A DNA stretch of 64,000 nt. Origin: Actinomycetes bacterium (GTDB lineage Bacteria; Actinomycetota; Acidimicrobiia; Acidimicrobiales; JAJYXR01). Below are positions 1 to 64,000 of this stretch, in pieces (positions within the stretch are counted from its first letter, which is position 1; each line of letters opens with the position of its first letter). The notes below the pieces were generated by a model. That model saw nothing but the letters and a program-made list of their open reading frames with translations. It was not told the origin of the DNA and made no database searches. The DNA is taken from positions 3,986-67,985 of the forward strand of contig JAJYXW010000153.1 of the NCBI GenBank assembly GCA_021801525.1. Direction: 5' to 3'. Position numbers and translations under genes: made by a program.

Positions 1-154
1 GTTCTGGCAGCTCATGTAGCTCGAGGAGAGTCCGATGGTTCTAGAGGCCCAGTGGGAGCTTGCGTACGAGGACCTTGCGTACGACGAGGACCTTGTGCTC
101 GGGGAGTTACGGCCCGAGTGCCTGGGAGAGAGGGCCGGGGGCAGGGTCGGAGGG

Positions 155-466
155 ATGACCGGGGCGAGCGAGGCCGCACGTGTGCGGCGTCGGCGCATAG
201 GCAGGCTTTGCTGCGCCCTCGCTGCGGTGGCCATGCTTTCGCTCCTCGCGTTGCCTGCCGGCCCTGCTCGTGCGCGTGGTCTCGCGCCTGGCGCGGGGGG
301 ACGGCTGAGCGCCGGGGCGGCGTATGTCGTCCGTCCCGGAGACACGCTCTGGTCCATTGCGTCACGCGTCGACCCGAGTGGTGACCCGAGACCGCTCGTC
401 GCGGACATGGCCCGCGAGGTCGGCGGCGACACGATCTTTCCCGGCCAGCGCCTGGTGTTACCCTGA
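155..466 (+). CDS. LysM domain-containing exported protein
   Basis: C-terminal LysM signature YVVRPGDTLWSIASRV...IFPGQRLVLP. N-terminus has RVRRRRIGR followed by a hydrophobic stretch. ATG at 155 is preceded by GGAGGG. Track ORF 35..466 trimmed to this start. Confidence 0.7.
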   Translation: MTGASEAARVRRRRIGRLCCALAAVAMLSLLALPAGPARARGLAPGAGGRLSAGAAYVVRPGDTLWSIASRVDPSGDPRPLVADMAREVGGDTIFPGQRLVLP

Positions 467-497
467 TGCGCCCCCAGGTGGCGGTAACGTCGGCAGT

Positions 498-968
498 GTG
501 CGATGCCCATGGTGCCAGAGTCTCGACGACAAGGTCGTGGACTCCCGTTTAGCCGACGAGGGCGGCGCTATCAGAAGGCGCAGGGAGTGCCTGGCGTGCA
601 GCAGGCGGTTCACCACCTACGAGCGTGTCGAAGGCGCGCCACTTTGGGTGTCCAAGCGCTCGGGTTCTCGTGAGCCCTTCGACAGGGTGAAGGTCGTCGC
701 GGGAGTGCGGGCAGCCTGCAAGAACCGGCCCCTGACCTCCGCGGACATCGAGGACCTAGCCCAAGGAGTGGAGGACTCCCTTCGCGGCGAGGCAGGCGAG
801 GTGTCGAGCCAGCAGATAGGCATGGCCGTGCTCGAGCGCCTCCGGCAGCTCGACAAGGTTGCGACCGTTCGCTTCGCCTCTGTCTACAAGGGCTTCGCAG
901 ACCTGAGTGACTTCGAGCGCGAGGTGGGCCTCCTCACGAAGACCACCGAGCCAAAGCGCCGGGACTGA
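498..968 (+). CDS. nrdR: Transcriptional repressor NrdR
   Basis: VRCPWCQSLDDKVVDSR...RRRRECLACSRRFTTYE zinc ribbon followed by an ATP-cone. GTG at 498 is in frame within track ORF 324..968. Confidence 0.9.
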   Translation: MRCPWCQSLDDKVVDSRLADEGGAIRRRRECLACSRRFTTYERVEGAPLWVSKRSGSREPFDRVKVVAGVRAACKNRPLTSADIEDLAQGVEDSLRGEAGEVSSQQIGMAVLERLRQLDKVATVRFASVYKGFADLSDFEREVGLLTKTTEPKRRD

Positions 969-977
969 GCGGCACGA

Positions 978-1703
978 GTGGGCGCGGACGGCGTGGCTGA
1001 GCTGGTCGAGGAGACGCCGGAGCGCGCGCTTGGCGTGTACGCCCATCCAGACGACCCCGACGTCTCGTGCGGTGGCACCTTGGCACGCTGGTCCCGGGAG
1101 GGATGCGAGGTCCATGTCCTGCTGTGCACCGAGGGCGACAAGGGCACGTTGGACCCGAGCGTGACCACCGCTGAGGTCGCGAAGATACGGGCGGCCGAGG
1201 CGGCCGAGGCGGCAGCCATAATCGGGCTGGCGGGCCAGCACCATCTGGGCCATTCGGATGGCGACCTGGTCGACGGCGTCGAGCTGAGGGCGGAGATCGT
1301 CAAGTGGGTGAGACGGCTCGTTCCTACGGTCGTGCTCTGCCCCGACCCGACGGCTTTGTTCTTCGGCGAGGACTACCTGAACCATCGTGACCACAGGGTT
1401 GTCGGGGCATGCGTGCTCGACGCGCTGGCGCCGGCCGCGGCGCTGCCCCACTACTTTCCCGAAGCCGGGCCCCCGCACCAGGTCAAGGTGGCCTACCTGT
1501 CGGGGACCCTGGACCCGACGGTGTGGATCGACATCACGCCGACCGTCGGGGAGAAGCTCTCGGCGGTCGCCTGTCACCGCAGCCAGTTCCCCGCTGGCTT
1601 CGAATGGGCGCGCGAAGCCCTCCTGGAGCGAGCGATGGAGGAAGGCCAGCGCGCTGGTGTCCAGTACGCGGAGGCTTTCAGGAGGCTACGGCTCGGTGCG
1701 TGA
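978..1703 (+). CDS. PIG-L (LmbE-like) family deacetylase
   Basis: AHPDDPDVSCGGTLARW and HRDHR motifs typical of the PIG-L/LmbE family. Confidence 0.75.
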   Translation: MGADGVAELVEETPERALGVYAHPDDPDVSCGGTLARWSREGCEVHVLLCTEGDKGTLDPSVTTAEVAKIRAAEAAEAAAIIGLAGQHHLGHSDGDLVDGVELRAEIVKWVRRLVPTVVLCPDPTALFFGEDYLNHRDHRVVGACVLDALAPAAALPHYFPEAGPPHQVKVAYLSGTLDPTVWIDITPTVGEKLSAVACHRSQFPAGFEWAREALLERAMEEGQRAGVQYAEAFRRLRLGA

Positions 1704-3183
1704 CGTCTTGGCTGCTCCGGCCGTACCTGCTCGAAGCCGCCTGGTCCTGCACGTGGACATGGACGCCTTCTTCGCGTCCGTCGAAGTCCTGGACACCCCG
1801 TCCCTGGCCGGGCTCCCGGTCGTTGTCGGGGGCACCGGGGACCGCTCTGTGGTGGCGTCGTGCAGCTACGAGGCGCGCGCCTTCGGAGTGGCCGCTGCCA
1901 TGTCTACGCACGAGGCGCGAAGGCGATGCCCGCATGCCGTGTTCCTCCCCGGGCGCTTCTGGCGTTACTCGGAGGTGAGCGAGGTGCTCCATCGGCTGCT
2001 CGCCCGCTTCAGTCCTCTCGTCGAGGGAGTGGGCCTGGACGAGGCGTACCTCGACGTGACTGGCTCGCTCAGGCGCTTCGCCTCCCCTCTGGCGCTCGGC
2101 TGGGAGCTCCGGTCCGCCGTTGCCGACGGGACGGGCCTCAGCTGCTCGGTGGGCCTTGCGTCGAGCAAGCTGCTCGCGAAGCTGGCTTCCGAGGCCGCCA
2201 AGCCGGTCTCGGGGCGTGGTGGCACCCGGCCCGGCAAGGGCGTCGTGCACGTTGCGCCCGAGGAGGAGGAGGCGTTCCTCTGGCCGCATCCGATAAGGGC
2301 ACTTCCAGGGGTCGGACCCGTATCCGCACGAAAGCTCGAGAGCCTGGGCGTTTCGACAGTAGGCGACCTGGCCAGGGTGCCACCGGGGTGGATGAGCCGC
2401 TACCTTGGCCGCTCAGCCGGGGTCAGGCTGGCCGAGCTTGCCCGGTGCGTCGACCCGCGGGCCGTCGTCGCGGACCGCGCGCCGCGTTCGATCGGCCAGG
2501 AGGAGACCTTCCCACGCGACTTGCGTTTGGTGGGTGACCTGCTCTTGGAGATTGCACGCCTGTCGGATGCCCTGGGCGCGAGGCTCGGGGAGGTCGGGTT
2601 GGTGGCTCGTTCCATCACGATCAAGGTGAGGCTGGCGGATCGGCGGACCATCACTCGCTCACGAACCTTCGACCACCCAGTTCGTTCCTCGCGGGAGCTG
2701 CGTCATGCGGCGAGGGAGCTGCTCTTGCAGCTGGCGGGTCCCGCTGAAGGCTCCGGGCCCGGCTTGCTCTCTGGCGATGCTCGAGGCGCGCTTGGCGGTG
2801 GGGCTGCCAGCGGGGCTGCGGGTAGGGCTCAGGGTAGGGCACAGGGTAGGGCTGCCAGCGGGGCTTCGGGCATGCTTGCTGGAGGTGTCCGGCTTCTCGG
2901 TGTGTCAGCCAGCGGGCTCGAGGCCGCGACGGGGAGCAGCTTCCAGATGTCGCTCTTTGACGGCGATCCAGAGGCGCGCGACGGTGCCAAGACAGGTCTA
3001 CGGGTGGCGCAGTCCGAAGCGCTCGAGGTGGCGCTGAGCAAGGTCAGGTCGCGATACGGGGTGGCGTCCGTTGGGCCCACCGCGTTGCTCGGTCCCCACG
3101 GGCTTCGGGTGAAGCGCCGCGGTGAGTCGCAGTGGGGCCCCGGGGAGAGCGAGTCCCAGCTGAGGGTAGGTGAGAGCAGGTGA
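1696..3183 (+). CDS. dinB: DNA polymerase IV (Y-family)
   Basis: LHVDMDAFFASVEVLD, CSYEARAFGV and LDEAYLDVTG motifs. GTG at 1696 is in frame in track ORF 1387..3183. The C-terminal part carries a repeat-encoded Gly/Ala/Arg-rich insert. Confidence 0.85.
   Translation: MRDVLAAPAVPARSRLVLHVDMDAFFASVEVLDTPSLAGLPVVVGGTGDRSVVASCSYEARAFGVAAAMSTHEARRRCPHAVFLPGRFWRYSEVSEVLHRLLARFSPLVEGVGLDEAYLDVTGSLRRFASPLALGWELRSAVADGTGLSCSVGLASSKLLAKLASEAAKPVSGRGGTRPGKGVVHVAPEEEEAFLWPHPIRALPGVGPVSARKLESLGVSTVGDLARVPPGWMSRYLGRSAGVRLAELARCVDPRAVVADRAPRSIGQEETFPRDLRLVGDLLLEIARLSDALGARLGEVGLVARSITIKVRLADRRTITRSRTFDHPVRSSRELRHAARELLLQLAGPAEGSGPGLLSGDARGALGGGAASGAAGRAQGRAQGRAASGASGMLAGGVRLLGVSASGLEAATGSSFQMSLFDGDPEARDGAKTGLRVAQSEALEVALSKVRSRYGVASVGPTALLGPHGLRVKRRGESQWGPGESESQLRVGESR
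2801..2866 (+). repeat. In-frame minisatellite inside dinB: 12-bp units GGTAGGGC(T/A)CAG x2.7 flanked by 17-bp direct repeats GGGCTGCCAGCGGGGCT
   Basis: Read directly from the sequence. Encodes GRAQGRAQGRAASGASG. Confidence 0.8.
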
Positions 3184-4370
3184 GCACGATCAAGGTGGGG
3201 ATTCTCGGCTGCGGGTTCATCGGCACCGTGCACGCGTTCGCGCTGCAGGCTCTCGTGGCCGGGGGCCTCGTAGACGCAGAGGTGGTCGCGTTCGGGGACT
3301 CCGACCCCGTCAAGGCTCGTGGCCTGGCCGAGCTCCACGGCACCGGCGCAGCCGTGCATGTCGACGACGTGCGCGGTCTCGTCTCAGCGAGCGACGCAGT
3401 CTGGGTGTGCACGCCCACCAGCAACCACTTGGAACTGGTGGCACGGGTGGCTGCTGCCGGGAAGGCTATCTACTGTGAGAAGCCACTTGCCCCGGACTTG
3501 CCGACCGCCGAGGCCTTGGTTGCCGCAGCGCAGCGCGCGGGGATCCCTCATCAGGTCGGGCTGGTGCTCAGGTCGGCGCCTGGCGTTACTGCGACAGCCC
3601 GAGCGCTCGGGGTCGAATCGCCAAGCCGTTTCACAGTTCCGGAAGCTCCTCTCGAGCCCGTGGAACGGGTCGGTGAGTCCTGGGAGGCCGGCGGTCGTGA
3701 CCTGTGGGAGGTGGCGACCGAAGGAGGCCAGGCCCGCGTGATGGCGGCAGTGCTGCGTGACGACCAGTACTTCCCGACGCAGGGTATCTACGGCTCCACC
3801 TGGCGCTCTGACGTGGACATATCCGGAGGCGGCACGCTTATCGAGCATTCGATCCACGACCTCGACCTTCTCACCTGGCTGCTCGGCCCCGCGGAGACCG
3901 TGAGCGCGAGGACCGGTAATTTTGCCGGCCACCCGGGTATCGAGGACCTGGCCTCGGTGACGATCTCCCACGCCGGCGGTGCCGTGTCCACGCTGGTGAG
4001 CGTGTGGCACGGGATGCTGACGCGCCCTTCCACTCGCAGGCTCGAGGTCTTCTGCGAGCGCGCCCACCTGGTGCTCGAGGACGAGCACGTCGGGCCTCTG
4101 CGGGTGGAGCTCGATACCGGATCGGAGGACGTCGGGCTGTTGGCCGAGGCGAGAGCGGTCCTCGAGCGGCTGGGCACGGTCGAGGAGCTGCGGGTGCCGT
4201 TGCTCTCGTACGCAATGGCAGACGGATCATTCTTGAGATCCGTCGCAGAGGGGAGCAAGCCGGAGCCGGGCTTCGAGGTGGGGCTCCAGGCACACCGCGT
4301 GGCGGACGCGGCGTACCGCTCGGCCGCGATGGGGGGCGTTCCGGTGAGCGTGGGCCAGCGGGACTTCTGA
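3180..4370 (+). CDS. Gfo/Idh/MocA family oxidoreductase
   Basis: N-terminal Rossmann motif IKVGILGCGFIGTVHA and EKPLA motif. GTGA overlap with the dinB stop. Confidence 0.75.
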   Translation: MSTIKVGILGCGFIGTVHAFALQALVAGGLVDAEVVAFGDSDPVKARGLAELHGTGAAVHVDDVRGLVSASDAVWVCTPTSNHLELVARVAAAGKAIYCEKPLAPDLPTAEALVAAAQRAGIPHQVGLVLRSAPGVTATARALGVESPSRFTVPEAPLEPVERVGESWEAGGRDLWEVATEGGQARVMAAVLRDDQYFPTQGIYGSTWRSDVDISGGGTLIEHSIHDLDLLTWLLGPAETVSARTGNFAGHPGIEDLASVTISHAGGAVSTLVSVWHGMLTRPSTRRLEVFCERAHLVLEDEHVGPLRVELDTGSEDVGLLAEARAVLERLGTVEELRVPLLSYAMADGSFLRSVAEGSKPEPGFEVGLQAHRVADAAYRSAAMGGVPVSVGQRDF

Positions 4371-4555
4371 GTGCTGGTTGGCTGCGCTCAGTCGGCGACT
4401 TGGCGCCAGGCGCCTGCCGACGGTTGGAATCAGGCCGTCGGCCATTGTCATTGCGCCGCCGGCGCGCGATGATGAACATGGGTAGGTAGTACCGTAGGTT
4501 GCTGTAGCTGGCGAGCGCCCCGAGGCGCGGACCGGAGGAATGGAAGGGGGTGAGC

Positions 4556-4930
4556 ATGCCGCTCTCCGAGCACGAGCAACGGGTTCTGCAAGAGCTGGAA
4601 CACGCCCTTTACCAGGACGATCCTGCCTTTGCCCACAGGGTCCGCTCTGAGACTGTCTATCGGCATGCCGGCCGTTACGTGAAGTGGTCGGTAGCGGGCT
4701 TCGTGGCGGGGATGATCGTCATGCTGGCGTTCTTCTCCACCTCCGTCCTTCTCGGCTTCGTGGGGTTCTTGATCATGTTCCTCTCCCTCGTCACGCTCTG
4801 GACGAACCTCGCTCGCATGGGGAAGGCGGGCTTGCACGATTTCCGGCGGTCCGCTCACGGGGAGCGAGCCGGGGGCGTGATCGACGACGCACAGCGCTGG
4901 CTTCGCGAGCGCTTCCACCGCGAAGGCTGA
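4556..4930 (+). CDS. DUF3040 family membrane protein
   Basis: MPLSEHEQRVLQELEHALYQDDPAFA followed by two hydrophobic helices. ATG at 4556 is 6 nt after GAAGGGGG. GTG at 4550 is an alternative start. Confidence 0.7.
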   Translation: MPLSEHEQRVLQELEHALYQDDPAFAHRVRSETVYRHAGRYVKWSVAGFVAGMIVMLAFFSTSVLLGFVGFLIMFLSLVTLWTNLARMGKAGLHDFRRSAHGERAGGVIDDAQRWLRERFHREG

Positions 4931-4954
4931 GCAGGTTCCGGCGGGCCTGCGCCG

Positions 4955-5890
4955 GTGGAGGTGTGCCTGGCCGTCGACATCGGCGGTACGAAGATGGCCG
5001 TGGGGCTCGTAGACCGCGCTGGTGGGCTACTGGCGGAGCGCCGGGCACTGACGCCCCGTTCCGGCGACGCGGAGGCAGTGTTCGCCGCACTCACCGATAT
5101 CTTGAGCGATCTGGCATGCGGTGATCTTCCGAGACCCGGCAAGGGTAGGCCCACGCGTCGAAGCATCCTCGCGTGTGGCGTCGGATGCGGAGGGCCGATG
5201 CAGGCCGGCGGGACGGCGGTGTCGCCGCTCAACGTACCCGCGTGGCGCGACTTCCCCCTCCTGGATCGGCTGTCAGAGCTGACCGGTCTCCCCGTCGTGA
5301 TCGACAACGACGCGAAGGCCCTTGCCCTCGGGGAGGGGTGGGTCGGCGCGGCGAGAGGCATGGACGACTTCATGGCGATGGTCGTTTCGACTGGGATCGG
5401 CGGCGGGATCGTGAGCGGAGGGAAGCTCTTGGACGGCAGCTCGGGCAACGCCGGTCACGTCGGGCATGTCGTGGTGGAGCCCGGCGGCAGGCGATGCGCG
5501 TGCGGCGGGAGGGGCTGCGTCGAGGCCGAAGCGTCGGGGACGGCAATTGCAGCGATGTCGGGACGTCCCGCCGAGCATGCCTCTCCTGAACTGGTGAAGC
5601 GGTCTGGCACGATGGTCGGAAGGGCAGTGGCTTCGGTGGTGAACCTGCTGGACCTTCCACTCGTGCTGATTGCCGGCTCGGTGGCACTCGGTTTCGGCCG
5701 CCCTTTCTTCGAGGCGGCTTCGGCGGAGCTTTCTCGTCGCGCGCGCCTGGATTTCAGCGCTTCGGCTCGGATCCGGCCGGGTGGCCTTGGCTCGAGTGGG
5801 CCTCTCGTCGGGGCAGGGGCGCTAGCTTGGCGGCTGCTCGGAGAGCATGTCCTCGGCAGCGCGGACGAGCCGGCTGTCCAAGGTGCCTGA
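4955..5890 (+). CDS. ROK family sugar kinase / regulator-like protein
   Basis: LAVDIGGTKMAVGLVD ATP-binding motif and the ROK zinc motif GHVVVEPGGRRCACGGRGCVEAEASG. Confidence 0.85.
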   Translation: MEVCLAVDIGGTKMAVGLVDRAGGLLAERRALTPRSGDAEAVFAALTDILSDLACGDLPRPGKGRPTRRSILACGVGCGGPMQAGGTAVSPLNVPAWRDFPLLDRLSELTGLPVVIDNDAKALALGEGWVGAARGMDDFMAMVVSTGIGGGIVSGGKLLDGSSGNAGHVGHVVVEPGGRRCACGGRGCVEAEASGTAIAAMSGRPAEHASPELVKRSGTMVGRAVASVVNLLDLPLVLIAGSVALGFGRPFFEAASAELSRRARLDFSASARIRPGGLGSSGPLVGAGALAWRLLGEHVLGSADEPAVQGA

Positions 5891-5919
5891 GTGCCGCGCC
5901 GCTGAGCCTCTAAGCTTCC

Positions 5920-6249
5920 TTGCCGATGACCGCCACGGTACGGCCCCGGGAAGCTGCGACCGAGGTGGTTGCGCTCGGCGAGCTTGCCCCAGGCCTCGTC
6001 GCCGTCTTGTGGCGTGCCCCATGGCTCGTGCCGAGCGCGTTCGTGCAGGCGATGCGCCTTGCTCCTAGGCGATGGTGGACACGATGGCCCCCGATACCGC
6101 TGCCTACGCGTGAACTGTGGGATTTCAGGATCGAGACTGCCTACGGGCCGCCCGGTGGCGGCCAGAGCGCCTCGCTGCAAGTGCCGCCGGCAGACCTACG
6201 CGAGCACCTCGAATGGTGCCGCTCGATGCGGAGTTGGACCCGCAAGTGA
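5920..6249 (+). CDS. Hypothetical protein (weak call)
   Basis: Only an open frame with moderate third-position GC. No recognisable motif. Confidence 0.25.
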   Translation: MPMTATVRPREAATEVVALGELAPGLVAVLWRAPWLVPSAFVQAMRLAPRRWWTRWPPIPLPTRELWDFRIETAYGPPGGGQSASLQVPPADLREHLEWCRSMRSWTRK

Positions 6250-6290
6250 GCGCCTCGCCTGGGAGAGACGGGCGGCGCCCTGTTCGCGCC

Positions 6291-6346
6291 CGCCCCTCTC
6301 GCACCGGCCGGCGCCCGCCCCTCTCGCACCGGCCGGCGCCCGCCCG
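6291..6346. repeat. 25-bp tandem repeat CGCCCCTCTCGCACCGGCCGGCGCC x2.2, intergenic
   Basis: Two perfect copies (6291-6315, 6316-6340) plus a partial copy, upstream of the HNH gene. Confidence 0.85.
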
Positions 6347-6429
6347 GCAGGTCGATAGGCCAGCCTGCCTGCGTTCGCGCCAAGCGTGTTGCGAGCGTTT
6401 CCCGCTCATGTTCAGGTAGCCTTGCTGCG

Positions 6430-6966
6430 ATGGATGTGCTCGAGAGTGGCGCGAGGACGGCGAGGAGAGCGCTGGTCCTCAACGCCACGTTCGAGCCGCT
6501 GGCCGTAGTGTCCTCGCGCCGGGCGTTGCTGCTCGTGCTGTCGACCAAGGCGGAGCTGGTGGTGCCGACCGGACGAGTTTTCCGCTCCGAGCGCGCGGCG
6601 CATCCCGAGCCGTCGGTAGTGCGGCTGGACCGCTACGTGCACGTGCCACACGAGAGCGTGGTATCGGTGAATCGGCGCACGGTCTTCGCCCGCGACGGGC
6701 ATCGCTGCCAGTACTGCGGATTGCCCGCAGAGAGCATCGACCATGTGGTGCCGCGTAGCCGGGGTGGCAAGCACTCATGGGACAACGTGGTCGCGGCTTG
6801 CCGGCGGTGCAACACGCGCAAGGAGGACCACCTACCCCATGAGGCGGGCCTGGTCCTGCGCACCGAGCCCGCCGCGCCGCGCCGGAGAGTGTGGCTGCTG
6901 GCAATGAGCGGTGGGGTGAATGCCGACTGGGCACCCTATCTGGGGGCTGAGTCGCTCACGGCATGA
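6430..6966 (+). CDS. HNH endonuclease family protein
   Basis: RDGHRCQYCGLPAESIDHVVPRSRGGKHSWDNVVAACRRCNTRK, an HNH/zinc-finger core. Confidence 0.8.
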   Translation: MDVLESGARTARRALVLNATFEPLAVVSSRRALLLVLSTKAELVVPTGRVFRSERAAHPEPSVVRLDRYVHVPHESVVSVNRRTVFARDGHRCQYCGLPAESIDHVVPRSRGGKHSWDNVVAACRRCNTRKEDHLPHEAGLVLRTEPAAPRRRVWLLAMSGGVNADWAPYLGAESLTA

Positions 6967-7030
6967 GCATGAAGCCCTGGGTTGCCAGACGTGGACACCC
7001 GGTCGGGCCCTGCATCACCGGGCCTCTTCC

Positions 7031-7750
7031 ATGACCACGCAGCGGGTGGCCGGTGCATGGCTCGTGAGCCGGCGAAGCGGGACTGCCTCCGAGCTGCACG
7101 CGCCATGGCCCCCGGCCGGGGAGCGCACCAGACGCATGGCTCGGTTCTGCGACGTCAGCGCTCGGGCACTCGTGATCGGGAGCACCCAGCCTGCACGAGC
7201 GCTGGATGCCGCCCGGGCGGATTCCGATGGAGCCGAGGTGGTTCGCCGGCGGACCGGCGGGGGAGCGGTCCTCGTTTCGAAGGCAGCACAGGTATGGCTC
7301 GACCTCTGGCTTCCCAGAGGCGATCCCTTGTGGTCGGACGACGTCGTGGCGGCGGCCCACTTTGTCGGGGTGCTCTGGAGCGAGGCACTCGCTCTTCTCG
7401 GCTTGCGTGGTGCTCGGGTGCATGCTGGCCGGCTGGAGAAGACGCAGTGGTCCAGCCTCGTCTGCTTCGGGGGGAGGGGTCCCGGTGAGGTGGTGCTCGC
7501 GGGCCGCAAGGTCATGGGCCTTGCGCAGAGGCGGGATCGCTATGGAGCCTGGTTCCATTCCGTCGCGCTTGCGGCCTGGGAGCCGCGAGCACTCTTGGAC
7601 CTGATGGCGCTGCGCCCCGAGGAGCGCGACAGCGCTGCCGAAGCGATGTCAGGCGTGGCAGCCGGCCTGAGCGAGCTGCTGGGCCGGGAGGCGCCTGGAT
7701 CGCTGGCGCTGGTGGAAGGAGCGTTGGAGGCGCTTCTGCGCGGAGCCTGA
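7031..7750 (+). CDS. Biotin/lipoate A/B protein ligase family protein (LplA-like)
   Basis: VVRRRTGGGAVLV and GRKVMGLAQRR motifs resemble the BPL/LPL catalytic domain. ATG at 7031 was chosen to avoid overlapping the HNH gene. Confidence 0.55.
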   Translation: MTTQRVAGAWLVSRRSGTASELHAPWPPAGERTRRMARFCDVSARALVIGSTQPARALDAARADSDGAEVVRRRTGGGAVLVSKAAQVWLDLWLPRGDPLWSDDVVAAAHFVGVLWSEALALLGLRGARVHAGRLEKTQWSSLVCFGGRGPGEVVLAGRKVMGLAQRRDRYGAWFHSVALAAWEPRALLDLMALRPEERDSAAEAMSGVAAGLSELLGREAPGSLALVEGALEALLRGA

Positions 7751-7796
7751 GGTCCTGGTTCGAGGACCGGGGCACTGCCAGGTCGAGGCGGCTCTT

Positions 7797-7916
7797 CCTT
7801 CTCCAGTTCAGCCTTCTCCAGTTCAGCCTTCTCCAGTTCAGCCTTCTCCAGTTCAGCCTTCTCCAGTTCAGCCTTCTCCAGTTCAGCCTTCTCCAGTTCA
7901 GCCTTCTCCAGTCTGG
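7797..7916. repeat. 15-bp tandem repeat CCTTCTCCAGTTCAG x8 (7 perfect, 1 degenerate)
   Basis: Read directly. Lies between the LplA-like gene and the mraZ promoter region. Confidence 0.95.
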
Positions 7917-7975
7917 CCGTCTCCATGCGCGCTCCCCCAGCCACCCAATGTGATGGTACGGGCTGGCACACGTTG

Positions 7976-8027
7976 TTGACTGGTGGTGCATTGGGGAATA
8001 GAGTGGCAGAAAGTGGTGTATTGGGGA
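7976..8027 (+). promoter_or_regulatory. Candidate dcw promoter (TTGACT-N17-TAGAGT) overlapped by GTGG/TGGGG direct repeats (possible MraZ boxes)
   Basis: TTGACT at 7976-7981 and TAGAGT at 7999-8004. GTGGTG(C/T)ATTGGGGA occurs at 7983-7997 and 8013-8027. AGTGG occurs at 8002 and 8012, about 10 bp apart. About 40 nt upstream of the mraZ start. Confidence 0.4.
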
Positions 8028-8066
8028 GGGTCCGGGTGACCGCGTCCAGCGGTAGGAAAGCGAGCA

Positions 8067-8489
8067 GTGGTGGCAGGTTTCTACGGCACCTACGAGCACA
8101 CGCTGGACGACAAGGGGCGTGTGATCCTGCCCGCGAAGATGCGCCACGGCTTCGACGGAAAGGCCTTCCTCACTCAATACCTGGATGGATGCCTGGCTCT
8201 GTGGGATCCAGAAGCGTTCGACGAGCAGATGGAGGCGATGCGTCAGCGCGCCTCGACTGGCCGCTCGGAGCGCAACCTCGCGCGCGTCTGGGCATCGAAG
8301 TCGCACGAGGTGGAGGTGGCCAGCAACGGCCGAGTTGCGATACCGGCACATCTGCGGGAGTACGCGGGCCTCGAAGGGGACGTGCTCATAACGGGCTTCT
8401 TCGACCATGTGGAGCTCTGGAACCCTGCCCGCTGGGAGGAGAAGGTGCAGCCCGAGGAGCTGCGCCTGACGGAAGGTCTGGACGGATGA
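8067..8489 (+). CDS. mraZ: Division/cell wall cluster transcriptional regulator MraZ
   Basis: GFYGTYEHTLDDKGRVILPAKMR and NGRVAIPAHLR, the duplicated SpoVT/AbrB-like MraZ motifs. Confidence 0.95.
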   Translation: MVAGFYGTYEHTLDDKGRVILPAKMRHGFDGKAFLTQYLDGCLALWDPEAFDEQMEAMRQRASTGRSERNLARVWASKSHEVEVASNGRVAIPAHLREYAGLEGDVLITGFFDHVELWNPARWEEKVQPEELRLTEGLDG

Positions 8490-9607
8490 TCGCCGTCGAG
8501 TGCTCGCACGTCGAGCGAGCCAGCAGCGAGCCGGGCAGCGGGAGCAGGGAGCTGCCCGATAGCCAGCAGCAGGGTATGGCTGGGGGAGCGGGCCAGGCAG
8601 GCGGCTCCCCGGGCTTCGTTCACGAACCTGTCATGCTCGCGGAGGTCGCAGCGTTGCTGTCGGAAGTGCCCGCCGGGATCGTGGTCGACGCGACCGTAGG
8701 GGGCGGAGGGCACGCGCGCGCCATCCTGGAATCTCGTCCTGACGTCGGCGTGTTGGGAATAGACCGTGATCCGAGCGCGCTCAGCGCGGCCAGGTCGCGC
8801 CTTGCTCCATTCGGGACACGGGCTCTCGTCGTGCACGGAGAGCTCGCGGACCTCGAGGATATTGTCGGCGCGGCCACCTCGGCGGCCGGGCCGCTTGCCT
8901 CGTACCCGGGGGTGTCGGGCGTCCTCTTCGATCTCGGAGTCAGCTCTGAGCAGATCGACCGGGCCGAGAGGGGATTCTCATACTCCAAGGCCGGGCCCCT
9001 CGACATGCGCATGGACCCGACAAGGGGCAGGACAGCTGCGAGCGTGGTGAACGAGCTCTCCGAGGACGAGCTTGCATCTCTGTTCGCGGCCAACGGCGAA
9101 GGCCGCAACGCCCGGCGCCTTGCGCGTGCCGTTGTCGCGGCGCGGCCGCTAACGGGCACCGGGCAGCTTGCGGCGCTGATAGCGGGTGCGCTCGGGGGAG
9201 CGGGTGCCAGGCGCGGCGGGCACCCGGCGAAGCGGGTCTTCCAGGCGGTTCGCATCGAGGTGAACGGCGAGCTGGAGCAGCTCCAAGCGGGCCTCGAGCA
9301 GGCGATCGGGCTACTCCAACCTGGTGGCAGGCTCGTCTGCATCTCCTACCACTCGGGCGAAGACCGCTTGGTGAAGGCGGCTATGGCTACGGCTGCCACC
9401 GGAGGATGCACATGCCCGCCGAAGCTCCCGTGCGGCTGCGGCGCCGTTCCCGTGGGCCGCCTTGTGTTCAAGGGAGCGAAGAAGTCCCGGCCGGCAGAGG
9501 TGGAGGACAACCCACGTTCCAAGAGCGCCCGCCTGCGTTGCTTGGAGCGCCTGGCGATCGACCAGGGCACGCAGGCTAGGCCGGGTACGCAGAGTAGGCG
9601 GAGCTGA
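8486..9607 (+). CDS. rsmH: 16S rRNA (cytosine1402-N4)-methyltransferase RsmH
   Basis: HEPVMLAEV, DATVGGGGHA, GIDRDP, DLGVSSEQID and SYHSGEDR motifs. ATGA overlap with the mraZ stop. ATG at 8576 is an alternative start. Confidence 0.9.
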   Translation: MIAVECSHVERASSEPGSGSRELPDSQQQGMAGGAGQAGGSPGFVHEPVMLAEVAALLSEVPAGIVVDATVGGGGHARAILESRPDVGVLGIDRDPSALSAARSRLAPFGTRALVVHGELADLEDIVGAATSAAGPLASYPGVSGVLFDLGVSSEQIDRAERGFSYSKAGPLDMRMDPTRGRTAASVVNELSEDELASLFAANGEGRNARRLARAVVAARPLTGTGQLAALIAGALGGAGARRGGHPAKRVFQAVRIEVNGELEQLQAGLEQAIGLLQPGGRLVCISYHSGEDRLVKAAMATAATGGCTCPPKLPCGCGAVPVGRLVFKGAKKSRPAEVEDNPRSKSARLRCLERLAIDQGTQARPGTQSRRS

Positions 9608-9610
9608 CCG

Positions 9611-10045
9611 GTGGCCGCGGGCAACGCCCCTGCTCCCCGCCGGAGGGAGGAGTACAGCCGGCCTGACGTATCGCGCTCCACTGGGCGAGCGCCCGAGCTC
9701 CGGGCGCTCGAGGCTCCGGGTTCCAGGCGCAGGGCTCGCCGGACCATGACCCTGCTCGTGGGTATAGCGCTCCTGCTCGGCAGCCTGCTTGCAGTGGGGG
9801 CGGCGCGTGCGTACCTCGTCGAGGGGCAGGTCCGCCTGGCTCGCCTCGACTCCCAGTTAGCGAACGCGACGAGGCGCGAGCAACAACTCCAGCTCGAAGT
9901 CGCGGGACTCGACAACCCATCGCGGATCTTGTCGGTTGCCGAGGCCAACGGCATGGTCCAACCGGCGAAGGTCCAGGACGTTCCCCAGGTGCCGCTCGGC
10001 TACCGCGCGCCGCCGGATGCCAAGCACGGGCGGCACACTAGATGA
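9611..10045 (+). CDS. ftsL: Cell division protein FtsL-like (single-pass, coiled-coil)
   Basis: Position between rsmH and ftsI. One TM helix (LLVGIALLLGSLLAVGAA) followed by a heptad-like region and NPSRI. Confidence 0.7.
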   Translation: MAAGNAPAPRRREEYSRPDVSRSTGRAPELRALEAPGSRRRARRTMTLLVGIALLLGSLLAVGAARAYLVEGQVRLARLDSQLANATRREQQLQLEVAGLDNPSRILSVAEANGMVQPAKVQDVPQVPLGYRAPPDAKHGRHTR

Positions 10046-10120
10046 GCGGGCCCACTAGATGAGCGGGCCCACTAGATGAGCGGGCCCACTAGATGAGCGG
10101 GCCCACTAGATGAGCGGGCA
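10036..10120 (+). repeat. 17-bp tandem repeat CACTAGATGAGCGGGCC x5 spanning the ftsL stop and the ftsI start
   Basis: Units at 10036, 10053, 10070, 10087 and 10104. Each unit contains TAG, ATG and TGA. Confidence 0.95.
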
Positions 10121-12059
10121 GAGTAGGGGGGGCGCAGGCGTTTCCCGCTCCCGCACGGCCGCGGGGCATCGCCTCGCGGCGATGCGGGTGGTGGTGGTCG
10201 CCGCCTTCTTGGCCCTCGGTATCCGGCTAGTCATGGTGCAGGCGCTCTCTGCAAGTCGCTACAGCGCGTTCGGGAGCGCGGAGGTCACCAGCGACGTGAC
10301 GGTTCCGGCTCTCCGGGGAGGGATCTACGACCGCAGCGGCCGCCCCCTCGCCATGTCGGTCGCGTTGAGCAACGTGGTTGCGGATCCGCTCATCATCCAT
10401 GATCCCGCGGCGGAGGCTGCGAAGCTCGCTCCGGTGCTAGGGGACAGCGAGGCAACGCTGCAGGCACAGCTCTCCGAGCATTCTGGATACGTCGTGATCG
10501 CCCACCTCGTCGACAACACGGTATCGAGCAAAGTCGCGGCGCTCGCACTGCCCGGGATCAACCTGCTGGCGGCCAGCGAGCGTGTCGATCCCGCCGGGTC
10601 TATCGCCGCGCCGGTCGTAGGGGCGGTCGGATCCCAGGGAACCGGCTTGGCAGGGCTCGAGTACCAGTACAATGCCCTTCTGTCGGGCAAGCCGGGGAGC
10701 GAGCAGGTCCAGATGGCGCCAGGAGGTATCCCCCTGCCAGGTGGCACCCGTGTATCGCGCCCGGCCGTGCCGGGCAGCGGCCTAGAGCTCACTATCGACG
10801 AGCCGCTCCAGTACGTGACAGATCAGGCCCTCGGGGCCGAGCTGCTTGCGTCCCATGCAGCCAGTGGCACGGCAGTCGTGATGGACACCCACACCGGAGC
10901 CATCCTCGCCATGGCGAACCTCGTGGTGAACCAGAAGACGAGATCGGTGCAGGAGGCTCCGTCCAACCTCGCAGTCACCCAGGTCTACGAGCCGGGTTCG
11001 GTGTTCAAGATCGTCACCTTCTCCGCCTCCCTCCAAGACGGCATCATCACCCCGTCCACCATGTTCACCATCCCTCCGTACCTCATGCTCGGCGGATGGC
11101 GGTTCCACGACGCGTGGTCGCATGGCACCATCCATCTCCCGGCCATCCAGGTGCTGGCCCAATCCTCCAACATCGGCACGATCGAGATCGCGGAAGCGCT
11201 CGGCAAGCAGCGTCTTGCCAGGCAGATCGCCGCCATGGGCTTCGGGCTGCCTACGGGCCTGCACTTCCCGGGCGCGTCGCCCGGGATCGTGAACCCAGTG
11301 GCGAACTGGTCGGTGTCCGCCATCGGCTCCACCCCCATTGGCCAGGACACCGGCGTCACCGCACTGCAGGTAGTGGACGCCATGAACACGGTGGCTGACG
11401 GCGGAGTGTTCGTGCCACCGCACCTCGTGAGGGCAATCATCCCCCCCGGGGGCCAGCCGCGCCCCGTTGCACGCCCGCGGACGCGGCGGGTCTTCTCCCA
11501 GGCAACTGCTTCCGAGCTCACGCGAATGCTGGAGCAGGTGGTGATCGACGGTACGGGTGTGAAGGCGCCGATACCCGGGTACTCGGTGGCCGGCAAGACC
11601 GGGACCGCCAACATACCCAACGGGCACGGGGGCTACGAGGCCAACGGTTACATGGCCACCTTCACCGGCTTCGCTCCCGCGGAGCACCCGGCTCTGAGCG
11701 CAGTGGTCGCAATCGACCACGGGTGGCCTCCATATGGCGGCTCGATTGCCGCTCCGGTGTTCTCCGAGGTCATGCGCTACGCGCTCCACCACTACGGCGT
11801 CCCCACCTCGCCGGGCGGCGGCATCACCGGTGGCAAGACGCGCCTCGTCCCATTCGGCCTCGAGATAACAGCGCCCACTTACCCGGGGTATACGACCTCC
11901 ACGGGCGCCGGGACCTCCACGGGCGCCGGGACCTCCACGGGATACACGGCCTCCGAAGGTGTGGCGGCGTCAGCCGGCCCATCGGGTCGGCGGAGCCCTG
12001 CCGCCGGTCGGGCTAGCATCGCGTCCTCGGCTGGGTACGTTTCCAAGAAGAGACGATGA
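10110..12059 (+). CDS. ftsI: Peptidoglycan D,D-transpeptidase FtsI (class B PBP)
   Basis: SxxK (GSVFK), SxN (SSN) and KTG(T) (GKTGTA) active-site motifs. N-terminal TM helix. The 3' end holds an 18-bp x2.7 repeat at 11895-11942 (TSTGAG). Confidence 0.9.
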   Translation: MSGQSRGGAGVSRSRTAAGHRLAAMRVVVVAAFLALGIRLVMVQALSASRYSAFGSAEVTSDVTVPALRGGIYDRSGRPLAMSVALSNVVADPLIIHDPAAEAAKLAPVLGDSEATLQAQLSEHSGYVVIAHLVDNTVSSKVAALALPGINLLAASERVDPAGSIAAPVVGAVGSQGTGLAGLEYQYNALLSGKPGSEQVQMAPGGIPLPGGTRVSRPAVPGSGLELTIDEPLQYVTDQALGAELLASHAASGTAVVMDTHTGAILAMANLVVNQKTRSVQEAPSNLAVTQVYEPGSVFKIVTFSASLQDGIITPSTMFTIPPYLMLGGWRFHDAWSHGTIHLPAIQVLAQSSNIGTIEIAEALGKQRLARQIAAMGFGLPTGLHFPGASPGIVNPVANWSVSAIGSTPIGQDTGVTALQVVDAMNTVADGGVFVPPHLVRAIIPPGGQPRPVARPRTRRVFSQATASELTRMLEQVVIDGTGVKAPIPGYSVAGKTGTANIPNGHGGYEANGYMATFTGFAPAEHPALSAVVAIDHGWPPYGGSIAAPVFSEVMRYALHHYGVPTSPGGGITGGKTRLVPFGLEITAPTYPGYTTSTGAGTSTGAGTSTGYTASEGVAASAGPSGRRSPAAGRASIASSAGYVSKKRR

Positions 12060-12083
12060 TCCCCCTGCCACGAGCCCGCCGCC

Positions 12084-13514
12084 ATGCACATTGACCACCT
12101 GATCCGCGAAGTCGAGGTCATCGAGGTGGTGGGCGACGCTGCGGCGCTCGAGGTCAAGGCCATTGACTTCGACAGCCGCCAGGTGAGCGAGGGCTCGCTC
12201 TTTTGCTGCCTGCCGGGGGAGCACTCGGACGGGCATGACCATGCAGCCGAGGCGTTGGAGAGAGGCGCGGCTGCGCTACTAGTCGAGCGTCGCCTGGACC
12301 TTCGGGCTCCCCAGGTAGTGGTCGGGCCGGGACAGGCGCGTCCGGCGATGGCACTCGCCGCCTGCGCGTTCTTCGGGCATCCAGCACGATCGCTCGTAAT
12401 GGCCGGGGTAACCGGCACCAACGGCAAGACCACGGTTAGCCACCTCCTCGGCTCCGTGCTGGAGGCCGGGGGGATGCCGGCGGCTGTGGTCGGCACCTTG
12501 GGAGGAGAGAGGACCACGCCGGAAGCACCGGTCCTGCAGTCCATCCTGGCGCGCGCACTCGACCACGAGAAGCGCGCGGCCGTGACGGAGGTGTCATCGC
12601 ACGCGCTGGTCCAGGCGCGAGTCGACGGCTTTCGCTACGACATCGCGCTGTTCACGAACCTGAGCCACGAGCACCTGGACTTCCATGGCACCATGGAGCG
12701 CTACTACGCGGCCAAGGCGACCTTGTTCACCCCAGCGCATGCCGCCAGGGGAGTGGTCGACACGAGGAGCGAATGGGGCCGCAGGCTTGCCGGCGAGGCC
12801 TCCGTCCCTGTCGAGGAAGTCACCGAGCACGACGTCTCTGACGTGCTCCTCAGGCGAGACGGCGCATCGTTCACCTGGCGGGGGCAGCGCGTGGAGATCG
12901 CCCTGCCGGGGGACTTCAACGTCTGGAACGCGGTGCTGGCTGCCGAGGCAGCCGCGAGCCTGGGGGTGGACGAGAGCGACATCGCTGTGGGCCTGGCATC
13001 GGCTGGGTCTCTGGCCGGCCGCTTCGAAGCGGTAGGTCGCGATGCGCCTTTCGCCGCTTACGTCGACTTCGCCCACACTCCCCATGCTCTCGAGGCCACG
13101 CTCGGGAGCGCGCGCAGGATCGCGCGGGACCACCAGGTCATAGTGGTGTTCGGCTGCGGAGGCGAGAGGGACAGGGACAAGCGGCGTCTCATGGGCAAGG
13201 TGGCCGCGGTGGGTGCCGACCTGGTGGTGGTCACGACCGACAATCCCCGTAGCGAGGACCCGGCAGCCATCGCCGAGGAGATCCTCTCTGGGGTGGGAGA
13301 GGGGGCCCGGGTGCTGGTGGAGCTGGATCGAGCCGCTGCAATAGCGGCCGCAGTGGCTAGGGCCGAACCGGGTGACGTGTTAGTGGTGGCCGGCAAGGGC
13401 CACGAGACCACGATCGAGCGGGCCACCTCGAGCGAGCCCTTCGACGACCGCGCCGTGCTCGAGGCAGCTATCCAGCACCGGATGCCGGCCGGTTCCCGGG
13501 CGGTGGCGGGATGA
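12084..13514 (+). CDS. murE: UDP-N-acetylmuramoyl-L-alanyl-D-glutamate--2,6-diaminopimelate ligase
   Basis: GVTGTNGKTT P-loop and the DNPR motif (TTDNPRSEDP) characteristic of meso-DAP-adding MurE. Confidence 0.9.
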   Translation: MHIDHLIREVEVIEVVGDAAALEVKAIDFDSRQVSEGSLFCCLPGEHSDGHDHAAEALERGAAALLVERRLDLRAPQVVVGPGQARPAMALAACAFFGHPARSLVMAGVTGTNGKTTVSHLLGSVLEAGGMPAAVVGTLGGERTTPEAPVLQSILARALDHEKRAAVTEVSSHALVQARVDGFRYDIALFTNLSHEHLDFHGTMERYYAAKATLFTPAHAARGVVDTRSEWGRRLAGEASVPVEEVTEHDVSDVLLRRDGASFTWRGQRVEIALPGDFNVWNAVLAAEAAASLGVDESDIAVGLASAGSLAGRFEAVGRDAPFAAYVDFAHTPHALEATLGSARRIARDHQVIVVFGCGGERDRDKRRLMGKVAAVGADLVVVTTDNPRSEDPAAIAEEILSGVGEGARVLVELDRAAAIAAAVARAEPGDVLVVAGKGHETTIERATSSEPFDDRAVLEAAIQHRMPAGSRAVAG

Positions 13515-14545
13515 TAAGCCTGATGGTGGCTGGCGGTGTAGCCCTGTGGGTCGCCGTGGCGGGCACCCCCCTTCTCATCAGGTGGCTCGCATCGCGCCGG
13601 ATCGGTCAGCAGATTCGCGAGGACGGTCCGTCTATGCACCTGGCCAAGGCCGGCACCCCGACGATGGGCGGGATCGTGATGGTCGTGGCCGTCGCCGTGG
13701 GCTACCTGGCCGCTCATGTGGGCACCGGCGTCGGCATAACCAGGTCGGGGATCCTCGTCGTCCTCACCGTGCTCGGAGCCGGGTCCATCGGCTTGGTGGA
13801 CGACTGGATCAAGGTGAGCCACCGGAGAAGCCTGGGTCTCAACAAACGGGCGAAGTTCGGCGCTCAGATACTCCTCGGCGTGGGATTCGCCCTGGCGGCA
13901 GAGCACTGGGCGATGGCGAGCACCTATCTCTCCTTCACGCGATGGGACTCCCCGGGGTTCGACCTGGGCCCCATCGGCTGGGTGGTGTGGGCCACCTTCG
14001 TGATCGTGGCCACGGCTAATGCAGTCAACCTGACCGACGGCCTCGACGGCCTGGCGTCGGGATCGGCCACCTTTGCCTTCGCGTGCCTGGCGATAATCGG
14101 CTACTGGCAGTTCAGGCACTTCTCCATCTACCACGTCGGCAGCGCTCTCGACCTGGCCTTGACCTCCGTGGCTCTTGCCGGCGCGTGCCTCGGGTTCCTG
14201 TGGTGGAACGCCTCCCCCGCCAAGATCTTCATGGGCGACACCGGCTCGCTCGCCATCGGTGCCGGTTTGGCGGCGTTGGCACTGCAGATGAACGTGCAGT
14301 TGCTCCTGGCGCTGATAGGCGGGCTCTTCGTGATCGTGACGCTGTCGGTGGTCATCCAGGTGGCGAGCTTCCGGCTCTTCCACCGGCGGGTGTTCAGGAT
14401 GGCGCCTCTTCACCACCACTTCGAGCTTGCTGGATGGCCCGAGACGACCGTGATAGTGCGCTTCTGGATACTGGCCGGCCTCTGCGCTGCGCTCGGTCTC
14501 GGCGTGTTCTACGCGGATTTCTTGGCCGCCACGGGGATCCACTGA
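13511..14545 (+). CDS. mraY: Phospho-N-acetylmuramoyl-pentapeptide transferase
   Basis: Polytopic membrane protein with GTPTMGG, DDWIK, NAVNLTDGLDGLA and HHHFE motifs. ATGA overlap with murE. Confidence 0.95.
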   Translation: MISLMVAGGVALWVAVAGTPLLIRWLASRRIGQQIREDGPSMHLAKAGTPTMGGIVMVVAVAVGYLAAHVGTGVGITRSGILVVLTVLGAGSIGLVDDWIKVSHRRSLGLNKRAKFGAQILLGVGFALAAEHWAMASTYLSFTRWDSPGFDLGPIGWVVWATFVIVATANAVNLTDGLDGLASGSATFAFACLAIIGYWQFRHFSIYHVGSALDLALTSVALAGACLGFLWWNASPAKIFMGDTGSLAIGAGLAALALQMNVQLLLALIGGLFVIVTLSVVIQVASFRLFHRRVFRMAPLHHHFELAGWPETTVIVRFWILAGLCAALGLGVFYADFLAATGIH

Positions 14546-14551
14546 GCCGAT

Positions 14552-15907
14552 ATGCACGCTAAGCGCTCCCTCGTGGTGGGCCTGGGCCTGAGCGGTGCGG
14601 CTGCGGCAGAACGCCTCGTGGCGGAGGGCTTCGAGGTGACTGCCGTCGACGACCACTGCTCCGATGGCGCCAGGCAACGGGCGGAGGCCTTAGGGATAGA
14701 CCTTCTGGACGCGCCCGACCCCGGTGTGCTGGCCAAGGTCGCCAGGAGCGCCGATCAGGTGGTGGTGAGCCCCGGTGTGGCTGCGAGCCATCCGATCTTC
14801 GGGCTCGGCCTGGGTGACCGCCTTGTTGGCGAGGTGGAGCTCGCGTTCAGGCGGATGAACGTCCCCGTCATAGCTGTGACCGGCACCAACGGGAAGACGA
14901 CCGTCGTCACGCTCGTCGAGGCCATGCTGCGCGCATCGGGAGTCGAGGTTCGTGCAGCCGGCAACATAGGCCGCCCGCTCATGGAGGTGGCCGGCACCTC
15001 GAGCGGGGTCGTGGTTGCCGAGGTCTCGTCGTTCCAGCTCGCCTTGACGCGCGACTTCCATCCGTCCGTCGCTACCTGGCTCAACTTTGCGCCAGACCAC
15101 CTCGATTGGCATCCGGACTTGTGCCATTACCGGCGCTCCAAGGAGATGATCTGGCAGAACGCCAGGCCGGGGGACATCGCGGTGGCCAACGTCGAGGATC
15201 CGGTTGTGCTCGCCGCATCGGCCAGGGTAGTTGCGGCTGGCGCAGGCCTGGTTGGTTTCGGGCTCGACGCCGGGGACTGGCATGTATCGGGTGGGCGGCT
15301 CCTGGCTCCTGGGGGAACCGAGATCGTGCGAGCCGCCGAGCTAGTGCGTCGCTTTCCTCACGACTTGGCCAACTCCCTTGCCGCCGCTGCAACCGCGTGC
15401 TCAGCCGGCGCGTCCCTCGAAGGGTGCCGCGCGGCTCTTCTGCGCTTCCGGGGCCTTCCCCATCGGCTCGAGCTCGTGGGCGAGGCAGGTGGAGTGCGCT
15501 TCTACGACGACTCCAAGGCGACGACCCCTGCGTCGGTGCTCGCCGCCCTGAGGGGGTTCCACTCGGTCGTCCTGATAGCCGGCGGGCGCAACAAGGGACT
15601 CGAGCTCTCCGAGCTGCGGGCGGCCTCCGGGTGCATCCGCGCTGTCGTGGCAATCGGTGAGGCCGCTCCGGAGATCGTGGCGGTGTTCTCCGGCGCCTGC
15701 CCGGTAGAGGCTGTTTCATCCATGGAGGCAGCGGTGGCGGCTGCCGTCAGGTTCGCATCCCGGGGCGATGCCGTGGTGCTCTCTCCGGGATGCGCGTCGT
15801 TCGACTGGTACGCCTCCTACGCCGAGAGGGGGGACGAATTCGTTCGTTGCTTGCGCTTGGCGGGTGTAGGCCCAGCTGGAGCGCACTCTGGAGAGGAGGA
15901 CGGATGA
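14552..15907 (+). CDS. murD: UDP-N-acetylmuramoylalanine--D-glutamate ligase
   Basis: VTGTNGKTT P-loop, Mur ligase middle and C-terminal domains, and dcw position. Confidence 0.9.
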   Translation: MHAKRSLVVGLGLSGAAAAERLVAEGFEVTAVDDHCSDGARQRAEALGIDLLDAPDPGVLAKVARSADQVVVSPGVAASHPIFGLGLGDRLVGEVELAFRRMNVPVIAVTGTNGKTTVVTLVEAMLRASGVEVRAAGNIGRPLMEVAGTSSGVVVAEVSSFQLALTRDFHPSVATWLNFAPDHLDWHPDLCHYRRSKEMIWQNARPGDIAVANVEDPVVLAASARVVAAGAGLVGFGLDAGDWHVSGGRLLAPGGTEIVRAAELVRRFPHDLANSLAAAATACSAGASLEGCRAALLRFRGLPHRLELVGEAGGVRFYDDSKATTPASVLAALRGFHSVVLIAGGRNKGLELSELRAASGCIRAVVAIGEAAPEIVAVFSGACPVEAVSSMEAAVAAAVRFASRGDAVVLSPGCASFDWYASYAERGDEFVRCLRLAGVGPAGAHSGEEDG

Positions 15908-17307
15908 GCCTGCAGGTGTCGAAGCCCGTGCCGAAGGTCCGCCGTGGCGCCAGCGAGGAGAAGCGCTCGCCGGGTGCTCCTCGCCTGCGAAGCACTCTGG
16001 CCCGGATCAGGAGCGCGATAGAGGCGGTTCCCCTGCCCACGGCGATCTTCGGCGTCGTGACGTGGCTCTGCTGCATCGGTCTCGTCATGGTGCTCGGTGC
16101 CTCGGCGTTCGACTCCTTGATCGTCTACGGCTCTGTCTGGTCCATCTTCGAGCGCGAGGTGCTGTGGCTGGGCCTCGGCTTCCTGGCTCTGCTTGCCGTG
16201 CTCAGGGTCGACACCACGTTCTGGCGGCGGCTTCGCGTGGTGATGATGATCGGTGGGCTGTTGCTGCTCGTCGCGGTGCTGGTGCCCGGTGTCGGGGTGC
16301 GTACAGGGGGCTCTAGCCGGTGGATCGGGTTCGGCCAGTTGAGGGTGCAGCCGTCGGAGCTCATGAAGTTCGCGTTCGCGGTCTTTGCTGCAGACTTGGT
16401 GGCCCGCCGATCGGCAATCGCGAAGGAGGCGCGCCAGGTCGTGGCCCCGGTGCTCGTGCTCCTTGGCGCGGTCTGCCTGCTCGTGCTCGCACAGCCCGAC
16501 ATGGGGACCGCGGTGGTCATCGGATGTATCGGCTTCGGCCTGCTCGTCGCGAGCGGTGTACGCGCCCGCTCGGTGGCCAAGGTGCTCGGCGCTCTGGCTG
16601 TGTTCTCGGGTCTGGCCGCGTTGGCGGAACCCTACCGGCGGGCCAGGTTGCTCTCCTTCGTGAATCCCTTCGCCCACGCGAACGGGTCGGGCTACCAGGT
16701 GGTCCAGTCACTCGTGGGACTTGGCTCGGGGCACCTCACAGGGGTGGGAATAGGTGGCGGACACCAAGTCTGGGGCCTTCTCCCGAACGCACAGACGGAC
16801 TTCATATTCTCGGTCATAGGTGAGCAGGCAGGCTTGCTCGGGACGCTCTTGGTCATTGCCTCCTTCGGCCTGCTCGCGTTCCTCGGCCTGCGCGCGGCCG
16901 CTGGGGCGAGAGATCGCTTCGACTCCTTCCTAGCGGTGGCCGTGACCTGCTGGCTCGTCAGCCAGGCGGTGATCAACGTCGGAGCGGTCATTGGCCTCAT
17001 GCCCGTGACGGGGATCCCGCTGCCGTTCGTGTCGTATGGCGGGTCGGCCATGGTGGTCGACATGGCGGGTGCCGGGCTACTGGTTCGCATAGCGCGCAAC
17101 GGGCTGCACCGGACGGCTCCTGCCCGGCCGGCTCGGACTCGCACGGCTCCTGCCCGGACGGCTCCTGCCCGGACGGCGCCTACCCGCACGGCGCCTACCC
17201 GGACGGCGCCTATCCGCACGGCGCCTACCCGGACGGCGCCTACCCGGACGGCGCCTACCCGGACGGCGCCTACCCGCACGGCTCTTTCCCGGAGATCCGG
17301 CGTATGA
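15904..17307 (+). CDS. ftsW: Peptidoglycan glycosyltransferase FtsW (SEDS family)
   Basis: SEDS motifs [14 protein letters not shown] and [16 protein letters not shown] overlaps with both murD and murG. C-terminal pentapeptide repeat tail. Confidence 0.9.
17113..17292 (+). repeat. 15-bp in-frame tandem repeat (ACGGCGCCTACCCGG-like) x about 12 at the ftsW 3' end
   Basis: Encodes [15 protein letters not shown] pentapeptides repeated about 10-12 times. Confidence 0.9.
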
Positions 17308-18536
17308 GGCGATCGGGCGGTGAGCGGTTCGCTCTGGTTGCAGGCGGGGGCACGGTAGGGCACGCTGCACCGGCGCTTGCCGTGGCTGAGGAGCTAGCCG
17401 CACGAAGGGGATGCGACTCTGTGGAGCTGGTCGGGTCGTACCGTGGCAGCGGAGCGGAGCTGTTTGCAGGATCCGGGCTGCCGGTCACACTCCTGCCAGG
17501 TCGCGGGATCAGGCGAAGCTTCGCTCCGGGAGCCATGGTGGGGAACCTGCTGGCGCTCTGCGGGTTGGCGGTTGGGTTAGCTAGATCCCTGGCGCTGGTC
17601 GCGCTCCGGCGTCCAAGGGTCGTCGTCGCGCTGGGCGGCTTCGGCAGCATCCCCCCAGCGCTGGCAGCCGTCGCGGCTCGGGTGCCGTTGGTGGTGGTGA
17701 ACATCGACGTAGTCCCTGGAGCAGCCAACCGGCTGCTCGCAAGGCTGGCAGCCGCGTGCGCCGTCGCCTGGCCCGGCACTGATCTGCCTCGCGCGAGGGT
17801 GACAGGCGCGCCTCTGCGTCGTGAGATCGCAGATCTCGGCACCGCGCCACCAGGTAGGGCCGCGGCCCGCGAGAAGCTTGGCCTTCCACTCGACAGGCTG
17901 GTGGTGGGGGCGTTCGGCGGCTCACTGGGAGCCAGGCGCCTGAACGAGGCCGTATTGGACCTGGCCAAGCAGTGGGCACTCCGCCAGGACGTCGCGATCT
18001 ACCACGTGACCGGCAAGAGGGACCGCGACTGGGCGGCGGATATGTCCCCGAGGATCGGCGAGGATGGACTCGTCTACATGCAGGTCGCCTACGAGGAGCG
18101 GATGGACCTGCTCTACAGCGCTGTCGACGTCGTAGTCTGCCGGGCCGGCGCAATGACCATGGCGGAGCTGGCGGCGTTGGGCGTTCCGGCTGTGGTGGTG
18201 CCGATCCCGTGGGCGCCGAGGGATCACCAGAGCGCGAATGCCCGCGTCCTAGAGCGCCACGGAGCCGCGTTGGTCCTACCAGACGGCGAGTGCACTGGCG
18301 AGCGCCTGGACGAGCTGCTTGGCGAGATCTTGGCAGGCACCGAGCGCCTGTCGGACATGGCCGGCGCGGCCCGATCTCTGGGCAGGTCAGGAGCGACTTC
18401 GGCGGTGGCGGACCTGGTGGAGGAGGTAGCGCTCGGGAGCCTGGGAGGGGGCCGGAGCCTGCGACGTGGTCGGAGCCTGCGAGGTGGTCGGAGCCTGCGG
18501 AGTCGCCATGCGACTGGGGAGAAGGTGCCGAGGTGA
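17304..18536 (+). CDS. murG: UDP-N-acetylglucosamine--N-acetylmuramyl-(pentapeptide) pyrophosphoryl-undecaprenol GlcNAc transferase
   Basis: [14 protein letters not shown] and [13 protein letters not shown] motifs. dcw position. Confidence 0.9.
18450..18503 (+). repeat. 18-bp in-frame tandem repeat GGTCGGAGCCTGCGAGGT x3 at the murG 3' end
   Basis: Encodes [18 protein letters not shown]. Confidence 0.9.
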
Positions 18537-19957
18537 GCGATCAGGCGCATCCCACGACGAAGGCTCTGGCTGGAGTGCGCAGTGTTCATATCGTGGGCAT
18601 TGGTGGCGCAGGAATGAGCGCCATAGCAACCGTGCTCGAGGGAATGGGGTATCGCGTGAGCGGAAGCGACATGAAGAGCTCCCCGCTGCTTCGCCGGCTT
18701 CGCGCAACAGGGGTGGAAGTGTCCATCGGGCACGATCCCCGGAACGTCCAAGGCGCAGACCTGGTTACGGCGTCAACCGCGGTGAAGGACTCCAACCCCG
18801 AGCTCGTGGAAGCTAGGCGGCGCGGCTTGCCGGTGATGAGCCGGGCGGCTGTGCTTTCTGCTATAGCTTCCTCCCGGCGCTGCATCGCGGTGTCCGGCAC
18901 CCATGGCAAGACCACCACAACCTCGATGCTCGCGCTCGTCCTGGTGGAGGCCGGTCTCCACCCCGCGTTCTTGATCGGCGGGGACGTGAACGAGATCGGC
19001 ACCAACGCGGTGTGGGACAGCGGGGAATGGCTGGTGGTCGAGGCAGACGAGAGCGACGGGACGTTCCTGGAGCTCGCGCCCGAGGTCGCGGTGGTCACGA
19101 ACGTCGAGCCCGACCACTTGGACTACTACGGGAGCTTCGAAGCGCTGGTAGGGGCTTTCGAGAGCTTCTGCTCCAGCGCGAGGTACCGACTGGTGGCGGG
19201 CGCTGACAACGAGGTCTCGGCCGGGCTCGCGGCCCGGCATGGCGGGGTGCTCGTCGGCACCTCGGAACGCGCGACGTACCGGATAGAGGGCTTGGTGACC
19301 GGATCGAGCGGCACGCGCTTCGACATCCAGCGCGACGGAGCGCTTCTCGGGAGCCTTTCGCTTGCGGTGCCCGGAGCGCACAACGCTCGGAACGCCGCGT
19401 TAGCCGCGGCGAGCGCGATGGAGATCGGTGTGCCGTTCGAGGCTGCAGAGCGTGCTCTGGCGCGATTCGCGGGCGTGGCGCGCCGCTTCGAGGCTCGCGG
19501 GGAGCTGGCCGGTGCGAGGTTCGTCGACGACTACGCTCATCTGCCAGGCGAGGTCGAGGCAGCGATTGCCACGGCGCGCGCCTGCGAGCCCGACGGTCGC
19601 ATCGTCGCGGTGTTCCAGCCGCATCGCTATTCGCGCACGGCGGCATTGCACGAAAGCTTCGGGCACGCGTTCGGCGGCGTGGACGTGCTGCTCGTCACGG
19701 ATGTCTACGCGGCAGGTGAGACACCCGTGCCCGGCGTGACGGGCCGGCTGGTCGCCGAGGCTGTGGCGAACGCGCACCCGGAAGTGGCCGTCGCCTACGT
19801 GCCGAGCCGGGCGAAGCTGGTGGAGGAGCTGCTGTCGCTGCTGGTGGCCGGTGACCTCTGCCTCACCCTTGGTGCCGGGGACATCACCTCGTTGGCGGAG
19901 GAGGTGGTCGCGGTCGCGGGTGAGGGGGACGGCCCAGGGGAGGGATCGACCCCATGA
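18533..19957 (+). CDS. murC: UDP-N-acetylmuramate--L-alanine ligase
   Basis: VHIVGIGGAGMSAIA and GTHGKTTTTSM motifs. GTG at 18533 overlaps the murG stop (GTGA). Track ORF 17972.. trimmed. Confidence 0.9.
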   Translation: MSDQAHPTTKALAGVRSVHIVGIGGAGMSAIATVLEGMGYRVSGSDMKSSPLLRRLRATGVEVSIGHDPRNVQGADLVTASTAVKDSNPELVEARRRGLPVMSRAAVLSAIASSRRCIAVSGTHGKTTTTSMLALVLVEAGLHPAFLIGGDVNEIGTNAVWDSGEWLVVEADESDGTFLELAPEVAVVTNVEPDHLDYYGSFEALVGAFESFCSSARYRLVAGADNEVSAGLAARHGGVLVGTSERATYRIEGLVTGSSGTRFDIQRDGALLGSLSLAVPGAHNARNAALAAASAMEIGVPFEAAERALARFAGVARRFEARGELAGARFVDDYAHLPGEVEAAIATARACEPDGRIVAVFQPHRYSRTAALHESFGHAFGGVDVLLVTDVYAAGETPVPGVTGRLVAEAVANAHPEVAVAYVPSRAKLVEELLSLLVAGDLCLTLGAGDITSLAEEVVAVAGEGDGPGEGSTP

Positions 19958-20955
19958 GCGGGGGTACGCTCCGCTCCAGCAGCCTCGTCCTGCGCGAGCT
20001 CCAGGCTCGACTCGGAGCCCTCGCTCGGATCGAGGCGCCGCTCGGTGCTCGCACCACCTATCGCGTCGGCGGACCTGCCGCCCTCATGGTGGAGGTCTCA
20101 TCCGAGGAGGACCTGGCCCGGGTGCACGACGCGGTCGCCTCGGTGTCGGCTATGGCGGATGTCCCGCTCTCTCTCGGAGGTGAGTCAGGCAGTACCGGCA
20201 ATACCGAGGGGTCCGTGCAGGTGCTCGTCCTTGGCAAGGGATCCAATCTCCTCGTAGCAGACAGCGGCTTCGACGGGCTGGTCGTCGCGCTCGGACCTGG
20301 CCTTGCCTGGGTGGAGATCGAGGGGTTACATGCCAGGGCAGGAGCAGCCACCGGTTTGCCGGTGGTCGCCAGGCAGACGGCGCACTCGAGCCTCACCGGC
20401 TTCGAATGGGCTGTCGGAGTCCCAGGATCTCTCGGGGGAGCGGTGCGGATGAACGCCGGCGGCCACGGCTCGGACATGGCTGCCACGCTCGTAAGGTGCA
20501 GGATCTTCGATCTGGAGTCCGGCGAGGCCCGCGACGTGCCGGCGCGCTGCCTCTCGTTAGGGTACAGGAGCTCGACACTCTCGCCTCACCAAGTAGTCGT
20601 GTGGGGGGAGATGGAGCTGGCTGCAGGCGAGCGACAGGTGTCGGAGGCCACCATTACCTCGATTGTGCGGTGGCGCCGGGAGAACCAGCCTGGGGGATCC
20701 AACGCTGGGTCGGTCTTCGCCAACCCGAATGGCGACTCGGCGGGGAGGCTGATAGAGGAGGCGGGCCTCAAAGGGTTCCGGATCGGATCCGCTCAGGTAT
20801 CTCCCAAGCACGCGAACTTCATCCAGGCAGACGAGGGGGGGTCAGCAGACGACGTGTTGTGCTTGATCGACCATGTGAAGGAAGAGGTTGCACGCAGATC
20901 GGGTGTGCACCTGGTTCCGGAGGTAAGGCTCGCCGGTTTCAGGGGGAGGGCATAA
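19954..20955 (+). CDS. murB: UDP-N-acetylenolpyruvoylglucosamine reductase
   Basis: FAD-binding RVGGPA...GKGSNLLV and C-terminal GSVFANP...GFRIGSAQVSPKHANF motifs. ATGA overlap with murC. Confidence 0.9.
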   Translation: MSGGTLRSSSLVLRELQARLGALARIEAPLGARTTYRVGGPAALMVEVSSEEDLARVHDAVASVSAMADVPLSLGGESGSTGNTEGSVQVLVLGKGSNLLVADSGFDGLVVALGPGLAWVEIEGLHARAGAATGLPVVARQTAHSSLTGFEWAVGVPGSLGGAVRMNAGGHGSDMAATLVRCRIFDLESGEARDVPARCLSLGYRSSTLSPHQVVVWGEMELAAGERQVSEATITSIVRWRRENQPGGSNAGSVFANPNGDSAGRLIEEAGLKGFRIGSAQVSPKHANFIQADEGGSADDVLCLIDHVKEEVARRSGVHLVPEVRLAGFRGRA

Positions 20956-20996
20956 CCGTTACTCCAACTGTAACCCTCTAGTGGAGGTGTAGTGTT

Positions 20997-21929
20997 GTGA
21001 CCACAACAAGCAGCCCGCCCCGAACAAGGCAAGCCGGCGCATCCAGAAGGACTGCTCCCCCAGACAGCGCCGACTCGGCAGGCAACGCCAGCACCTCGAG
21101 GCGGGCAATAGACCCGAGGATCCGAGAGCGCAGGAGGGCAGTGGCCCGCGCCGCCGTCCGCCAGAGGCGCAGGGTAGCAATGGCTGCCGTCGTAGTCGTC
21201 GGGTTGCTGGGGGCGGCAGTCGGTGCTGCATACTCGCCGTGGCTTTCTGCTCGTCATGTCGTAGTACGCGGGGCCGGTCCAGGCGGCAGCGCCGCGGTCG
21301 TGTCCGCAGCTGGCCTTGTTGGCGCCCCGCCGATGATCGACGTGAACCCTGCCGCCGCGAGCGCCAGGATAGAGCGCCTTCCATGGGTGGACCGGGCGGC
21401 GGTTGCTCGCCGCTGGCCTGACACCGTGGTGGTCCGGGTGACCAGGCGCGTCCCCGTGGCCGTCATGGCGCGCCCGGGGGGCGGCTTGGCCCTTGTCGAC
21501 GCTGCTGGCCGGGTGATCTCGTGGCTCGGAGGAGCACCGGGAGCACCGGGAGCACCGGGCTCGCGGGGGGCATCGGCGGGGGCTCTGCGGGGAAACGCGT
21601 ATCCAGTGCTCCCGAAGATCGACGCTCCGGGCAAGGCCGGGTTCCCAGGCAGCTACGTGGGGAAGTCCGCGGCACCGGGGCTGGCGGTAGCGGCCGCCAT
21701 TCCGCCGGTGATGGCGGGACAGGTGTCGCTCGTGGAGGTGGGGCCGAACGGATCGGTGCGCCTGGTGCTCACGAGTGGGGTGGAAGCGCTCATGGGATCT
21801 TCCACCCAGATCAGGGCCAAGTTCGAGGCCCTTGCAAGCGTGCTCCGCGCGGCTCCGCCCAAGGGACCGGCGCTCGTGGACGTCGCTACGCCGAACGAGC
21901 CCACCGTCGGTCCGCTCACGGGCTCGTAG
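20997..21929 (+). CDS. ftsQ: Cell division protein FtsQ
   Basis: Basic N-terminus, one TM helix, POTRA-like VVVRGAG...V...RIERLPWV...V.R.WPDTVVV. Contains a 9-bp x3 repeat at 21531-21557 (GAPGAPGAP). Confidence 0.8.
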   Translation: MTTTSSPPRTRQAGASRRTAPPDSADSAGNASTSRRAIDPRIRERRRAVARAAVRQRRRVAMAAVVVVGLLGAAVGAAYSPWLSARHVVVRGAGPGGSAAVVSAAGLVGAPPMIDVNPAAASARIERLPWVDRAAVARRWPDTVVVRVTRRVPVAVMARPGGGLALVDAAGRVISWLGGAPGAPGAPGSRGASAGALRGNAYPVLPKIDAPGKAGFPGSYVGKSAAPGLAVAAAIPPVMAGQVSLVEVGPNGSVRLVLTSGVEALMGSSTQIRAKFEALASVLRAAPPKGPALVDVATPNEPTVGPLTGS

Positions 21930-21937
21930 GCTTCCGC

Positions 21938-21966
21938 TTGACCGGGCCGTGGGACAGCCGTAAGGT
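21938..21966 (+). promoter_or_regulatory. Candidate ftsZ promoter TTGACC-N17-TAAGGT
   Basis: TTGACC at 21938-21943, a 17-nt spacer, then TAAGGT at 21961-21966 in the 230-nt ftsQ-ftsZ spacer. GAGGAG Shine-Dalgarno precedes the ATG at 22160. Confidence 0.4.
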
Positions 21967-22159
21967 GGGTTCGCCTCGGTCGGTACCGGCTCGAGCTGTG
22001 GTCGAGGGTGAGGTGCTCTATGCGCAAAGTCCCCGTGCGCGCTGTGATGTGCATCGCACTAGGTGTCGCCTCACCGAGCCCGATCATGGGGTGGGAGGCA
22101 GTACATAGGTGATCGGGCCTGACCCGCGGGGAGAGCGTCGGCTGGGACGAGGAGAATCG

Positions 22160-23281
22160 ATGACTGCAACTGGACTTGGCGCAACAGGTCAGGGCAACTA
22201 CTTCGCCGTAATAAAGGTCGTGGGGGTCGGCGGAGGCGGGGTCAACGCGGTGAACCGGATGATCGAGGCGGGGCTGCGCGGCGTGGAGTTCATCGCTGCC
22301 AACACCGACGCGCAGGCGCTGTTGATGAGCGACGCGGACTTGAAGCTCGACATAGGCCGTGAGCTCACCCGTGGGCTCGGGGCGGGGAGTGATCCCGAGG
22401 TGGGGCGCCAGGCCGCCGAAGAGCACCGTGTGGAGATAGAGGAGTCCCTGAAGGGGGCCGACATGGTCTTCATCACGGCCGGTAAGGGCGGCGGGACCGG
22501 CACCGGTGCCGCTCCGGTGTTCGCCGAGATCGCCAAGGCGGCGGGAGCCCTCACCATAGGCGTCGTCACGCGGCCCTTCTCCTTCGAGGGCCGGCGCCGC
22601 TCCGTCCAGGCCGAGCAAGGGATCCAGAACCTGAAGGAGAAGGTCGACGCGATCATCATCATCCCCAACGACAGGCTCCTCACTGTCTCCACCGACAAGA
22701 CTTCGATGATGAACGCTTTCAAGATGGCGGACGAGGTGCTGCTGCAGGGGGTCCAGGGGATAACCGATCTCATAACCGTCCCCGGGCAGATCAACACCGA
22801 CTTCGCAGACGTCCGCATGGTGTTGTCCAACGCAGGAACGGCCATCATGGGCATCGGCCAGGCGTCGGGCGAGGGTCGTGCGGTCAACGGGGCGCGAGCC
22901 GCGATAACGAGCCCGCTGCTGGAGTCGTCCATCGAGGGTGCCCGCGGGATCCTCGTGAACATAGCGGGTGGCCCCGAGCTCGGCCTCTTCGAGGTGAACG
23001 AAGCCATGGAGATAATCCATGGCGTCGCCCACCCGGACGCGAACATCATCTTCGGCAACGTCATAGACGAGTCGATGGGCGACGATGTCCGTGTGACCGT
23101 CATAGCCGCCGGCTTCGAGCGCTGGGACGAGGGAAGGGTTGGCGACCCTGCGCCGGGCGAGCGCAGCAGGGTGCTCGGTTCAGACGGTGGCCATGTGGTA
23201 GGCGACATCTTCTCCACGCCCCCCGAGGAGGACGACGTCGAGCTCGACGACGAGTTCGACGTTCCCTCCTTTCTGCGCTGA
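22160..23281 (+). CDS. ftsZ: Cell division GTPase FtsZ
   Basis: [15 protein letters not shown], the tubulin signature [18 protein letters not shown], and the C-terminal [11 protein letters not shown] peptide. Confidence 0.97.
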
Positions 23282-23355
23282 GGGCCTGCGCTGAGAGCCG
23301 GTACGACGCCCGGAATCTCCGACGCAGTTCTCCGGTCGGCAGGCCCGACGACGAC

Positions 23356-23375
23356 TGGTACAATGAGTCGTACCA
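23356..23375 (+). promoter_or_regulatory. Palindromic operator candidate TGGTAC-N8-GTACCA overlapping an extended -10 (TGgTACAAT)
   Basis: The two GTAC cores are 12 bp apart centre to centre. TACAAT lies at 23359-23364, 32 nt upstream of the yefM GTG. Confidence 0.45.
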
Positions 23376-23395
23376 ACGTTGAAGGAAGGGCAGCC

Positions 23396-23644
23396 GTGAC
23401 CGTCACCGCCAGCGAGGCCCGCAAGAACCTGTTCCCGCTCATCGAGCAAGTCAACGACGACCGCCAGCCGATCGAAATCACCTCTCGCCGGGGCGACGCC
23501 GTGTTGGTGTCGCGGGCCGACTGGGAAGCGCTGAACGAGACGGCCATGCTGCTAAGGGTGCCTGCCAACGCCCAGTGGTTGCTGGAGAGCCTGGCAGAGG
23601 CCCGCGCCGGGGTACTAGAAGAGCACACCCTCGATCGGAGCTAG
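23396..23644 (+). CDS. yefM: Type II antitoxin, Phd/YefM family
   Basis: VTASEARKNLFPLIEQVNDDRQPIEITSRRGDAVLVSRADWEALNETAMLL. GTG at 23396 is preceded by GGAAGG. The track start at 23363 lies inside the operator palindrome. Confidence 0.85.
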   Translation: MTVTASEARKNLFPLIEQVNDDRQPIEITSRRGDAVLVSRADWEALNETAMLLRVPANAQWLLESLAEARAGVLEEHTLDRS

Positions 23645-23905
23645 GTGCGCCTAGTTTTCACCCCTCGCGGGTGGAAGGACTACGTCTGGTGGCAGGCGAA
23701 TGACCGGGCCACGCTGAAGCGGATCAATCGGCTGGTCGACGAAGCTCTGCGCGATCCGACGGCAGGCATTGGAAAGCCGGAACCGTTGCGCCACGTGCTC
23801 TCCGGATGCTGGTCACGGCGCATTGACGAGGAGCACCGGCTTGTGTATCTCGTTGACGGCGAGGACTTGATCGTCCTGCAGGCCCGTTACCACTACGAGG
23901 CCTAG
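23645..23905 (+). CDS. yoeB: Type II toxin, Txe/YoeB family mRNA interferase
   Basis: FTPRGWKDYVWW...LKRINRLV...GIGKPEPL...WSRRIDEEHRLVY...RYHY. The start abuts the yefM stop. Confidence 0.88.
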   Translation: MRLVFTPRGWKDYVWWQANDRATLKRINRLVDEALRDPTAGIGKPEPLRHVLSGCWSRRIDEEHRLVYLVDGEDLIVLQARYHYEA

Positions 23906-23919
23906 AACGCCGAGCGACG

Positions 23920-24849
23920 ATGATCCAAAGCACGGAAGCCCCACTACTTACCGGGCAGCACCGCCTGGCGCCATCCTGGAGAGCGTGTGCTAGCTGCCTG
24001 GTCCCGCTATGTTCATCAGACATGCTGGGTTCATCGGGCATGCTGGCTTCATCGGACCCGGAAGGCCCTTTCGCCAGGCTCGTCGAGCTTCCGGGCACTC
24101 CAGTGACGGCTTGCTTCACCACGCGCCTTGCAGGCGATCTGCGAGACGCCGCAGGCGCCTGGTGGCGGGATGTCCTCGGAGACCTGCTAACCGGAGCCGA
24201 GGGAACCCATCCAGTGGGTCCGTCTTGTCCGGGGCGTGTCGTTCTTGCCCAGCAGGTTCACGGCGCGGGAGTAGCAGTAGTGGGGCCGGGGGATCACGAG
24301 GCCGTTGCCACCCCGGCGTCGGGTGCCGATGCCGGGGTGGCGGAGTCCCTAACACCTGGAGCGGGTGTGGCAGCCGAGGCTGATGCCCTCGTGTCGGGCG
24401 AGGCCGGAACGTGCCTGGGAGTGCTCAGCGCGGACTGCGTTCCGATTGCGCTCGGGTCCCCAGAGGGCATGTTCGCAGCAGTTCACGCCGGCTGGCGGGG
24501 GTTGGCGGCTGGCGTCGTCGAAAGTGCGGTGACCGTCCTCAGGTCGATGGGCGCGACACGCGTGGCCGGCGCTGCCGGCGCTTGCATCGGGCCGTGCTGC
24601 TACGAGTTCTCGCCCGGCGATCTGGACGTCGCGCTGCGCGCGATCGGTGGCACGGCGAGATCGTTCACGCGTGGCGGGCGAGCGGCGCTCGACTTGCGCG
24701 CGGGGGTGCGCGAGGCATGTGCGCGTAGCGGCGTGGATCTCGTGTGGCAGTCGGATGCCTGTACTGCGTGTGGAGAGGGATGGTACTCGTACAGGGCCAG
24801 AGGCGACGAAGGGCGCCAGGGTGTTCTCGTCTGGCGCAGCGGCGCGTGA
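23920..24849 (+). CDS. pgeF: Peptidoglycan editing factor PgeF / YfiH (laccase-domain, DUF152) protein
   Basis: ADCVPIAL, HAGWRG and GPCCYEF motifs. Start uncertain: the N-terminus contains an 18-bp x2 repeat at 24021-24056. Confidence 0.8.
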   Translation: MIQSTEAPLLTGQHRLAPSWRACASCLVPLCSSDMLGSSGMLASSDPEGPFARLVELPGTPVTACFTTRLAGDLRDAAGAWWRDVLGDLLTGAEGTHPVGPSCPGRVVLAQQVHGAGVAVVGPGDHEAVATPASGADAGVAESLTPGAGVAAEADALVSGEAGTCLGVLSADCVPIALGSPEGMFAAVHAGWRGLAAGVVESAVTVLRSMGATRVAGAAGACIGPCCYEFSPGDLDVALRAIGGTARSFTRGGRAALDLRAGVREACARSGVDLVWQSDACTACGEGWYSYRARGDEGRQGVLVWRSGA

Positions 24850-24912
24850 GTGGGACAGCGCCAGCGGCGCGTGAGTGGGACAGCGCCAGCGGCGCGTGAG
24901 TGGGACAGCGCT
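24841..24912 (+). repeat. 25-bp tandem repeat GGCGCGTGAGTGGGACAGCGCCAGC x2.9 at the pgeF/yggS junction
   Basis: Units at 24841, 24866 and 24891 (partial). The first unit carries the pgeF TGA stop. Confidence 0.9.
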
Positions 24913-25629
24913 GTGAACGGGGAGGAGCTCTCGGCAGCCGGCCCGGGTAGGAGCCTGGAGCGCCAGGTTGCCGAGCGGCTCGGCGTGCTTCGTGAGCGTA
25001 TTGCGGCCTCGGGCCGCGACCCGGCCTCGGTGAAGGTGGTGGCAGTGACCAAGGGGCTTGGCTCCGATGTGGCCCGTGCCGCGCTCGCGTGCGGTCTGAC
25101 GGACCTCGGCGAGAACTATGCGAGCGAGCTGGCCACCAAGGCAGCGGAGGTGTCATCGTCGGCGTCTCCGGGCGCTCCTGTGCCGCGCTGGCATTTCCTC
25201 GGCAAGATCCACCGCCGTGACGCACGCAAGGTGGCAGCCTTCGTGTCGTGCTGGCAGTCGCTCGCATCCCTGCACGAGGCGGAGACGCTGGCTGCGGTGG
25301 CGCCCGGCGCGGACGTGCTGGTGCAAGTCGATGTGGCGGGCCTTCCGGGGCGCAATGGCTGCCGGCCTGGCGAGGTGGGAGGAATCGTGAGAGGCGCGTC
25401 GGGCCTCGGATTGTCGGTGATCGGGCTAATGGCGGTGGGACCGCCAGGAGAGCCTGACGAGGCGCTCCAGGCCTTCGAGTGGCTTGCCGGCATGGCACAC
25501 GAGATGGGGCTCGCGGAGGTCTCGATGGGGATGAGCGAAGATCTCGAGACAGCGCTGCGCGCGGGTGCCACCATGGTCCGAGTGGGCAGGGCGCTGTTCG
25601 GCCCTCGCGTCCAGATGCCCGCACGCTAG
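24913..25629 (+). CDS. yggS: YggS family pyridoxal-phosphate homeostasis protein
   Basis: VKVVAVTKG, HFLGKI, MGMSED and VRVGRALFG motifs. Start uncertain: GTG at 24913, or GTG at 24850 inside the repeat. Confidence 0.8.
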   Translation: MNGEELSAAGPGRSLERQVAERLGVLRERIAASGRDPASVKVVAVTKGLGSDVARAALACGLTDLGENYASELATKAAEVSSSASPGAPVPRWHFLGKIHRRDARKVAAFVSCWQSLASLHEAETLAAVAPGADVLVQVDVAGLPGRNGCRPGEVGGIVRGASGLGLSVIGLMAVGPPGEPDEALQAFEWLAGMAHEMGLAEVSMGMSEDLETALRAGATMVRVGRALFGPRVQMPAR

Positions 25630-25712
25630 GCGCGCCGCCCGCCAGCGGGCCGGTGGCGAGGATGCCACCCATGGGCCGGCACGCGCAGTAGTCTGTTTAC
25701 GAGGAGGGAGCG

Positions 25713-26258
25713 ATGGCGCAGGGATTCATGAAGCGGACTATGGCCTACCTGGGTCTGGTCGAGGACGACGAGTACGAAGAGTACGACGACTACGAGGCCA
25801 GGTCGCCAAGGGCAGCGCGGCCCGCTTCGTACCAGTCGCCTCCGGCGGAGCCAGAAGAGAGCCAGGCTTCGCAGGTCGGTGGATCGATTCGTACATTGCA
25901 GCGTGAGCGTGAAGAAGCTACTCAGGGCGCTCCTTCTACGAGCTCGCGGCCGGCTGTGGTCCGCCCGCTGCCGTCGGATGCCGCAGCCCGGGTCCATGTC
26001 GTGGCTCCGACGGAGTTCGTCGACGCCAAGCAGATCGCCGACCGGGTGATGGCGAGCCAGCCCGTGATCATCAACCTTCAGGTGGGAGGCGCGGAGCTGA
26101 GGCGGCGCATGATCGACTTCTGCAGCGGAGTCGCATACGCGCTCAACGGCAAGATGGAGCGGGTGGCCGACAAGGTCTACCTGATCACCCCTTCCAACGT
26201 CCGGGTGTCGGCGGAGGAGCGCCAGAGGCTCCAGCAGAACGGGTTGATGCGCTCGTGA
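25713..26258 (+). CDS. sepF: Cell division protein SepF
   Basis: N-terminal amphipathic MAQGFMKRTMAYLGLVEDD and the core V..P..F.DAKQIADRVMASQPVIINL. Confidence 0.9.
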   Translation: MAQGFMKRTMAYLGLVEDDEYEEYDDYEARSPRAARPASYQSPPAEPEESQASQVGGSIRTLQREREEATQGAPSTSSRPAVVRPLPSDAAARVHVVAPTEFVDAKQIADRVMASQPVIINLQVGGAELRRRMIDFCSGVAYALNGKMERVADKVYLITPSNVRVSAEERQRLQQNGLMRS

Positions 26259-26351
26259 CCGAGAGCCCGCTTGCCGGGCGGGCGGCCGGTCTACAGGGAT
26301 GCCCAGGCGCGCTTCAAATCCGCTGTCCGAGGGTGAAGGCGGGCAGCTGAG

Positions 26352-26621
26352 GTGATCGCACGAGTAGTCATCGACCTGATTCAGCTCTACATCGTCATAC
26401 TCATAGTTCGCGCCGTTCTCACGTGGTTCCCGACCGAGCCAGGTTCTGGGGTGGACCGGCTCGGACGATCCCTTGACAAGGTCACTGAGCCGGTGCTTGC
26501 TCCGGTGAGGAGGATCCTGCCCCCGATGCGCATGGGGGGCATGGGGATCGACCTGTCGATAATCGTGGTGCTGCTCGTGCTCGAGCTGCTCGTGATACCG
26601 GTGGTGGCCCGGGTTCTCTGA
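26352..26621 (+). CDS. yggT: YggT family membrane protein
   Basis: 89 aa, two TM helices, LIQLYIVILIVRAVLTWF and the EP.L.P.RR motif. Conserved position after sepF. Confidence 0.85.
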   Translation: MIARVVIDLIQLYIVILIVRAVLTWFPTEPGSGVDRLGRSLDKVTEPVLAPVRRILPPMRMGGMGIDLSIIVVLLVLELLVIPVVARVL

Positions 26622-26688
26622 GAGACATCGGGAGAGACATCCGCAGCATCCCCCTTTCGGCGACGCGATATCGGTAATATCAGCCAGC

Positions 26689-27585
26689 ATGGACACCCAG
26701 AATCCCGGCAAGAGTGTAAATGCGGGCGGAAATGCGGGCGAGGGCGGGGGTGACAGAGCCGCCAGGCCGTCCAGCATCGACAGCCTTCGCACCGTCGAGT
26801 TCCGCCAGACCCTTCGCGGCTATCACATCGACGACGTCGACGAGTACTTGGAGCAGGTGGCTGTAGAGGCCGAGGCTCTGAAGGAGCAGTACCGCCAGGC
26901 GAGCGAGCGGCTCCGCCAGGCTGCGGATCGCGTTGCAGAGCTCGAGCGTCACGCCGAGCAGGCGCCGCAGGCACCAGTCGCAGCAAGCGACGACGCCCTG
27001 CAGAAGACCCTTGCCATGGCCCAGCGCTTCGTCGAGCAGGCGCAGGCGGAGGCAGAGGCTCAGGCGAAGGCGTTGGTGGGAGAGGCAGAGCAGCGTGCGA
27101 GCGCCCTCGTCTCCGAGGCGGAGCAGCGTGCACGCGAGATGACCGAGGCGTCGGAACGCGCGCTGAAGGAGGAGGTAGGTCGTCTCGAGGCCATCCGCAA
27201 CCAGCTCGCGGGTGAGGTGGAGACGATGGCTCGCCACCTCGACGGCGAGCGGGCGCGCCTGCAGGGAGCGCTCTCCGAGCTGACGCAGTGGGTAGAGGAG
27301 CACCTCCAGCCGGCGGGCTCGCTCCTCGGCGCCAAACGACAGGACTACCCCGGCCGGGGCCCGGCCGGCCAGGACGACGGGTCGGCGGGCACGAGGCCAC
27401 CGGTTGGCGCTCCGCTCAGGCAACCTGCCGGCGCTCCACTGAGGCAGGGCCAGCCCGAAAGCCCGCCATCCTCTGGAGCGGCGACCCTTCAGAGCACGCT
27501 CGCCGTTCCGATGGCAGCGCGCGCCTCAGTTGCTCCAAGTGACTGGTCGAGGACGGGGCCGGCAGGGGGGCTGTCCGGCCACTGA
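26689..27585 (+). CDS. divIVA: DivIVA domain-containing protein (Wag31-like)
   Basis: FRQTLRGYHIDDVDEYLEQV followed by a long coiled coil. Confidence 0.88.
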   Translation: MDTQNPGKSVNAGGNAGEGGGDRAARPSSIDSLRTVEFRQTLRGYHIDDVDEYLEQVAVEAEALKEQYRQASERLRQAADRVAELERHAEQAPQAPVAASDDALQKTLAMAQRFVEQAQAEAEAQAKALVGEAEQRASALVSEAEQRAREMTEASERALKEEVGRLEAIRNQLAGEVETMARHLDGERARLQGALSELTQWVEEHLQPAGSLLGAKRQDYPGRGPAGQDDGSAGTRPPVGAPLRQPAGAPLRQGQPESPPSSGAATLQSTLAVPMAARASVAPSDWSRTGPAGGLSGH

Positions 27586-27617
27586 GCTCCAACGAGCTGG
27601 TTGGGGTGCCTGGCTGC

Positions 27618-30600
27618 TCAGGCGCGTTCGGCGTCCAGGGGAGGGGGGCTGGCGTCGGAGCCAGGCGTGGAGGCCGCGATGGCAATGGTCATCGCTAGGT
27701 GGCGTCCATCGGGTAGGCGCCCAGGCGTCGCGTAGGCATTCCCCTCCTGCCGGGTCGGCGTCGCCTGCCGGGTGGACATATCCGGGGACGCCGCGTCTTC
27801 GTCTGGCGCTGCGGGCGCTGGATGCGCCGCGGGTTCGCTCCGGCCAGATACCGCCACGTCGAGCCCGATGGCCTGGGTCTGCTCGGCCAGGTAGGCGCGG
27901 TGTCCCTCGATGGCTTGGACCACGTCGGCAGGCGCCTCGATCGCGAGATTTATCCGGTCCGCGACGTGGAAGCCGGCGTCCTTCCTGGCTGTCTGGACGA
28001 GGCGCACCACGTCGCGAGCGAGACCCTCCCGGCGAAGCTCGTCGTCGGGGTGTACGTCGAGCGTGAGCACCCCAGTGGCTCCTGCGAAAGCCCGGCTCGA
28101 AGCCGGGTCCTTGGGGGTCAAAGTGAGCGTGAACTCGCCGGGGTGAAGCTCCACACCGCCGACCGTCACGCCATCTCCGGGGCCCTTGGCCCAGTCACCT
28201 CGCTTGGATGCAGCTATCACCTTCTGGGTGGTGTCGCCCAAGCGGGGCCCGAACTGGGAGGGATGGAGGGTCAGCGTCTCCTCGGCGATGGTTGCCACGT
28301 CGTCGTCGAGAGACACCACCTTGACGTTCAGCTCGTCTGCCATGAGATCGACGTACGGGGCCAGCTTGGCGGCTCCTGGCATGGAGATGTGAAGGATGCG
28401 AAGGGGAAGGCGGGCGCGCAGCCCGTTGGCCTTGCGAACTGCGTGGGCAACCGAGCAGATCTCCCGAACGAGGTCCATGCTCTCCACGAGATCAGGGTCG
28501 CGGGGCAAGGCCCCCGCGTCGGGCCAGTCCTCGAGATGCACGCTGGCGCCGCCGGTCAGGCCTCGGTAGACCTCGTCGGTGACGAGGGGCAGGAGCGGGG
28601 CGGCGACCTTGCACAGCGTTGCCAGGGCCGTGAAGAGGGTGTCGTAGGCGCCGGCCTTGTCGGTCTCGACCTCGGGCGAGCCGTCCCTGTGGCTCCAGAA
28701 GCGGTCGCGGCTGCGGCGTATGTACCAGTTGTTCAGAGCGCCGAGGTACGAGGTGACTGCTGCACATGCACCGAAGAGATCGTAGGTGTCGAGGCACGAG
28801 GTCACCTCCTCGACCAGGGCCGCCGTCTTGGCCAGCGCGTAACGGTCGAGGAGGTCGCTCGCAGTGGCCGTCGCCTGCCCTCTCATGTGGTCGACGTTCG
28901 CGTATAGAGCGAGGAAGTACCAGGCGTTCCATATCGGGTTGATGACTTGGCGGACTGCCTCCGTCATCCCTTTGGCGCCGACAACCAGGTTCTGCCCGCG
29001 GAGCACCGGAGAGGAGAGCAGGAACCACCTCATGGCGTCTGCCCCCCAGGTGGAGAAGACCGTATCGGGCTCCGGGTAGTTGCCGAGCCGCTTGGACATC
29101 TTTCGACCGTCGTCACCGAGCACGATGCCGTGTGCCACGCAGTGCCGGAAAGCGGGCCTGTCGAAAAGTGCCGCAGCGAGCACGTGGAGCGTGTAGAACC
29201 AGCCGCGAGTCTGGCCGACGTACTCCACGACGAAATCAGCAGGGAAGTGCGACTCGAACCACTCTGCGTTCTCGAAGGGATAGTGGACCTGGGCGAAGGG
29301 CATGGAACCCGACTCGAACCAGCAGTCGAGCACCTCCGGCACGCGCCGCATCGTCGAGCGTCCTGTCGGATCGTCGGGATTGGGCCTGGTGAGCGCGTCG
29401 ATTGCTGGCCTGTGCAGGTCGCCCGGCCGTATACGGAAGTCGCGTTCCAGCTCGTCGAGGCTTCCGTAGACGTCGACCCGAGGATGGGTGGGGTCGTCGC
29501 TCACCCAGACCGGAATCGGGGCTCCCCAGAACCGGTTCCTGCTTATCGACCAGTCCCGGGCGGACTCGAGCCACTTGCCGAAGGCGCCGTCTCGGACGTG
29601 CTCGGGCACCCACGCGATCTCCCTGTTCAGCTCGATCATCCGCTGCTTTACCTTGGTAACTGCCACGAACCACGAGCTGAGAGACTTGTAGATGAGGGGG
29701 GTGTCGCTCCTCCAGCAGTGCGGGTAGCTGTGGCGGTAGCTCTCGCGGCGGAGGAGCGCGCGCGAGGCCTCGAGCGCCTGGATGATGGGCCCGTTGGCCT
29801 CGAAGACCTGCAGGCCCGCGTACGGCGGGACCTCGGAAGTGAAGCGCCCGGTCGAATCGACCGGGCAGACGACGCCGATGCCTGCCGCCAGGCAGGATTC
29901 GTGGTCCTCCTCGCCGAAGCCGGGCGCCAGGTGGACGATACCGGTTCCTTCCCCTGTGTCCACGAAGTCGGCGGCGAGGACCCGGAAGGCCCCAGGCGCC
30001 TCGGCGAAGAAGTCGAAGAGCGGGCGGTAGGTGCGGCCGACCAGGTCCGTTCCCTTCAGGGTCGATATAGGACGGGCATCCCCGAGGAGGTCGGCGTAGG
30101 CGCCTTCGCGCTCGAGCGCCAGGACGGTCGGCCTGCCGTCCACGTCGTAGACCCCATAAGTGATGTCGGGTCCGACGGCCAGGGCGAGGTTGGAGGGCAG
30201 AGTCCAGGGCGTCGTCGTCCACACGGCCAGGGAGAGCGAGCCCTCGGTCAGGCTCGCCTCGGATGCACCTGCAACGCCCGGCTCGCGGGAGGGGGTGAGC
30301 TCGAATGCGACCGTGACTGCGGGATCCTCGCGGTCGCGATACGCGTCGTCCTGACGCGTCTCGAAGTTCGACAACGGGGTCTCGCATTCCCAGCAGTAGG
30401 GCAGGACACGCTCGCCTTCGTAGACGAGCCCCTTCTCCCACAGCCTCTTGAACGCCCAGATGACACTTTCCATGTACGCCAAGTCCATGGTCTTGTAGTC
30501 GTTGGCAAAGTCGACCCACCTGGCCTGCCTCGTCACGTAGCGCTCCCAGGCATCCGTGGTGCGCAGGACGAGATCGCGGCAATGGGCGTTGAAAGTGTCT

Positions 30601-31031
30601 ACGCCCAAGGCGACTACACCGGCCCGGCCCGAGACCCCGAGCTCCTTCTCGGCCTGCATCTCAGCGGGAAGTCCGTGGCAGTCCCAGCCGAACCTGCGCT
30701 CGACGCGCTGACCGCGCATGGTCCGGAACCGCGGCACGGCGTCCTTGACGAACCCAGTGAGGAGGTGCCCGTAGTGGGGCAGGCCATTCGCGAATGGAGG
30801 ACCGTCGTAGAACACGAACTCATCGGCTCCCGTGCGGGCTGCCACGCTCTTCGCGAAGGTGTGCTCGGTTGCGAAGCGCTCGAGCACACCTTCCTCGATC
30901 AACGGGTAGTCGGGCCGAGGATCGACGTCAGGGTAAGGTGCTGGGTCGTCGTGGAAGGGGCGCTGCACGTCTACAACTGTATGCGCGGGGTGATGCGCTG
31001 CCGGTAAGCGCTCTCCCCCGCGTGTTGCCAA
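27618..31031 (-). CDS. ileS: Isoleucine--tRNA ligase
   Basis: PPFANGLPHYGHLL (HIGH) and KMSKRLGN (KMSKS) motifs. TTG start at 31031 is preceded by GGGAGGGA. GTG at 30968 is an alternative start. About 80 aa of low-complexity C-terminal tail. Confidence 0.95.
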   Translation of the reverse strand: MATRGGERLPAAHHPAHTVVDVQRPFHDDPAPYPDVDPRPDYPLIEEGVLERFATEHTFAKSVAARTGADEFVFYDGPPFANGLPHYGHLLTGFVKDAVPRFRTMRGQRVERRFGWDCHGLPAEMQAEKELGVSGRAGVVALGVDTFNAHCRDLVLRTTDAWERYVTRQARWVDFANDYKTMDLAYMESVIWAFKRLWEKGLVYEGERVLPYCWECETPLSNFETRQDDAYRDREDPAVTVAFELTPSREPGVAGASEASLTEGSLSLAVWTTTPWTLPSNLALAVGPDITYGVYDVDGRPTVLALEREGAYADLLGDARPISTLKGTDLVGRTYRPLFDFFAEAPGAFRVLAADFVDTGEGTGIVHLAPGFGEEDHESCLAAGIGVVCPVDSTGRFTSEVPPYAGLQVFEANGPIIQALEASRALLRRESYRHSYPHCWRSDTPLIYKSLSSWFVAVTKVKQRMIELNREIAWVPEHVRDGAFGKWLESARDWSISRNRFWGAPIPVWVSDDPTHPRVDVYGSLDELERDFRIRPGDLHRPAIDALTRPNPDDPTGRSTMRRVPEVLDCWFESGSMPFAQVHYPFENAEWFESHFPADFVVEYVGQTRGWFYTLHVLAAALFDRPAFRHCVAHGIVLGDDGRKMSKRLGNYPEPDTVFSTWGADAMRWFLLSSPVLRGQNLVVGAKGMTEAVRQVINPIWNAWYFLALYANVDHMRGQATATASDLLDRYALAKTAALVEEVTSCLDTYDLFGACAAVTSYLGALNNWYIRRSRDRFWSHRDGSPEVETDKAGAYDTLFTALATLCKVAAPLLPLVTDEVYRGLTGGASVHLEDWPDAGALPRDPDLVESMDLVREICSVAHAVRKANGLRARLPLRILHISMPGAAKLAPYVDLMADELNVKVVSLDDDVATIAEETLTLHPSQFGPRLGDTTQKVIAASKRGDWAKGPGDGVTVGGVELHPGEFTLTLTPKDPASSRAFAGATGVLTLDVHPDDELRREGLARDVVRLVQTARKDAGFHVADRINLAIEAPADVVQAIEGHRAYLAEQTQAIGLDVAVSGRSEPAAHPAPAAPDEDAASPDMSTRQATPTRQEGNAYATPGRLPDGRHLAMTIAIAASTPGSDASPPPLDAERA

Positions 31032-31126
31032 GGCGTCCCTCCCACGCTAGGGTCGCGCCTTCCTCGACGAGGTGGAGAGAGATCAGGTGAACCAGTGTTA
31101 CCCATGGTGCGAAAGGGGGTAAGCCG

Positions 31127-31750
31127 ATGGTCCCGGCGAACGCACCCGCGAAGAAGGCAGCACCCGCGAAGAAGGCAGCACCAGTGAAGAAGGCAGCACC
31201 AGTGAAGAAGGCAGCGCCAGTGCAGAAGCCGGTGCAGAAGGCAGCACCAGTGAAGAAGGCAGCGCCGGTGAAGAAGGCAGCGCCGGTGCAGAAGCCGGTG
31301 CAGAAGGCAGCATCCTCGAAGAAGGCAGCGCCGGTGAAGAAGGCCGGCGAGCAAGCCGGATCGCCGGGTCCCTACGCGTCTGACAGGCGTTTCCTCGACG
31401 AGCAGAGAGAAGCACTGCTCGAGGAGAGGCGCGAGTACCAGACGCAGGCGGACGACCTTCGCGCAGAGGCTGAGGCATTGGCCATGGAGCGCGAGCCCGG
31501 GGACGTCCAGTTCGACGAGGAATCGGGAGAGGGTGGGACGATAACCGTCGACAGGGAGCGTGACCTCGCGCTCTCCGCTCAGGCTCTCGCAGCCATCGAG
31601 GAGATCGACGCCGCGCTGGCGACGATCGACGACCTGTCCTACGGCTCGTGCGAGCAATGTCACCAGCCGATCCCCAAGGCGCGCCTGAAGGCTCTTCCGT
31701 ACGCGCGCCTCTGTGTGGTCTGCAAGAGCGGGGGGCTGCACCGGCGCTGA
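31127..31750 (+). CDS. TraR/DksA family C4 zinc-finger protein with an N-terminal Lys/Ala/Pro-rich repeat tail
   Basis: C-terminal CEQCHQPIPKARLKALPYARLCVVCK (CxxC-N17-CxxC) after a coiled-coil region. N-terminus is (A/V)KKAAP repeats (DNA 31143-31345). Confidence 0.8.
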   Translation: MVPANAPAKKAAPAKKAAPVKKAAPVKKAAPVQKPVQKAAPVKKAAPVKKAAPVQKPVQKAASSKKAAPVKKAGEQAGSPGPYASDRRFLDEQREALLEERREYQTQADDLRAEAEALAMEREPGDVQFDEESGEGGTITVDRERDLALSAQALAAIEEIDAALATIDDLSYGSCEQCHQPIPKARLKALPYARLCVVCKSGGLHRR

Positions 31751-32283
31751 GCAGCACGTCGCCCTCCGGGCCCGTTCGCGGCCAGCAAGCCTCCGAGAGG
31801 CGACCCGCTCGGAGGCTTGCCATTGCCGGAGCCGTGGTGCTCGTCGTGCTCGTCGTGGACCAGTTGACGACGACCTGGGCAGTGGACCGGCTCTCCAAGG
31901 GTCCTATCCACCTCGTGTGGACTCTCGATCTCGAGCTCTTTTACAACACAGGCTCCGCCTTCAGCCTGTTCCAGGGGGAGGCTCCCGTGATCGCGGTGGT
32001 GGCGGCTGCTCTCGTGGCAGCCGTCGCGTACGCGATATCGAGGGCGAGGAGCGACGCTCTGGCCGCCTCTCTCGGCATGGTCGCAGGCGGGGCGCTCGGC
32101 AACCTGGCAGATCGGCTGTTCAGGGGGCACCAGGGAGCTGTCGTCGACTTCATCGCCCTTCACTGGTGGCCCACCTTCAACCTTGCGGACGCGTCCATCG
32201 TCGTGGGTGGGATTCTCTCCGCGGTGCTGATCGTGCGTGCTGGCGGAGCTGGCGGAGCTGGCGGGTCGAGGCGAGCAAGCTGA
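31648..32283 (+). CDS. lspA: Lipoprotein signal peptidase II
   Basis: DQLTTTWAV, NTGSAFS, GGALGNLADR, VVDF and FNLADA motifs. Start uncertain: no ATG/GTG/TTG between 31751 and the first TM helix, so the only upstream in-frame starts overlap the preceding gene. Confidence 0.8.
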   Translation: MRAMSPADPQGAPEGSSVRAPLCGLQERGAAPALSSTSPSGPVRGQQASERRPARRLAIAGAVVLVVLVVDQLTTTWAVDRLSKGPIHLVWTLDLELFYNTGSAFSLFQGEAPVIAVVAAALVAAVAYAISRARSDALAASLGMVAGGALGNLADRLFRGHQGAVVDFIALHWWPTFNLADASIVVGGILSAVLIVRAGGAGGAGGSRRAS

Positions 32284-33272
32284 GCGCCTCACCAGGAGCG
32301 ATCGAGACAGATGTTGGCGCCGCCCTGGCGGGCCAGCGGGTCGACCGGGCTGTGGCACTGTTGGGAGGGCTCTCCCGGAAGGCTGCCGGTGAGCTGGTGG
32401 CCAGCGGGGCGGTTCGCGTGGACCACCTCGTGGTGACGACACCGAGCCGGACGCTCAGGGTGGGCCAGCATCTCGGCATCGAGCTGCCCCCCCCGGACCC
32501 GCACCTCTTGTCCGGCGACGCGTCCGTCGTCTTCGACGTCGTCTACGAGGACGAGCACCTAATCGTCGTGGACAAGCCCGCTGGCCTGGTAGTGCATCGG
32601 GGCGCCGGCCACGAGACCGGCACGCTCGTGGAGGGGCTTCTTGCCCGCTATCCGGACCTCCTCCGGCTCTCTGGGAGTGGTCCCGGTGGCACCGGTCGTG
32701 GCGCTGGCGCCGGCAGACCAGGGATAGTCCACCGGCTCGACAAGGGCACCTCCGGCCTCCTCGTCGTGGCCCGTACTCCCGAGGCGATGGCATCGCTCGC
32801 GAAGCAGTTCAGGGAGCACACGGCACAGCGCGAGTACGTCGCACTGGTGTGGGGGGGGTTGCAGAGCTCCTCGGGAGTCATCGAGGCGCCCATCGGCCGG
32901 TCGGAGCGTCACCCCACAAAGATGGCCGTCAAGGCAGGTGGGCGCTTTGCTCGCACGAGCTATCAGGTGCTCGAGCGCTTCGATTCGCCCACCGGCGCGA
33001 CCCTGATCGAGGCGAAGCTCGAGACGGGACGCACCCACCAGGTACGCGTCCACCTTGCGGCAATCGGGCATCCCGTGGTGGGTGACGACCGCTACGGGAT
33101 GAGCCGCTTGGCTTGGCCTGCGCTGTCAGCGGCTCCCGAGGTAGGGAGGCTCTTCTTGCACGCTCGGCGCCTCGTCCTCGAGCATCCATCGGGGGAAAGC
33201 CGCGAATGGGCGTCACCGCTACCGGGAGACCTCCTGCGTACCCTGGAAGCGCTCAGGAGCGCGCGCCCGTGA
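32166..33272 (+). CDS. rluD: RluA family 23S rRNA pseudouridine synthase (RluD-like)
   Basis: S4-like N-terminus (GQRVDRAV...SRKAAGELVASGAVRVD) and catalytic HRLDKGTSGLLVVAR. Start uncertain: GTG at 32166 overlaps lspA by 118 nt. Confidence 0.8.
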   Translation: MAHLQPCGRVHRRGWDSLRGADRACWRSWRSWRVEASKLSASPGAIETDVGAALAGQRVDRAVALLGGLSRKAAGELVASGAVRVDHLVVTTPSRTLRVGQHLGIELPPPDPHLLSGDASVVFDVVYEDEHLIVVDKPAGLVVHRGAGHETGTLVEGLLARYPDLLRLSGSGPGGTGRGAGAGRPGIVHRLDKGTSGLLVVARTPEAMASLAKQFREHTAQREYVALVWGGLQSSSGVIEAPIGRSERHPTKMAVKAGGRFARTSYQVLERFDSPTGATLIEAKLETGRTHQVRVHLAAIGHPVVGDDRYGMSRLAWPALSAAPEVGRLFLHARRLVLEHPSGESREWASPLPGDLLRTLEALRSARP

Positions 33273-33309
33273 TCCGAGCTGCGCACGCGCGCCGCCGCGC
33301 CGCCCCGGC

Positions 33310-33330
33310 GGGCAGGGCGGGCAGGGCGGG
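33310..33330 (+). other. G-quadruplex-type motif GGGCAGGGCGGGCAGGGCGGG (five G3 tracts, 1-2 nt loops)
   Basis: Read directly. Lies in the 92-nt spacer between the convergent rluD and sigma factor genes. Confidence 0.5.
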
Positions 33331-33364
33331 CAGGCATCTGGAGCGAGTGGCAGGGCCTCTGAGC

Positions 33365-34207
33365 TCAGGCGGCGCGATGGGCAGCTTGCAGGCTCGGCAG
33401 GGATGCGAGCCTTCGGAGGGCGTCTGCCTCGGCCTGGCGCGCCTTGCGAACGCCGATACCGAGCATTGTCGCGGTGGTCTGTAGCGAAGCAGGCAACTGA
33501 CCCGCGAGGCCGAAGCGCGCTCGGATGACGTCACGCTCCAGGGGGTCGAGATCTTCTACGGCATGGCGGAGTGCATCGATGACCATGCGGCTCTCGACAC
33601 CGTCCACGAAGTCGTCCTCGGCCTGGGCGACGAGCTCGCCGAAGGTGGTGGCACTGTCCGACGTGGCGGGCTGGTCGAGGCTGGCTACCACGCGGGCGAT
33701 ACCGCGAAGCCCGCGGAGTGTACCCGTGTCTATGCCGCTGGCTTCGGCGATCTCGTCATCGCTCGGGTGGCGGCGCACCTCGGAGGTGAGCTCCCACGCG
33801 GCACGGTCCACCTTCGATGCGCTCTCTGCGACCTCCATCGGCACGCGGATCGTCGAGCCGTGCTGCTGGACGGCACGCTGGAGCGCCTGGCGGATCCACC
33901 ACGTCGCGTAGGTGGAGAAGCGAAAGCCTCGCCTCCAGTCGAACTTCTCGACCGCTCGCATCAACCCGAATGTGCCCTCCTGCACCAGGTCGGCGAAGTC
34001 GACGCCCCTGTCCTGGTACCTGCGGGCCCAGTGGACGACGAGACGGAGGTTGGCTGCCACCATCTCGCGCTTTGCCTCTGCATCCCCAGCAGCGACGCGC
34101 TTGGCCAAGGCCACCTGCTCCTCGGGTCCGGGCAACGGGTAGCGGCCCAGATCGTCGAGGAACAGCCTGATCGAGTCCGGGATGCTCGGCTCCTTGCTAG
34201 TGCTCAT
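33365..34207 (-). CDS. RNA polymerase sigma-70 family factor (regions 2-4)
   Basis: NLRLVVHWARRY, DLVQEGTFGLMRAVEKFD, FSTYATWWIRQA and a region 4 HTH. ATG at 34207. Track ORF extended to 34540 trimmed. Confidence 0.88.
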   Translation of the reverse strand: MSTSKEPSIPDSIRLFLDDLGRYPLPGPEEQVALAKRVAAGDAEAKREMVAANLRLVVHWARRYQDRGVDFADLVQEGTFGLMRAVEKFDWRRGFRFSTYATWWIRQALQRAVQQHGSTIRVPMEVAESASKVDRAAWELTSEVRRHPSDDEIAEASGIDTGTLRGLRGIARVVASLDQPATSDSATTFGELVAQAEDDFVDGVESRMVIDALRHAVEDLDPLERDVIRARFGLAGQLPASLQTTATMLGIGVRKARQAEADALRRLASLPSLQAAHRAA

Positions 34208-34226
34208 GTGCTCCTCGTCTGGTTGG

Positions 34227-34286
34227 CCGGCTTGTGGTGCTCCGGCTTGTGGTGCTCCGGCTTGTGGTCGGCCGGCTCGTGGTGGG
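34227..34286. repeat. 15-bp tandem repeat CCGGCTTGTGGTGCT x4 (2 perfect) in the sigma factor leader
   Basis: Begins 20 nt upstream of the sigma factor ATG (minus strand). Confidence 0.85.
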
Positions 34287-34467
34287 AACGGTCGTCGCTC
34301 GACGGGTGTCCAGATGAGCCTCTCGTCCTTCGTGAAGTGCCTGACGCATTGCACGTATGGCTTGCGCGCCCCGCTTGGCCCGTCACTCGTTGCAACAAGG
34401 AGCGGGCCCCTGGCATTCCGGACAGAGCGGCTTGCGCGTAGAGAGGCTCTGGTGGTCGGATGGCAGC

Positions 34468-35088
34468 GTGTTGTACAAGGAGAGCGTCGGACCGCAAGCC
34501 GCCGCCCGGTTGGTGGCAGCCCGCCACGGCGACACGGCATGGAGCCTCGCTGGCCGCCACACGGGCAGGAGTGACGTTGCGCTCGAGCCCTCTGGGATCG
34601 AGCAGGCGATGCGTCTGGGGAAGCGCCTGGCTGGTCACCCCTTCTCAGCTGTCCTCGTCAGCCCCGCGAAGCGCGCCATCGAGACCTGCGCCGCTGCCGG
34701 CTTCGGCGCCCGCGCCGAGGTGTGCGAGGACCTGTGGGAGTGGGACTACGGCCGCTACGAGGGATTGACGACCATGGAGATACGCGCCGAGAGGCCGGGA
34801 TGGAGCATCTGGCGAGACGGTGTGCCCGGCGGCGAGAGCATCGACGGCGTCGCCGAGCGAGCTGACCGAGTCGTCGCGAGGGTGAGGGCTACGCTCGGCG
34901 ACGTGCTGGTCGTAGCCCACGCGCACCTGCTGCGCGTGCTGGCTGCGCGCTGGGTCGCCATGCCTGCGAGTGCCGGAGCTCACCTCGTCCTCCAGCCCGC
35001 CACGTTGAGCGTCCTCGGCTGGGAGAGGGAGGCTCCGGCCATCCTCTCGTGGAACGACGGTGGACCTGCTCCCCTCGGCTCTGCCTGA
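34468..35088 (+). CDS. Histidine phosphatase family protein
   Basis: RLVAARHGDTAW (RHG catalytic motif) and the downstream VVAHAHLLR motif. GTG at 34468. Confidence 0.75.
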   Translation: MLYKESVGPQAAARLVAARHGDTAWSLAGRHTGRSDVALEPSGIEQAMRLGKRLAGHPFSAVLVSPAKRAIETCAAAGFGARAEVCEDLWEWDYGRYEGLTTMEIRAERPGWSIWRDGVPGGESIDGVAERADRVVARVRATLGDVLVVAHAHLLRVLAARWVAMPASAGAHLVLQPATLSVLGWEREAPAILSWNDGGPAPLGSA

Positions 35089-35099
35089 GCACCAGCTGC

Positions 35100-35546
35100 T
35101 CAGGTGAGCGGCCTCCCCGAGGAGGCGCCCCCGCGGGCCTGGTCGACCATGTCTGCCAGCGTGAACGAGTCGAGGTGAGAGCGGATGTGCTCTCCTACGT
35201 CTGCCCAAACGGCCAGCAAGATGCACTGCCCCTCGTGCTCGCAAGCGCCGTTTTCGTGAGGGCGACCGAAGTCCCCGGCAGCTATCGGGCCGTCTACGGC
35301 GCTCACGATCTGCCCGAGCGTAATCTCCTTCGGGGGGCGGGTGAGGACGTAGCCCCCCCCCACGCCGCGCTTCGAGCGCACCAGGCCGGCTCCCTTCAGC
35401 GCGAGCAGTATCTGCTCCAGGTAGGGCTGCGGGAGGCCGGTGCGCTCCGCGATGTCGCGCACGGAGGTGGGGCCGTCCTCGTCGCCGTGCAGGGCGAGCG
35501 ACAGGAGGGCCCTGCTCGCGTAGTCACCCCGCGTGGATACCTTCAC
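35100..35546 (-). CDS. Rrf2 family transcriptional regulator
   Basis: MKVSTRGDYASRALLSLA...SVRDIAERTGLPQPYLEQILLALKGAGLVRSKRGVGGGY winged-helix motif. Confidence 0.9.
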   Translation of the reverse strand: MKVSTRGDYASRALLSLALHGDEDGPTSVRDIAERTGLPQPYLEQILLALKGAGLVRSKRGVGGGYVLTRPPKEITLGQIVSAVDGPIAAGDFGRPHENGACEHEGQCILLAVWADVGEHIRSHLDSFTLADMVDQARGGASSGRPLT

Positions 35547-35573
35547 GGTTCGATGCTATATGCACCCGAGGAG

Positions 35574-35658
35574 CACCAGGTCGGCACGCGCACCAGGTCG
35601 GCACGCGTCCCGGCACGACCCGCCTCCCGGCACGACCCGCCTCCCGGCACGACACGCC
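35574..35658. repeat. Two adjacent 17-bp tandem arrays: CACCAGGTCGGCACGCG x2, then TCCCGGCACGACCCGCC x3
   Basis: Read directly. Both share a CGGCACG core. Located in the divergent Rrf2 / AlkP-family intergenic region. Confidence 0.9.
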
Positions 35659-35683
35659 TCCGCACATGCTCTAATGTCCTCTG

Positions 35684-36865
35684 ATGAGGCGTCCAGGCAA
35701 TCCAGGGCAAACTCAGGTGCATGCGCTCGTGCCGGCGGAGGGCGAGCCACTCCTGCCCGAATACGGCGGAGCGTGCATCTCGTCGGTCGTGCCGGCGATA
35801 ATGGGCCGTGGCGATCCCGAGTGCCCTGGCTGGCTGCCGGATCCCGTGATCGGGGCCAACCAGGTAGTGCTGCTCGTGCTCGACGGTCTCGGCTGGGAGC
35901 AGCTGGCAGAGAGGCGCGCGCTCGCGCCGGTGCTCTCCACGGGCGCGGGTGGGCCGGTCACCTCGGTGGTGCCGAGCACCACCGCTACGGCGCTGACGTC
36001 AATATCGACCGGCCTGGCGCCAGCCGATCACGGGGTGCTCGGCTACCGGCTTCACCTCGAGCTGGGTGCGCCGGGCGATCGCCGCTCGGAAGTGTTGAAC
36101 GTGCTGCGCTGGCTGTCGGGCACTCGGGATGCACGCCGCGACGTGCGGCCGAGAGCGTTCCAGCCGGCGCCCGCCTTTGGAGCGCAGGGTGTCCCGGTTG
36201 TGACGAGGTCGGAGTTCGTCACCACCGGCTTCAGCGCGGCCCACCTGGCCGGATCCACCATGAGAGGGTGGCGGGTCCCGTCGAGCCTGGTGGTGGAGGT
36301 CCGGAGGCTGCTGCGCTCGGGGGAGCCGTTCGTGTACGCCTATTACGACGGCGTTGACAAGGTCGCGCACGAGCACGGCCTCGGAGAGCACTACGACGCG
36401 GAGCTGGTGGCCGCCGACAGGCTCGTGGGCGACCTGGTGGAGGCGTTGCCCACCGGAGCCGCCCTGGTGGTCGTAGCCGACCATGGCCAGGTGGAAGTGC
36501 CCGATCAGGCCATTGTTCCTGACGGGGAGCTGATGCGCTCGGTGCGGCTCGTGTCGGGAGAGGGAAGGTTCCGCTGGCTGCATGCCAAGCCGGGAGCGGA
36601 GGCGGACCTCCTCGCTGCCGCCGAGGAGCGCTACGGGAAGGACGCCTGGGTGCGCTCACGCCGGCAGATCGTGGACGAGGGTTGGCTGGGTGGTGAGCTG
36701 CGAAGCGCCTGGGCAGAGAGGTTGGGAGACGTGGCCATCGCGGCACGCTCAGCGGTGGCCTTCGCCGACCCTGCGGACACGGGGGAGCTCCTCCTGAAGG
36801 GTCGCCACGGCTCTCTCACCTCGGCTGAGATGCTCGTTCCCCTGCTCGCGTTCGGCGGGGATTGA
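35684..36865 (+). CDS. Alkaline phosphatase superfamily protein (type I phosphodiesterase/nucleotide pyrophosphatase-like)
   Basis: VLLVLDGLGWEQL, PSTTATALTSISTG, YYDGVDKVAHEHG and VVADHGQV metal-site motifs. Confidence 0.7.
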   Translation: MRRPGNPGQTQVHALVPAEGEPLLPEYGGACISSVVPAIMGRGDPECPGWLPDPVIGANQVVLLVLDGLGWEQLAERRALAPVLSTGAGGPVTSVVPSTTATALTSISTGLAPADHGVLGYRLHLELGAPGDRRSEVLNVLRWLSGTRDARRDVRPRAFQPAPAFGAQGVPVVTRSEFVTTGFSAAHLAGSTMRGWRVPSSLVVEVRRLLRSGEPFVYAYYDGVDKVAHEHGLGEHYDAELVAADRLVGDLVEALPTGAALVVVADHGQVEVPDQAIVPDGELMRSVRLVSGEGRFRWLHAKPGAEADLLAAAEERYGKDAWVRSRRQIVDEGWLGGELRSAWAERLGDVAIAARSAVAFADPADTGELLLKGRHGSLTSAEMLVPLLAFGGD

Positions 36866-36935
36866 AGCCATCCTCGGCGGCATCGTCCGCTCGGCACCCA
36901 CCCGGGGCTCGACTGGGCCGGGGCTGTTTGCAAAG

Positions 36936-37568
36936 ATGCGAGCCATGAGCGAGCGACCCCACGAACCGGGCACCACCGAGGATGCCGCCACCAAGTCGGA
37001 TGCCTCCGAGCACGTGGAGGTGGAGCTGATCGACCCCGGCGACAAGGTTGCCCACGTCGGCGGCGCTCCCGGCGCTACCGGCGCTACCGGCGCACAGGCG
37101 GGCGCGTCAGAGCCGGGCTCTACCAAGGAGAGCTCGGAAGAGGAGTCCGAGGCGGCGGAGCTCGTGGAGCAGCCGGCCAAGGTCATGCGAATCGGCTCGA
37201 TGGTGCGCCAGTTGCTCGACGAGGTGCGAAGCGCCCCGCTCGACGAGGCGAGCCGCTCACGACTGCGGGAGATATACGAGCTGTCGGTGAGCGAGCTGGC
37301 GGGCTCGCTCAGCCCCGACCTCGCGGCCGAGCTAGGGCGCATGACGTTCCCCTTCGGGACCGACGCCCCTTCCGAGGCCGAGCTGCGCATAGCACAGGCC
37401 CAGTTGGTGGGCTGGCTCGAGGGCCTCTTCCACGGCATACAGGCGAGCCTCCTGGCCCAGCAGATGGCGGCTCGTGCACAGCTCGACCAGATGCGCCAGC
37501 GGGGGCTCCCGCCGGGGATGGTCGGCGAGAGGGATGGCCCGCCCAGCCGTCCGGGAACGTACCTGTGA
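36936..37568 (+). CDS. bpa: Bacterial proteasome activator (Bpa/PafE, DUF2587)
   Basis: LVEQPAKVMRIGSMVRQLLDEVR..APLDEASR...AELRIAQAQLVGWLEGLFHGIQ...QQMAARAQL. The C-terminus GTYL resembles the GQYL gate-opening motif. Confidence 0.88.
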   Translation: MRAMSERPHEPGTTEDAATKSDASEHVEVELIDPGDKVAHVGGAPGATGATGAQAGASEPGSTKESSEEESEAAELVEQPAKVMRIGSMVRQLLDEVRSAPLDEASRSRLREIYELSVSELAGSLSPDLAAELGRMTFPFGTDAPSEAELRIAQAQLVGWLEGLFHGIQASLLAQQMAARAQLDQMRQRGLPPGMVGERDGPPSRPGTYL

Positions 37569-37656
37569 GAGCGCCTGCGACGCTATAGTCTCGAACCACA
37601 GTCGTGTAATTCGGCCAGCCGGAAATGCCAGCCGGAGATGGGGAGGAGCGAGGTGA

Positions 37657-40600
37657 GTGCCTGATAGGGGGTCCTTTGCGCATTTGCACACGCATACCGA
37701 GTACTCGATGCTCGACGGCGCGGCCCGGGTGGGCGATCTCGTCGCGGCGGCGAAGGCAGATGGTCAGCCGGCGCTCGGCATCACCGACCACGGCAACATG
37801 TACGGCGTTCTCGACTTCTACCAAGCCTGCCGTGAGCAGGGCCTGGTGCCGGTCATCGGGACCGAGGCCTACATGGCCGCAGAGTCGCGTGCCGAGAGGC
37901 CGGTGCGGAGGGGCCGCCTCGACGACACCGGAGGCGACACTGGCGGCGGGGAGAAGCTCTATTACCACCTGACCCTTCTCGCGGAGAGCAACGAAGGCTA
38001 TAGGAACCTGATCAAGCTCTCTTCCGCCGCCTACCTCGAGGGTTACTACTACAAGCCCCGCGTGGACTGGGAGCTCCTCGAGCGCTACCACCGGGGCCTC
38101 GTGGTGACCACGGGCTGCCTGGGCGGCGTCGTGCTGCAGGCGCTGCTAGCGGGCGACGAAGAGCGAGCGACCCGGCTGGCCGCGCGCCTGCAGGACATCT
38201 TCGGCAGGGAGAGCACCTTCGTGGAGCTCCAGGACCACGGCCTCCCCGAGCAGAGGCGAACGAACCCGGCGCTCGTGGCGCTCGCGGCGAGGATCGGCGC
38301 GCCGCTGCTCGCGACCAACGACTCCCACTACACGCACCGGTCGGACTCGGTGGCCCACGACGCCCTGCTCTGTGTGCAGACGGGTGCCACCATCGACGAC
38401 CCGAAGCGGTTCAAGTTCGACTCCGAGGAGCACTATCTGAAGAGCGCTGCAGAGATGCGAACGCTCTTCGCGGAGCTCCCCGAGGCCTGTGACAACACGC
38501 TGCTCGTCGCCGAGCGCGCCCAGGTCGAGCTTCAGCTCGGCCTCGACGCTCTCCCGGAGTTCCCGCTCCCCGAAGGGGTGCCCGGCACCGGCTATGCGGA
38601 GCGCTCAGAGGCGTACCTGCGCGAGCTCACGATGGACGGGGCCGCCAGGCGCTACGGCTGGCCACTGCCGGCTCCCGTGGCGGAGCGCCTGGACTACGAG
38701 CTCAGGGTCATCTCGGAGATGGGCTTCGCCTCCTATTTCCTCGTGGTCTGGGACCTGATCGCGTACGCGAGGAGGAAAGGCATCCGGGTCGGCCCGGGCC
38801 GGGGGTCGGCCGCGGGCTGCTGCGTCGCGTACTGCCTCGGGATCGTGGATCTCGACCCGATCCGCTACGACCTGCTCTTCGAGCGCTTCTTGAACCCCGG
38901 GCGCAAGCAGATGCCCGACATAGACATGGACTTCGACGAGCGCTTCCGCTCCGACATGATCGCTTACGCTGCGGAGCGCTACGGGAGCGACCACGTCGCG
39001 CAGATCGTGACCTTCTCCACGATCAAGGCACGTGCCGCGGTTCGCGACGCAGCACGCGTGCTCGGCTTGCCCTACTCGGTGGGAGACCGCATAGCGAAGG
39101 CGATGCCTCCTCTCGTGATGGGAAGGGACACCCCGCTCAGGGCTTGCATGGAGCAGGTCGAGGGTCACGAGGACGGCTATGTGGCCGCGGTGGGACTGCG
39201 CGAGATGTACGACACCGACCCGGACGCGAAGCGAGTCTTGGACGTGGCGAAGGGCCTGGAGGGCCTGCGCCGCCAGGACGGGATACACGCGGCTGCGGTA
39301 GTGATCACGAAGGAGCCGCTTACGGAGTACCTGCCGGTCCAGCGCAAGCCCGAGGCGGGTGGGGACCCCGCCGACGCGCCGGTGGTGACCCAGTACGAGA
39401 TGCACGGAGTGGAGGCCCTCGGCCTCTTGAAGATGGACTTCCTCGGGCTCCGGAACCTGTCGGTCATCGAGCGCGCGCTCGACTTGATCGAGGCCACCGG
39501 AGGCGACCGTCCCGACATCGACGCTATCCCCCTCGACGATGAGGAGACCTTCGCGATGCTGCGCCGGGGTGACTCCATCGGGGTGTTCCAGCTCGAAGGC
39601 GGCCCGATGAGATCGCTGATGCGCTCGCTCGCACCCACGTGCTTCGACGACGTGGCGGCCTTGGTGGCCCTCTATCGCCCGGGACCCATGGCCGCGAACA
39701 TGCACCGCGACTACGCGGACCGCAAGAACGGCCGGCAGGCAGTCAGCTACCTGCACCCGGACATGGAGCCGATCCTCGCGGATACCTACGGGCTCATGAT
39801 CTACCAGGAGTCGGTCATGCGTGTTGCCCAGCGCTTCGCCGGCTACACCCTGGAGGAGGCAGACAACCTTCGGAAGGCCTGCGGCAAGAAGATCCGCTCC
39901 CTGCTCGCGGCCGAGAGGACCAAGTTCGTCGCCGGATGCGCCAAGGAGGGCTACGGCGAGGAGCTCGGGACGAAGCTGTTCGACATCATCGAGCCGTTTG
40001 CCGACTACGCCTTCAACAAGTCCCATTCCTATGGCTACGGGCTGGTCGCCTACCAGACGGCGTGGCTGAAAGCGCATTTCCCGGTCGAGTACCTCGCTGC
40101 GCTTCTCACCTCGGTGAAGGACGACAAGGACAAGACTGCCGTCTACCTGGGAGAGTGTCGGGCTCTGGGGATAGAGGTCATGGTCCCCGACGTGAACACG
40201 TCGACTGCGGGCTTCATGCCGGTGGAGCTCGACGGCGGGCGGCGTGGAATCGTCTTCGGCCTGGCGGCAGTGCGCAACGTGGGCGAGTCGCTGGTCGAGC
40301 GCATAGTTGCGGAGCGCACCTCGGGTGGCCCCTTCGCCGACTTCTACGACTTCGCGAGGCGAGTCGACCCTGTCGTGCTGAACAAGCGGAGCGTGGAGTC
40401 GCTGGTGAAGGCGGGCGCTTTCGACTCGATGGGTCATACCCGGCAGGGCCTCTGCATGGTGTTCGAGGAGATCGTCGACCGCTCGCTCGCCCGCAGGCGG
40501 GAGGAGGCGGCGGGGATATCCACGCTGTTCTCCCTCCTCGAAGACGAGAGCTCCCCGGGTACCTCCTTCGACGACACGCGGGTTCCGATACCCGACACGG

Positions 40601-41262
40601 AGCTTCCCAAGCACCAGCTCCTTGCGTCGGAGAAGGAGATGCTTGGCCTCTACGTGAGCGACCACCCGCTGAAGGGGATCGAGGCGGCGCTGGACCGCCT
40701 GGTGGAGATGTCGATTGCCGACGTGAAGGAGGCCGACCAGAGGGACGAGGGGGGAACGCCCGTTGCTCCCGACGGCCCGCGTGAGGGAAGGGTTGTCACC
40801 ATTGGCGGTGTGATAACCGGGTTGACACGCCGCTACACGAAGCGTGGCGAGCTGATGGCGACCTTCGTGCTCGAGGATCTGCGCGCCTCGATCGAGGTCT
40901 TCGTGTTCCCCAAGGTGATGCAGGAGGTCGGCTCGATCCTCGAAGACGACGTCGTGGTAGTGCTGAGGGGTCGAATAGACGCCCGCGACGAGCAGGTGAA
41001 GATCGTCTGCATGGATGTATCACGCCCGCAGCTCCAGGTCGCAGAGCACTCCGAGCTTCGCGTGAGGCTCCCGCTGGGCAAGCTGACGGATGCGGTGGTG
41101 GACGAGCTCAAGCAGCTCTTCGTCGAGCATCCGGGGAACGAGCCGGTGCTGCTGCACGTAGGCGACACCACGCTGCGGCTGCCGGACGTCTTCAGGGTGG
41201 ACAGCCGCCGCGGCCTGGTCGGCGAGCTGCGGGCGCTTCTCGGAGCAAATGCCATCGCCTAG
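37657..41262 (+). CDS. dnaE: DNA polymerase III subunit alpha
   Basis: PHP domain HLHTHTEYSMLDG, the polymerase core (PDIDMDF), and an OB fold near the C-terminus. GTG start after GGAGGAG. Confidence 0.97.
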   Translation: MPDRGSFAHLHTHTEYSMLDGAARVGDLVAAAKADGQPALGITDHGNMYGVLDFYQACREQGLVPVIGTEAYMAAESRAERPVRRGRLDDTGGDTGGGEKLYYHLTLLAESNEGYRNLIKLSSAAYLEGYYYKPRVDWELLERYHRGLVVTTGCLGGVVLQALLAGDEERATRLAARLQDIFGRESTFVELQDHGLPEQRRTNPALVALAARIGAPLLATNDSHYTHRSDSVAHDALLCVQTGATIDDPKRFKFDSEEHYLKSAAEMRTLFAELPEACDNTLLVAERAQVELQLGLDALPEFPLPEGVPGTGYAERSEAYLRELTMDGAARRYGWPLPAPVAERLDYELRVISEMGFASYFLVVWDLIAYARRKGIRVGPGRGSAAGCCVAYCLGIVDLDPIRYDLLFERFLNPGRKQMPDIDMDFDERFRSDMIAYAAERYGSDHVAQIVTFSTIKARAAVRDAARVLGLPYSVGDRIAKAMPPLVMGRDTPLRACMEQVEGHEDGYVAAVGLREMYDTDPDAKRVLDVAKGLEGLRRQDGIHAAAVVITKEPLTEYLPVQRKPEAGGDPADAPVVTQYEMHGVEALGLLKMDFLGLRNLSVIERALDLIEATGGDRPDIDAIPLDDEETFAMLRRGDSIGVFQLEGGPMRSLMRSLAPTCFDDVAALVALYRPGPMAANMHRDYADRKNGRQAVSYLHPDMEPILADTYGLMIYQESVMRVAQRFAGYTLEEADNLRKACGKKIRSLLAAERTKFVAGCAKEGYGEELGTKLFDIIEPFADYAFNKSHSYGYGLVAYQTAWLKAHFPVEYLAALLTSVKDDKDKTAVYLGECRALGIEVMVPDVNTSTAGFMPVELDGGRRGIVFGLAAVRNVGESLVERIVAERTSGGPFADFYDFARRVDPVVLNKRSVESLVKAGAFDSMGHTRQGLCMVFEEIVDRSLARRREEAAGISTLFSLLEDESSPGTSFDDTRVPIPDTELPKHQLLASEKEMLGLYVSDHPLKGIEAALDRLVEMSIADVKEADQRDEGGTPVAPDGPREGRVVTIGGVITGLTRRYTKRGELMATFVLEDLRASIEVFVFPKVMQEVGSILEDDVVVVLRGRIDARDEQVKIVCMDVSRPQLQVAEHSELRVRLPLGKLTDAVVDELKQLFVEHPGNEPVLLHVGDTTLRLPDVFRVDSRRGLVGELRALLGANAIA

Positions 41263-41414
41263 GGTCGGCTTTCGAGGACGCCCGGATGGGCTTTCGAGCG
41301 CGCGAGTAGGTCACACCCCGCGCGATCCCGTATCCTGGTACGTGGTCCTCGCGCGCTCTTCGGCGCAGCGGGGGTCCTACGAGCATCATCGAGACCACGA
41401 GCACGGAGCTGGCC

Positions 41415-42113
41415 ATGCCCTTTGATGTCGATACGAAGGATTGCACGGGATTGAGCGACGGGGAGCTGGAGGTGCTGGCAGACCTCTGCGCCGAGCACGA
41501 GCCGGCGTTCGACATCGGCTTCCTGTCCAAGCAGCGGGAAGAATGGGTTCTCGTTACCGAGGTCCGCGAGGGGACGAAGCTCCGCGGCTACTCGTTCTCG
41601 ACGCTGGAGAGGATCGGCGGGACGCCTTCGCTGCTGATCGGCGTGGCGGCGGTCGATCGCACCTCCAAGGCCGAGCAGGCCCTGCGCGCGACGATGGCTG
41701 ACCAGTACCGGCGTGCGTTGCTCGCTTTCCCGGACGAGGACGTGCTGGTCGGAACGCGGCTCATGTCCTCGCGAGGGTACGCGGTGTTCAACGGGCTTTC
41801 CGATGTCGTACCTCTCCCGGGGCACAAGGCGAGCGGAGAGGAGCGGGCGTGGGGCAGGCGCCTGGCCAAGCGCTTCGGCGCCGAGGGGCGGATAGACGAC
41901 CGGACCTTCATCGTCTCCGGCAACAACTCGGAGGCCGGAGGGGTGGACTTCGATGGCCCGAAGGTCGAGCCGGGCAGCCCGGAGCTTGCTGCCATGTTCG
42001 CTGGGGTCGATATATCCCGCGGCGACAGGCTCGTCGCGTTCGGTTGGGCTATGGCCGAGGATCTGGCTTCGGGGGCACTGGCCGCGGGCCGCGCCAAGGG
42101 CTTCCGCGTCTGA
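41415..42113 (+). CDS. Hypothetical protein
   Basis: 232-aa ORF with coding-like composition. No motif recognised. Confidence 0.5.
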   Translation: MPFDVDTKDCTGLSDGELEVLADLCAEHEPAFDIGFLSKQREEWVLVTEVREGTKLRGYSFSTLERIGGTPSLLIGVAAVDRTSKAEQALRATMADQYRRALLAFPDEDVLVGTRLMSSRGYAVFNGLSDVVPLPGHKASGEERAWGRRLAKRFGAEGRIDDRTFIVSGNNSEAGGVDFDGPKVEPGSPELAAMFAGVDISRGDRLVAFGWAMAEDLASGALAAGRAKGFRV

Positions 42114-42128
42114 TCTCCACTTCCCGGG

Positions 42129-42188
42129 TTGGCGCATCGGCTGGCGGACCGCCTGGCGCATCGGTTGGCGCGGCGGTTGGCGCTTCTG
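42129..42188. repeat. 12-bp imperfect tandem repeat (T/C)TGGCGCATCGG x5
   Basis: Read directly, in the spacer between convergent genes. Confidence 0.75.
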
Positions 42189-42216
42189 TCAGCCACCGGC
42201 GTGCTCGGCGCCTCGC

Positions 42217-42978
42217 TCAGGGTCGGGGAAGCAGCGCCGACACCGTCTTGTAGCAGTAGCCCCCCCGCGACCTGCTCACGGCCGCGACGAGGTAGCGGGG
42301 TCGGAAGCCGAGTGCTTCCGCAAGTGCGTTTCCGGCCAGGCGGGACCGGCGCGAAGCGTCGAGGATGCGACAGGCGTGGGAGTCTTCTACCGGGAGCCAG
42401 TTGTCCGAGCGAGACCAGCCGAAGCGGGCCCATACGGCGCCGTCGCCCCGGCGTCGGAAGAGGACCGGACCGGCAGTCGGGGCGACCAGGGCCAGGGAAG
42501 GCTGCATTCCTCGGAACTCCCAATACGGAGCCGAGTTGCCCGGGAACCCGAGCAGATCTCCTCCGCCCGGGGAGACGATCTTGTCGATCGCTCGGCGCGC
42601 CTTGCGGCCTCGGAAGGCTCCTATGACGACGGGCTCGGCCTCTACGGTTATGGCTTCCGGTTGTGCCAAGTCGTCCTGCTCGGGGTCGACCGCCGGCCTG
42701 GCCTCTATCACGTCGAACGCCGAGGCGGAGAGGCCCGCGAAGAGAGATCCATCAGGAGCGCTGAGGCGTATCCTGCGCAAGACGCCCGTGTCCAGGTCGA
42801 CTCCTGCGTAGTCGTCTGGCCCTGCGGCCAGCACGAGCAAGCGCACGGTCCCGGGCTGGGCCTCGCTTCTCATGACCCGCCGAACCTGGCGGCGTGCGTC
42901 GCGCTTGGAGATCGGCGAGGCAGCAGGCGCGCCAGCAGGCGCGCTCGTCTCGGTGCTCACGGACTCGCTCATGGCCAC
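42217..42978 (-). CDS. Hypothetical protein
   Basis: 253-aa ORF with coding-like composition. Its start overlaps the stop of the upstream thioredoxin-domain gene by 10 nt, which suggests an operon. Confidence 0.55.
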
Positions 42979-45080
42979 GGATCAATGATGGCAGAGTCGC
43001 CGCCCCCGGTGGGTGGATGCAAGGCCGGTCTCTCCGTATTGCGAGCGTGCGAGCGGGCAGCAGCAGCGCTCTCCTCGCTCAGAGCCCCGAGAAGCTCCTC
43101 CACCGTTGCCGACGGAGCGCGGCATGTCATGTGCCGGCAGACGTAGGCATAACCCTCCTCACGCCCGTCGAAGAGAGGCCAAGCGGCGGGATCTCCCCAA
43201 GCCATAACTGCCGCCGGCTCGAAGCGAGGACGCAGGGCGTCCAAGAGGTCGGGACGCCTTCCGGCCACCACGACCTCCACCAGATCGTCGGCGAGCACCG
43301 CTGCGGGCAGCACCCCGGCGACCGGCAGGGGATTGCCGGGCGTGAGCGCCAGCGCGGCGTGGATGAGCTCCTCGGCGGCATCCGTCATCCTCTGGTCGCA
43401 CGAGAGAGCTCCGAGGCGCACAAGGGCGCAGGCCGCCACCGAGGTAGCCGAAGGGGTTGCGCCGTCGTGCGCGTCCGCCGGTCGCGCAAAGAGCGCTTCG
43501 GCATCGTTGCCGGTCATGTGGAGCACGGAGCCCGGCTCGTAGAAGAGGCGCAGGAGCTCTCGTGCCGCGCTGCGGGCTTCCTCGGCGAAGTGGGCCTTTC
43601 CGGTCAGCTCGGCCAGGCGGGTGAAGGCGTCGACGAGCCAGGCGTAGTCGGCGGCGCAGGCGAGAGGGCCGGGCACGCCGTCGCACCAGGAGCGGAGCCA
43701 CCTGCCGTCAGTGGGCCTGCGCAGATCGCGCAAGAGCATGTCAGCGATCGCGATCGCGCGGCTCTCCCAGGTGGGATTGGCTGTGGCCCAGGCCGCCTCC
43801 GCCAGGGCGGAGCAGAACATTGCGTTCCACTCCGTCACGACCTTGTTGTCACGGGCCGGACGGGTGCGCTGTGCCCGCGCCCTCGCGAGGTGCACCCTCG
43901 CCTGCTCGACAGCTTCCGGCCGCTCGATGGGGGCTCCCGGAGGCCGGCGGAGGACGTACCTGCTCCCCTCGAAGTTCGGCGGGCCTCCGAGCCCGTACCA
44001 CTCGATCGCCGCCCTCGCGAGGTCCGGAGGGAGGAGCTGCTCGAGCTCCGAGCGCTCCCAGAGGTAGAAGCGACCTTCCTCCCCCTCGCTGTCGGCGTCC
44101 TCGGAGGACGCGAGCCCGCCCCCGTCGAGCGCGAGGTCCTGGAGCACGTAGGCCGCGGTCTCCTCGACCACCTGGAGCCAGCGTCGCTCGCCTGTGGACT
44201 GCCAGGCGTGGAGGTAGCAGCGCAGGAGGCCGGCCTGGTCGTAGAGCATCTTCTCGAAGTGGGGAACGCTCCATGTAGCGTCGGTCGAGTAGCGGGCGAA
44301 GCCGCCGCCGAGGTGGTCGTAGATGCCGCCGGCGGCCATCGCGGCGAGAGTGCGCGAAGCCATGTCGAGCGCCCGCTTCCCGCCCGAGAGCCTGTGGTGG
44401 ATCAGGCAGATCTCCACCAGCTGGGGGTTGGGGAACTTCGGTGCCGGCGAGAACCCCGCATCGACTTCGTCGAAGCGCCGGGACAGCTCACCTACGGCTC
44501 GGTGCAGGAGCTCGTGTCCCCCGGGAGAGGTGCCACTGTAGGGAGAACGCGCCCCCTGTCGCGGCCCGGTTCGACCGGGGGAGCCGGCAGCCTCGATCGC
44601 CTCGGCCAACGCACCGGCCTGGCGCTCCAGCTCCTCGCGCCGGTCTCGCCATGCCTCGTGCACTGCCCGAAGCAGCCGGCCGAACCCAGGGAGCCCGTGG
44701 CGGTCCTCCGGGGGGAAGTACGTGCCGCCGAAGAACGGGCGGGTATCGGGGGTGAGGAAGACGGTCATGGGCCACCCCCCGCGACCGGCCATGGCCTGCA
44801 CCGCGTCCATGTATATCGAGTCGATGTCAGGTCGCTCCTCGCGATCCACCTTCACCGAGACGAAGTGCTCGTTCAGATACGCGGCGATGTCGGTGTCCTC
44901 GAAGGACTCGTGAGCCATGACGTGGCACCAGTGGCACGACGCATACCCGATGGAGAGGAAAATAGGCAGGTCGAGCTCCGAGGCTCGAGCGAGCGCCTCG
45001 GGGCCCCAGGGGTACCAGTCGACCGGGTTGGCGGCGTGCTGGCGGAGGTACGGGCTCGGTTCCGAAGCTAGGCGGTTCAC
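42969..45080 (-). CDS. Thioredoxin domain-containing protein (DUF255/YyaL-like with a six-hairpin glycosidase-like domain)
   Basis: [25 protein letters not shown]...[16 protein letters not shown]-terminal signature. Confidence 0.85.
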
Positions 45081-45124
45081 GGGAAAGATGCTACGGCGGG
45101 GAGCATGCCGGTAGGGTTGGCACG

Positions 45125-45889
45125 GTGGAACTGCGGCTCGACGGCAAGGTGGCGCTCGTCACGGGCGGATCGAAGGGGATCGGGCGGGCAATAGCTGCTC
45201 GTTTCGCCGGAGCGGGGGCAAGGGTGATGATCTCCTCGCGCAAGGCGGACGCTCTGGCGGAGGCGGCCGACGAGATCTCCGCGCTCGGGGGCGAGGTGGC
45301 CTGGCACCCGGCCAACGCGGGGGACCCGATCGGCGCGCAAAGCTGCGTAGCGGCCACGATGGATCGCTTCGGGGGCCTCGACATCCTCGTGAACAACGCC
45401 GCGACCAATCCCTACTTCGGGCGGATGATCGACATCGACGAGAGCAGGGTTGCCAAGACCGTCCAGGTGAACCAGCAGGCGATCCTCGTGTGGACCCAGC
45501 TCGCCTGGCGGGCGGCAATGGAGCGCTCCGGCGGGTCGGTGCTGAACATCGCCTCCGTGGGGGGCATGTCGGTCGAACCGGGCATCGGCTGGTACAACGT
45601 CACCAAGGCAGCGGTCATCCACATAACCCGCCAGCTCGCCTACGAGCTCGGCCCGCAGGTGCGGGTGAACGCGCTCGCGCCGGGCCTCGTGCGCACCGAC
45701 TTCGCGAGGGCGCTGTGGGAGCCGGCAGAGGAGATGGTGGCCAAGCGCCTCCCTCTCAGGCGAATAGGCGAGCCCGAGGACATAGCCGGGGCCGCGCTCT
45801 TCTTGTCTTCCGACGCGGCGGCATGGATTACCGGCCACGTGCTCGTGGTGGACGGCGGAGCCATGGCGATGCCGAGCGGCGGCATCTGA
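45125..45889 (+). CDS. SDR family oxidoreductase
   Basis: [32 protein letters not shown] and a PGLVRT-type motif. Confidence 0.88.
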
Positions 45890-45960
45890 GCACCGGACGG
45901 AGGCACACAACGCCCGAGGCTGCACGCTCGGAGGCGAGGGGGGCAGGTAGCATTGCCGAC

Positions 45961-47571
45961 ATGCTGGTGAGCGCCTTGCGCCGAGGGGCCCGGCGGATCT
46001 CCTCTTGGAGCCCCGAAGAGCGCGATGCAGTTCTCTATGCCGCCTCGGCGCTGTTCGCCGGTGCGACTTCTCTCGTTTCGTCCATCCCCCTCTACCAGCA
46101 GTGGGGACAGCTCGCGGTAGGTCCCTACGTGGCTGGAGCGGTAGCCTCGGCGTGGCTCGCTCATCGCAGGCACCGGCGCATGACGGCTGGCATACCTGCA
46201 ACAGGGGACGAGCTCGTGGCGGGGGAGCCATCTGACGGGATGCTTCCGGCTCGCGCGCCCGACAGCGCCGGATCGAACGGCGGCTCCGGCCACTGGACCG
46301 GGGCACGCATCGGGATATTCGTCCTCGTCCTCTGCGGCGCGACACTGATGCCGCTCTCCCTGGAGGTGCTGTGGCAGGCGGGATCCGGGGGGACGAGCCA
46401 CGCGCAGCCGGAGGTGCTCGTCGTGGAGCAGGCCGGCAAGCGAGTTCTACACGGCGCCGGCCTCTACCAGCAGGTCGGCAGCAAGAAAGCGGCGGTCGTG
46501 CCACCCGGGCAGCCTGCGGCCGACGCCTTCTTCCCCTACCTGCCTGGCATGGCGGTGTTCGGCCTTCCGAGCGGAACGGATGCCCCCGCTCGCCTCACAG
46601 ATGCCCGAGTGGTGTTCAGCCTGATCACCATCTTGGTGGTGATCGCGGCGCTCGCGATGTGCCGAGGCCCGTCGGGTCCCCGCGTGCTGGGCCTGCAGGT
46701 GATGACCGTCCTGCCCACGGCGGCTCTGCCGCTCGCCACGGGTGGCGACGATCTACCTGTGGTGGCGCTCATGCTGCTCGGTCTGGTCCTGCTGCAGAGG
46801 CGCCGGCCGCTCGGGGCGGGTCTGGCGCTCGGGGCGGCGGCCTCCCTCAAGTTCACCGCGTGGCCTCTTGCCGCCATCTGCCTGCTGGTGGTTCGCGACG
46901 AGCGCGGGCGCAGGGCACCGGCCCGCCTGGCCTTGGGCCTGGGAGCGGTCGTGCTCCCGGCCGTGCTCCCGGTCGTGCTCCGCAACCCCTTGGCGTTCTT
47001 CGACAACGTCGTCCGCTTCCCCCTGGGGCTGACCGGGATCCACTCGCCTGCGGGGAGCGCCCTTCCTGGACATCTGATCGTGAGCGCTTTCCCGAGCCTG
47101 CACAAGCCTTATACCCTGGCGGTAGCGGCGATAGCTGGCGCGGTCGTCCTGAGGGCCCTGGTGCGGCACACGCCGCGCACCCCGGCCGACGCTGCTCGCT
47201 TCGTGGGGTGGGTGGCGCTGGCTGCCATCATGTTGGCGCCGGCCACGAGGGTCGGTTACCTCCTCTACCCGCTCGACCTTTTCGCCTGGGCCTGGATGCT
47301 GCGATCCGAGGACGACGCGGCAATCGCCCCCGGCTACTCGCCGCTCGAAACGGCGTACATCTCGAGAGAGAACGGGGTGAGCACGCCTGGCGTTGCTGTT
47401 GGAGCCCGAGAGGGGAGCGCAGCCGCGCTCGCCGGTACGCTCGGCGCCGTCACCGGCGATGACCCGCCTGCCGTCGCCGGCGAGGCGGTTCTGCCAGTAG
47501 TAGCAGTAGCCGTGCCCGTGCCTGTACGCGCGAACGTCGTGGGCATCACGGTGACGGCTAGGTCCCAGTAG
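45961..47571 (+). CDS. Polytopic membrane protein, DUF2029/GT87-like glycosyltransferase candidate
   Basis: Many TM segments and a FPYLPGMAVFGLP loop motif. ATG at 45961 within track ORF 45490..47571. The 3' tail is low complexity. Confidence 0.5.
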   Translation: MLVSALRRGARRISSWSPEERDAVLYAASALFAGATSLVSSIPLYQQWGQLAVGPYVAGAVASAWLAHRRHRRMTAGIPATGDELVAGEPSDGMLPARAPDSAGSNGGSGHWTGARIGIFVLVLCGATLMPLSLEVLWQAGSGGTSHAQPEVLVVEQAGKRVLHGAGLYQQVGSKKAAVVPPGQPAADAFFPYLPGMAVFGLPSGTDAPARLTDARVVFSLITILVVIAALAMCRGPSGPRVLGLQVMTVLPTAALPLATGGDDLPVVALMLLGLVLLQRRRPLGAGLALGAAASLKFTAWPLAAICLLVVRDERGRRAPARLALGLGAVVLPAVLPVVLRNPLAFFDNVVRFPLGLTGIHSPAGSALPGHLIVSAFPSLHKPYTLAVAAIAGAVVLRALVRHTPRTPADAARFVGWVALAAIMLAPATRVGYLLYPLDLFAWAWMLRSEDDAAIAPGYSPLETAYISRENGVSTPGVAVGAREGSAAALAGTLGAVTGDDPPAVAGEAVLPVVAVAVPVPVRANVVGITVTARSQ

Positions 47572-48026
47572 TAGCCGTCGGCGCCCGCCTTGGTGGCGAG
47601 CATCTCGTATGCACCAGGTGAGCGCGGAGCCGGGCCATGGTCCTCGACCCTCCATCCCTCGGCTGGGAGCTCGGCGCGGTAGAAGGCGATCACCTGTGCC
47701 TCTGTAGCAGCCACCTCGAGGTCGAGCGAGCGGTCGTAGAGCCCGACGCCGCTGCCATTGTCCACGCTGCCGGTCACGAGCGCCCCGCGCGGGACGACGA
47801 TCGCGTCGACGATGTTCACAGGGGGTTCACCTCCAGCGATGACCCGAGCCATGAGCGGCTTGCCCGCCTCTGCGGCGATGGGAGATCCCCGCGCGGTGCG
47901 TACCGGCGGGACGACCGACGTCGGCGGAGCTCCGCTCGTCACATCCATTGCGATGCTCCCTGCGACGAGCAGGCCGGCACAGATCCCGACGACCACCAAG
48001 GCAGGTTTGAGGCTCGGGCCTGGCAT
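47334..48026 (-). CDS. Hypothetical membrane-anchored or exported protein
   Basis: N-terminal TM helix PALVVVGICAGLLVAGSIA, a globular middle region, and a Thr/Ala/Gly/Ser-rich tail. Confidence 0.5.
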   Translation of the reverse strand: MPGPSLKPALVVVGICAGLLVAGSIAMDVTSGAPPTSVVPPVRTARGSPIAAEAGKPLMARVIAGGEPPVNIVDAIVVPRGALVTGSVDNGSGVGLYDRSLDLEVAATEAQVIAFYRAELPAEGWRVEDHGPAPRSPGAYEMLATKAGADGYYWDLAVTVMPTTFARTGTGTATATTGRTASPATAGGSSPVTAPSVPASAAALPSRAPTATPGVLTPFSLEMYAVSSGE

Positions 48027-48147
48027 CCGCGTCGCAGATGCCGGAGCGCCAAGTCCGTCTGCGCCGAGTCCGCCTGCGCCAGTTCCGTTTGTGACGGGTG
48101 TTGTGCTGATAGGGCCAGCTTATGCCTACGGGCTGGACCTCCTATGC

Positions 48148-49197
48148 CTACCGGCTGGACCTCCAAGCGCCGAAGCTGCCGGCGGACGCTGTGATCCCTG
48201 CTCGTGCTGTGCTCACGGTGCGGCGAGGCCGGAAACCCGCCGCAAGGTCGTCGGCGGTGAGGCCCGAGGATGCCACGCCCGTCGTGGCATAGGCGTACAT
48301 CGATGCAGAGAAAACCGCCGCGCACAACGAACGTGCGGCGGAGAGGCTGGCCAGCAGGGCTACGAGGAAGCCGGCGGTCAGCGTGATGCTTGCCGTGAGG
48401 GCGAAGAGCATGGCTGCCATGGGCATAGCCAGGAGGAGCGCAATGGACGCGACGGTGCCGAACTGTCCGCTCGCGCTCAGCCCGGGGCCGAAGCTCGAGC
48501 GCACGTAAGCGGCAGCACGTTCGATGCCGCGCTTCACGTTCCCCTGTTCCGAAACGACGACAGGCACGGCGAGGACCGACATCGCAGACCAGGACATCCC
48601 CAGCCTGCGGGTTAGGACGCGGCCGAGCATCCCGAGCAGGCCCGGGCCGTCGAGAACGCGCATGAGCGATCCCCAGACGAGGTTCGTGGCGCTGAACGAC
48701 GCGACAGAGCGCGCCCGGCGAAGTGCGCAGAAGGCAGATCGGGAGAGCGGAGGGGGCGGTCCGCGAAGGCCGGCGATGCAATGAGCCGCAACGATCGCGC
48801 GTGCGAGGTTCCAGAGGAACCCTGCCGCGGCGAGGACTGCGAGAACGATGAACGCGCCTGCGGCAATGCCGAGGGCGCTGCCCATGCGAGCTGCCTCGAG
48901 CAGTCGCAGGAGAGCGGCTCCCCCGGCGCATAGTGCAGCGGTGCCCACGAGAGCCGCCAGTGGCGCGGCGAGGAGAGCAGGGGCGCCAGCCACGGTCCTC
49001 GCCCCCGCACGGGCGAGCCGGATTCCGCGATGTAGCCGGCGCACTGCCATGTAAGGGTTGTCGTAGGCGAGGATCGGGGCCTGCCACGACGGCCAGAGCG
49101 GAGGCGGCCCGAATGCGGGGGGCGCGTCCAGACCGCCGGCCGTACCGAAGACCGTATTGGCCGGTGTGCCATAGGTGGTCGTCGGGCGCCTGGCCAC
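48148..49197 (-). CDS. Hypothetical polytopic membrane protein
   Basis: 349 aa with at least 5 hydrophobic segments. No motif recognised. Confidence 0.5.
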   Translation of the reverse strand: MARRPTTTYGTPANTVFGTAGGLDAPPAFGPPPLWPSWQAPILAYDNPYMAVRRLHRGIRLARAGARTVAGAPALLAAPLAALVGTAALCAGGAALLRLLEAARMGSALGIAAGAFIVLAVLAAAGFLWNLARAIVAAHCIAGLRGPPPPLSRSAFCALRRARSVASFSATNLVWGSLMRVLDGPGLLGMLGRVLTRRLGMSWSAMSVLAVPVVVSEQGNVKRGIERAAAYVRSSFGPGLSASGQFGTVASIALLLAMPMAAMLFALTASITLTAGFLVALLASLSAARSLCAAVFSASMYAYATTGVASSGLTADDLAAGFRPRRTVSTARAGITASAGSFGAWRSSR

Positions 49198-49511
49198 GTT
49201 CCCCTGCCCCTCCCTCCAGTGCCGGCTTGGAGTGCCGGCAAGCGCTGCGGGCTGCTCGGGGCAGGCTGGATCGCGCGATCGGTGCCCGGCCGGGGACTGC
49301 CCGCAGGTGAAAGCTTAGACGCGCAGCGCACGTCACAGCCGGTCAACCCAGCTCTCGACATAAGAGGCTCAGCGGCTATACCTGGTGACTGGGAGCGGGA
49401 TCGTCGGCACCGGCGGTAACGTTGGTATTGGCGGCGTCGTCGGCGCGGCGTCCGTCGTCGGCTTCCATGGGTGCATATGGACCGAGCCAGTGCTATCGGA
49501 AGGTTGGAGCC

Positions 49512-50630
49512 ATGAGCTTCCTCGCTTACATGTTGCGTGGGCTGTGGTCGAAGAAGGTCCGGGCAGCGGGGTTGACCATGGCCGTAGCCTTCGCTGTCAT
49601 GACCGTCGTCAGCCTGCAGGTCACGAGCAGCGGGCTGGAGCAGTCGGCGGCAGCGGTGATATCCATCGGGAAGGCGGACCTTACCGTCGCTCAAAAAGGC
49701 GTGTCGGACATCCTGAGCAGCAGCATCGACGAGACCGAGCTCGCTCGGATCCGCGCGGTGCCAGGCGTGTCCAGCGCTGTCGGGGTGTTGGTCGAGACCG
49801 AGAAGGTAAGCGCCAGCGTCCCCCTGTTCATCGAGATCGGCATCGCCCCCCAGGACCTCGCTCCCTTCGGGGTCACCGTCGTCGCGGGCCGCCCCTACGC
49901 GGCCGATGCCACCAACCAGGTCATGATGGGCTGGCGGGCGGCCTCGACCTTCGGCCTGCATGTCGGCGACCGGTTCCACACCAACGGCACCGTCTACGAC
50001 GTCACCGGCATCTACTCGACGGGCAATGCCTTCGGTGATGCCGGGGCAATGTTCCCCCTCGTTGCCCTGCAGGCGTACAACCGGGTGCCGGGCATGGTCA
50101 CCCTGGCCTTCTTGAAGGTGGCCCCGGGGGTGCCGGTCACCACCGTCGCTCGACGCATCGATTTTCGCCTGCCCGAGCTCACGAGCATCCGAACCGCCTC
50201 ACAGTTCGGCAGGGCCGACCGCAACCTGGTCTTCCTCCAGGCGGCGGTCAACGGCAGCACGATCCTGGCAGTCCTCATAGGGGCGGTTATCGTCGGCAAT
50301 ACCATGCTCCTGTCTTTGTTCGAGCGCACCCGTGAGCTCGGCCTGCTGCGGGCGGTCGGTTGGACCAGGCGCCGGACGGTCGGCCTGCTGCTCGGTGAGA
50401 GCCTCGTGCTGGCGCTGATCGGCGCCGCGGTCGGCGTATGCCTGTCCTTCGGGGTGTTGGCCATCCTCGAACGCCTTCCGACGCTGAGCGGGGTGCTCCA
50501 TGCCGACTTCACCTCCGCAGCTTTCGCCCGGGCCCTGCTGACGGCCGTGGCCATGACCATCATCGGCGGACTGTACCCGGCGATCAGAGCCGCCCGCCTG
50601 ACTCCCCTCGAGGCACTGAGCTATGAGTGA
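49512..50630 (+). CDS. ABC transporter permease (FtsX/MacB-like)
   Basis: N-terminal TM helix, a large extracytoplasmic domain, and a C-terminal FtsX-like 3-TM module (RELGLLRAVGW). ATG at 49512 after GGAAGGTTGGAG. Confidence 0.85.
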   Translation: MSFLAYMLRGLWSKKVRAAGLTMAVAFAVMTVVSLQVTSSGLEQSAAAVISIGKADLTVAQKGVSDILSSSIDETELARIRAVPGVSSAVGVLVETEKVSASVPLFIEIGIAPQDLAPFGVTVVAGRPYAADATNQVMMGWRAASTFGLHVGDRFHTNGTVYDVTGIYSTGNAFGDAGAMFPLVALQAYNRVPGMVTLAFLKVAPGVPVTTVARRIDFRLPELTSIRTASQFGRADRNLVFLQAAVNGSTILAVLIGAVIVGNTMLLSLFERTRELGLLRAVGWTRRRTVGLLLGESLVLALIGAAVGVCLSFGVLAILERLPTLSGVLHADFTSAAFARALLTAVAMTIIGGLYPAIRAARLTPLEALSYE

Positions 50631-50636
50631 GGTGCT

Positions 50637-51353
50637 GTGAGCGAGGCCATCAGGGCGCTCGGGGAACCGGCCGCGGCCGAGGGCAGCCAACCCTGCGAGG
50701 TCGACTTCGACGCGGTGGTGAAGGTGTACCCGGGCGGCGTCCGGGCACTCGACCGGGTCGACCTGCGGATCGCCGAAGGCGAGTATGTCACTGTCACCGG
50801 TCCCTCAGGGTGTGGCAAGTCGACGATGCTGCACCTTGCCGCCGCTCTGGACGTCCCCACCTCGGGGACGGTGCGGATCGGAGGGCGCGACCTCAGCGCG
50901 ATACCCGACCTGAGCAGCTTCCGGCGTAACCAGGTCGGGCTCATCTTCCAGCTTCACAACCTCATCCCCGGGCAGCCGATCATCGCCAACGTCGAAGCAG
51001 TCATGTTCGGCACTCACCGCAGCGGCCACGAGCGCCGGAACCGCGCGATGGAGTTGCTGGCCCGGGTGGACCTGGCCGGGCGGGAGCACCGGCTGCCGAC
51101 CCAGCTTTCGGGGGGCGAGCGGCAACGAGTTGCGATCGCCCGGGCTCTGGCCAACGAGCCGAGGCTGCTGCTGGCCGACGAACCCACCGGCAGCCTCGAC
51201 CCGGCGGCAGCGGACCTGGTGCTGCAGCTCTTCGAACGGGTTCGGAGGCGCGGTGTGACTATCGTGATGGTGACCCACGACCCCGGTATCGCCAGGTTGG
51301 CCGACCGCACCATCTATATGCGGGAGGGCCGTATCGTCGAGCCAGGTCTCTAG
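50637..51353 (+). CDS. ABC transporter ATP-binding protein (MacB/LolD-like)
   Basis: Walker [10 protein letters not shown], signature [14 protein letters not shown], Walker B LLLADEPT. Confidence 0.93.
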
Positions 51354-51545
51354 AGCAGCGGCCCGGTAGCCGGCGAGGTTGGAAGTGGGCACGACGCGGG
51401 TAGGCTTGGGCTTCACATTGCGTTCGCGCTCGTTCGCCGAGCGGATCGACGGCTGTCGGCCCCAGAGGGCATTTGCGGGTGCTGGCGGTTGGTGAAGCGG
51501 GAGGAGGAGCCTTTAGTGGCTCTGGCTGCTGGTGGTGGTCCAGGG

Positions 51546-52943
51546 ATGTGGCCGGGGGCGTGGCCGGGTGGCCCGCCTAGGCTCTCGCGCCGGTCGCTCC
51601 TCCAAGCTGGCGCTGTCGCTGGCGGGGGGCTTGCCCTGGGTGCTTGCAGCTCGGGTCCGAGCGGGCGAACCGGGCTGGCGAAGCCGGCGGCACGGGCCAG
51701 GAACGTTCTGCCAGCGGGGACGCTGCCCCATCCGCACCTCCCCGAGGGTACTGACACGATCCCGGAGATCGACCACATCATGGTGGTCATGCTCGAGAAC
51801 CACTCCTTCGACAACATCCTCGGAATGCTCGGGCGAGGCGACGGCTTCACGCTCGGCTCGAACGGTGCGCCTACGGCTACCAATCCGAACGGCCGGGGCC
51901 AGCTCGTCCGGGCGTTCCACATGCCCACCCCCTGCCAGCTCCACGGCAAACCCTCCCAGTCGTGGAACGCGAGCCATGTCCAGTACGACCACGGGACCAA
52001 CGAAGGCTTCGTGGTCTCCAAGAGCGGGCCCGTCGCCATGGGCTACTGGACGCCACCCGACATGCCCTTCACCAACGGGCTCGCCAAGGTCTTCCCAATA
52101 GGGGACCGCTACTTCTGCTCAGTGCTCGGCCAGACCTTCCCGAACCGCAGGTACCTGATAGCGGGCACCTCGATCGGCATGGTCGACGACACCACACCGT
52201 CCGGGCTCCCACCCGCCGGGACGATCTTCGATTTGTTGAACCGCCACGGGATCCCTTGGCGCGACTACTACTCGAGCCTGCCCACGGCAGGCGTGTTCCT
52301 CCCGCTGCTCGGGCGCAAGGACATTGCGCCGAACCTGGTGCACATCAACCAGCTCTACGCGGACGCGGCGAGCGGGAACTTGCCGGCCTTCGCGATCGTC
52401 GACCCGAACTTCGGGACCGAGTCCGAGGAGGACCCCCAGGATATCCAATACGGCGATGTCTTCCTCGCCAAGGTGATGGGTGCTTTGATGTCCGGCCCCG
52501 CGTGGCCGAGCACGCTCGTCGTATGGAATTACGACGAGCACGGTGGTTATTACGATCACGTCCCGCCGCCGGCAGCGCCGGCTCCAGACGGCATCCCGCC
52601 TGCCATCAAGGTGCCGCCCGACCAGCCGGGCGGGTTCGACCGCTATGGGTTCAGGGTGCCCTTCGGGGTCGTGTCCCCGTACGCGAGGAAGGGCTACGTC
52701 TCCCACGTGGTCCACGACCACACCTCGGTGCTCAAACTGGTCGAGACGAAGTGGAACCTGCCCGCTCTCACTCGCCGCGACGCGAACGCCTCGGACTTGC
52801 TCGACAGCATCGACCTCGCCTCCCCGCCCGCCTTCTTGCACCCACCGACATTGCCTGCCCCAGCCAACCCTGCGCTCGAGGCGTCGTGCGAGCAGGCAGG
52901 GCCGGGGCTCATCCCGCCGCCGGCTGCAGTGGTGAGGGCCTGA
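51546..52943 (+). CDS. Phosphoesterase family protein (PF04185-type; phospholipase C/acid phosphatase AcpA-like), Tat signal
   Basis: LSRRSLLQAGAVAGGGLALGAC signal and IDHIMVVMLENHSFDNILG core. GTG at 51489 is an alternative start. Confidence 0.82.
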   Translation: MWPGAWPGGPPRLSRRSLLQAGAVAGGGLALGACSSGPSGRTGLAKPAARARNVLPAGTLPHPHLPEGTDTIPEIDHIMVVMLENHSFDNILGMLGRGDGFTLGSNGAPTATNPNGRGQLVRAFHMPTPCQLHGKPSQSWNASHVQYDHGTNEGFVVSKSGPVAMGYWTPPDMPFTNGLAKVFPIGDRYFCSVLGQTFPNRRYLIAGTSIGMVDDTTPSGLPPAGTIFDLLNRHGIPWRDYYSSLPTAGVFLPLLGRKDIAPNLVHINQLYADAASGNLPAFAIVDPNFGTESEEDPQDIQYGDVFLAKVMGALMSGPAWPSTLVVWNYDEHGGYYDHVPPPAAPAPDGIPPAIKVPPDQPGGFDRYGFRVPFGVVSPYARKGYVSHVVHDHTSVLKLVETKWNLPALTRRDANASDLLDSIDLASPPAFLHPPTLPAPANPALEASCEQAGPGLIPPPAAVVRA

Positions 52944-52945
52944 GG

Positions 52946-52975
52946 CTCCAGACAGCTCCAGACAGCTCCAGACAG
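52946..52975. repeat. 10-bp tandem repeat CTCCAGACAG x3
   Basis: Starts 3 nt after the stop of the first phosphoesterase gene. Confidence 0.9.
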
Positions 52976-53169
52976 CTTTGGACCCGTGGCCGTGCTTTCC
53001 TGCATCCTTGCACGCGGTCATATCAGGACGTAGAGTGGTGAGGACCACAGCTGATGCTGAGAGAAACGCCAGTTGTGGTACTGGTGGGACCATTCCAAGG
53101 CAGCGGCCCCGCGTAGAAGTACTGCAACGGGAGCATCGGCACGGCAGGAAGTGAAGGGGGGAGCGGGTC

Positions 53170-54624
53170 ATGGGATCCAACTACCAGGTAACCACCGGCG
53201 GGTCGGGATCGCGAAGCAAGCCTGGGCGCCTTCTAGGTGGGCACCTTCCCGAGCGGCGGCTGTCCAGGCGGCAGATCCTCCAGGGTGCCATGGTCGGTGG
53301 AGCGGGAGTTGCCCTTGCAGGGTGCGGGTCCTGGCCGTTCGGTGGGAGCGGGTCGAGCCTCCCAGCGGGGCCGAGGCCGTTCCCGACCAAGGCGGCCGGC
53401 ACCGACATGATCCCGGAGATCGACCACATCGTGGTGGTCATGCTCGAGAACCACTCCTTCGACAACGTCCTCGGGATGCTCGGGCGAGGCGACGGCTTCA
53501 CGCTCGGCTCGAACGGCCAACCGATGGCCACCAACCCCGAGTCGAACGGCGACCTCGTCCACGCCTTCCACACGCCTACACCGTGCCGGGCCTTCTCCGA
53601 GCCGGACCAGACCTGGAACGACAGCCACATGTCGTACTCGAACGGGACCAATCAAGGTTTCGTGCTCGCGAGCGGCCCGTCCGCGATGGCCTACTACGAC
53701 TCTTCCGACATGCCCTTCACCTACGGTCTCGCGGGATCCTTCCCGGTCTCGGACCAGTACTACTCCTCGCTGCTCGGCCAGACCTTCCCCAACCGCCGCT
53801 ACCTCATCTCGGGCACGTCGCTCGGGATGATCAACGACCTGCCCTCCTTCAGCGACGTGGTGGCGACGGTCGCCAACAGGCCCCCGAACGGCACGATATT
53901 CGACATGCTGAACTCCGTCGGGGTGTCGTGGAAGAACTACAACTACGGCATCTCGACGCTTATGCTCTACCCGTACCTGCTAACCGAACCCGCGAACTTC
54001 GGGAAGATGGTGGGGATCAACCAGTTCTACTCGGACGCGGCGAGCGGCGCCCTGCCGGCGTTCTCGCTCGTGGACCCCGACCTCGTAAACTTCGTCGGCA
54101 ACTCCGGCGGCGAGGGCGACGACATCCAACTGGCCGACAATTTCCTCGCGAGCATCGTCAACGCTCTTGTGAAGGGGCCGAAGTGGTCGAACACTCTCCT
54201 TGTCTGGAACTTCGACGAAGCCGGCGGGTACTACGACCACGTCCCGCCCCCGAGCGCCCCGGTCCCCGACGGCGTGGCGCCCGAGCTCACCTCCTCGGAC
54301 GAGCCGGGCAGCTTCGACCGCTACGGGTTCAGGGTGCCCTGCGGGCTCGTGTGCCCCTACGCGAGGCCCGGTTATGTCTCGCACGTGGTGGCGGATCACA
54401 CCTCGGTGTTGAAGCTGGTGGAGACCAAGTGGAATCTGCCGGCAATGACCAAGCGCGACGCTGCAGCCTCCGACCTACTTGACATGGTCGACTTCTCGTC
54501 CAAGCCCGCATTCCTCACGCCTCCGCGGCTTCCGGCGCCGGCAAACCCGAGCTCGCTGACGGTGGCAAGCTGCGAGATGAGCTCGGCGCAGAACCCTCCC
54601 GCAGGTTACGTCACCGCCGGCTGA
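53170..54624 (+). CDS. Phosphoesterase family protein (paralog of 51546..52943), Tat/lipoprotein-type signal
   Basis: LSRRQILQGAMVGGAGVALAGCG signal and IDHIVVVMLENHSFDNVLG core. Same length and colinear with the upstream paralog. Confidence 0.85.
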   Translation: MGSNYQVTTGGSGSRSKPGRLLGGHLPERRLSRRQILQGAMVGGAGVALAGCGSWPFGGSGSSLPAGPRPFPTKAAGTDMIPEIDHIVVVMLENHSFDNVLGMLGRGDGFTLGSNGQPMATNPESNGDLVHAFHTPTPCRAFSEPDQTWNDSHMSYSNGTNQGFVLASGPSAMAYYDSSDMPFTYGLAGSFPVSDQYYSSLLGQTFPNRRYLISGTSLGMINDLPSFSDVVATVANRPPNGTIFDMLNSVGVSWKNYNYGISTLMLYPYLLTEPANFGKMVGINQFYSDAASGALPAFSLVDPDLVNFVGNSGGEGDDIQLADNFLASIVNALVKGPKWSNTLLVWNFDEAGGYYDHVPPPSAPVPDGVAPELTSSDEPGSFDRYGFRVPCGLVCPYARPGYVSHVVADHTSVLKLVETKWNLPAMTKRDAAASDLLDMVDFSSKPAFLTPPRLPAPANPSSLTVASCEMSSAQNPPAGYVTAG

Positions 54625-54781
54625 GCATCGGAAGTGCAGGCTGCTCACCGTCGACGTGCGGTTGCGCCGGGGCGCTGAGCGGGTAGCAGAGGTTGTCGAC
54701 CCGACGGAGCTCTGAGCCTGTTCGTCGGGAATGGCGAATGTCGCGCCGCCAATAGGTCATGGGAACGGCCAGGCCTGATGC

Positions 54782-55606
54782 TCAGGGCCGTCCCGTTCCC
54801 CAGCCGAAGTGGTCGACGGGTCCGTGGCCGGCCCCGAGAGTCCACGTAGCAGCGCCGCCGATGGCCCGGGTCACGTACTCTTTGGCCCGGGTGGCCGCCT
54901 CGGGCGCGCCGGCGCCGCGGGCGAGCCACGCGGCTATTGCAGCCGAGAATGTGCAGCCTGTCCCGTGGTCGTTGCGCGTGGCGACCCGGGCGGCCGGAAG
55001 GAGCGTGACCTCGCCCCCGGGGCCACCGGCCAGGACCACGTCGGGGGAGATCGCGCCTCGAAGGTGCCCGCCCTTGACCACGACGAGCTCCGCGCCCATC
55101 TCCGCGATCCTTCGGGCTGCAGCCTCCATGGCCCCGGTGGAGTCGATATCCGCCAGGTCCATCGAGGCGAGGAGGGCGGCTTCGAAGAGGTTGGGCGTCA
55201 GGACACGGGCACGGGGGACGAGCAGATCCCTGTAGGCATCCAGCCCTCCCTCGTCGAGGAGTGGCTTCCCGCTGGAGGACACGAGCACGGGGTCGACCAC
55301 TAGGTTTGGGATGACACCCTCGGCGGCGAGCTGCGCGACGACGCGCACGTTCGCGGCAGTGGCGAGCATCCCGGTCTTCGTGGCCCTGACCGGCATATCG
55401 TCGAGGACGGTGCGGACCTGGAGCTCCACGAAAGCGGGGTCCACGCTCAGCGTGGCACGTACCTCGGTGGTGCTCTGCGCCGTTATGGCGGTGAGAGCCG
55501 AGGTGCCGTGCACTGCGTGGGCTGCGAAGGTGAGCAGGTCCGCCTGGATCCCTGCGCCTCCCCCAGAGTCCGATCCGGCAATAGTGAGCGCAACGGGAGG
55601 GTCCAC
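54782..55606 (-). CDS. thiD: Hydroxymethylpyrimidine/phosphomethylpyrimidine kinase
   Basis: [22 protein letters not shown] and [12 protein letters not shown] motifs. Confidence 0.92.
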
Positions 55607-55696
55607 GCCGCCGAGCGTAGGGCGCGGCGCGAACCGGCGCAGCGCCCGAGAGCGCCGGCCGTGCCGGCGAGCGCGCCGGACGTGCCGGCGAGGTTC

Positions 55697-56810
<1,114 letters not shown>

Positions 56811-56815
56811 CCCAG

Positions 56816-58057
56816 TCAGTGGGCGCCGACGCCGAAGCGCTCGGCTCCGAAGGGGAGGATCGCGGCCGGGGGTTCCGAGCCTGTGAGCCATGCTGCCACC
56901 GCAACCGCACTTATCGGGGTCAAGAGTATGCCGTTTCGGTAGTGGCCGGTCGCGACTATGAGGCCGTCTACGCCCGAGCCGACTCCGTAAGCGGCGAGAA
57001 CGGGCGCGTTGTCGGGCGTGGCAGGGCGCAGGCCTGCACTCGCATCCACCAGCACCATCTCGCTCACTCCTGGTACGAGCCGGTGTGCCCGGCGGAGCAG
57101 GTCGTGGAGGCCCCCCGCGGTGACGCTCGTGTCGAAGCCCAGTTCTTCCGATGTCGCCCCGAGCAGCACCGACCCGTCGGAGCGCGGCACGAGATAGATC
57201 GGAGCACCCATCACGATTCCGCGCACGGTCCTCCCGATGAGCCGCCAAGTCACGCCCTGGGGCGAGGCTCCCGAAGTCGGGGGAGGGGCCAGACGGATGA
57301 TCTGGCCCTTCACTGGCCTGAGAGGGGGAAGCGCACCCTCGGGCACTCCTGCGATGCCGCCTGACCAGCACCCTGCGGCGATGACAACGCGGGTCGCCGC
57401 GAGCTCGCCGCCGCTCGCGAGGCGCACCCCGCTGACGCTGCCGGCCGAGGTGAGAAGCTCCACCGCCTTGTCGGTCACGAAGCGGGTGCCTTCGTGGTGG
57501 CAGGCTGCCTCGAGAGCGGCGACGAGGGCACGGGTGCGTACTTGGTGGTCGTGGCGTGCCCAGAGAGCGGCTCGCACGCCGGGGGCGAGATTCCCCTCGA
57601 GCTCGCGGGCCTTGGACCCGACCAGCCAGTCGACGTCGAGTGCCAGCGAGCGCTGCAGCTCGTAGAGCTCGTGGGCTGCCTCCCTGTCGTCTTCATCGAA
57701 CGCCGCGAGCAGGGTGCCGCAGCGGAGGTATCCGACATCCATGCCGGTTGCCTCCTCGAGCTCGGCGGCGAAGGGCGGCCATTGGCCGGCAGCCGCCAGC
57801 CCCAGAGCGAGAAGCGCCTCCTCGCCGTAGTGGGCTTCGGTCACCGGAGCGAGCATCCCCGCTGCCATCCATGACGCGCCGCGCCCTGGAGCGGGGTCCA
57901 CCAGTGCCACCGACATGCCGGCGCGGCTGGCCTTCCACGCGGAGGCGAGCCCTATGGCCCCTCCGCCGATCACGACCACGTCCGAGGCTGGCGGGCTCGC
58001 TGGTGTACCGGGCGCGCGGGAGGCTGCGGCATCGGGGGAAGTCAAGGCATGCTCCAC
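56816..58057 (-). CDS. thiO: Glycine oxidase ThiO (FAD-dependent)
   Basis: DVVVIGGGAIGLASAW dinucleotide-binding motif and position upstream of thiS-thiG. GTG at 58057 within track ORF 56816..58609. Confidence 0.85.
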   Translation of the reverse strand: MEHALTSPDAAASRAPGTPASPPASDVVVIGGGAIGLASAWKASRAGMSVALVDPAPGRGASWMAAGMLAPVTEAHYGEEALLALGLAAAGQWPPFAAELEEATGMDVGYLRCGTLLAAFDEDDREAAHELYELQRSLALDVDWLVGSKARELEGNLAPGVRAALWARHDHQVRTRALVAALEAACHHEGTRFVTDKAVELLTSAGSVSGVRLASGGELAATRVVIAAGCWSGGIAGVPEGALPPLRPVKGQIIRLAPPPTSGASPQGVTWRLIGRTVRGIVMGAPIYLVPRSDGSVLLGATSEELGFDTSVTAGGLHDLLRRAHRLVPGVSEMVLVDASAGLRPATPDNAPVLAAYGVGSGVDGLIVATGHYRNGILLTPISAVAVAAWLTGSEPPAAILPFGAERFGVGAH

Positions 58058-58207
58058 GCCAACCGATCGTATGCCTGCGCTGGCCGCTCCGCTCGGGCAG
58101 CACCGCGAGGGGCCTGTTGACCACCAGGCGTGGGAGGCATAGCCTGGCACCGAGCGTTCCCTGGCAAGCGGGGGCGTGCCAACCCAGGGAGGGGCCAGGT
58201 AGAAGGT

Positions 58208-61200
58208 TTGGGACCTAAGTTCTTCAGGCGCGCCAGGGCGAGGTGGGCGCTGTCCAAGTCGGGGAAGTCGGCGATGGCGACCGTGGCGGCCGTGGCGCTC
58301 GCTACGGGGGCAGGCGGCATGCTCTTGCCCGCCACTGCTCCTTACGCCGCCGGAGCTCCGGCGAGCACGCCTTCGGGCGGGCAGGCGGTGAGCTCGCAGG
58401 TGGGGATCGAGCGCGCTCTCGCGACGGCTGCCGGGAGGCAGCCCGCAGCAGTTGGCAACCCGGGCCCGGCATTGCCTGGGGCGAGGATCACCGGGCGCCT
58501 GGCGGCTTCCCGGGAGATCCGCTTCGACGTGGTGCTGCGTCCACGCGACCCGGCTTCGCTCAGCGCATTCCTCCGTTCCCTGTACACGCCAGGCTCGCCT
58601 ACGTACCACAAGTTCCTCGCGCGCGGGCAGTTCGGGTCCAGGTTCGGCGCCACTCCAGGCACGATCGCCGGCGTGCGCACGGAGCTCGCGGCTCTGGGCC
58701 TCGACCCGGGACGCCCCAGCGCTGACGGGCTCGTGCTGCCCGTGAGGTCGAGGGCGCTTGCCGTGGAACGTGCGCTAGGTGTCACCGAGGCCAGGTTCGT
58801 GCTCCCGAGCGGGCGGGTCGCGTTCTCGAACTTGCAGGCCCCGAAGCTTCCGTCCGCGATCGCACGATACGTGAGCGCGGTCGTGGGCCTCTCGACAATC
58901 GCGCGCGCCCGGCCGCTCGCAGCGAGCGCAACGTCACCTGCATGCCTCTCCCCATTCGGACCAGCCGGCGGCGTCGCCGGTATCGTCGAGAGTGGCTTCG
59001 GCAGGCTTGCCGCCTCGGGTGTCCCGGCCGCCTCGGGTGTCCCGGGCGTCCCGGCTGGATCTGCGGCCTCGCGCTGCGCGTCGCGTGCCGAGCTGCCGCG
59101 TGCCGGACTGCTGGCCGGTGGGTTCCAGCGCGCCGGGCTGCATGCGGCCTGGCCCATGGGGTCAGCTCGCCCGAGCCTGTCGCGCCTCGGTGGCCTGCAT
59201 GTGGCAAGCACAGGTGCGAGCAGATCAGTGCGCCCGGCTGGCAGCAGCATCGGCAGCACAGGCACAGGCGGCAGCGCGCGAAATGCGTTGCTCGCACCCC
59301 GCAGCACCTCGGTGGCTAGCGCGTGCGCGGCGGCGGCCGATGCCGCGAGCGCGAACGGCGCGTATACGGCCAGCCAGCTCGCGACCGCATACGGATTCGC
59401 GTCGGGCGCCTACGTGAGCGGGCACCTCGGCGCCGGCGAGACGATAGGGATCTTGACGCTCGGTCCGTACTCGACCTCCGACATATCAGCGTTCGAGAGC
59501 TGCTACGGGATCTCGACCAAGGTGACGCCGGTCGCGGTCGGGGGCGGGACGGTGTCGGGGTTCGGCAACAGCGTGGAGTCGACGCTCGACATCGAGGTCG
59601 CAGCCGGGCTCGCTCCCCAGGCGAGCATCATCCCCTACGAAGCGCCTCCGACGGGAGCCGGCCCCTTCGAGGACTATATGGCTATGGCCAACGCGGATGC
59701 CGCCCAGGTCGTGTCGGCCAGCTATGGGCTCTGCGAGGCGTACGTCGGCAGCGCGGCGGCCCAGGCGGAGAACACGATCTTCGAGCAGATGGCGGCCCAG
59801 GGACAGACAATGGTCGCTGCTGCGGGCGACAACGGTTCCGAGGACTGCTACTCGTCCGGCGGCGGCCCGGTTGGCCCGGGATCGGGGCTCTCAGCGGCCG
59901 CCTGCCCCGCCTCGGCCTCCACCTGCCTGGCGGTGGGCATGGACGTGAACGACGGAGAGGGCGTGGTCGTCCCGGTGCCAGGAGGCGTACCTGGAAAGGC
60001 GGTAGCTGTACCGGGCACCGAGACGCTCTACGGGATCGCCTGCGACTCGGACATCACCTGCTATGCGGTAGGCACCACCGCGAACGGCGTCGGAGTGGTG
60101 GTCCCGATCTCCCAAGGCGCGCCTGGCGCGCCGTTCCTGGTGCCGACAGCGGCATCCCTCATGGGCATCTCCTGCGTGCCCGGCACGACTTCGTGCCTGG
60201 CCGCGGGCACCAACGAGTACGGCGTCGGAGTGGTGGTCCCGATTTTCGGCGGCGTGGCGTCGAGTGCCCAGACGGCGGTCGGCACTTCGGTCCTCCTCGG
60301 GGTCGCCTGCCCCTCGACTGCTGCGTGCGCTGCCGTGGGGATCGACTCGAGCTCGAGCAATCCTGAAGGGGCAGCGGTGGTGGTGACGTCCGGAGGAGTC
60401 GGGAGTGCCGTCGACCTCCCCTCGACGGCTTCGATGGACGGTATATATTGCACGGCTGCTGACACCTGCGTAGCCGTGGGCTCGAGCTCCAGCGGAGACG
60501 GGGTGGTGGCATCGATCACCTCTGGCGTGGCGGGCAAGCCACAGATGCTCAGCTCGTCGGGGCCGCTGTCCGCTGTGGCGTGCAGCTCGTCGAGCGCGTG
60601 CTACGCAGTGGGGACGGGCACCTCGCTGTCGGGCAGCGTGGTGGCGATCACGAGTGGTACGGCCGGAACCCCGGGCGAGGTCCTCGGAACAAGCATGCTC
60701 GGCGGGGTGGCCTGCCCGAGCGGGTCGGCGTGCTTCGCGGTGGGCTCGGATATGGCCGGCAACGGGGCTGTGGCGACGATTACGCCTGGTCCGGCCTTTG
60801 GCGTGCTGACGGCTGGGCAGGCGGCGCCGGCCTCGATCTCCCTCGACTCGCTTTCGTGCGCCTCCCCCACCTCCTGCCTCGCGGTCGGGAGCGACCAGAA
60901 CGGCCTCGGAGTGGTGATGCCTATCACCAACGGAACCCCCGGAGCTCCCGTGGAGGTGGCGGGAGCGGCCGCCCTCTTCGGGGTGTCGTGTGTCTCCTCG
61001 GGCACCTGCGAGGCCGTGGGCATGGGGTTCTCGGCCAGCTCGGGCCTCGCTGGGGTCGCGCTCGAGGTGAACGGCAGCCAGCTCGGCCAGGTCGAGACGG
61101 TGAGCAGCTCCGTAGCCCTCGAAGCTGTCTCGTGCTACGGGGCGGGGGACTGCGAAGCTGCCGGCGTCGGGGGGATCGCGTCTGGGCCCGCATCGGCGGG

Positions 61201-64000
61201 TAACGGAGTGCTGGTGCCGATCGCGAACGGCGCTCCGGGCAGCGCGACGAGCATCCCCGGGGTGCTCTTCGCCGGCGTCGCGTGCAGCTCCTCGTCGTCG
61301 TGCGCCGCCGTCGGGGCGGAGCCCCTGCCGAGTGGAGGGAGCGAGGGCGCAGTGGTAAGCGTCTCGGGCGGCACGGCGGGATCCCCCGAGCTGGTCAGCG
61401 GGGCGGCCGCCCTGAACTCGGTCGCGTGCTCTTCGGCAACTTCCTGCGAGGCTGCCGGCTACGTCTCGGGTGCGTCGGGCAGCGCCGAGGGCGTGCTGGT
61501 CGCGCTGTCGAGCGGCACGCCGGGGAGCCCGCTCGACGTGGCGGAAACCTCGGCGCTCCTCGGCATCTCGTGCGCGTCGTCCACCTGCGAGGCCTCCGGT
61601 GTCGATCTCACCGGGCCGACCAGCAGCAACGGGGTGGTGGTGGCGATTAGCGGGGGCTTACCCGCCAGCCCGCAGGGCGTGCCGGCAAGCTCGGGACTTG
61701 ACGCCATATCCTGCACGTCCTCGACTCTCTGCGAGGCGGTGGGGAACGACCCGGCAGGCAATCCCCAGGTGCTCCAGGTGAGCGGGGGAGCGCCGGGAAG
61801 CCCGGTGCTCGCCTGGTTCGGACCGGGTCTCTACGGAGTCTCGTGCTCCGCCTCGGCCTGCGAGGCGGCCGGTTCGTCGGGGCAGAGCGCCAGCCTCTCG
61901 GCACTTACGAGCGGGTCCGCAGGAGCACCCGTGGTGGTGCCTGGCGCCATCGCCCTTGTCGCTGTGTCCTGCCCGGCGACGGGGAGCTGCGAGGCCGTTG
62001 GCCTCAGCGCGGGCGGCGAAGGGGTCGTCCTAGGGGTGTCAGGCGGCACGGCAGGTAGCCCCGTCGCAGTGCCGGGCACCTCGGAGCTGACGTCGGTGTC
62101 GTGTGTTTCGGTCGGCAACTGCGTGGCCGTCGGCTCCAGCGCGGGCGGCGAAGGGGTCGTCGTCGCCATTGGCAATGGCACGCCCGGCGCTGCATCGGCA
62201 GTTGCAGGCACGAGCGGTCTCACGGGCGTGTCCTGCGCGTCCGCGAGTACGTGCGAGGCCGTCGGGTACGAGATCGCTTCGGGGGGTTCGCCCGGAGGCG
62301 TGGCACTCACCGTCACCGGCGGTACTCCCGGAAGCGTCGTCGCGCTGAGTGGCACGAGCGTACTGAACGGCATCTCGTGCGCGTCGGCCAGCACCTGCGA
62401 GGCGGTCGGGGGCGAGATCACCTCCTCGGGGTCGGGCTCGTCTGCGAGTGCTCCGGCAGAGGGCGTCGTGGTTAGCCTGGCGAGTGGCTCCCCCGGCAGC
62501 GCTCAGGCAGTCGCAGGAGCGTTCTCCCTCTACGCGGTCTCGTGCGCGACTTCGGGCAGCTGCGAAGCCACCGGGTCGAGCGAGTCAGGAGCGTACAGCG
62601 TGGTCGTAGGCGTGAGCGGCGGGGTACCGGGGAGTGTGATCGGGACCTGGGCAGCCGTGCTCCAGGGGCTCTCGTGTGCCTCCACCACCACCTGCGTGCT
62701 CGTGGGATCGGACCAGGCAGGTCAGGGAGTGGCCCTGGCCACGTCGAGCGGGGTCCCGCTGGACACCCTCTACTCGGCGTCCATGCCCATAGGACTTGCC
62801 GTGGACGACCCGGCATCCCAGCCTTTCGTGACGGCGGTCGGGGGCACGAGTCTCACCTCGCTCGGCCCACCCCCGGTCCAGTCCGCCTGGAACAACGGCG
62901 TGGCATCGGGCGGTGGAGCCGGAGGTGGCGGGATCTCTTCCATCTGGCAGATGCCGTCCTGGCAGAAGGGGACCGGCGTGGTCAACCAGTACTCGAGCGG
63001 GTCCCCCTGCGGGGCCCCCTCGGGCAGCTATTGCCGCGAGGTCCCCGATGTGTCCGCTTCGGCGGACCCGAACCACGGAGACGTCATCTACTACCAGGGA
63101 GCGTGGCAGGTCATCGGAGGCACCAGCGAAGCGGCCCCCCTCTGGGCGGCCCTGGTCGCCGTGGCCAACGAGGGATGCTCGAGCTCGACGGGCTTCGCGA
63201 ACCCGGCTCTCTATGCTCACGCGAGCGACCTCCAAGGCGTCACCATGGGCAACAACGACTACACCGGCACCAACGGTGGGCTCTACCCGGCGACCGCCGG
63301 ATACAACCTGGCCACCGGTCTCGGCACGCCCACTGCTGCGATCTTCGCCCCGGGAGCCCTTTGCCCGGCTCCGCTGGCGGAGCCGTCTGCCAGCGGGCTC
63401 ACGGTGGTGCCGGCGGACAACACGACCGGGGCGACGACCACTTACCAGGTGAGCTTCACCACTTCCTCCAAGGGGGCTCTGGCGGCTCCTGCTTCCATCT
63501 ACCTGACCATGACCGCTGGTACGACCATGCCGGCCTCCTCCGCAGACTACGCCGTCAGCGACGTCGCAGGGGGCTCCGACAAGGTGTCCTCGGTGACCGT
63601 CTTCGCTGCAGGAGGGTCTGCTACGCCCAACGAGGTCGCCATCTCCCTCTCTGCCTCGAGCATCACCGCGAACGACGGCGTCGCCATCGCGATCTCGGGA
63701 GTCGCGAACCCTTCGCTCGCCTCGCCCGATGACACGGCGACCGCAAGCACCTCCGCCGATACGGTCGTGCTGACATCGGCGCCCTACGCTGTCGTCGCGC
63801 CGCCGGTGGTCACGGGTACCTACGTCCCCATGTCTCCGGCGCGCATAGTAGACACCCGCTGCTCGGAGTCCCCGCTGCCGGCCTCGCTCAGCGCCTCGTA
63901 CTGCGCGGCGCTTCCCACGGCCAACGCCTCGCTGTCCTCGCCGGCGGGCGCGAAGAAGATCCACGTGCAGGTGACCGGCGTCGGCGGCGTGCCGGACACC
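58208..64000 (+). CDS. Giant exported S53 (sedolisin/kumamolisin-type) peptidase, 3'-truncated by the window end, with a large intradomain repeat insertion
   Basis: The frame in phase with 58226 has no stop from 58208 or earlier to 64000. It is absent from the ORF track because there is no stop codon in the window. Motifs in order: signal-like KSGKSAMATVAAVALATGAGGMLLPATAPYAAG; pro-kumamolisin activation domain (FDVVLRPRDPASLSAFLRSLYTPGSPTYHKFL...); catalytic VESTLDIEVAAG (Glu 59576, Asp 59588), SASYGLCE, AAAGDNGSEDC (Asp 59828), VDDPASQPFVTAVGGTSL (62801-), GGTSEAAPLWAA (Ser 63125). Start is either TTG at 58208 or ATG at 58274. Confidence 0.85.
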   Translation, partial: MGPKFFRRARARWALSKSGKSAMATVAAVALATGAGGMLLPATAPYAAGAPASTPSGGQAVSSQVGIERALATAAGRQPAAVGNPGPALPGARITGRLAASREIRFDVVLRPRDPASLSAFLRSLYTPGSPTYHKFLARGQFGSRFGATPGTIAGVRTELAALGLDPGRPSADGLVLPVRSRALAVERALGVTEARFVLPSGRVAFSNLQAPKLPSAIARYVSAVVGLSTIARARPLAASATSPACLSPFGPAGGVAGIVESGFGRLAASGVPAASGVPGVPAGSAASRCASRAELPRAGLLAGGFQRAGLHAAWPMGSARPSLSRLGGLHVASTGASRSVRPAGSSIGSTGTGGSARNALLAPRSTSVASACAAAADAASANGAYTASQLATAYGFASGAYVSGHLGAGETIGILTLGPYSTSDISAFESCYGISTKVTPVAVGGGTVSGFGNSVESTLDIEVAAGLAPQASIIPYEAPPTGAGPFEDYMAMANADAAQVVSASYGLCEAYVGSAAAQAENTIFEQMAAQGQTMVAAAGDNGSEDCYSSGGGPVGPGSGLSAAACPASASTCLAVGMDVNDGEGVVVPVPGGVPGKAVAVPGTETLYGIACDSDITCYAVGTTANGVGVVVPISQGAPGAPFLVPTAASLMGISCVPGTTSCLAAGTNEYGVGVVVPIFGGVASSAQTAVGTSVLLGVACPSTAACAAVGIDSSSSNPEGAAVVVTSGGVGSAVDLPSTASMDGIYCTAADTCVAVGSSSSGDGVVASITSGVAGKPQMLSSSGPLSAVACSSSSACYAVGTGTSLSGSVVAITSGTAGTPGEVLGTSMLGGVACPSGSACFAVGSDMAGNGAVATITPGPAFGVLTAGQAAPASISLDSLSCASPTSCLAVGSDQNGLGVVMPITNGTPGAPVEVAGAAALFGVSCVSSGTCEAVGMGFSASSGLAGVALEVNGSQLGQVETVSSSVALEAVSCYGAGDCEAAGVGGIASGPASAGNGVLVPIANGAPGSATSIPGVLFAGVACSSSSSCAAVGAEPLPSGGSEGAVVSVSGGTAGSPELVSGAAALNSVACSSATSCEAAGYVSGASGSAEGVLVALSSGTPGSPLDVAETSALLGISCASSTCEASGVDLTGPTSSNGVVVAISGGLPASPQGVPASSGLDAISCTSSTLCEAVGNDPAGNPQVLQVSGGAPGSPVLAWFGPGLYGVSCSASACEAAGSSGQSASLSALTSGSAGAPVVVPGAIALVAVSCPATGSCEAVGLSAGGEGVVLGVSGGTAGSPVAVPGTSELTSVSCVSVGNCVAVGSSAGGEGVVVAIGNGTPGAASAVAGTSGLTGVSCASASTCEAVGYEIASGGSPGGVALTVTGGTPGSVVALSGTSVLNGISCASASTCEAVGGEITSSGSGSSASAPAEGVVVSLASGSPGSAQAVAGAFSLYAVSCATSGSCEATGSSESGAYSVVVGVSGGVPGSVIGTWAAVLQGLSCASTTTCVLVGSDQAGQGVALATSSGVPLDTLYSASMPIGLAVDDPASQPFVTAVGGTSLTSLGPPPVQSAWNNGVASGGGAGGGGISSIWQMPSWQKGTGVVNQYSSGSPCGAPSGSYCREVPDVSASADPNHGDVIYYQGAWQVIGGTSEAAPLWAALVAVANEGCSSSTGFANPALYAHASDLQGVTMGNNDYTGTNGGLYPATAGYNLATGLGTPTAAIFAPGALCPAPLAEPSASGLTVVPADNTTGATTTYQVSFTTSSKGALAAPASIYLTMTAGTTMPASSADYAVSDVAGGSDKVSSVTVFAAGGSATPNEVAISLSASSITANDGVAIAISGVANPSLASPDDTATASTSADTVVLTSAPYAVVAPPVVTGTYVPMSPARIVDTRCSESPLPASLSASYCAALPTANASLSSPAGAKKIHVQVTGVGGVPDT
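59880..62790 (+). repeat. Protein-level array of about 21 diverged repeats of about 46 aa (about 138 bp), each with a C-x(5-7)-C-x-A-[VA]-G core
   Basis: Cores read in frame: AACPASASTCLAVG, IACDSDITCYAVG, ISCVPGTTSCLAAG, VACPSTAACAAVG, IYCTAADTCVAVG, VACSSSSACYAVG, VACPSGSACFAVG, LSCASPTSCLAVG, VSCVSSGTCEAVG, VSCYGAGDCEAAG, VACSSSSSCAAVG, VACSSATSCEAAG, ISCASSTCEASG, ISCTSSTLCEAVG, VSCSASACEAAG, VSCPATGSCEAVG, VSCVSVGNCVAVG, VSCASASTCEAVG, ISCASASTCEAVG, VSCATSGSCEATG, LSCASTTTCVLVG. Confidence 0.85.

Follow-up and report, generated by a model that had tools for sequence, protein, structure and literature searches.

The junction of ftsL and ftsI in the window, by which we mean the whole 64,000-nucleotide stretch of DNA that was analysed, carries five tandem copies of a 17-nt unit, and this array is a true variable-number tandem repeat (VNTR) with alleles of 1, 2, 3 and 5 copies among near-identical strains. 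It is an ordinary VNTR by both of the tests that define the class, namely tandem units and copy-number polymorphism. The source of the species' sequences is mine-drainage metagenomes, and the organism is an uncultured acid-mine bacterium of the Acidimicrobiales. Copy-number variation, the start codon of ftsI and the geometry of the overlapping mini-ORFs within the array are all established, and a relay of ribosomes along these mini-ORFs is plausible from the sequence. The interpretation given in the original prediction is supported in part. We consider it probable that the array is a young VNTR generated by slippage, which has been tolerated because its copies regenerate the stop/start overlap between the two genes. 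On this view the array, with the relay function that we infer for it, would be a by-product and not a dedicated regulatory device.

The array and its flanking genes

An exact-match scan located the 16-mer CACTAGATGAGCGGGC at positions 10036, 10053, 10070, 10087 and 10104, and at no other site on either strand of the 64-kb window, whose GC content is 68.6%. The array (17 nt x 5, 10036..10120, forward strand) is built from this 16-mer followed by a linker base, which is C between units and A (10120) after the final unit. TRF called the same region at 10032-10119, with a period of 17, 5.2 copies and 98% matches. The five units lie head-to-tail and are 98-100% identical, the tandem arrangement of a VNTR or minisatellite, and five perfect tandem copies of a 17-nt unit are far beyond chance. 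Both scans agreed with the original prediction, which had described five 17-bp copies carrying a ladder of MSGPTR ORFs, and all of its sequence statements were correct.

Every unit holds the motif TAG-ATG-A, in which one stop codon abuts the ATG and another overlaps the same ATG. The ftsL-like ORF ends in ACT AGA TGA, with its TGA at 10043-45 inside unit 1, and the ATG at 10042 overlaps this stop as ATGA. From each of the ATGs at 10042, 10059, 10076 and 10093 the sequence reads ATG AGC GGG CCC ACT AGA TGA (MSGPTR*), and the TGA of each mini-ORF overlaps the ATG of the next unit, again as ATGA. The resulting mini-ORFs, all on the forward strand, occupy 10042..10062 (mini-ORF 1, which at its ATG overlaps the stop of ftsL and at its TGA the ATG of mini-ORF 2), 10059..10079 (mini-ORF 2), 10076..10096 (mini-ORF 3) and 10093..10113 (mini-ORF 4, whose TGA at 10111-13 overlaps the ftsI ATG at 10110). 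The five array ATGs lie, in order, in frames 0, 2, 1, 0 and 2, and the ATGA overlaps at 10042, 10059, 10076, 10093 and 10110 are the 4-nt same-strand overlaps seen in coupled gene pairs. Single ATGA or GTGA overlaps are present elsewhere in the same dcw cluster at mraZ/rsmH, murE/mraY, murD/ftsW, ftsW/murG, murG/murC and murC/murB, all six of which had been predicted.

The upstream ORF (9746..10045, forward strand) encodes 99 aa from ATG 9746, the form used by gene callers, and its frame is open from GTG 9611. Its product has a single transmembrane helix followed by a coiled-coil-like region, and matches to the NCBIfam model FtsL_Actino (E=2.9e-8) and to TIGR02209 (E=1e-6) were both below the curated cut-offs, while the match to Pfam DivIC was weak. 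Because FtsL models were matched, at sub-cut-off scores, and because the ORF lies between rsmH and a PBP gene (gene order rsmH-ftsL-ftsI), we assign it as ftsL. The downstream gene, ftsI (10110..12059, forward strand), encodes 649 aa (MSGQSRGG...) with PBP dimerisation and transpeptidase domains. Both PF03717 and PF00905 occur in its homologues, the best matches being Acidimicrobiales MAG proteins.

The ftsI start at ATG 10110 lies in the last array unit. An in-frame TAG stands immediately 5' of this ATG, so that an N-terminal extension of FtsI upstream of 10110 is impossible. The next in-frame starts are ATG 10182 and GTG 10188-94, and many database calls of FtsI homologues begin at the methionine (MRVVVV) equivalent to ATG 10182. 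If FtsI were made from one of these downstream codons, the array would fall within an untranslated ftsL-ftsI spacer, but this is very improbable. Just upstream of the position of ATG 10182, a basic juxtamembrane motif, (R)RRLGV(I/M)R, is conserved among FtsI homologues; in the FtsI of the window this RRLxV(I/M)R-type motif reads HRLAAMR. Since many homologues have I where the window has M and still carry the motif upstream, the calls that start at MRVVVV are truncations. The only in-frame start upstream of the motif is ATG 10110, in relatives the frame is open from the overlapped start onward and encodes an N-terminal peptide like that of the window, and no SD-like sequence was found 5' of ATG 10182 (-5.0 kcal/mol). 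The prediction that the fifth ATG opens ftsI was thus upheld by the overlapped starts of relatives together with the conserved motif, and on this comparison ATG 10110 is the best-supported start.

Copy-number alleles, repeat context and ancestry

Five copies are present in the window and in three other assemblies, L055 (ERZ27237009), L057 (GCA_023378355.1) and L059 (GCA_028065315.1), and three copies in L058 (GCA_054609735.1). The two-copy allele was found in L001/L002 and L054 (GCA_027414595.1), in three further NCBI MAGs (L049, L051 and L052) and in the ENA assemblies L050, L053 and L056. A single copy is carried by a Logan contig from runs X13 and X14 that joins 10035 directly to 10104; this allele comes from one sample, as the two runs look like the same data. 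Such a contig requires 31-mers that run from flank through unit to flank, and multi-copy reads cannot provide these to a 31-mer graph. The strains bearing these alleles are at least 99.5% identical to the window in the flanks (2-29 SNPs over 3-6 kb), and the only indels among them are gains or losses of units, whether of the array or of an 18-nt repeat that lies in frame close to the 3' end of ftsI. The sequences of FtsL and FtsI are independent of array copy number, and both ORFs are intact at every n.

Variation was also visible in sequencing runs. The depth of 31-mers relative to the flanks gave mean array copies per sample of 2.3-4.3 (8 runs), and the depth of repeat-internal 31-mers is accounted for by the ftsL/ftsI array alone. 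The alleles of 1, 2, 3 and 5 copies confirm the expectation that copy number would vary between strains. Multi-copy alleles are common, four or more studies and several habitats having yielded them. In X4, X5, X6, X11 and X15, additional short unitigs indicate that some array units carry variants. Separately, the single-copy Logan contig has two mismatches to the window within 10104-10154.

Searches of other collections added no further alleles of the species. An exact pattern of the left flank plus one unit gave 0 matches in JGI metagenome contigs, and a scan of JGI contigs with FtsI returned distant relatives only (≤36% identity). A scan of GTDB species representatives returned one close relative (L007, about 72-73%), and the window's species was not among the matches.

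We considered whether the array could be an artefact of assembly or sequencing, since k=31 Logan contigs break inside it in 19 runs (mine drainage, tailings and sediment). This is exceedingly improbable. The 85 nt of the array fit within a single read and within the k=141 with which the ENA/NCBI contigs were built, identical arrays recur in independent projects, and in 19 runs the depth of repeat-internal 31-mers is 1.3 to 3 times that of the flanks.

The surrounding genome is rich in similar repeats. Counting those with a TRF score of at least 50 and a period of at least 7, the window contains 4.5 tandem repeats per 10 kb, 13 of the 29 being at least 95% identical; the density is ~1.3 per 10 kb in other high-GC loci and 3.6 in the 72% relative. 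Repeats within genes have periods that are multiples of 3, as in the (TSTGAG)n tail of FtsI, the (RTAPT)n tail of FtsW and the (GRSLR)n tail of MurG, and these in-frame repeats vary in copy number. All repeats in the 64-kb window whose period is not divisible by 3 (10, 17, 22 and 25) lie outside ORF bodies. One of them, a perfect 25 nt x 3 repeat at 24837-24911, spans a second junction, pgeF/yggS, ~15 kb from the ftsL/ftsI array. There, the stop of the pgeF-like ORF is a TGA in unit 1, and GTG 24846 (GTGA overlap) opens a 17-codon ORF whose TGA at 24897-99 overlaps GTG 24896. This second GTG opens VSGTAL*, and the TGA of this short ORF overlaps GTG 24913, from which the YggS-like gene is called. 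The pgeF/yggS repeat is polymorphic as well: L072 has 2 copies, and its overlapped GTG shares the frame of yggS.

Comparison with relatives points to the ancestral state of the ftsL/ftsI junction. In L003 (72% FtsI identity) ftsL ends in ...GGATGA and ftsI begins at the overlapped ATG (MTARGRGG..., compared with MSGQSRGG... in the window). The junction reads TTGA-GCGG in L077 (62% FtsI identity; LSGRARR...) and GTGA-GCGG, in frame with FtsI, in L080 (61%; VSGHPAG...). In L004/L007 (about 72-73%) the overlap has been lost (TAG, 6 nt, GTG), and the N-terminal tail of FtsI contains an in-frame 9-nt repeat, (RTG)n. The NTGA overlap is kept, then, in three of the four outgroup lineages, and the array unit itself is not conserved outside the window's species. 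These outgroup junctions show that one NTGA-GCGG overlap is the ancestral state and that the array is derived in the window's species. The linker is C inside the array and A at the equivalent position in both flanks (10035 and 10120), so that the array differs from what exact copying of the current single-copy junction would give, and one substitution has to be assumed.

Proposed origin of the ladder and initiation at ftsI

We propose that slipped-strand duplication of a 17-nt segment holding the ancestral ftsL-stop/ftsI-start overlap (NTGA-GCGG) created the array. The first unit would have retained the ftsL stop and the last unit the ftsI start, so that neither protein would be altered by copy number. 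Since 17 = 2 mod 3 and the duplicated segment contains ATGA, each extra copy would add a 6-codon mini-ORF chained to its neighbors by ATGA. The outcome depends on the period, p, as can be worked out from the reading frames. With p = 2 mod 3, the frame of each ATG runs into the TGA of the next unit and a ladder results; with p = 0 mod 3, the ATGs are mutually in frame and the downstream protein would gain an N-terminal extension; and with p = 1 mod 3, for some copy numbers, a mini-ORF would be read past the true start out of frame. Being automatic for one of the three period classes, the ladder is no sign of design. The location of the array would have a similar explanation, because in an operon packed this closely only a junction can take a period that is not a multiple of 3 without disrupting a frame. 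On this reading the genome, prone to repeats, would have produced the array as a tolerated by-product, which selection for a geometry compatible with coupling has filtered.

In the proposed mechanism, ribosomes ending ftsL would reinitiate at the overlapping ATG, translate MSGPTR, terminate and reinitiate again. The yield of FtsI would then reflect n successive termination-reinitiation steps, probably plus some de novo initiation, and would fall as n rises. Between the stop of ftsL and the start of ftsI lie 13 nt when n = 2, 30 nt when n = 3 and 64 nt when n = 5. In E. coli and Haloferax reporters, coupling by termination-reinitiation needs overlaps or very short gaps (PMC10666635). A gap of 38 nt removes 80-100% of coupling and ~20 nt is already severe, while the last 15 nt of the upstream ORF suffice for coupling (PMC10666635); how far post-termination ribosomes travel is still disputed (PMC10666635, PMC12548453). 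Set against the 30- and 64-nt gaps, these published limits imply that direct coupling would be largely lost from n = 3 unless the mini-ORFs pass ribosomes on. A coupled gene can receive its ribosomes from a short ORF, as has been proposed for MIRUs (PMC12548453), and a relay through the mini-ORFs is a reasonable and plausible way for coupling to survive the longer gaps. Because the internal ATGs share the context of the ftsI ATG, the mini-ORFs should be loaded by whatever loads 10110, and should feed forward.

The strength of Shine-Dalgarno (SD) pairing was calculated as duplex energies against an assumed anti-SD, ACCUCCUUU. The ftsI ATG at 10110 gave a predicted duplex of -4.6 kcal/mol, compared with a background median of -3.4 in the window and with -10 to -12 kcal/mol for ftsW, murB, ftsQ and ftsZ. 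These predicted energies support the claim, made in the original prediction, that the ftsI ATG lacks an SD-like sequence. In the same operon, murE has an SD duplex of -2.2 kcal/mol and a 24-nt gap upstream, and because it lacks an SD across such a gap, SD-independent de novo initiation evidently works in this operon and could serve ftsI too. This start of murE, together with the absence of the overlap in L004/L007, counts against a strict need for the relay.

The same observations favor a reading in which the array is an inert spacer, the mini-ORFs are unused and copy number is nearly irrelevant, with FtsI coming from de novo initiation at 10110 or from unfolding of the mRNA by ribosomes translating ftsL. 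SD-poor, non-overlapping starts at both murE and murD fit with it, as does a predicted fold in which the 3' region of ftsL (GUUCCCC, ~9981-9988) pairs with a G7 run just after the ftsI AUG (z = -3.0). This helix is predicted for every n from 1 to 5, and ribosomes on ftsL could open it regardless of n; nevertheless, it is a prediction in 69% GC sequence with palindromic GGGCCC repeats and without covariation support. When constructs with n = 1-5 were folded, the alleles were not separated, the ftsI AUG being about equally buried in all of them. De novo initiation would have to work at a start without an SD that is predicted to be structured (mean unpaired probability 0.28-0.42), and retention of the NTGA overlap in three of the four outgroup lineages counts against this reading. 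Moreover, given their shared context, any mode of initiation that serves 10110 should load the mini-ORFs as well. Taken together, we regard an inert spacer as rather unlikely.

A different reading, that of the original prediction, holds that the hypermutable array has been selected as an adaptive rheostat or contingency locus, in which copy number, by way of iterated reinitiation, sets the FtsI:FtsL ratio and gives reversible, heritable variation of the divisome. Copy number does differ among near-identical strains and within samples, the recurrence of multi-copy alleles across studies and habitats indicates that they are not strongly deleterious, and conservation of the overlap in relatives suggests that coupling matters. 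However, dozens of other repeats in the same 64 kb behave alike, including the variable in-frame repeats in the tails of FtsI, FtsW and MurG, so that mutation pressure alone explains the variability. The ladder comes automatically with a period of 17, and ftsI is normally essential, unlike typical contingency genes. Selection of this kind is thus quite unlikely, and adaptive tuning of FtsI finds no support beyond the tolerance of the alleles. A broader version, which we consider unlikely, is that junction-spanning repeats in general may act as heritable translational rheostats, with only chain-preserving periods admitted, as at pgeF/yggS. If it were true, the number of frame-hopping reinitiation steps would set FtsI:FtsL stoichiometry strain by strain, and the rheostat would be a general, so far undescribed route by which operons evolve tunable coupling.

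Signals for transcription and for other RNA elements were also sought. A scan for sigma-70 promoters and terminators, which covers no other promoter type, had no match of either kind between rsmH and ftsI; the one promoter-like match lay at 7976-8004, upstream of mraZ. An internal promoter within the array is therefore without support from this sigma-70 scan. None of the metatranscriptome contigs from the same mine-drainage study fell on 8000-12100, and an Rfam search of the window matched no family. The possibility that the unit is a repeated protein-binding site or a small RNA was dropped, as there was no strand-specific signal, Rfam match or conservation outside the species.

The tolerated, slippage-generated VNTR that we favor provides a natural allelic series (1, 2, 3 and 5 copies, the flanks being otherwise identical) in which the overlap between two divisome genes is iterated. 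This series is directly clonable, so that the per-step efficiency of bacterial termination-reinitiation could be measured, and it can test both the relay of ribosomes by very short ORFs and the distance that post-termination ribosomes travel. A further lesson is how a genome prone to repeats can accommodate, in a gap-free operon and with neither gene broken, a unit whose period is not a multiple of 3. In annotation, arrays of this kind are to be expected where genes meet, and the start codon to call is the last one. Should the copies be neutral, the array would simply be a useful marker for strain typing.

Comparison with known systems

Each step of the ladder has the geometry of a canonical ATGA overlap with termination-reinitiation. 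The canonical overlap is single, whereas here there are five in series, with non-functional 6-codon ORFs between them. The literature searched, which left most subscription journals outside, contained no bacterial experiment on serial reinitiation through such short ORFs. Short ORFs that govern access to a downstream start are also a feature of the GCN4 uORFs and of viral reinitiation cascades. Reinitiation overlaps in caliciviruses use -4 or -1 spacing (PMC12548453) and so share their spacing with the steps of the ladder. Nevertheless, the GCN4 and calicivirus systems use other mechanisms and factors, and are not built from a strain-variable tandem repeat.

Contingency loci in Haemophilus, Neisseria and other bacteria usually have units of 1-9 nt and switch surface or restriction genes by frameshift or promoter spacing. 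The array resembles such simple-sequence loci in being a hypermutable tandem repeat near a start codon whose number varies within populations. Unlike them, it leaves both flanking frames intact at every n, and the gene concerned is a normally essential divisome enzyme. The likeness is one of hypermutability only.

Within the same literature, a search for a short-repeat ladder at a stop/start junction returned the MIRU case alone. The original prediction had cited no described precedent, and this part of it does not stand. Tandem MIRUs occur in the senX3-regX3 spacer of the M. tuberculosis complex, where copy number varies between strains, with three 77-bp units in H37Rv and two 77-bp units plus one 53-bp unit in CDC1551 (PMC4213456). 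According to PMC12548453, which cites Supply et al. 1997, a MIRU ORF is coupled to the adjacent gene at -4 nt spacing, and this coupling is proposed to let the element sit in an operon with little effect on expression. The present array, like those of MIRUs, consists of head-to-tail repeats between two co-oriented genes, here of a putative operon, in a number that varies between strains. The ORFs of successive MIRU units reportedly also overlap stop-to-start in the 1997 work of Supply. The array unit agrees with the definition of a MIRU as a short ORF whose ends overlap the flanking stop and start codons (PMC12548453).

Other properties set the two apart. MIRUs are 40-100 bp long, dispersed at many intergenic loci and regarded as mobile insertions, whereas the array unit is 17 nt long and, on both strands of the 64-kb window, occurs at this one locus. 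The array is instead a duplication of the junction itself, with a frame shift at every unit and ORFs of 6 codons. The MIRU spacer between senX3 and regX3 has promoter activity (PMC4213456), in contrast to the array, at which no promoter-like site was found. The hosts differ as well, MIRUs belonging to Mycobacterium (M. tuberculosis complex and M. leprae) and the array to a member of the Acidimicrobiales, another order of Actinobacteria. In its working the array is thus like those of MIRUs, yet it falls outside the MIRU family.

Linker base of the ftsL/ftsI array

The base that links successive 17-nt units of the array at the ftsL/ftsI junction is C (10052), whereas A stands at both of the equivalent positions in the flanks (10035 and 10120). 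The one-copy sequence, in which a single junction unit is retained and 10035 is joined directly to 10104, does not yield the array by exact 17-nt duplication in any register. Its derivation from that sequence therefore requires the assumption of either a single substitution or an ancestral base other than today's.

A second repeat, at the pgeF/yggS junction

A second junction-spanning repeat, consisting of three perfect copies of a 25-nt unit, was found at 24837-24911. The stop codon of a pgeF/YfiH-like gene (Cu-oxidase_4; ORF 23920-24849) falls within this repeat, and a YggS-like gene (Ala_racemase_N; ORF 24913-25629) lies downstream of it. Two short ORFs, of 17 and 6 codons, are chained by GTGA overlaps in the repeat to the YggS-like gene's start. 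Comparison of the same junction in loci of other strains (L067-L076) revealed that the repeat is polymorphic: in most strains there are three copies, of which unit 3 bears a C>G substitution; one locus (L072; GCA_027335075.1) carries two copies, with the overlapped GTG in frame with yggS. Separately, the division cluster is interrupted between ftsZ and the pgeF-like gene by a YefM/YoeB-type antitoxin-toxin pair (PhdYeFM_antitox, YoeB_toxin; 23363-23905).

In-frame repeats in FtsI and other proteins

The N-terminal end of ftsI is a clade-wide repeat hotspot. The FtsI N-terminal cytoplasmic tail contains 15-nt in-frame tandem repeats in a relative with 72% FtsI identity (L003, 1520-1590) and a 9-nt in-frame (RTG)n repeat in two relatives at 73% (L004, 2895-2975; L007, 5935-6015). 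At the 3' end of ftsI in the window, an 18-nt in-frame repeat encodes (TSTGAG)n in the C-terminal tail (11894-11941); this repeat is one unit shorter in near-identical strains that have two junction-unit copies (L001), giving an FtsI of 643 vs 649 aa. Further divisome and cell-wall proteins carry such repeats in their tails: FtsW has (RTAPT)n at its C-terminus, encoded by 12 in-frame copies of 15 nt (17109-17293), and MurG has (GRSLR)n at its own, encoded by 3.6 in-frame copies of 18 nt (18436-18499). Further along, at 31127-31750, there is an ORF whose N-terminal (P/A)(A/V)KKAA repeat region is encoded by nested repeats of 18, 48 and 66 nt and whose C-terminus resembles a DksA/TraR-type C4 zinc finger (CEQC...CVVC).

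Repeats outside coding sequence

A perfect array of 7.7 copies of the 15-nt unit CCTTCTCCAGTTCAG (7797-7912) lies upstream of mraZ, at a distance of 155 nt; approximately 60 nt separate it from the sole sigma-70-like promoter match (7976-8004), which is downstream of it. Contig L001 ends within this array. Non-coding arrays whose period is not divisible by 3 also occur in the window: two adjoining 17-nt arrays (35573-35661) occupy part of a divergent intergenic region (35555-35675), and a perfect 10-nt array of 3.3 copies (52945-52977) begins 2 nt past a stop codon at 52943.

Follow-up and report, generated by a model that had tools for sequence, protein, structure and literature searches.

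How does a reading frame of about two thousand codons come to encode a sedolisin, a type of protease usually described as compact and made up of a prodomain and a catalytic domain? The question is raised by the right-hand end of the present window, the whole stretch of 64,000 nucleotides that was analysed, where almost a thousand residues are placed inside the catalytic domain itself. The explanation we consider likely is that the gene product is a secreted zymogen of the sedolisin family (MEROPS S53) whose domains are nested, and that the predicted beta-propellers within its catalytic domain would act on substrates as an exosite or gate.

The reading frame and its genomic setting

Translation of the ORF frame across 58001-64000 gives a sole stop codon at 58118-58120, leaving the frame open from 58121 to 64000. 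An earlier reading made from the letters of the window (the sequence-only reading) had proposed a stop-free frame from 58208 or earlier to the window end and had treated the listed ORFs between 58.2 and 64.0 kb as off-frame or antisense shadows. Both proposals are borne out, as all 10 plus-strand entries of the closed-ORF list in this interval lie in frames other than that of 58274, the remaining entries being antisense. The frame was also said to be still open at 64000; in the closely related locus L005 the stop falls 261 nt beyond the window end, and with this stop position the protein comes to ~1,995 aa. GC content at the third codon position peaks in the ORF frame, at 0.78-0.91, over 58250-64000 apart from the linker. 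In the stretch 58850-59300, which encodes this Ala/Gly/Arg/Pro-rich linker, GC is ~0.75 at all three codon positions and the frame signal is ambiguous. Position 58226, used in that reading to mark the phase, is not the likely start; likelier are TTG 58208, used by a gene call from another assembly (P0280, which begins MGPKFF), or ATG 58274, where P0281 begins. The TTG is in frame and gives MGPKFFRRARARWALSKSGKS, a positively charged n-region, followed by the hydrophobic stretch AMATVAAVALATGAGGMLLPA; judged by eye, the N-terminus is signal-like, in keeping with the export signal that had been claimed.

Two proteins that are ~99% identical (P0281, from locus L005, and P0021) present the same uninterrupted ORF in independent assemblies. 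The L005 locus is 98.9% identical to the window, and there the gene is closed by a stop, with the encoded P0281 ending in ...NVVVDVEGYYLSG, and is followed by gltB. A single indel separates the two versions within the ORF, and it is in frame. Relative to the 99% identical strain, there are 10 synonymous and 11 nonsynonymous codon differences, too few for interpretation. A more distant syntenic orthologue (P0171, locus L006) is 44% identical over the inserted array and has 21 repeat units that match in order and unit length; the unit-to-unit score averages 94 when the two arrays are aligned in register, and 62-74 when one is shifted by any number of units. Since the same architecture is found in P0281/L005, P0021 and P0171/L006, misassembly, frameshift and chimera are excluded. 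For the linker (aa 216-355), we also weighed a pair of frameshifts that compensate each other and rejected it, because the sole L005 indel is in frame and the linker of P0171 is of similar length with conserved ends. The gene is confirmed as real; it is best read as intact and of the expressed type, in an uncultured member of the Acidimicrobiales that carries it on its core chromosome.

The features of the locus are collected in Table 1. The divergent thiO-like neighbourhood is common to L005 and L006. In the divergent intergenic region, scans for promoters and terminators gave no hits, and the window as a whole gave none with Rfam or in a tRNA scan. The neighbours (the thi operon and gltBD) give no functional clue.

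Table 1. Positions of the features of the sedolisin locus and of its divergent neighbour within the window.
Feature	Position (nt)	Strand	Residues (aa)	Remarks
FAD-dependent oxidase (thiO-like), divergent neighbour heading the thiS/thiG/thiD cluster	56816..58057	-		Pfam DAO, E 3e-67
Start codon and export signal	58208..58360	+		TTG 58208 or ATG 58274; signal judged by eye
Pro-kumamolisin activation domain	58478..58894	+	69-207	Pfam PF09286
Arg-rich low-complexity linker between prodomain and catalytic domain	58919..59338	+	216-355	
S53 N-terminal half	59339..59875	+	356-534	phmmer to kumamolisin 3-172
N-half key residues		+		Glu435 59576; Asp439 59588; oxyanion Asp519 59828; Asp524 = kumamolisin D169
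Units r1-r7, putative first seven-bladed beta-propeller	59876..60829	+	535-852	
Units r8-r14, putative second propeller	60830..61816	+	853-1181	
Units r15-r21, putative third propeller	61817..62800	+	1182-1509	
S53 C-terminal half	62801..63373	+	1510-1700	phmmer to kumamolisin 178-359, 93-97 bits
C-half key residues		+		Asp1511 = kumamolisin D179; nucleophile Ser1618 63125; Ca-site positions Gly1655 63236, Asn1678 63305
Beta-rich region past the protease domain, probably Ig-like	63374..63811	+	1701-1846	
C-terminal domain, starting with motif P-A-R-I-V-D-T-R	63812..64000, past window	+	1847 onwards	

Prodomain, linker and the two S53 halves

The pro-kumamolisin domain that had been read from the sequence is recognised by Pfam (PF09286, Pro-kuma_activ; E 1.4e-19, 71 bits, profile positions 2-141 of 143). 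It is followed by a 140-aa linker that contains 11 Arg but no Lys, and an 18-nt tandem repeat at 59009-59045 (TRF); relative to L005, the window has one additional in-frame copy of AASGVP (aa 246-251). The linker of P0171 is divergent in sequence. Basic residues are distributed very unevenly along the protein, with 34 Lys and Arg in the prodomain and linker together (355 aa) and 5 in both catalytic halves and the array (1,345 aa).

When the ORF was compared with PDB sequences by phmmer, kumamolisin 3-172 aligned to aa 361-527 and kumamolisin 178-359 to aa 1510-1699. Because the two halves align separately, the catalytic domain is split by ~980 residues at a five-residue turn of kumamolisin. 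With the insert deleted in silico, a single alignment runs through kumamolisin-As residues 3-351 (E 6e-44), and the excised domain also matches sedolisin (E 1e-25) and TPP1 (E 4e-20). These alignments uphold the earlier proposal of a long insert nested at this loop, as opposed to a terminal fusion. The motif coordinates given at that time are exact as well (oxyanion Asp codon 59828, VDDPAS from 62801, nucleophile Ser codon 63125), and Glu435 and Asp439 lie at 59576 and 59588. The Ser-Glu-Asp triad (kumamolisin S278, E78 and D82) is complete, as had been claimed, and the oxyanion Asp519 (kumamolisin D164, the position of Asn in subtilisin) lies in AAAGDNGS. The Glu, Asp, oxyanion Asp and Ser are kept in the ORF and in 129 of 129 aligned relatives, every nested member included. 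The Asp ligands of the Ca2+ site (kumamolisin D316 and D338) are replaced by the Gly and Asn of Table 1, in the ORF and in P0171. This pair is lost too in other Cys-pair nested members and kept in most uninserted relatives; its loss could affect stability or activity.

Support for the reassembly of the two halves into one S53 domain comes from sequence colinearity, as AlphaFold2 (AF2) left the C-half unmodelled. The construct built for testing reassembly was spliced from the N-half, r1-r7, r15-r21 and the C-half. In this model the N-half reached pLDDT 65-87 and the C-half ~29, the latter probably reflecting a poor alignment there. An hmmscan search for two blocks flanking the insert, suggested in the sequence-only reading, was uninformative because Pfam and NCBIfam hold no model that recognises the S53 catalytic part: neither the whole ORF nor the excised domain gave an S53 or S8 catalytic match, and only the prodomain matches.

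Past the protease domain, aa 1701-1846 resemble, by inspection, repeated segments in P0001, a protein that NCBI names Ig-like domain-containing. The subsequent "RIVDTR" domain occurs in one to three copies in P0171, the L006 paralogue and P0005. Neither region has a Pfam or PDB sequence match, and the C-terminal 400 aa found no match among the genome contigs.

The Cys-pair repeat array and its relatives

The insert is an array of 21 tandem, diverged units (aa 535-1509, nt 59876-62800, 975 aa). Units are 42-55 aa in length, and each has two invariant Cys and one invariant Gly. An AF2 model of the array is all-beta, with a mean pLDDT of 80; DSSP assigns about four strands to each unit in this and the spliced model, at pLDDT mostly above 85. 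Low-confidence breaks fall at model residues 316-326 (r7/r8) and 645-688 (r14/r15), among other low-confidence segments. Within the array model, r8-r14 have pLDDT values mostly of 84-97, and in the spliced model values exceed 90 for r1-r7 and for the majority of its 14 units overall, and are 81-97 for most of r15-r21. Foldseek matched the array models best to double and triple seven-bladed propeller proteins at probability 1.00, the best being a double propeller; Aip1 (E 2e-16), DDB1/CPSF160 and the tricorn protease 1K32 are among the matches. Each unit is thus modelled as a four-stranded blade, probably held by a disulfide, and the array as a whole is most likely three putative seven-bladed beta-propellers. 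Unit counts in 149 proteins of the family peak at 7 (41 proteins), 12-14 and 20-21. A lag analysis directed at a history of seven-unit duplication showed no clear rise in self-similarity at lags 7 and 14, and one nested relative (P0022) appears to have ~17 units. These two observations speak against rings of seven blades, which are favoured by the peaks in unit count, by the counts of 7, 14 and 21 in nested relatives, by the two confidence breaks and by the Foldseek matches.

Even at E <=10, Pfam gives no match to the array, and neither NCBIfam models nor PDB sequences match it. Of the curated propeller families, it matches no profile of WD40, Kelch, NHL, BNR/Asp-box, FG-GAP, YWTD or PQQ; some distant relatives of the repeat have weak PSII_BNR, Sortilin-Vps10 or BNR_2 matches. 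The Cys-pair repeat family nevertheless comprises more than 440 proteins at E <=1e-10, with no Pfam model matched and no solved structure. The same repeat is found fused to CE4 deacetylases, DUF642, RHS, TIG, fn3 and lipases (GDSL lipase), and these fusions suggest a generic extracellular binding role for the propellers. Nested arrays contain 1-4 Lys and Arg each, while the family's free-standing arrays contain 4-27; together with the low count in the mature part, this favours an array that is integrated with the mature enzyme.

Turning to the protease relatives, 16 of the 135 closest proteins with both S53 halves (this ORF counted) carry 282-975 inserted residues at the loop. The sequence-only reading had named it as a point against itself if such long insertions were already common in annotated sedolisins. 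This applies in part, as the insertions recur, but the inserted proteins are a minority and the feature is unannotated, with no source name of a nested relative reflecting the insert. Besides P0171, 15 other relatives show 7-17 blades at the loop, from three propeller types, and 21 blades occur only in this gene and P0171; most nested relatives have one propeller, of 282-401 aa. There are 21 units in P0171, 14 in P0023 and the L006 paralogue, ~17 in P0022, and 7 in P0024 and P0285. Seven units of an "NGSSWS" type are present in P0053/P0160/P0088, and an NHL/lactonase-type propeller in P0108/P0124/P0145/P0158. In four further proteins (P0034, P0064, P0156 and P0255) the Cys-pair repeat of the array lies C-terminal to an uninterrupted S53 domain. 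Pfam finds only PF09286 in P0171, P0023, P0024 and P0075, and also fn3, TIG or NHL in other nested members. A metagenome contig scan returned four S53 relatives (L001-L004), with contiguous halves and no insert in L001 and L002.

The nested relatives came from an exhaustive representative search and an array-alignment search. A search with a 44-column unit profile yielded only ~90-aa fragments, and in a word-index search with the whole ORF no nested relative came through, the list of candidates having been taken up by low-complexity words. Going by these homologues, propeller inserts have been acquired repeatedly at this S53 loop. The gene is not unique, as its nested design recurs in these relatives. 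We found no literature description of a sedolisin with a nested propeller insert.

Possible role of the propellers and known systems

A mechanism can be proposed in which the hairpin that follows the oxyanion Asp, between the equivalents of D169 and D179, is opened and carries the 21 Cys-pair repeats. After export, the prodomain would help folding and then inhibit the enzyme. A cut within the basic linker could free a mature enzyme of ~1,345 aa (the halves and the array, with the C-terminal domains uncounted) that is nearly Lys/Arg-free. The propellers would remain attached at the rim of the substrate pocket, and could there select, hold or restrict polymeric substrates. Such an exosite or gate is probably their function, by analogy with the nested PA domain of S8 subtilases and the propellers of prolyl oligopeptidase and the tricorn protease. 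The position of the insert is suggestive, as the insertion point is flanked by D169 and D179, the sites of the specificity-changing mutations D169G and D179H in Kuma010 (PMC5935664). The equivalents of both residues, Asp524 and Asp1511, are conserved in the ORF.

The same architecture would also serve if the propellers only anchored or adhered the protein to the envelope, an exopolymer or a surface, with substrate access and specificity not directly affected. We regard this as rather unlikely. The repeat can work as an autonomous module, because it occurs in terminal position on uninterrupted S53 domains in the four proteins listed above and is joined elsewhere to extracellular enzymes and toxins of many unrelated kinds. 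An anchor, however, could sit at a terminus, just as in those four proteins, and the C-terminal domains already present could anchor the protein. The presence of three propeller types in a loop flanked by specificity residues suggests, moreover, that position matters.

A more far-reaching form of the exosite or gate proposal, which we hold as tentative, is that the post-oxyanion hairpin of bacterial sedolisins is a recurrent docking port for propellers of at least three types ("VVPI" Cys-pair, "NGSSWS" Cys-pair and NHL/lactonase), that arrays have grown stepwise from 7 to 14 to 21 blades, and that the three propellers of this gene would enclose the S1 side of the cleft as a chamber or clamp.

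It is improbable that the protease domain is catalytically dead or a scaffold, leaving the protein as a large beta-propeller binding protein. The replaced Ca2+-site ligands, the unfolded C-half in the AF2 model and the lack of a Pfam Peptidase_S8 match even without the insert would all fit a dead enzyme. Yet the missing match is uninformative on activity because most close uninserted S53 relatives likewise lack a listed PF00082 match. Retention of all four key residues in every nested relative across deep divergence, the retained prodomain and the end-to-end alignment of the excised domain with kumamolisin-As speak against loss of activity, and the scarcity of Lys and Arg in the mature part is in keeping with an active protease that escapes cutting itself. 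Hardly credible is an artefact, whether misassembly joining an S53 gene to a repeat-protein gene, a repeat that has been collapsed or expanded, or a pseudogene with a frameshift held open by high G+C: spurious long ORFs are common in 70% G+C DNA, as the many shadow ORFs illustrate, and the linker shows no clear codon-position signal, but third-position GC tracks the ORF frame across both junctions, the array DNA has no tandem repeat at nucleotide level able to mislead an assembler, and independent assemblies and a syntenic orthologue with 21 colinear units agree, the only L005 indel being in frame.

Under the preferred reading of a nested, substrate-selecting propeller array, the S53 fold tolerates an insert of 2.6 times its own size, in a loop with specificity-controlling residues on either side. 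The natural series of 0, 7, 14 and 21 blades makes it possible to examine the effect of nested binding domains on the specificity of a protease, and the loop might be used as a port through which exosites are engineered into enzymes of the kumamolisin type. Enzymes of this type are under development as gluten-degrading therapeutics. For annotation, the lesson is that neither a track of closed ORFs nor annotation by Pfam alone reveals what kind of protein this is. Were the docking-port proposal true, these proteins would represent a new class of self-gated, substrate-capturing extracellular protease, and 975 aa in a ~370-aa domain would be unusually long for a nested domain in a compact enzyme. 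In a survey of eukaryotic sedolisins, cluster-specific inserts measure ~25-40 aa where lengths are given (PMC6278154).

Among known systems, the closest is kumamolisin/kumamolisin-As (S53; PDB 1GT9, 1T1E and 1SIO), which shares the prodomain, the catalytic domain (in the present protein predicted to be subtilisin-like), the triad, the oxyanion Asp and D169/D179. Where kumamolisin has the five-residue turn D173-H177, the present protein has 975 residues, and where kumamolisin has the Ca2+-site residues Asp316 and Asp338, it has Gly and Asn. It differs further in its additional 140-aa linker, its C-terminal domains and a mature part with hardly any Lys or Arg. DDB1, CPSF160, Aip1 and Gemin5, which the array models match best in structure, provide a structural analogy only, being eukaryotic WD40-type scaffolds with ~10% identity and neither the Cys pair nor an enzyme domain. 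In prolyl oligopeptidase (S9) and the tricorn protease, attached beta-propellers govern entry to the active site; the catalytic folds of these enzymes are unrelated to that of S53, and their propellers are arranged sequentially in place of being nested in a catalytic loop.

The PA-domain subtilases (S8), such as streptococcal C5a peptidase, tomato SBT3, lactocepin and Photobacterium P57, belong to the same clan, SB, and have a nested non-catalytic domain before the nucleophile Ser. The resemblance is one of design only, as the ORF has no PA domain (PF02225) match. In P57, the PA domain nested in the S8 catalytic domain binds substrate (PMC5177683). Whereas these enzymes combine an Asp-His-Ser triad with one alpha/beta PA domain of ~140 aa, the present protein combines Ser-Glu-Asp with predicted propellers.

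Gene extent and independent occurrence

The reading frame of the putative S53 protease gene was held in the sequence-only reading to be open from 58208 or earlier to the window end, and translation of 58001-64000 bears this out, with a sole stop upstream. The coordinates of this and other features are collected in the table; residues are numbered from the ATG. Every ORF of the closed-ORF track in this region is antisense or out of frame, as had been claimed, and the motif coordinates proved exact on re-check. GC3 is 0.78-0.91 and highest in the ORF frame along the full ORF, except in one linker segment where all three codon positions stand at about 0.75 GC. The linker codons are G+C-rich at positions 1 and 2 as well.

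An exhaustive search with aa 500-1699 against 1.84 billion cluster representatives returned P0021, which is 99% identical and has a full-length cluster mate, P0281 (1,989 aa), on contig DAHZKW010000128.1 of GCA_027410225.1 (locus L005). L005 shares 98.9% identity with the terminal 14.6 kb of the window, reaching its end. Its gene stops 261 nt past the point matching the window end and is followed by gltB; the complete window gene therefore encodes about 1,995 aa if translated from the ATG and 2,017 if from the TTG. The sole indel within the ORF is one extra in-frame 18-nt copy (AASGVP, aa 246-251) in the window linker, so linker length differs among strains. A more distant orthologue, P0171 (2,162 aa; GCA_027339795.1, locus L006), sits at the equivalent genomic position, with thiO-thiS-thiG-thiD divergent upstream and gltBD downstream. 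Its 21 repeat units match those of the window gene in length one for one, with a mean unit score of 94 in register against 62-74 at any shift; the 21-unit array is therefore older than the split of the two lineages and has been kept intact. The window gene is no assembly artefact, and the rival explanation of the ORF as an artefact can be set aside.

A few kb upstream of the P0171 gene, between a phosphoesterase gene and thiD, L006 (997-6579) also encodes a second nested S53 paralogue of 1,860 aa, with 14 units and three C-terminal RIVDTR-type domains. A counterpart at that site is absent from the window and L005; the database protein P0023 looks like its orthologue. Apparently one phosphoesterase copy precedes this extra paralogue in L006, and the two tandem copies of the window share 74-78% DNA identity over aligning segments of about 380-450 bp. 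The thiamine cluster and the protease gene are divergently transcribed, and an Rfam scan of the whole window at the gathering threshold found no TPP riboswitch. Elsewhere (10110-45158) the window is core chromosome, with no signs of a mobile element in that interval.

Features of the window and their coordinates
Feature	Position (nt)	Strand	Remarks
Division/cell-wall cluster			PBP transpeptidase, Mur ligase, MraY-type transferase, FtsZ (22109-23281)
Isoleucyl-type class I tRNA synthetase	27618-31046	-	
DNA polymerase III alpha subunit	37657-41262		
DUF255 thioredoxin-domain protein	42969-45158	-	
Tandem phosphoesterase (PF04185) paralogues	51354-52943, 53155-54624		
Thiamine-biosynthesis cluster	54782-58057	-	thiO-like DAO oxidase, thiS, 322-aa ORF at thiG position, thiD-like kinase
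In-frame stop	58118-58120	+	single; open thereafter to 64000
Earliest in-frame start codons	58208, 58274	+	TTG, ATG
Prodomain and linker	58274-59338	+	355 aa
Segment lacking a GC3 peak	58850-59300	+	Ala/Gly/Arg/Pro/Ser-rich linker
18-nt tandem repeat	59009-59045	+	GCCGCCTCGGGTGTCCCG, 2.1 copies, prodomain-catalytic linker
Catalytic halves and array	59339-63373	+	1,345 aa
Array	59876-62800	+	aa 535-1509
Gly1655	63236-63238	+	Ca2+-ligand position
Asn1678	63305-63307	+	Ca2+-ligand position
C-terminal domain	63812-64000 and beyond	+	P0281 aa 1842-1989

An S53 domain interrupted at one loop

The predicted pro-kumamolisin activation domain was matched by Pfam (aa 69-207, E 1.4e-19). This is the sole Pfam match of the ORF, and the two S53 blocks that the sequence-only reading had looked to Pfam to align did not appear; NCBIfam models gave no match either. 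In a phmmer search of all PDB sequences, significant E-values were confined to S53 structures, with kumamolisin residues 3-172 aligned to aa 361-527 and residues 178-359 to aa 1510-1699. When aa 531-1504 were cut out in silico, one unbroken alignment to kumamolisin-As residues 3-351 resulted (E 6e-44), and the insert-free domain also matched sedolisin (1e-25) and human TPP1 (4e-20). Judged by sequence, the insertion is therefore clean and no part of the catalytic domain is missing, in agreement with the nested architecture first proposed. The catalytic residues are Glu435, Asp439, the oxyanion Asp519 and Ser1618. A rival explanation takes the protein for an inactive scaffold; the complete domain and these residues favor a genuine S53 peptidase family member, as judged from sequence, with predicted activity.

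The insertion takes the place of the five-residue kumamolisin turn D173-H177. On either side of it lie D169 and D179, two of the six positions changed in Kuma010, a redesign of kumamolisin substrate specificity (PMC5935664), and both are kept in the ORF as Asp524 and Asp1511. The array therefore leaves the domain between two specificity-determining positions, at a loop that we take to lie on the substrate-pocket rim. One difference from kumamolisin concerns the conserved sedolisin Ca2+ site (the site is noted in PMC6278154), where the side-chain ligands Asp316 and Asp338 correspond to Gly1655 and Asn1678. P0171 has the same Gly and Asn, and other S53 proteins nesting Cys-pair repeats have lost one or both Asp; both are retained in most uninserted relatives and, within the seven-member NHL-type clade, in five proteins.

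The C-terminal domain is about 150 aa long, runs from P-A-R-I-V-D-T-R-C to V-D-V-E-G-Y-Y and matched nothing in Pfam or among PDB sequences. One to three copies occur in P0171, the L006 paralogue and another database protein, P0005.

The array and its relatives

Twenty-one tandem units, each 42-55 aa long, make up the array; their consensus is L-x-G-V-S-C-x-S-x3-C-x-A-V-G-x4-G-x-G-V-V-V-x4-G-x-P-G-S-x3-V. All units share two Cys and one Gly, and pairwise identity averages 38%. No DNA-level tandem repeat was found within the array; the units are therefore old, and collapse or expansion of the array during assembly is not to be expected. No Pfam model matches the array, and a repeat-family profile found no match among PDB sequences. 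An AlphaFold2 model from a 47-sequence alignment (mean pLDDT 80) shows an all-beta fold to which each unit contributes about four strands, and confidence is low in segments that include the r7/r8 and r14/r15 unit boundaries. A spliced model (N-half, r1-r7, r15-r21, C-half) exceeds pLDDT 90 over most of its 14 units; its C-half came out unmodelled (pLDDT ~29), probably through MAFFT misalignment of uninserted homologues there. In Foldseek searches of the PDB, multi-propeller proteins rank top for both models, with probability 1.00 for nearly all listed matches. Those of the 21-unit model include Aip1 (two seven-bladed propellers), LRP2, GH74, DDB1/CPSF160 and tricorn, and those of the 14-unit model are double seven-bladed propellers (Aip1, E 2e-16). 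Units per protein, counted in 149 repeat-containing proteins, peak at 7 (41 proteins), 12-14 and 20-21. Unit similarity within the array shows no clear rise at lags 7 and 14. The array most likely forms three seven-bladed propellers, a ring size read from models and unit counts, with a Cys-x4-6-Cys disulfide most likely pinning each blade.

Among 135 proteins having both catalytic halves, this ORF counted, the gap at the loop is at most 29 aa in 119, 282-401 aa in 13, 661 aa in P0023, 814 aa in P0022 and 975 aa here. Long inserts, which the sequence-only reading had considered might already be common, occur in 16 of the 135 (282-975 aa), a minority. Inserts of the window type have 7 units in P0024 and P0285, 14 in P0023 as in the L006 paralogue, and about 17 in P0022. 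Since seven does not divide the last count, P0022 has either degenerate units or rings of another size. A related Cys-pair insert (7 units; C-x5-C ... N-G-S-S-W-S motif) is found in P0053, P0160 and P0088, and a single Pfam-recognised NHL/lactonase-type seven-bladed propeller in P0108, P0124, P0145 and P0158. The S53 loop appears to be a favored site for the insertion of propellers. A rough neighbour-joining tree built from the concatenated catalytic halves places the NHL-type members in a clade of seven with P0167, P0142 and P0106, whose insert type is unassigned, and the Cys-pair members in adjacent groups with a few uninserted sequences mixed in.

The Cys-pair repeat also occurs C-terminal to an uninterrupted S53 domain (P0034, P0064, P0156, P0255). 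The repeat family, with more than 440 proteins at E <=1e-10, has CE4 deacetylases, DUF642, RHS, TIG, fn3 and lipase domains as fusion partners, which would fit a general extracellular binding module. A 44-column unit profile, used as the query, retrieved nothing but gene calls of about 90 aa with one or two units (P0013-P0020), some with signal-like N-termini; these may be fragments or genuine mini-proteins.

Proposed mechanism and comparison with known systems

Lysine and arginine are distributed very unevenly, with 5 in the catalytic halves and array against 34 in the prodomain and linker; the 975-aa array has 2 Lys and no Arg. P0171 shows the same contrast between its presumed mature part and prodomain/linker, and arrays of this repeat family hold 1-4 such residues when nested against 4-27 when free-standing. 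In wild-type kumamolisin the S1 pocket favors basic residues (PMC5935664), and the pocket Asp residues are kept in the window ORF. Because of this composition, basic preference and retained pocket, we infer that activation may proceed through cuts within the Arg-rich linker and that the mature enzyme, propellers included, may have evolved to resist its own activity. The zymogen would be exported, its prodomain would aid folding and then inhibit the enzyme, and linker cleavage would free the mature S53 enzyme. The three propellers would protrude from the pocket rim, where they would gate polymeric substrates or offer them an exosite; a rival explanation would have the array serve anchoring only.

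Full-text literature searches yielded no paper linking sedolisins with propellers or large insertions, and in a eukaryotic sedolisin survey the inserts with a stated length measure about 25-40 aa (PMC6278154). Nested relatives exist in public databases, with a source-given name on none of those looked up, and Pfam lists PF09286 alone for P0171, P0023, P0024 and P0075. No description was found of what is most likely, by the modelled ring number, a triple propeller nested in an S53 catalytic domain. The window gene and P0171 have the largest arrays in a small, so far unnoticed lineage. The nearest precedent, by analogy, is the PA domain nested in the S8 subtilase catalytic domain, which in P57 has been shown to bind collagen (PMC5177683).

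Follow-up and report, generated by a model that had tools for sequence, protein, structure and literature searches.

In the S8 family, a PA domain interrupts the catalytic domain in plant subtilases and C5a peptidase. The jellyroll of the subtilase CspB, which stabilises the enzyme and helps autoprocessing (PMC3567191), is likewise an accessory beta domain between catalytic residues of a subtilisin-like domain. Prolyl oligopeptidase and acylaminoacyl peptidase (S9) as well as tricorn carry a seven-bladed propeller near a serine peptidase active site; these enzymes have the alpha/beta hydrolase fold, and their propeller is terminal or separate. Propellers of the Ycf48/HCF136 and BNR types (PF14870 PSII_BNR, PF02012 BNR, PF13088 BNR_2) consist of seven four-stranded blades of ~45 aa, and Ycf48 serves photosystem assembly. 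In the kumamolisin/sedolisin/TPP1 peptidases (MEROPS S53), the roles of the triad and oxyanion residues have been described (PMC2635056), and the S1 subsite of kumamolisin-As is formed by Asp358 and Asp368 (PMC8541236). The protein analysed here retains, by alignment, the pro-kumamolisin domain, the triad, the oxyanion Asp and the kumamolisin-As S1 Asp pair. A 976-aa insert takes the place of the 8-residue kumamolisin loop G170-H177. In addition, the prodomain is followed by a low-complexity linker of ~140 aa, and the C-terminus carries further domains. The S8 inserts are single domains of ~130 aa with other folds, whereas this one is ~1000 aa long, belongs to an S53 enzyme and is predicted to hold three propellers; unlike those of S9 enzymes and tricorn, these propellers are a loop insertion. 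Their blades share the four-stranded design of BNR blades, and a conserved turn between strands C and D occupies the Asp-box position, but the Asp-box itself is missing, a Cys-x4-6-Cys pair is present in every blade, three propellers stand in tandem, and the module sits in extracellular enzymes.

The window, a stretch of 64,000 nucleotides, comes from an uncultured Acidimicrobiales bacterium; among named sources, the closest relatives of its DnaE are without exception Acidimicrobiales MAGs. A single ORF of ~1989 codons (~5.9 kb open), with TTG 58208 or ATG 58274 as candidate start, houses the entire repeat array. Its layout is as follows.

58208..64000, + strand: gene for a multidomain, probably secreted S53 peptidase that runs off the window; its frame has no stop from 58121 onwards
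58208..58360, + strand: signal-peptide-like N-terminus (MGPKFFRRARARWALSKSGKSAMATVAAVALATGAGGMLLPATAPYAAG), judged by eye from the sequence
58478..58894, + strand: Arg-rich pro-kumamolisin activation (pro) domain (Pfam PF09286, aa 91-229)
58910..59335, + strand: low-complexity linker of ~140 aa from prodomain to catalytic domain (gap between 1t1e alignments)
59339..59854, + strand: N-terminal part of the S53 catalytic domain, matching residues 1-172 of mature kumamolisin (phmmer, PDB entries 1t1e/1t1g)
59882..60832, + strand: predicted propeller 1, units 1-7 (unit coordinates, AlphaFold2 model, Foldseek)
60839..61819, + strand: putative propeller 2, units 8-14 (unit coordinates; boundary placed by the modularity of seven)
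61826..62797, + strand: putative propeller 3, units 15-21, and a short return linker (SSGVPLDTLYSASMPIGLA) (unit coordinates; 7/14/21 counts)
62801..63367, + strand: C-terminal part of the S53 catalytic domain, matching residues 178-359 of mature kumamolisin (phmmer, PDB, E 1e-25)
63368..64000, + strand: C-terminal region with an Ig-like segment and the start of a 'YxPxxPxRIxDTR...VDVEGYY' domain (translation)

The prodomain match to PF09286 is clear (E 1.4e-19; score 71 bits, cut-off 23.5), and the C-terminal region has no Pfam match at E<=10. The 'YxPxxPxRIxDTR...VDVEGYY' domain extends beyond the window, and its complete tail is present in a full-length ortholog, P0241 (GCA_027410225.1), which measures 1989 aa from its ATG, is 99% identical and shares its gene neighbourhood with the window. 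Scans of the upstream intergenic region gave no Rfam, promoter or terminator matches.

Alignment to PDB kumamolisin by phmmer revealed that the array, 976 aa long, interrupts the catalytic domain of a kumamolisin-like serine-carboxyl peptidase of family S53. The 1t1e sequence aligns to aa 378-549 and again to aa 1532-1720, and its chain residues 360 and 366 flank the break. Rather than forming a contiguous stretch of ~360 aa, the catalytic domain is parted between kumamolisin residues 172 and 178; it keeps the LDIEV, AAAGD and GGTS motifs of the 1t1e/1t1g catalytic site. As judged from this alignment, all three members of the Ser-Glu-Asp triad are intact, as are the oxyanion Asp and the S1 Asp pair, Asp358 and Asp368 of kumamolisin-As corresponding to D546 and D1533.

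59576-59578, + strand: catalytic Glu457 (alignment to kumamolisin)
59588-59590, + strand: catalytic Asp461 (alignment to kumamolisin)
59828-59830, + strand: oxyanion Asp541 (alignment to kumamolisin)
59843-59845, + strand: S1 Asp546 (S1 residue identity from PMC8541236)
62804-62806, + strand: S1 Asp1533 (alignment to kumamolisin)
63125-63127, + strand: nucleophile Ser1640 in GGTSEAAP (alignment to kumamolisin)

The insert thus begins six residues past the oxyanion Asp and lies between the two S1 Asp residues. S53 homology runs in the same frame upstream and downstream of the array. The same architecture was found in two other assemblies at 99% identity, giving three independent assemblies with the same junctions, and the junction from the array to the C-terminal S53 part was confirmed in the independent contig P0001.

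The array comprises 21 units of 42-55 aa each on the + strand (59882-62797). Searching for C-x(2-8)-C-x(1-2)-[AVLST]-G returned exactly 21 sites, their first Cys codons running from nt 59903 to 62675 at a spacing of 42-55 aa; the array accounts for 42 of the 54 Cys residues in the whole protein. MAFFT placed all 21 units in register with a mean pairwise identity of 38% (range 22-55%). The stricter motif C-x(4-6)-C-x-A-[VAST]-G occurred in 20 copies, whereas 2000 residue shuffles averaged 0.07 copies and never exceeded 3. An HMM of the unit, trained on the same 21 units that it then found, gave 21 matches in a six-frame translation of the whole window, all in the array frame (59882-62758). Tandem Repeats Finder reported no repeat in the array at the DNA level, indicating that the DNA copies are diverged. 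Identity between units seven apart (0.40) was close to the mean over all unit pairs (0.38), which gives no sign of a recent whole-propeller duplication. GC content by codon position in the array frame was 0.64/0.67/0.83, values that fit a translated gene of high GC content. These data bear out the preliminary description, which had reported about 21 homologous two-Cys units with well-diverged DNA copies and had taken the segment to be translated; its coordinates, 59880-62790, were correct within a few bases. That description overlooked the context of the array, namely the interruption of an S53 catalytic domain.

To place the repeats structurally, we modelled aa 545-880 (units 1-7) with AlphaFold2. 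The model is a closed seven-bladed propeller of 7 x 4 strands (pLDDT 91.1, pTM 0.89). Velcro closure by an N-terminal strand was considered and dropped, since in the model every unit supplies its own strand D. The preliminary description had proposed a Foldseek search of a predicted model; this search retrieved seven-bladed propellers only (TMq 0.6-0.75), including CylK, ARPC1, the sugar-binding propeller lectin PHL, Ycf48 (5ojr_C, E 1.3e-6) and the acylaminoacyl peptidase propeller (4re6_B, 3o4j_D), and the likeness to WD40 proteins is at the level of fold only (8-14% identity). Among 120 homologs, 49 proteins contain 7 units, 50 contain 14 and one contains 21. Given these 7/14/21 counts and the confident model of units 1-7, modelling shows the 21 repeats as the predicted blades of three tandem seven-bladed beta-propellers, propellers 2 and 3 being assigned by analogy with the first. 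Both the four-stranded blades and the arrangement 21 = 3 x 7, which had been offered as speculation, thereby gain support. AlphaFold2 of all 1011 aa reached a pLDDT of 63 and was confident for propeller 1 only, probably as a result of MAFFT stacking most homologs onto one propeller. An inserted relative, P0362, has 17 near-identical units, a number that is no multiple of seven.

The array matched no repeat family in Pfam or NCBIfam, either as part of the whole protein or as separate seven-unit thirds (thirds at E<=10). Searched with the seven-unit module profile, the PDB yielded no match at E<=1. The WD40, Kelch, FG-GAP, NHL, PQQ, RCC1 and YVTN profiles of Pfam found nothing in the array, in agreement with the earlier statement that hallmarks of the first six are lacking. 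BNR-type Pfam models were equally silent (whole protein at E<=1, each third at E<=10), and the Asp-box S-x-D-x-G-x-T-W occurs in none of the 21 units, the position reading (T/S)xGxPG instead. Two homologs, P0042 and P0074, combine the same L-x-G-V-x-C-x5-C-x-AVG hairpin with canonical TTDGGxTW Asp-boxes. Both exceed the gathering score of Pfam PSII_BNR (67.6 and 42.1 bits, respectively; cut-off 27), and the window array matches them at E 3e-37 and 2e-29, respectively. Comparison of unit profiles by hhalign gave a probability of 97% and an E of about 1e-10, with strands A-C only aligned. By these comparisons, in which intermediate sequences rather than a direct profile match tie the window units to PSII_BNR/BNR, the two-Cys blades are shown to be a divergent branch of the BNR/Asp-box (Ycf48-like) propellers, and the Asp-box between strands C and D appears as (T/S)xGxPG in that branch. 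The absence of a named family and of BNR hallmarks, as first described, therefore holds for the Asp-box motif and for profile matches, but not for ancestry, since the units are homologous to Asp-box blades that pass PSII_BNR. The homologs make up a large Cys-hairpin propeller family in secreted proteins that Pfam and NCBIfam models leave uncovered. It numbers hundreds of proteins or more, mostly from metagenomes and, where sources are named, from Actinomycetota. The module lies N- or C-terminal to polysaccharide deacetylases, GDSL lipases, Ig-like/TIG/fn3 domains and pentapeptide repeats, and C-terminal in the S53 peptidases P0058, P0067, P0449 and P0424.

Each of the 21 units bears an invariant Cys-x4-6-Cys pair. 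Neither Cys column varies in alignment A1; among 1295 homologous units, 1292 keep both residues and the three exceptions are truncated. In the model, the pair sits where strand A ends and strand B begins, on either side of a turn of four to six residues. One short intra-unit disulfide per blade is thus plausible from model and conservation; of the original proposal, two Cys residues per unit stand as observed and the disulfide at this lesser strength.

A word-indexed search returned 119 closest S53 relatives, all insert-free, and at first suggested that the insertion is unique to the window protein. This was overturned by an exhaustive search: 88 of 99 S53 representatives have no insert, and 10 of the 98 other cluster representatives having both halves carry one of 283-815 aa in the same loop. 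Four of these ten inserts (P0480, P0442, P0463 and P0467) are lactonase/YVTN-type propellers. These four proteins belong to the same S53 clade as the window protein and share its insertion point, but hold one seven-bladed propeller of 325-334 aa in single copy, of an unrelated lactonase/YVTN/NHL-type family (PF10282/PF01436) without Cys hairpins. Two compact relatives, P0365 and P0366, hold an insert of one propeller, which together with the S53 part makes about 700 aa. The presence of two unrelated propeller families at exactly this loop in different S53 lineages suggests that the position itself is selected. Literature searches on S53 with propellers, S53 domain insertions and Cys-containing actinobacterial Asp-box propellers yielded nothing relevant beyond the CspB precedent.

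The composition of the protein is strongly skewed. Arg and His are absent from the 976-aa insert, which has 2 Lys; across its 1551 aa, the mature part, which is acidic, has 8 Lys and 3 Arg, and the prodomain has 19 Arg in 151 aa. From the signal-peptide-like N-terminus we infer export as a pre-pro-enzyme, in line with the exported protein envisaged earlier. Like other S53 enzymes, it would then lose its Arg-rich prodomain under acidic conditions. The near-absence of Lys and Arg would protect the mature enzyme against its own probable basic-P1 specificity. In each blade, the Cys-x4-6-Cys disulfide would staple the strand A-B hairpin. The three propellers at the rim of the S1 pocket may then form a rigid platform for binding ligand or substrate or for restricting access, which would recruit or select the molecules reaching the active site. 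Such a disulfide-stabilised binding or access platform is likely, and the reading as a whole, three BNR-branch propellers inserted in an exported S53 peptidase as a platform at the S1 rim, is the one we hold to be probable.

The propellers might instead be a mere targeting or anchoring module for cell wall, polysaccharide or surface, housed in a permissive loop and leaving substrate access and specificity unaffected. The two-Cys module is fused terminally to many extracellular domains, the four S53 peptidases named above among them, which means that it can work away from an active site, and sugar-binding propeller lectins (PHL) are among the Foldseek neighbours. The loop, however, is hardly neutral, lying as it does between the S1-pocket Asp pair and six residues past the oxyanion Asp, and two unrelated propeller families hold precisely this loop in different S53 lineages; we view simple anchoring as possible but rather unlikely. 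Closer to the active site, the insert could act as a gate or chamber admitting small or unfolded substrates only, as in prolyl oligopeptidase (S9) or tricorn. Its location at the S1 rim, the acylaminoacyl peptidase propeller among the Foldseek matches and the recurrence of seven-bladed propellers at this site are in keeping with such a role, but no model displays a propeller-peptidase interface, three propellers exceed what a lid requires and many close relatives function without the insert, which makes a gate doubtful. A wider version, to which we assign a similarly low likelihood, has an actinobacterial S53 clade repeatedly capturing at least two unrelated seven-bladed propeller families at the loop walling the S1 pocket; in the window protein, three disulfide-stapled propellers would make a substrate-selecting chamber or gate. 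If true, the protein would be a self-compartmentalised serine-carboxyl peptidase paralleling prolyl oligopeptidase and tricorn and made by loop insertion.

Two further explanations bear on the nature of the segment itself. The preliminary description had also allowed for a disulfide-stapled beta array; a new non-propeller fold of this kind, unrelated to known repeat families, would accord with the lack of any Pfam, NCBIfam or PDB sequence-profile match. It is contradicted by the confident seven-bladed model, by the 7/14/21 counts and by homology to Asp-box blades that pass PSII_BNR, and is very improbable. With a long repeat from a metagenomic source, the assembly could also be chimeric, or the segment untranslated or a pseudogene, and the near-identical units of P0362 could mean assembly collapse. 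In the window, however, the frame is open for ~5.9 kb with S53 homology in phase on either side, three independent assemblies have the same junctions, the DNA copies are too diverged for collapse, GC3 is 0.83 and diverged relatives share the architecture; we give an artefact almost no credence.

Two groups of proteins are apparently uncatalogued: a secreted propeller family with one Cys pair per blade and without a sequence-detectable solved structure, and an S53 clade with one or more propellers between S1-pocket residues. The two-Cys family bridges canonical Asp-box and Asp-box-less blades and can serve annotation and the study of blade evolution. The S53 insert amounts to a natural experiment on what a large insertion at the rim of the active site does to protease specificity, access or stability; this matters since kumamolisin already serves as a scaffold for engineering (the gluten-degrading KumaMax line). 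The mature enzyme, with its scarce Lys and Arg and probable disulfide staples, may also be a very robust acid protease. Strain comparison of the gene counted 10 synonymous and 11 non-synonymous codon differences, too few for an informative dN/dS. The low-complexity linker contains an 18-bp tandem repeat at 59009-59045 (Tandem Repeats Finder), and a 6-aa indel in this linker separates P0241 from the window protein.

The plus-strand frame that carries the repeats is open from nt 58121 to 64000 in a translation of the three forward frames; the gene passes the 3' end of the window and is hence absent from the complete-ORF list. Residues of its product, a kumamolisin-like S53 peptidase, are counted from TTG 58208. 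The locus is laid out as follows:

51489-52943 and 53170-54624, plus strand: two tandem PF04185 phosphoesterase paralogs (phospholipase C / acid phosphatase type), 484 aa each
54782-58045, minus strand: thiD-thiG-thiS-thiO cluster, divergent from the peptidase gene
58208 (TTG) and 58274 (ATG), plus strand: candidate starts of the peptidase gene
59009-59045, inside the linker 58910-59335: 18-bp tandem repeat, 2.1 copies, encoding AASGVP repeats
59882-62797, plus strand: array of two-cysteine units
about 63770-64000 and beyond: C-terminal 'YxPxxPxRIxDTR ... VDVEGYY' domain, full in the ortholog P0241 (aa ~1840-1989; contig L002)

A search with the two-cysteine pattern returned exactly 21 sites (42 Cys), the first Cys codons of the units lying at nt 59903 to 62675 with a spacing of 42-55 aa. 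All 21 units align in register to the consensus h-x-L-x-G-[VI]-[SA]-C-x(4-6)-C-x-A-[VA]-G-x(4-14)-G-[VA]-V-V-x-[IV]-x-x-G-x-[PA]-G-x-x-x-x-V, with a mean pairwise identity of 38%. The strict two-Cys motif occurs 20 times versus 0.07 expected from residue shuffles. A unit HMM run over the window gave 21 matches, all in the peptidase frame only, where GC at codon positions 1, 2 and 3 is 0.64, 0.67 and 0.83. The preliminary description had reported about 21 copies of a two-Cys repeat at 59880-62790; sites, alignment and HMM bear out the count, and the coordinates were essentially right. Tandem Repeats Finder found no DNA-level repeat within the array, in agreement with the diverged DNA copies described earlier.

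With the array as query, a search of 5.8 billion proteins yielded 472 matches among the 8000 candidates scored. The repeat does form a family; most of these matches have no Pfam domain over the repeat. Among the 120 matches listed, the unit HMM counted 7 units in 49 proteins, 14 in 50 and 21 in one, nearly all the others being one unit away from 7, 14 or 21. Such a distribution is what a structural module of seven units would leave. AlphaFold2, run on units 1-7 (aa 545-880) with an MSA of 51 sequences, predicts four strands in every unit at a pLDDT of 91.1 and a pTM of 0.89. With this model, Foldseek retrieved from the PDB seven-bladed propellers only (TMq 0.6-0.75), including CylK, ARPC1, WD40 proteins, PHL lectin and Ycf48, with no specific close structural neighbour among them. 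Counts, model and structural matches all support the four-stranded blades suggested earlier and the 21 = 3 x 7 arrangement then offered as speculation: the array comprises three seven-bladed beta-propellers, the second and third (units 8-14 and 15-21) being assigned by analogy with the first.

In the units 1-7 model, Cys1 ends the innermost strand A and Cys2 starts strand B, across a turn of four to six residues. Both cysteines are present in 1292 of 1295 units from 119 homologs, although the way units are detected favours those that contain Cys. The other three are truncated fragments, none of the units has a single Cys, and the Cys columns are invariant in the seven-unit module alignment. 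Given these positions, their conservation and the putative export signal, each blade likely carries one disulfide.

Neither Pfam nor NCBIfam matched the repeats, and this held at E<=10 for every seven-unit third; a sequence profile of the seven-unit module found no PDB chain at E<=1. The earlier view that the units cannot be assigned to a named family therefore stands for direct matches, including the known repeat families that could have contradicted it, but not for homology. Two related proteins, P0042 and P0074, match the array at E 3e-37 and E 2e-29 and have in common with it the hairpin L-x-G-[IV]-x-C-x5-C-x-AVG. Both pass the gathering score of Pfam PSII_BNR (Ycf48), and P0074 also that of BNR. 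Their unit profiles align with the window unit profile over strands A-C (hhalign, 97% probability, E ~1e-10). After strand C they bear the canonical Asp-box TTDGGxTW, whereas the window blades have [TS]-x-G-x-P-G. On these sequence relationships, the window units most plausibly form a BNR/Ycf48-like propeller branch that lacks the Asp-box, reached via intermediates rather than by direct profile membership. A third blade flavour, W-N-G-x-E-W, occurs in P0067 and other related proteins. In two further relatives, P0041 and P0027, the summed matches of the 'WxxGxxW' blades to Pfam DUF2510 and DUF6087 are weak, which suggests that these short models partly capture the strand C-D turn.

The peptidase has a pro-kumamolisin activation domain at aa 91-229 (Pfam), and its catalytic domain aligns with the PDB sequences of kumamolisin (1t1e, 1t1g) in two pieces:

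aa 378-549: S53 N-terminal piece, matching kumamolisin mature residues 1-172
aa 1532-1720: S53 C-terminal piece, matching kumamolisin mature residues 178-359

The 976-aa array therefore takes the place of an 8-residue loop. The catalytic residues are intact: Glu457 and Asp461 (LDIEV), the oxyanion Asp541 (AAAGD) and Ser1640 (GGTS), with roles as in PMC2635056. In kumamolisin-As, Asp358 and Asp368 are part of the S1 subsite, where Arg or Lys at P1 is bound (review, PMC8541236). These correspond in the kumamolisin alignment to Asp546 and Asp1533, which immediately flank the insert, so that the propellers start out from the S1 pocket wall. PA domains are one precedent for domains interrupting subtilisin-fold peptidases. 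The CspB jellyroll is another (PMC3567191).

An ortholog, P0241 (99% identical, full length, 1989 aa from ATG), lies on a 27-kb contig of GCA_027410225.1 with the same neighbours:

upstream: two PF04185 phosphoesterases, thiD, thiG, thiS, thiO
downstream: gltB, gltD

The tandem arrangement of the PF04185 paralogs is kept on that contig. In a third assembly, GCA_054609735.1, a fragment spans the junction from the repeat to the S53 C-terminal piece. None of the 119 closest S53 relatives from a word-indexed search has an insert at this loop (gap of -3 to +13 aa). Restriction of the insertion to the window protein is ruled out by an exhaustive phmmer search with the S53 N-terminal part plus repeats as query, which found, besides the ortholog, ten representatives whose inserts at this loop measure 283-815 aa:

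P0362 (2094 aa): 17 units, several nearly identical; not a multiple of seven
P0363: 14 units
P0365: about 7 units (HMM 7, regex 8)
P0366: about 7 units (count 6)
P0371: 7 WNG-type blades
P0387: 7 short F/YxGSxWS-type blades
P0442, P0463, P0467 and P0480: unrelated lactonase/YVTN/NHL-type seven-bladed propeller, 325-334 aa, at exactly the same S53 loop

Propeller insertions therefore recur at this loop in this S53 clade, and the window protein is the largest case among those found. The 17 units of P0362 could be an assembly artefact, the repeat having collapsed, or a genuine departure from multiples of seven. The P0480 insert matches Pfam Lactonase PF10282 (aa 434-731) and NHL, and two fragments, P0364 and P0461, have similar-looking inserts. 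In the S53 proteins P0058, P0067, P0449 and P0424, Cys-hairpin propellers are C-terminal, not inserted.

The 976-aa insert contains no Arg, no His and 2 Lys; its Asp and Glu residues together number 50. Over the 1551 aa of the whole mature part (59339-64000) there are 8 Lys and 3 Arg, versus 19 Arg in the 151-aa prodomain (58478-58894), and family-wide the median K+R is 1.0% in propeller regions and 4.7% elsewhere in those proteins. This composition would suit an enzyme active in acid whose basic prodomain is released by pH, and an insert that belongs integrally to the mature enzyme. Scarce basic residues would also be consistent with resistance to self-digestion, should the Asp-lined S1 pocket favour basic residues at P1.

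The analysis shows the fold, the site of the insertion and the preserved catalytic residues; from these we infer export, disulfides, an acid optimum, the P1 preference of the enzyme and a propeller role as parts of one favoured scheme. The pre-pro-enzyme would be exported and would cleave off its own prodomain at low pH; the three propellers, rigid and stapled by disulfides, would then be placed at the S1 pocket rim, as a platform for ligand or substrate binding or as a limiter of access. The chief alternative would make the propellers purely targeting modules lodged in a permissive loop. In its favour, the module is fused promiscuously, N- or C-terminally, to deacetylases, lipases and Ig-like domains; against it, two unrelated propeller families have been captured at exactly this loop. 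By analogy with prolyl oligopeptidase, a gate or chamber over the active site is possible. The blade family and the S53-with-inserted-propeller architecture both appear unannotated: Pfam and NCBIfam offer no model, sequence comparison brings up no PDB relative, and we found no paper on such blades or such a peptidase. They are variants of two well-known kinds, the BNR-like propeller and the S53 peptidase, and do not make up a category of their own.

The 228-bp thi/peptidase intergenic region (scanned 57800-58500) gave no TPP riboswitch or other Rfam family at gathering score, and scans of it turned up neither a sigma-70-like promoter nor an intrinsic terminator. DnaE of the window is 74-81% identical to the relatives listed, apart from two matches at 92% and 100%; all the taxon-labelled ones among them are Acidimicrobiales bacterium MAGs. 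The AASGVP repeats lie in a ~140-aa low-complexity linker between prodomain and catalytic domain; P0241 has one copy fewer (a 6-aa indel), and the repeat is thus polymorphic between strains. The 'YxPxxPxRIxDTR' domain, which has no Pfam match at E<=10, is present once in the window protein, and in three or four tandem copies in P0362, P0363, P0365, P0371 and P0387; the propeller protein P0407 carries it on the N-terminal side. It seems to be a further extracellular module without annotation.
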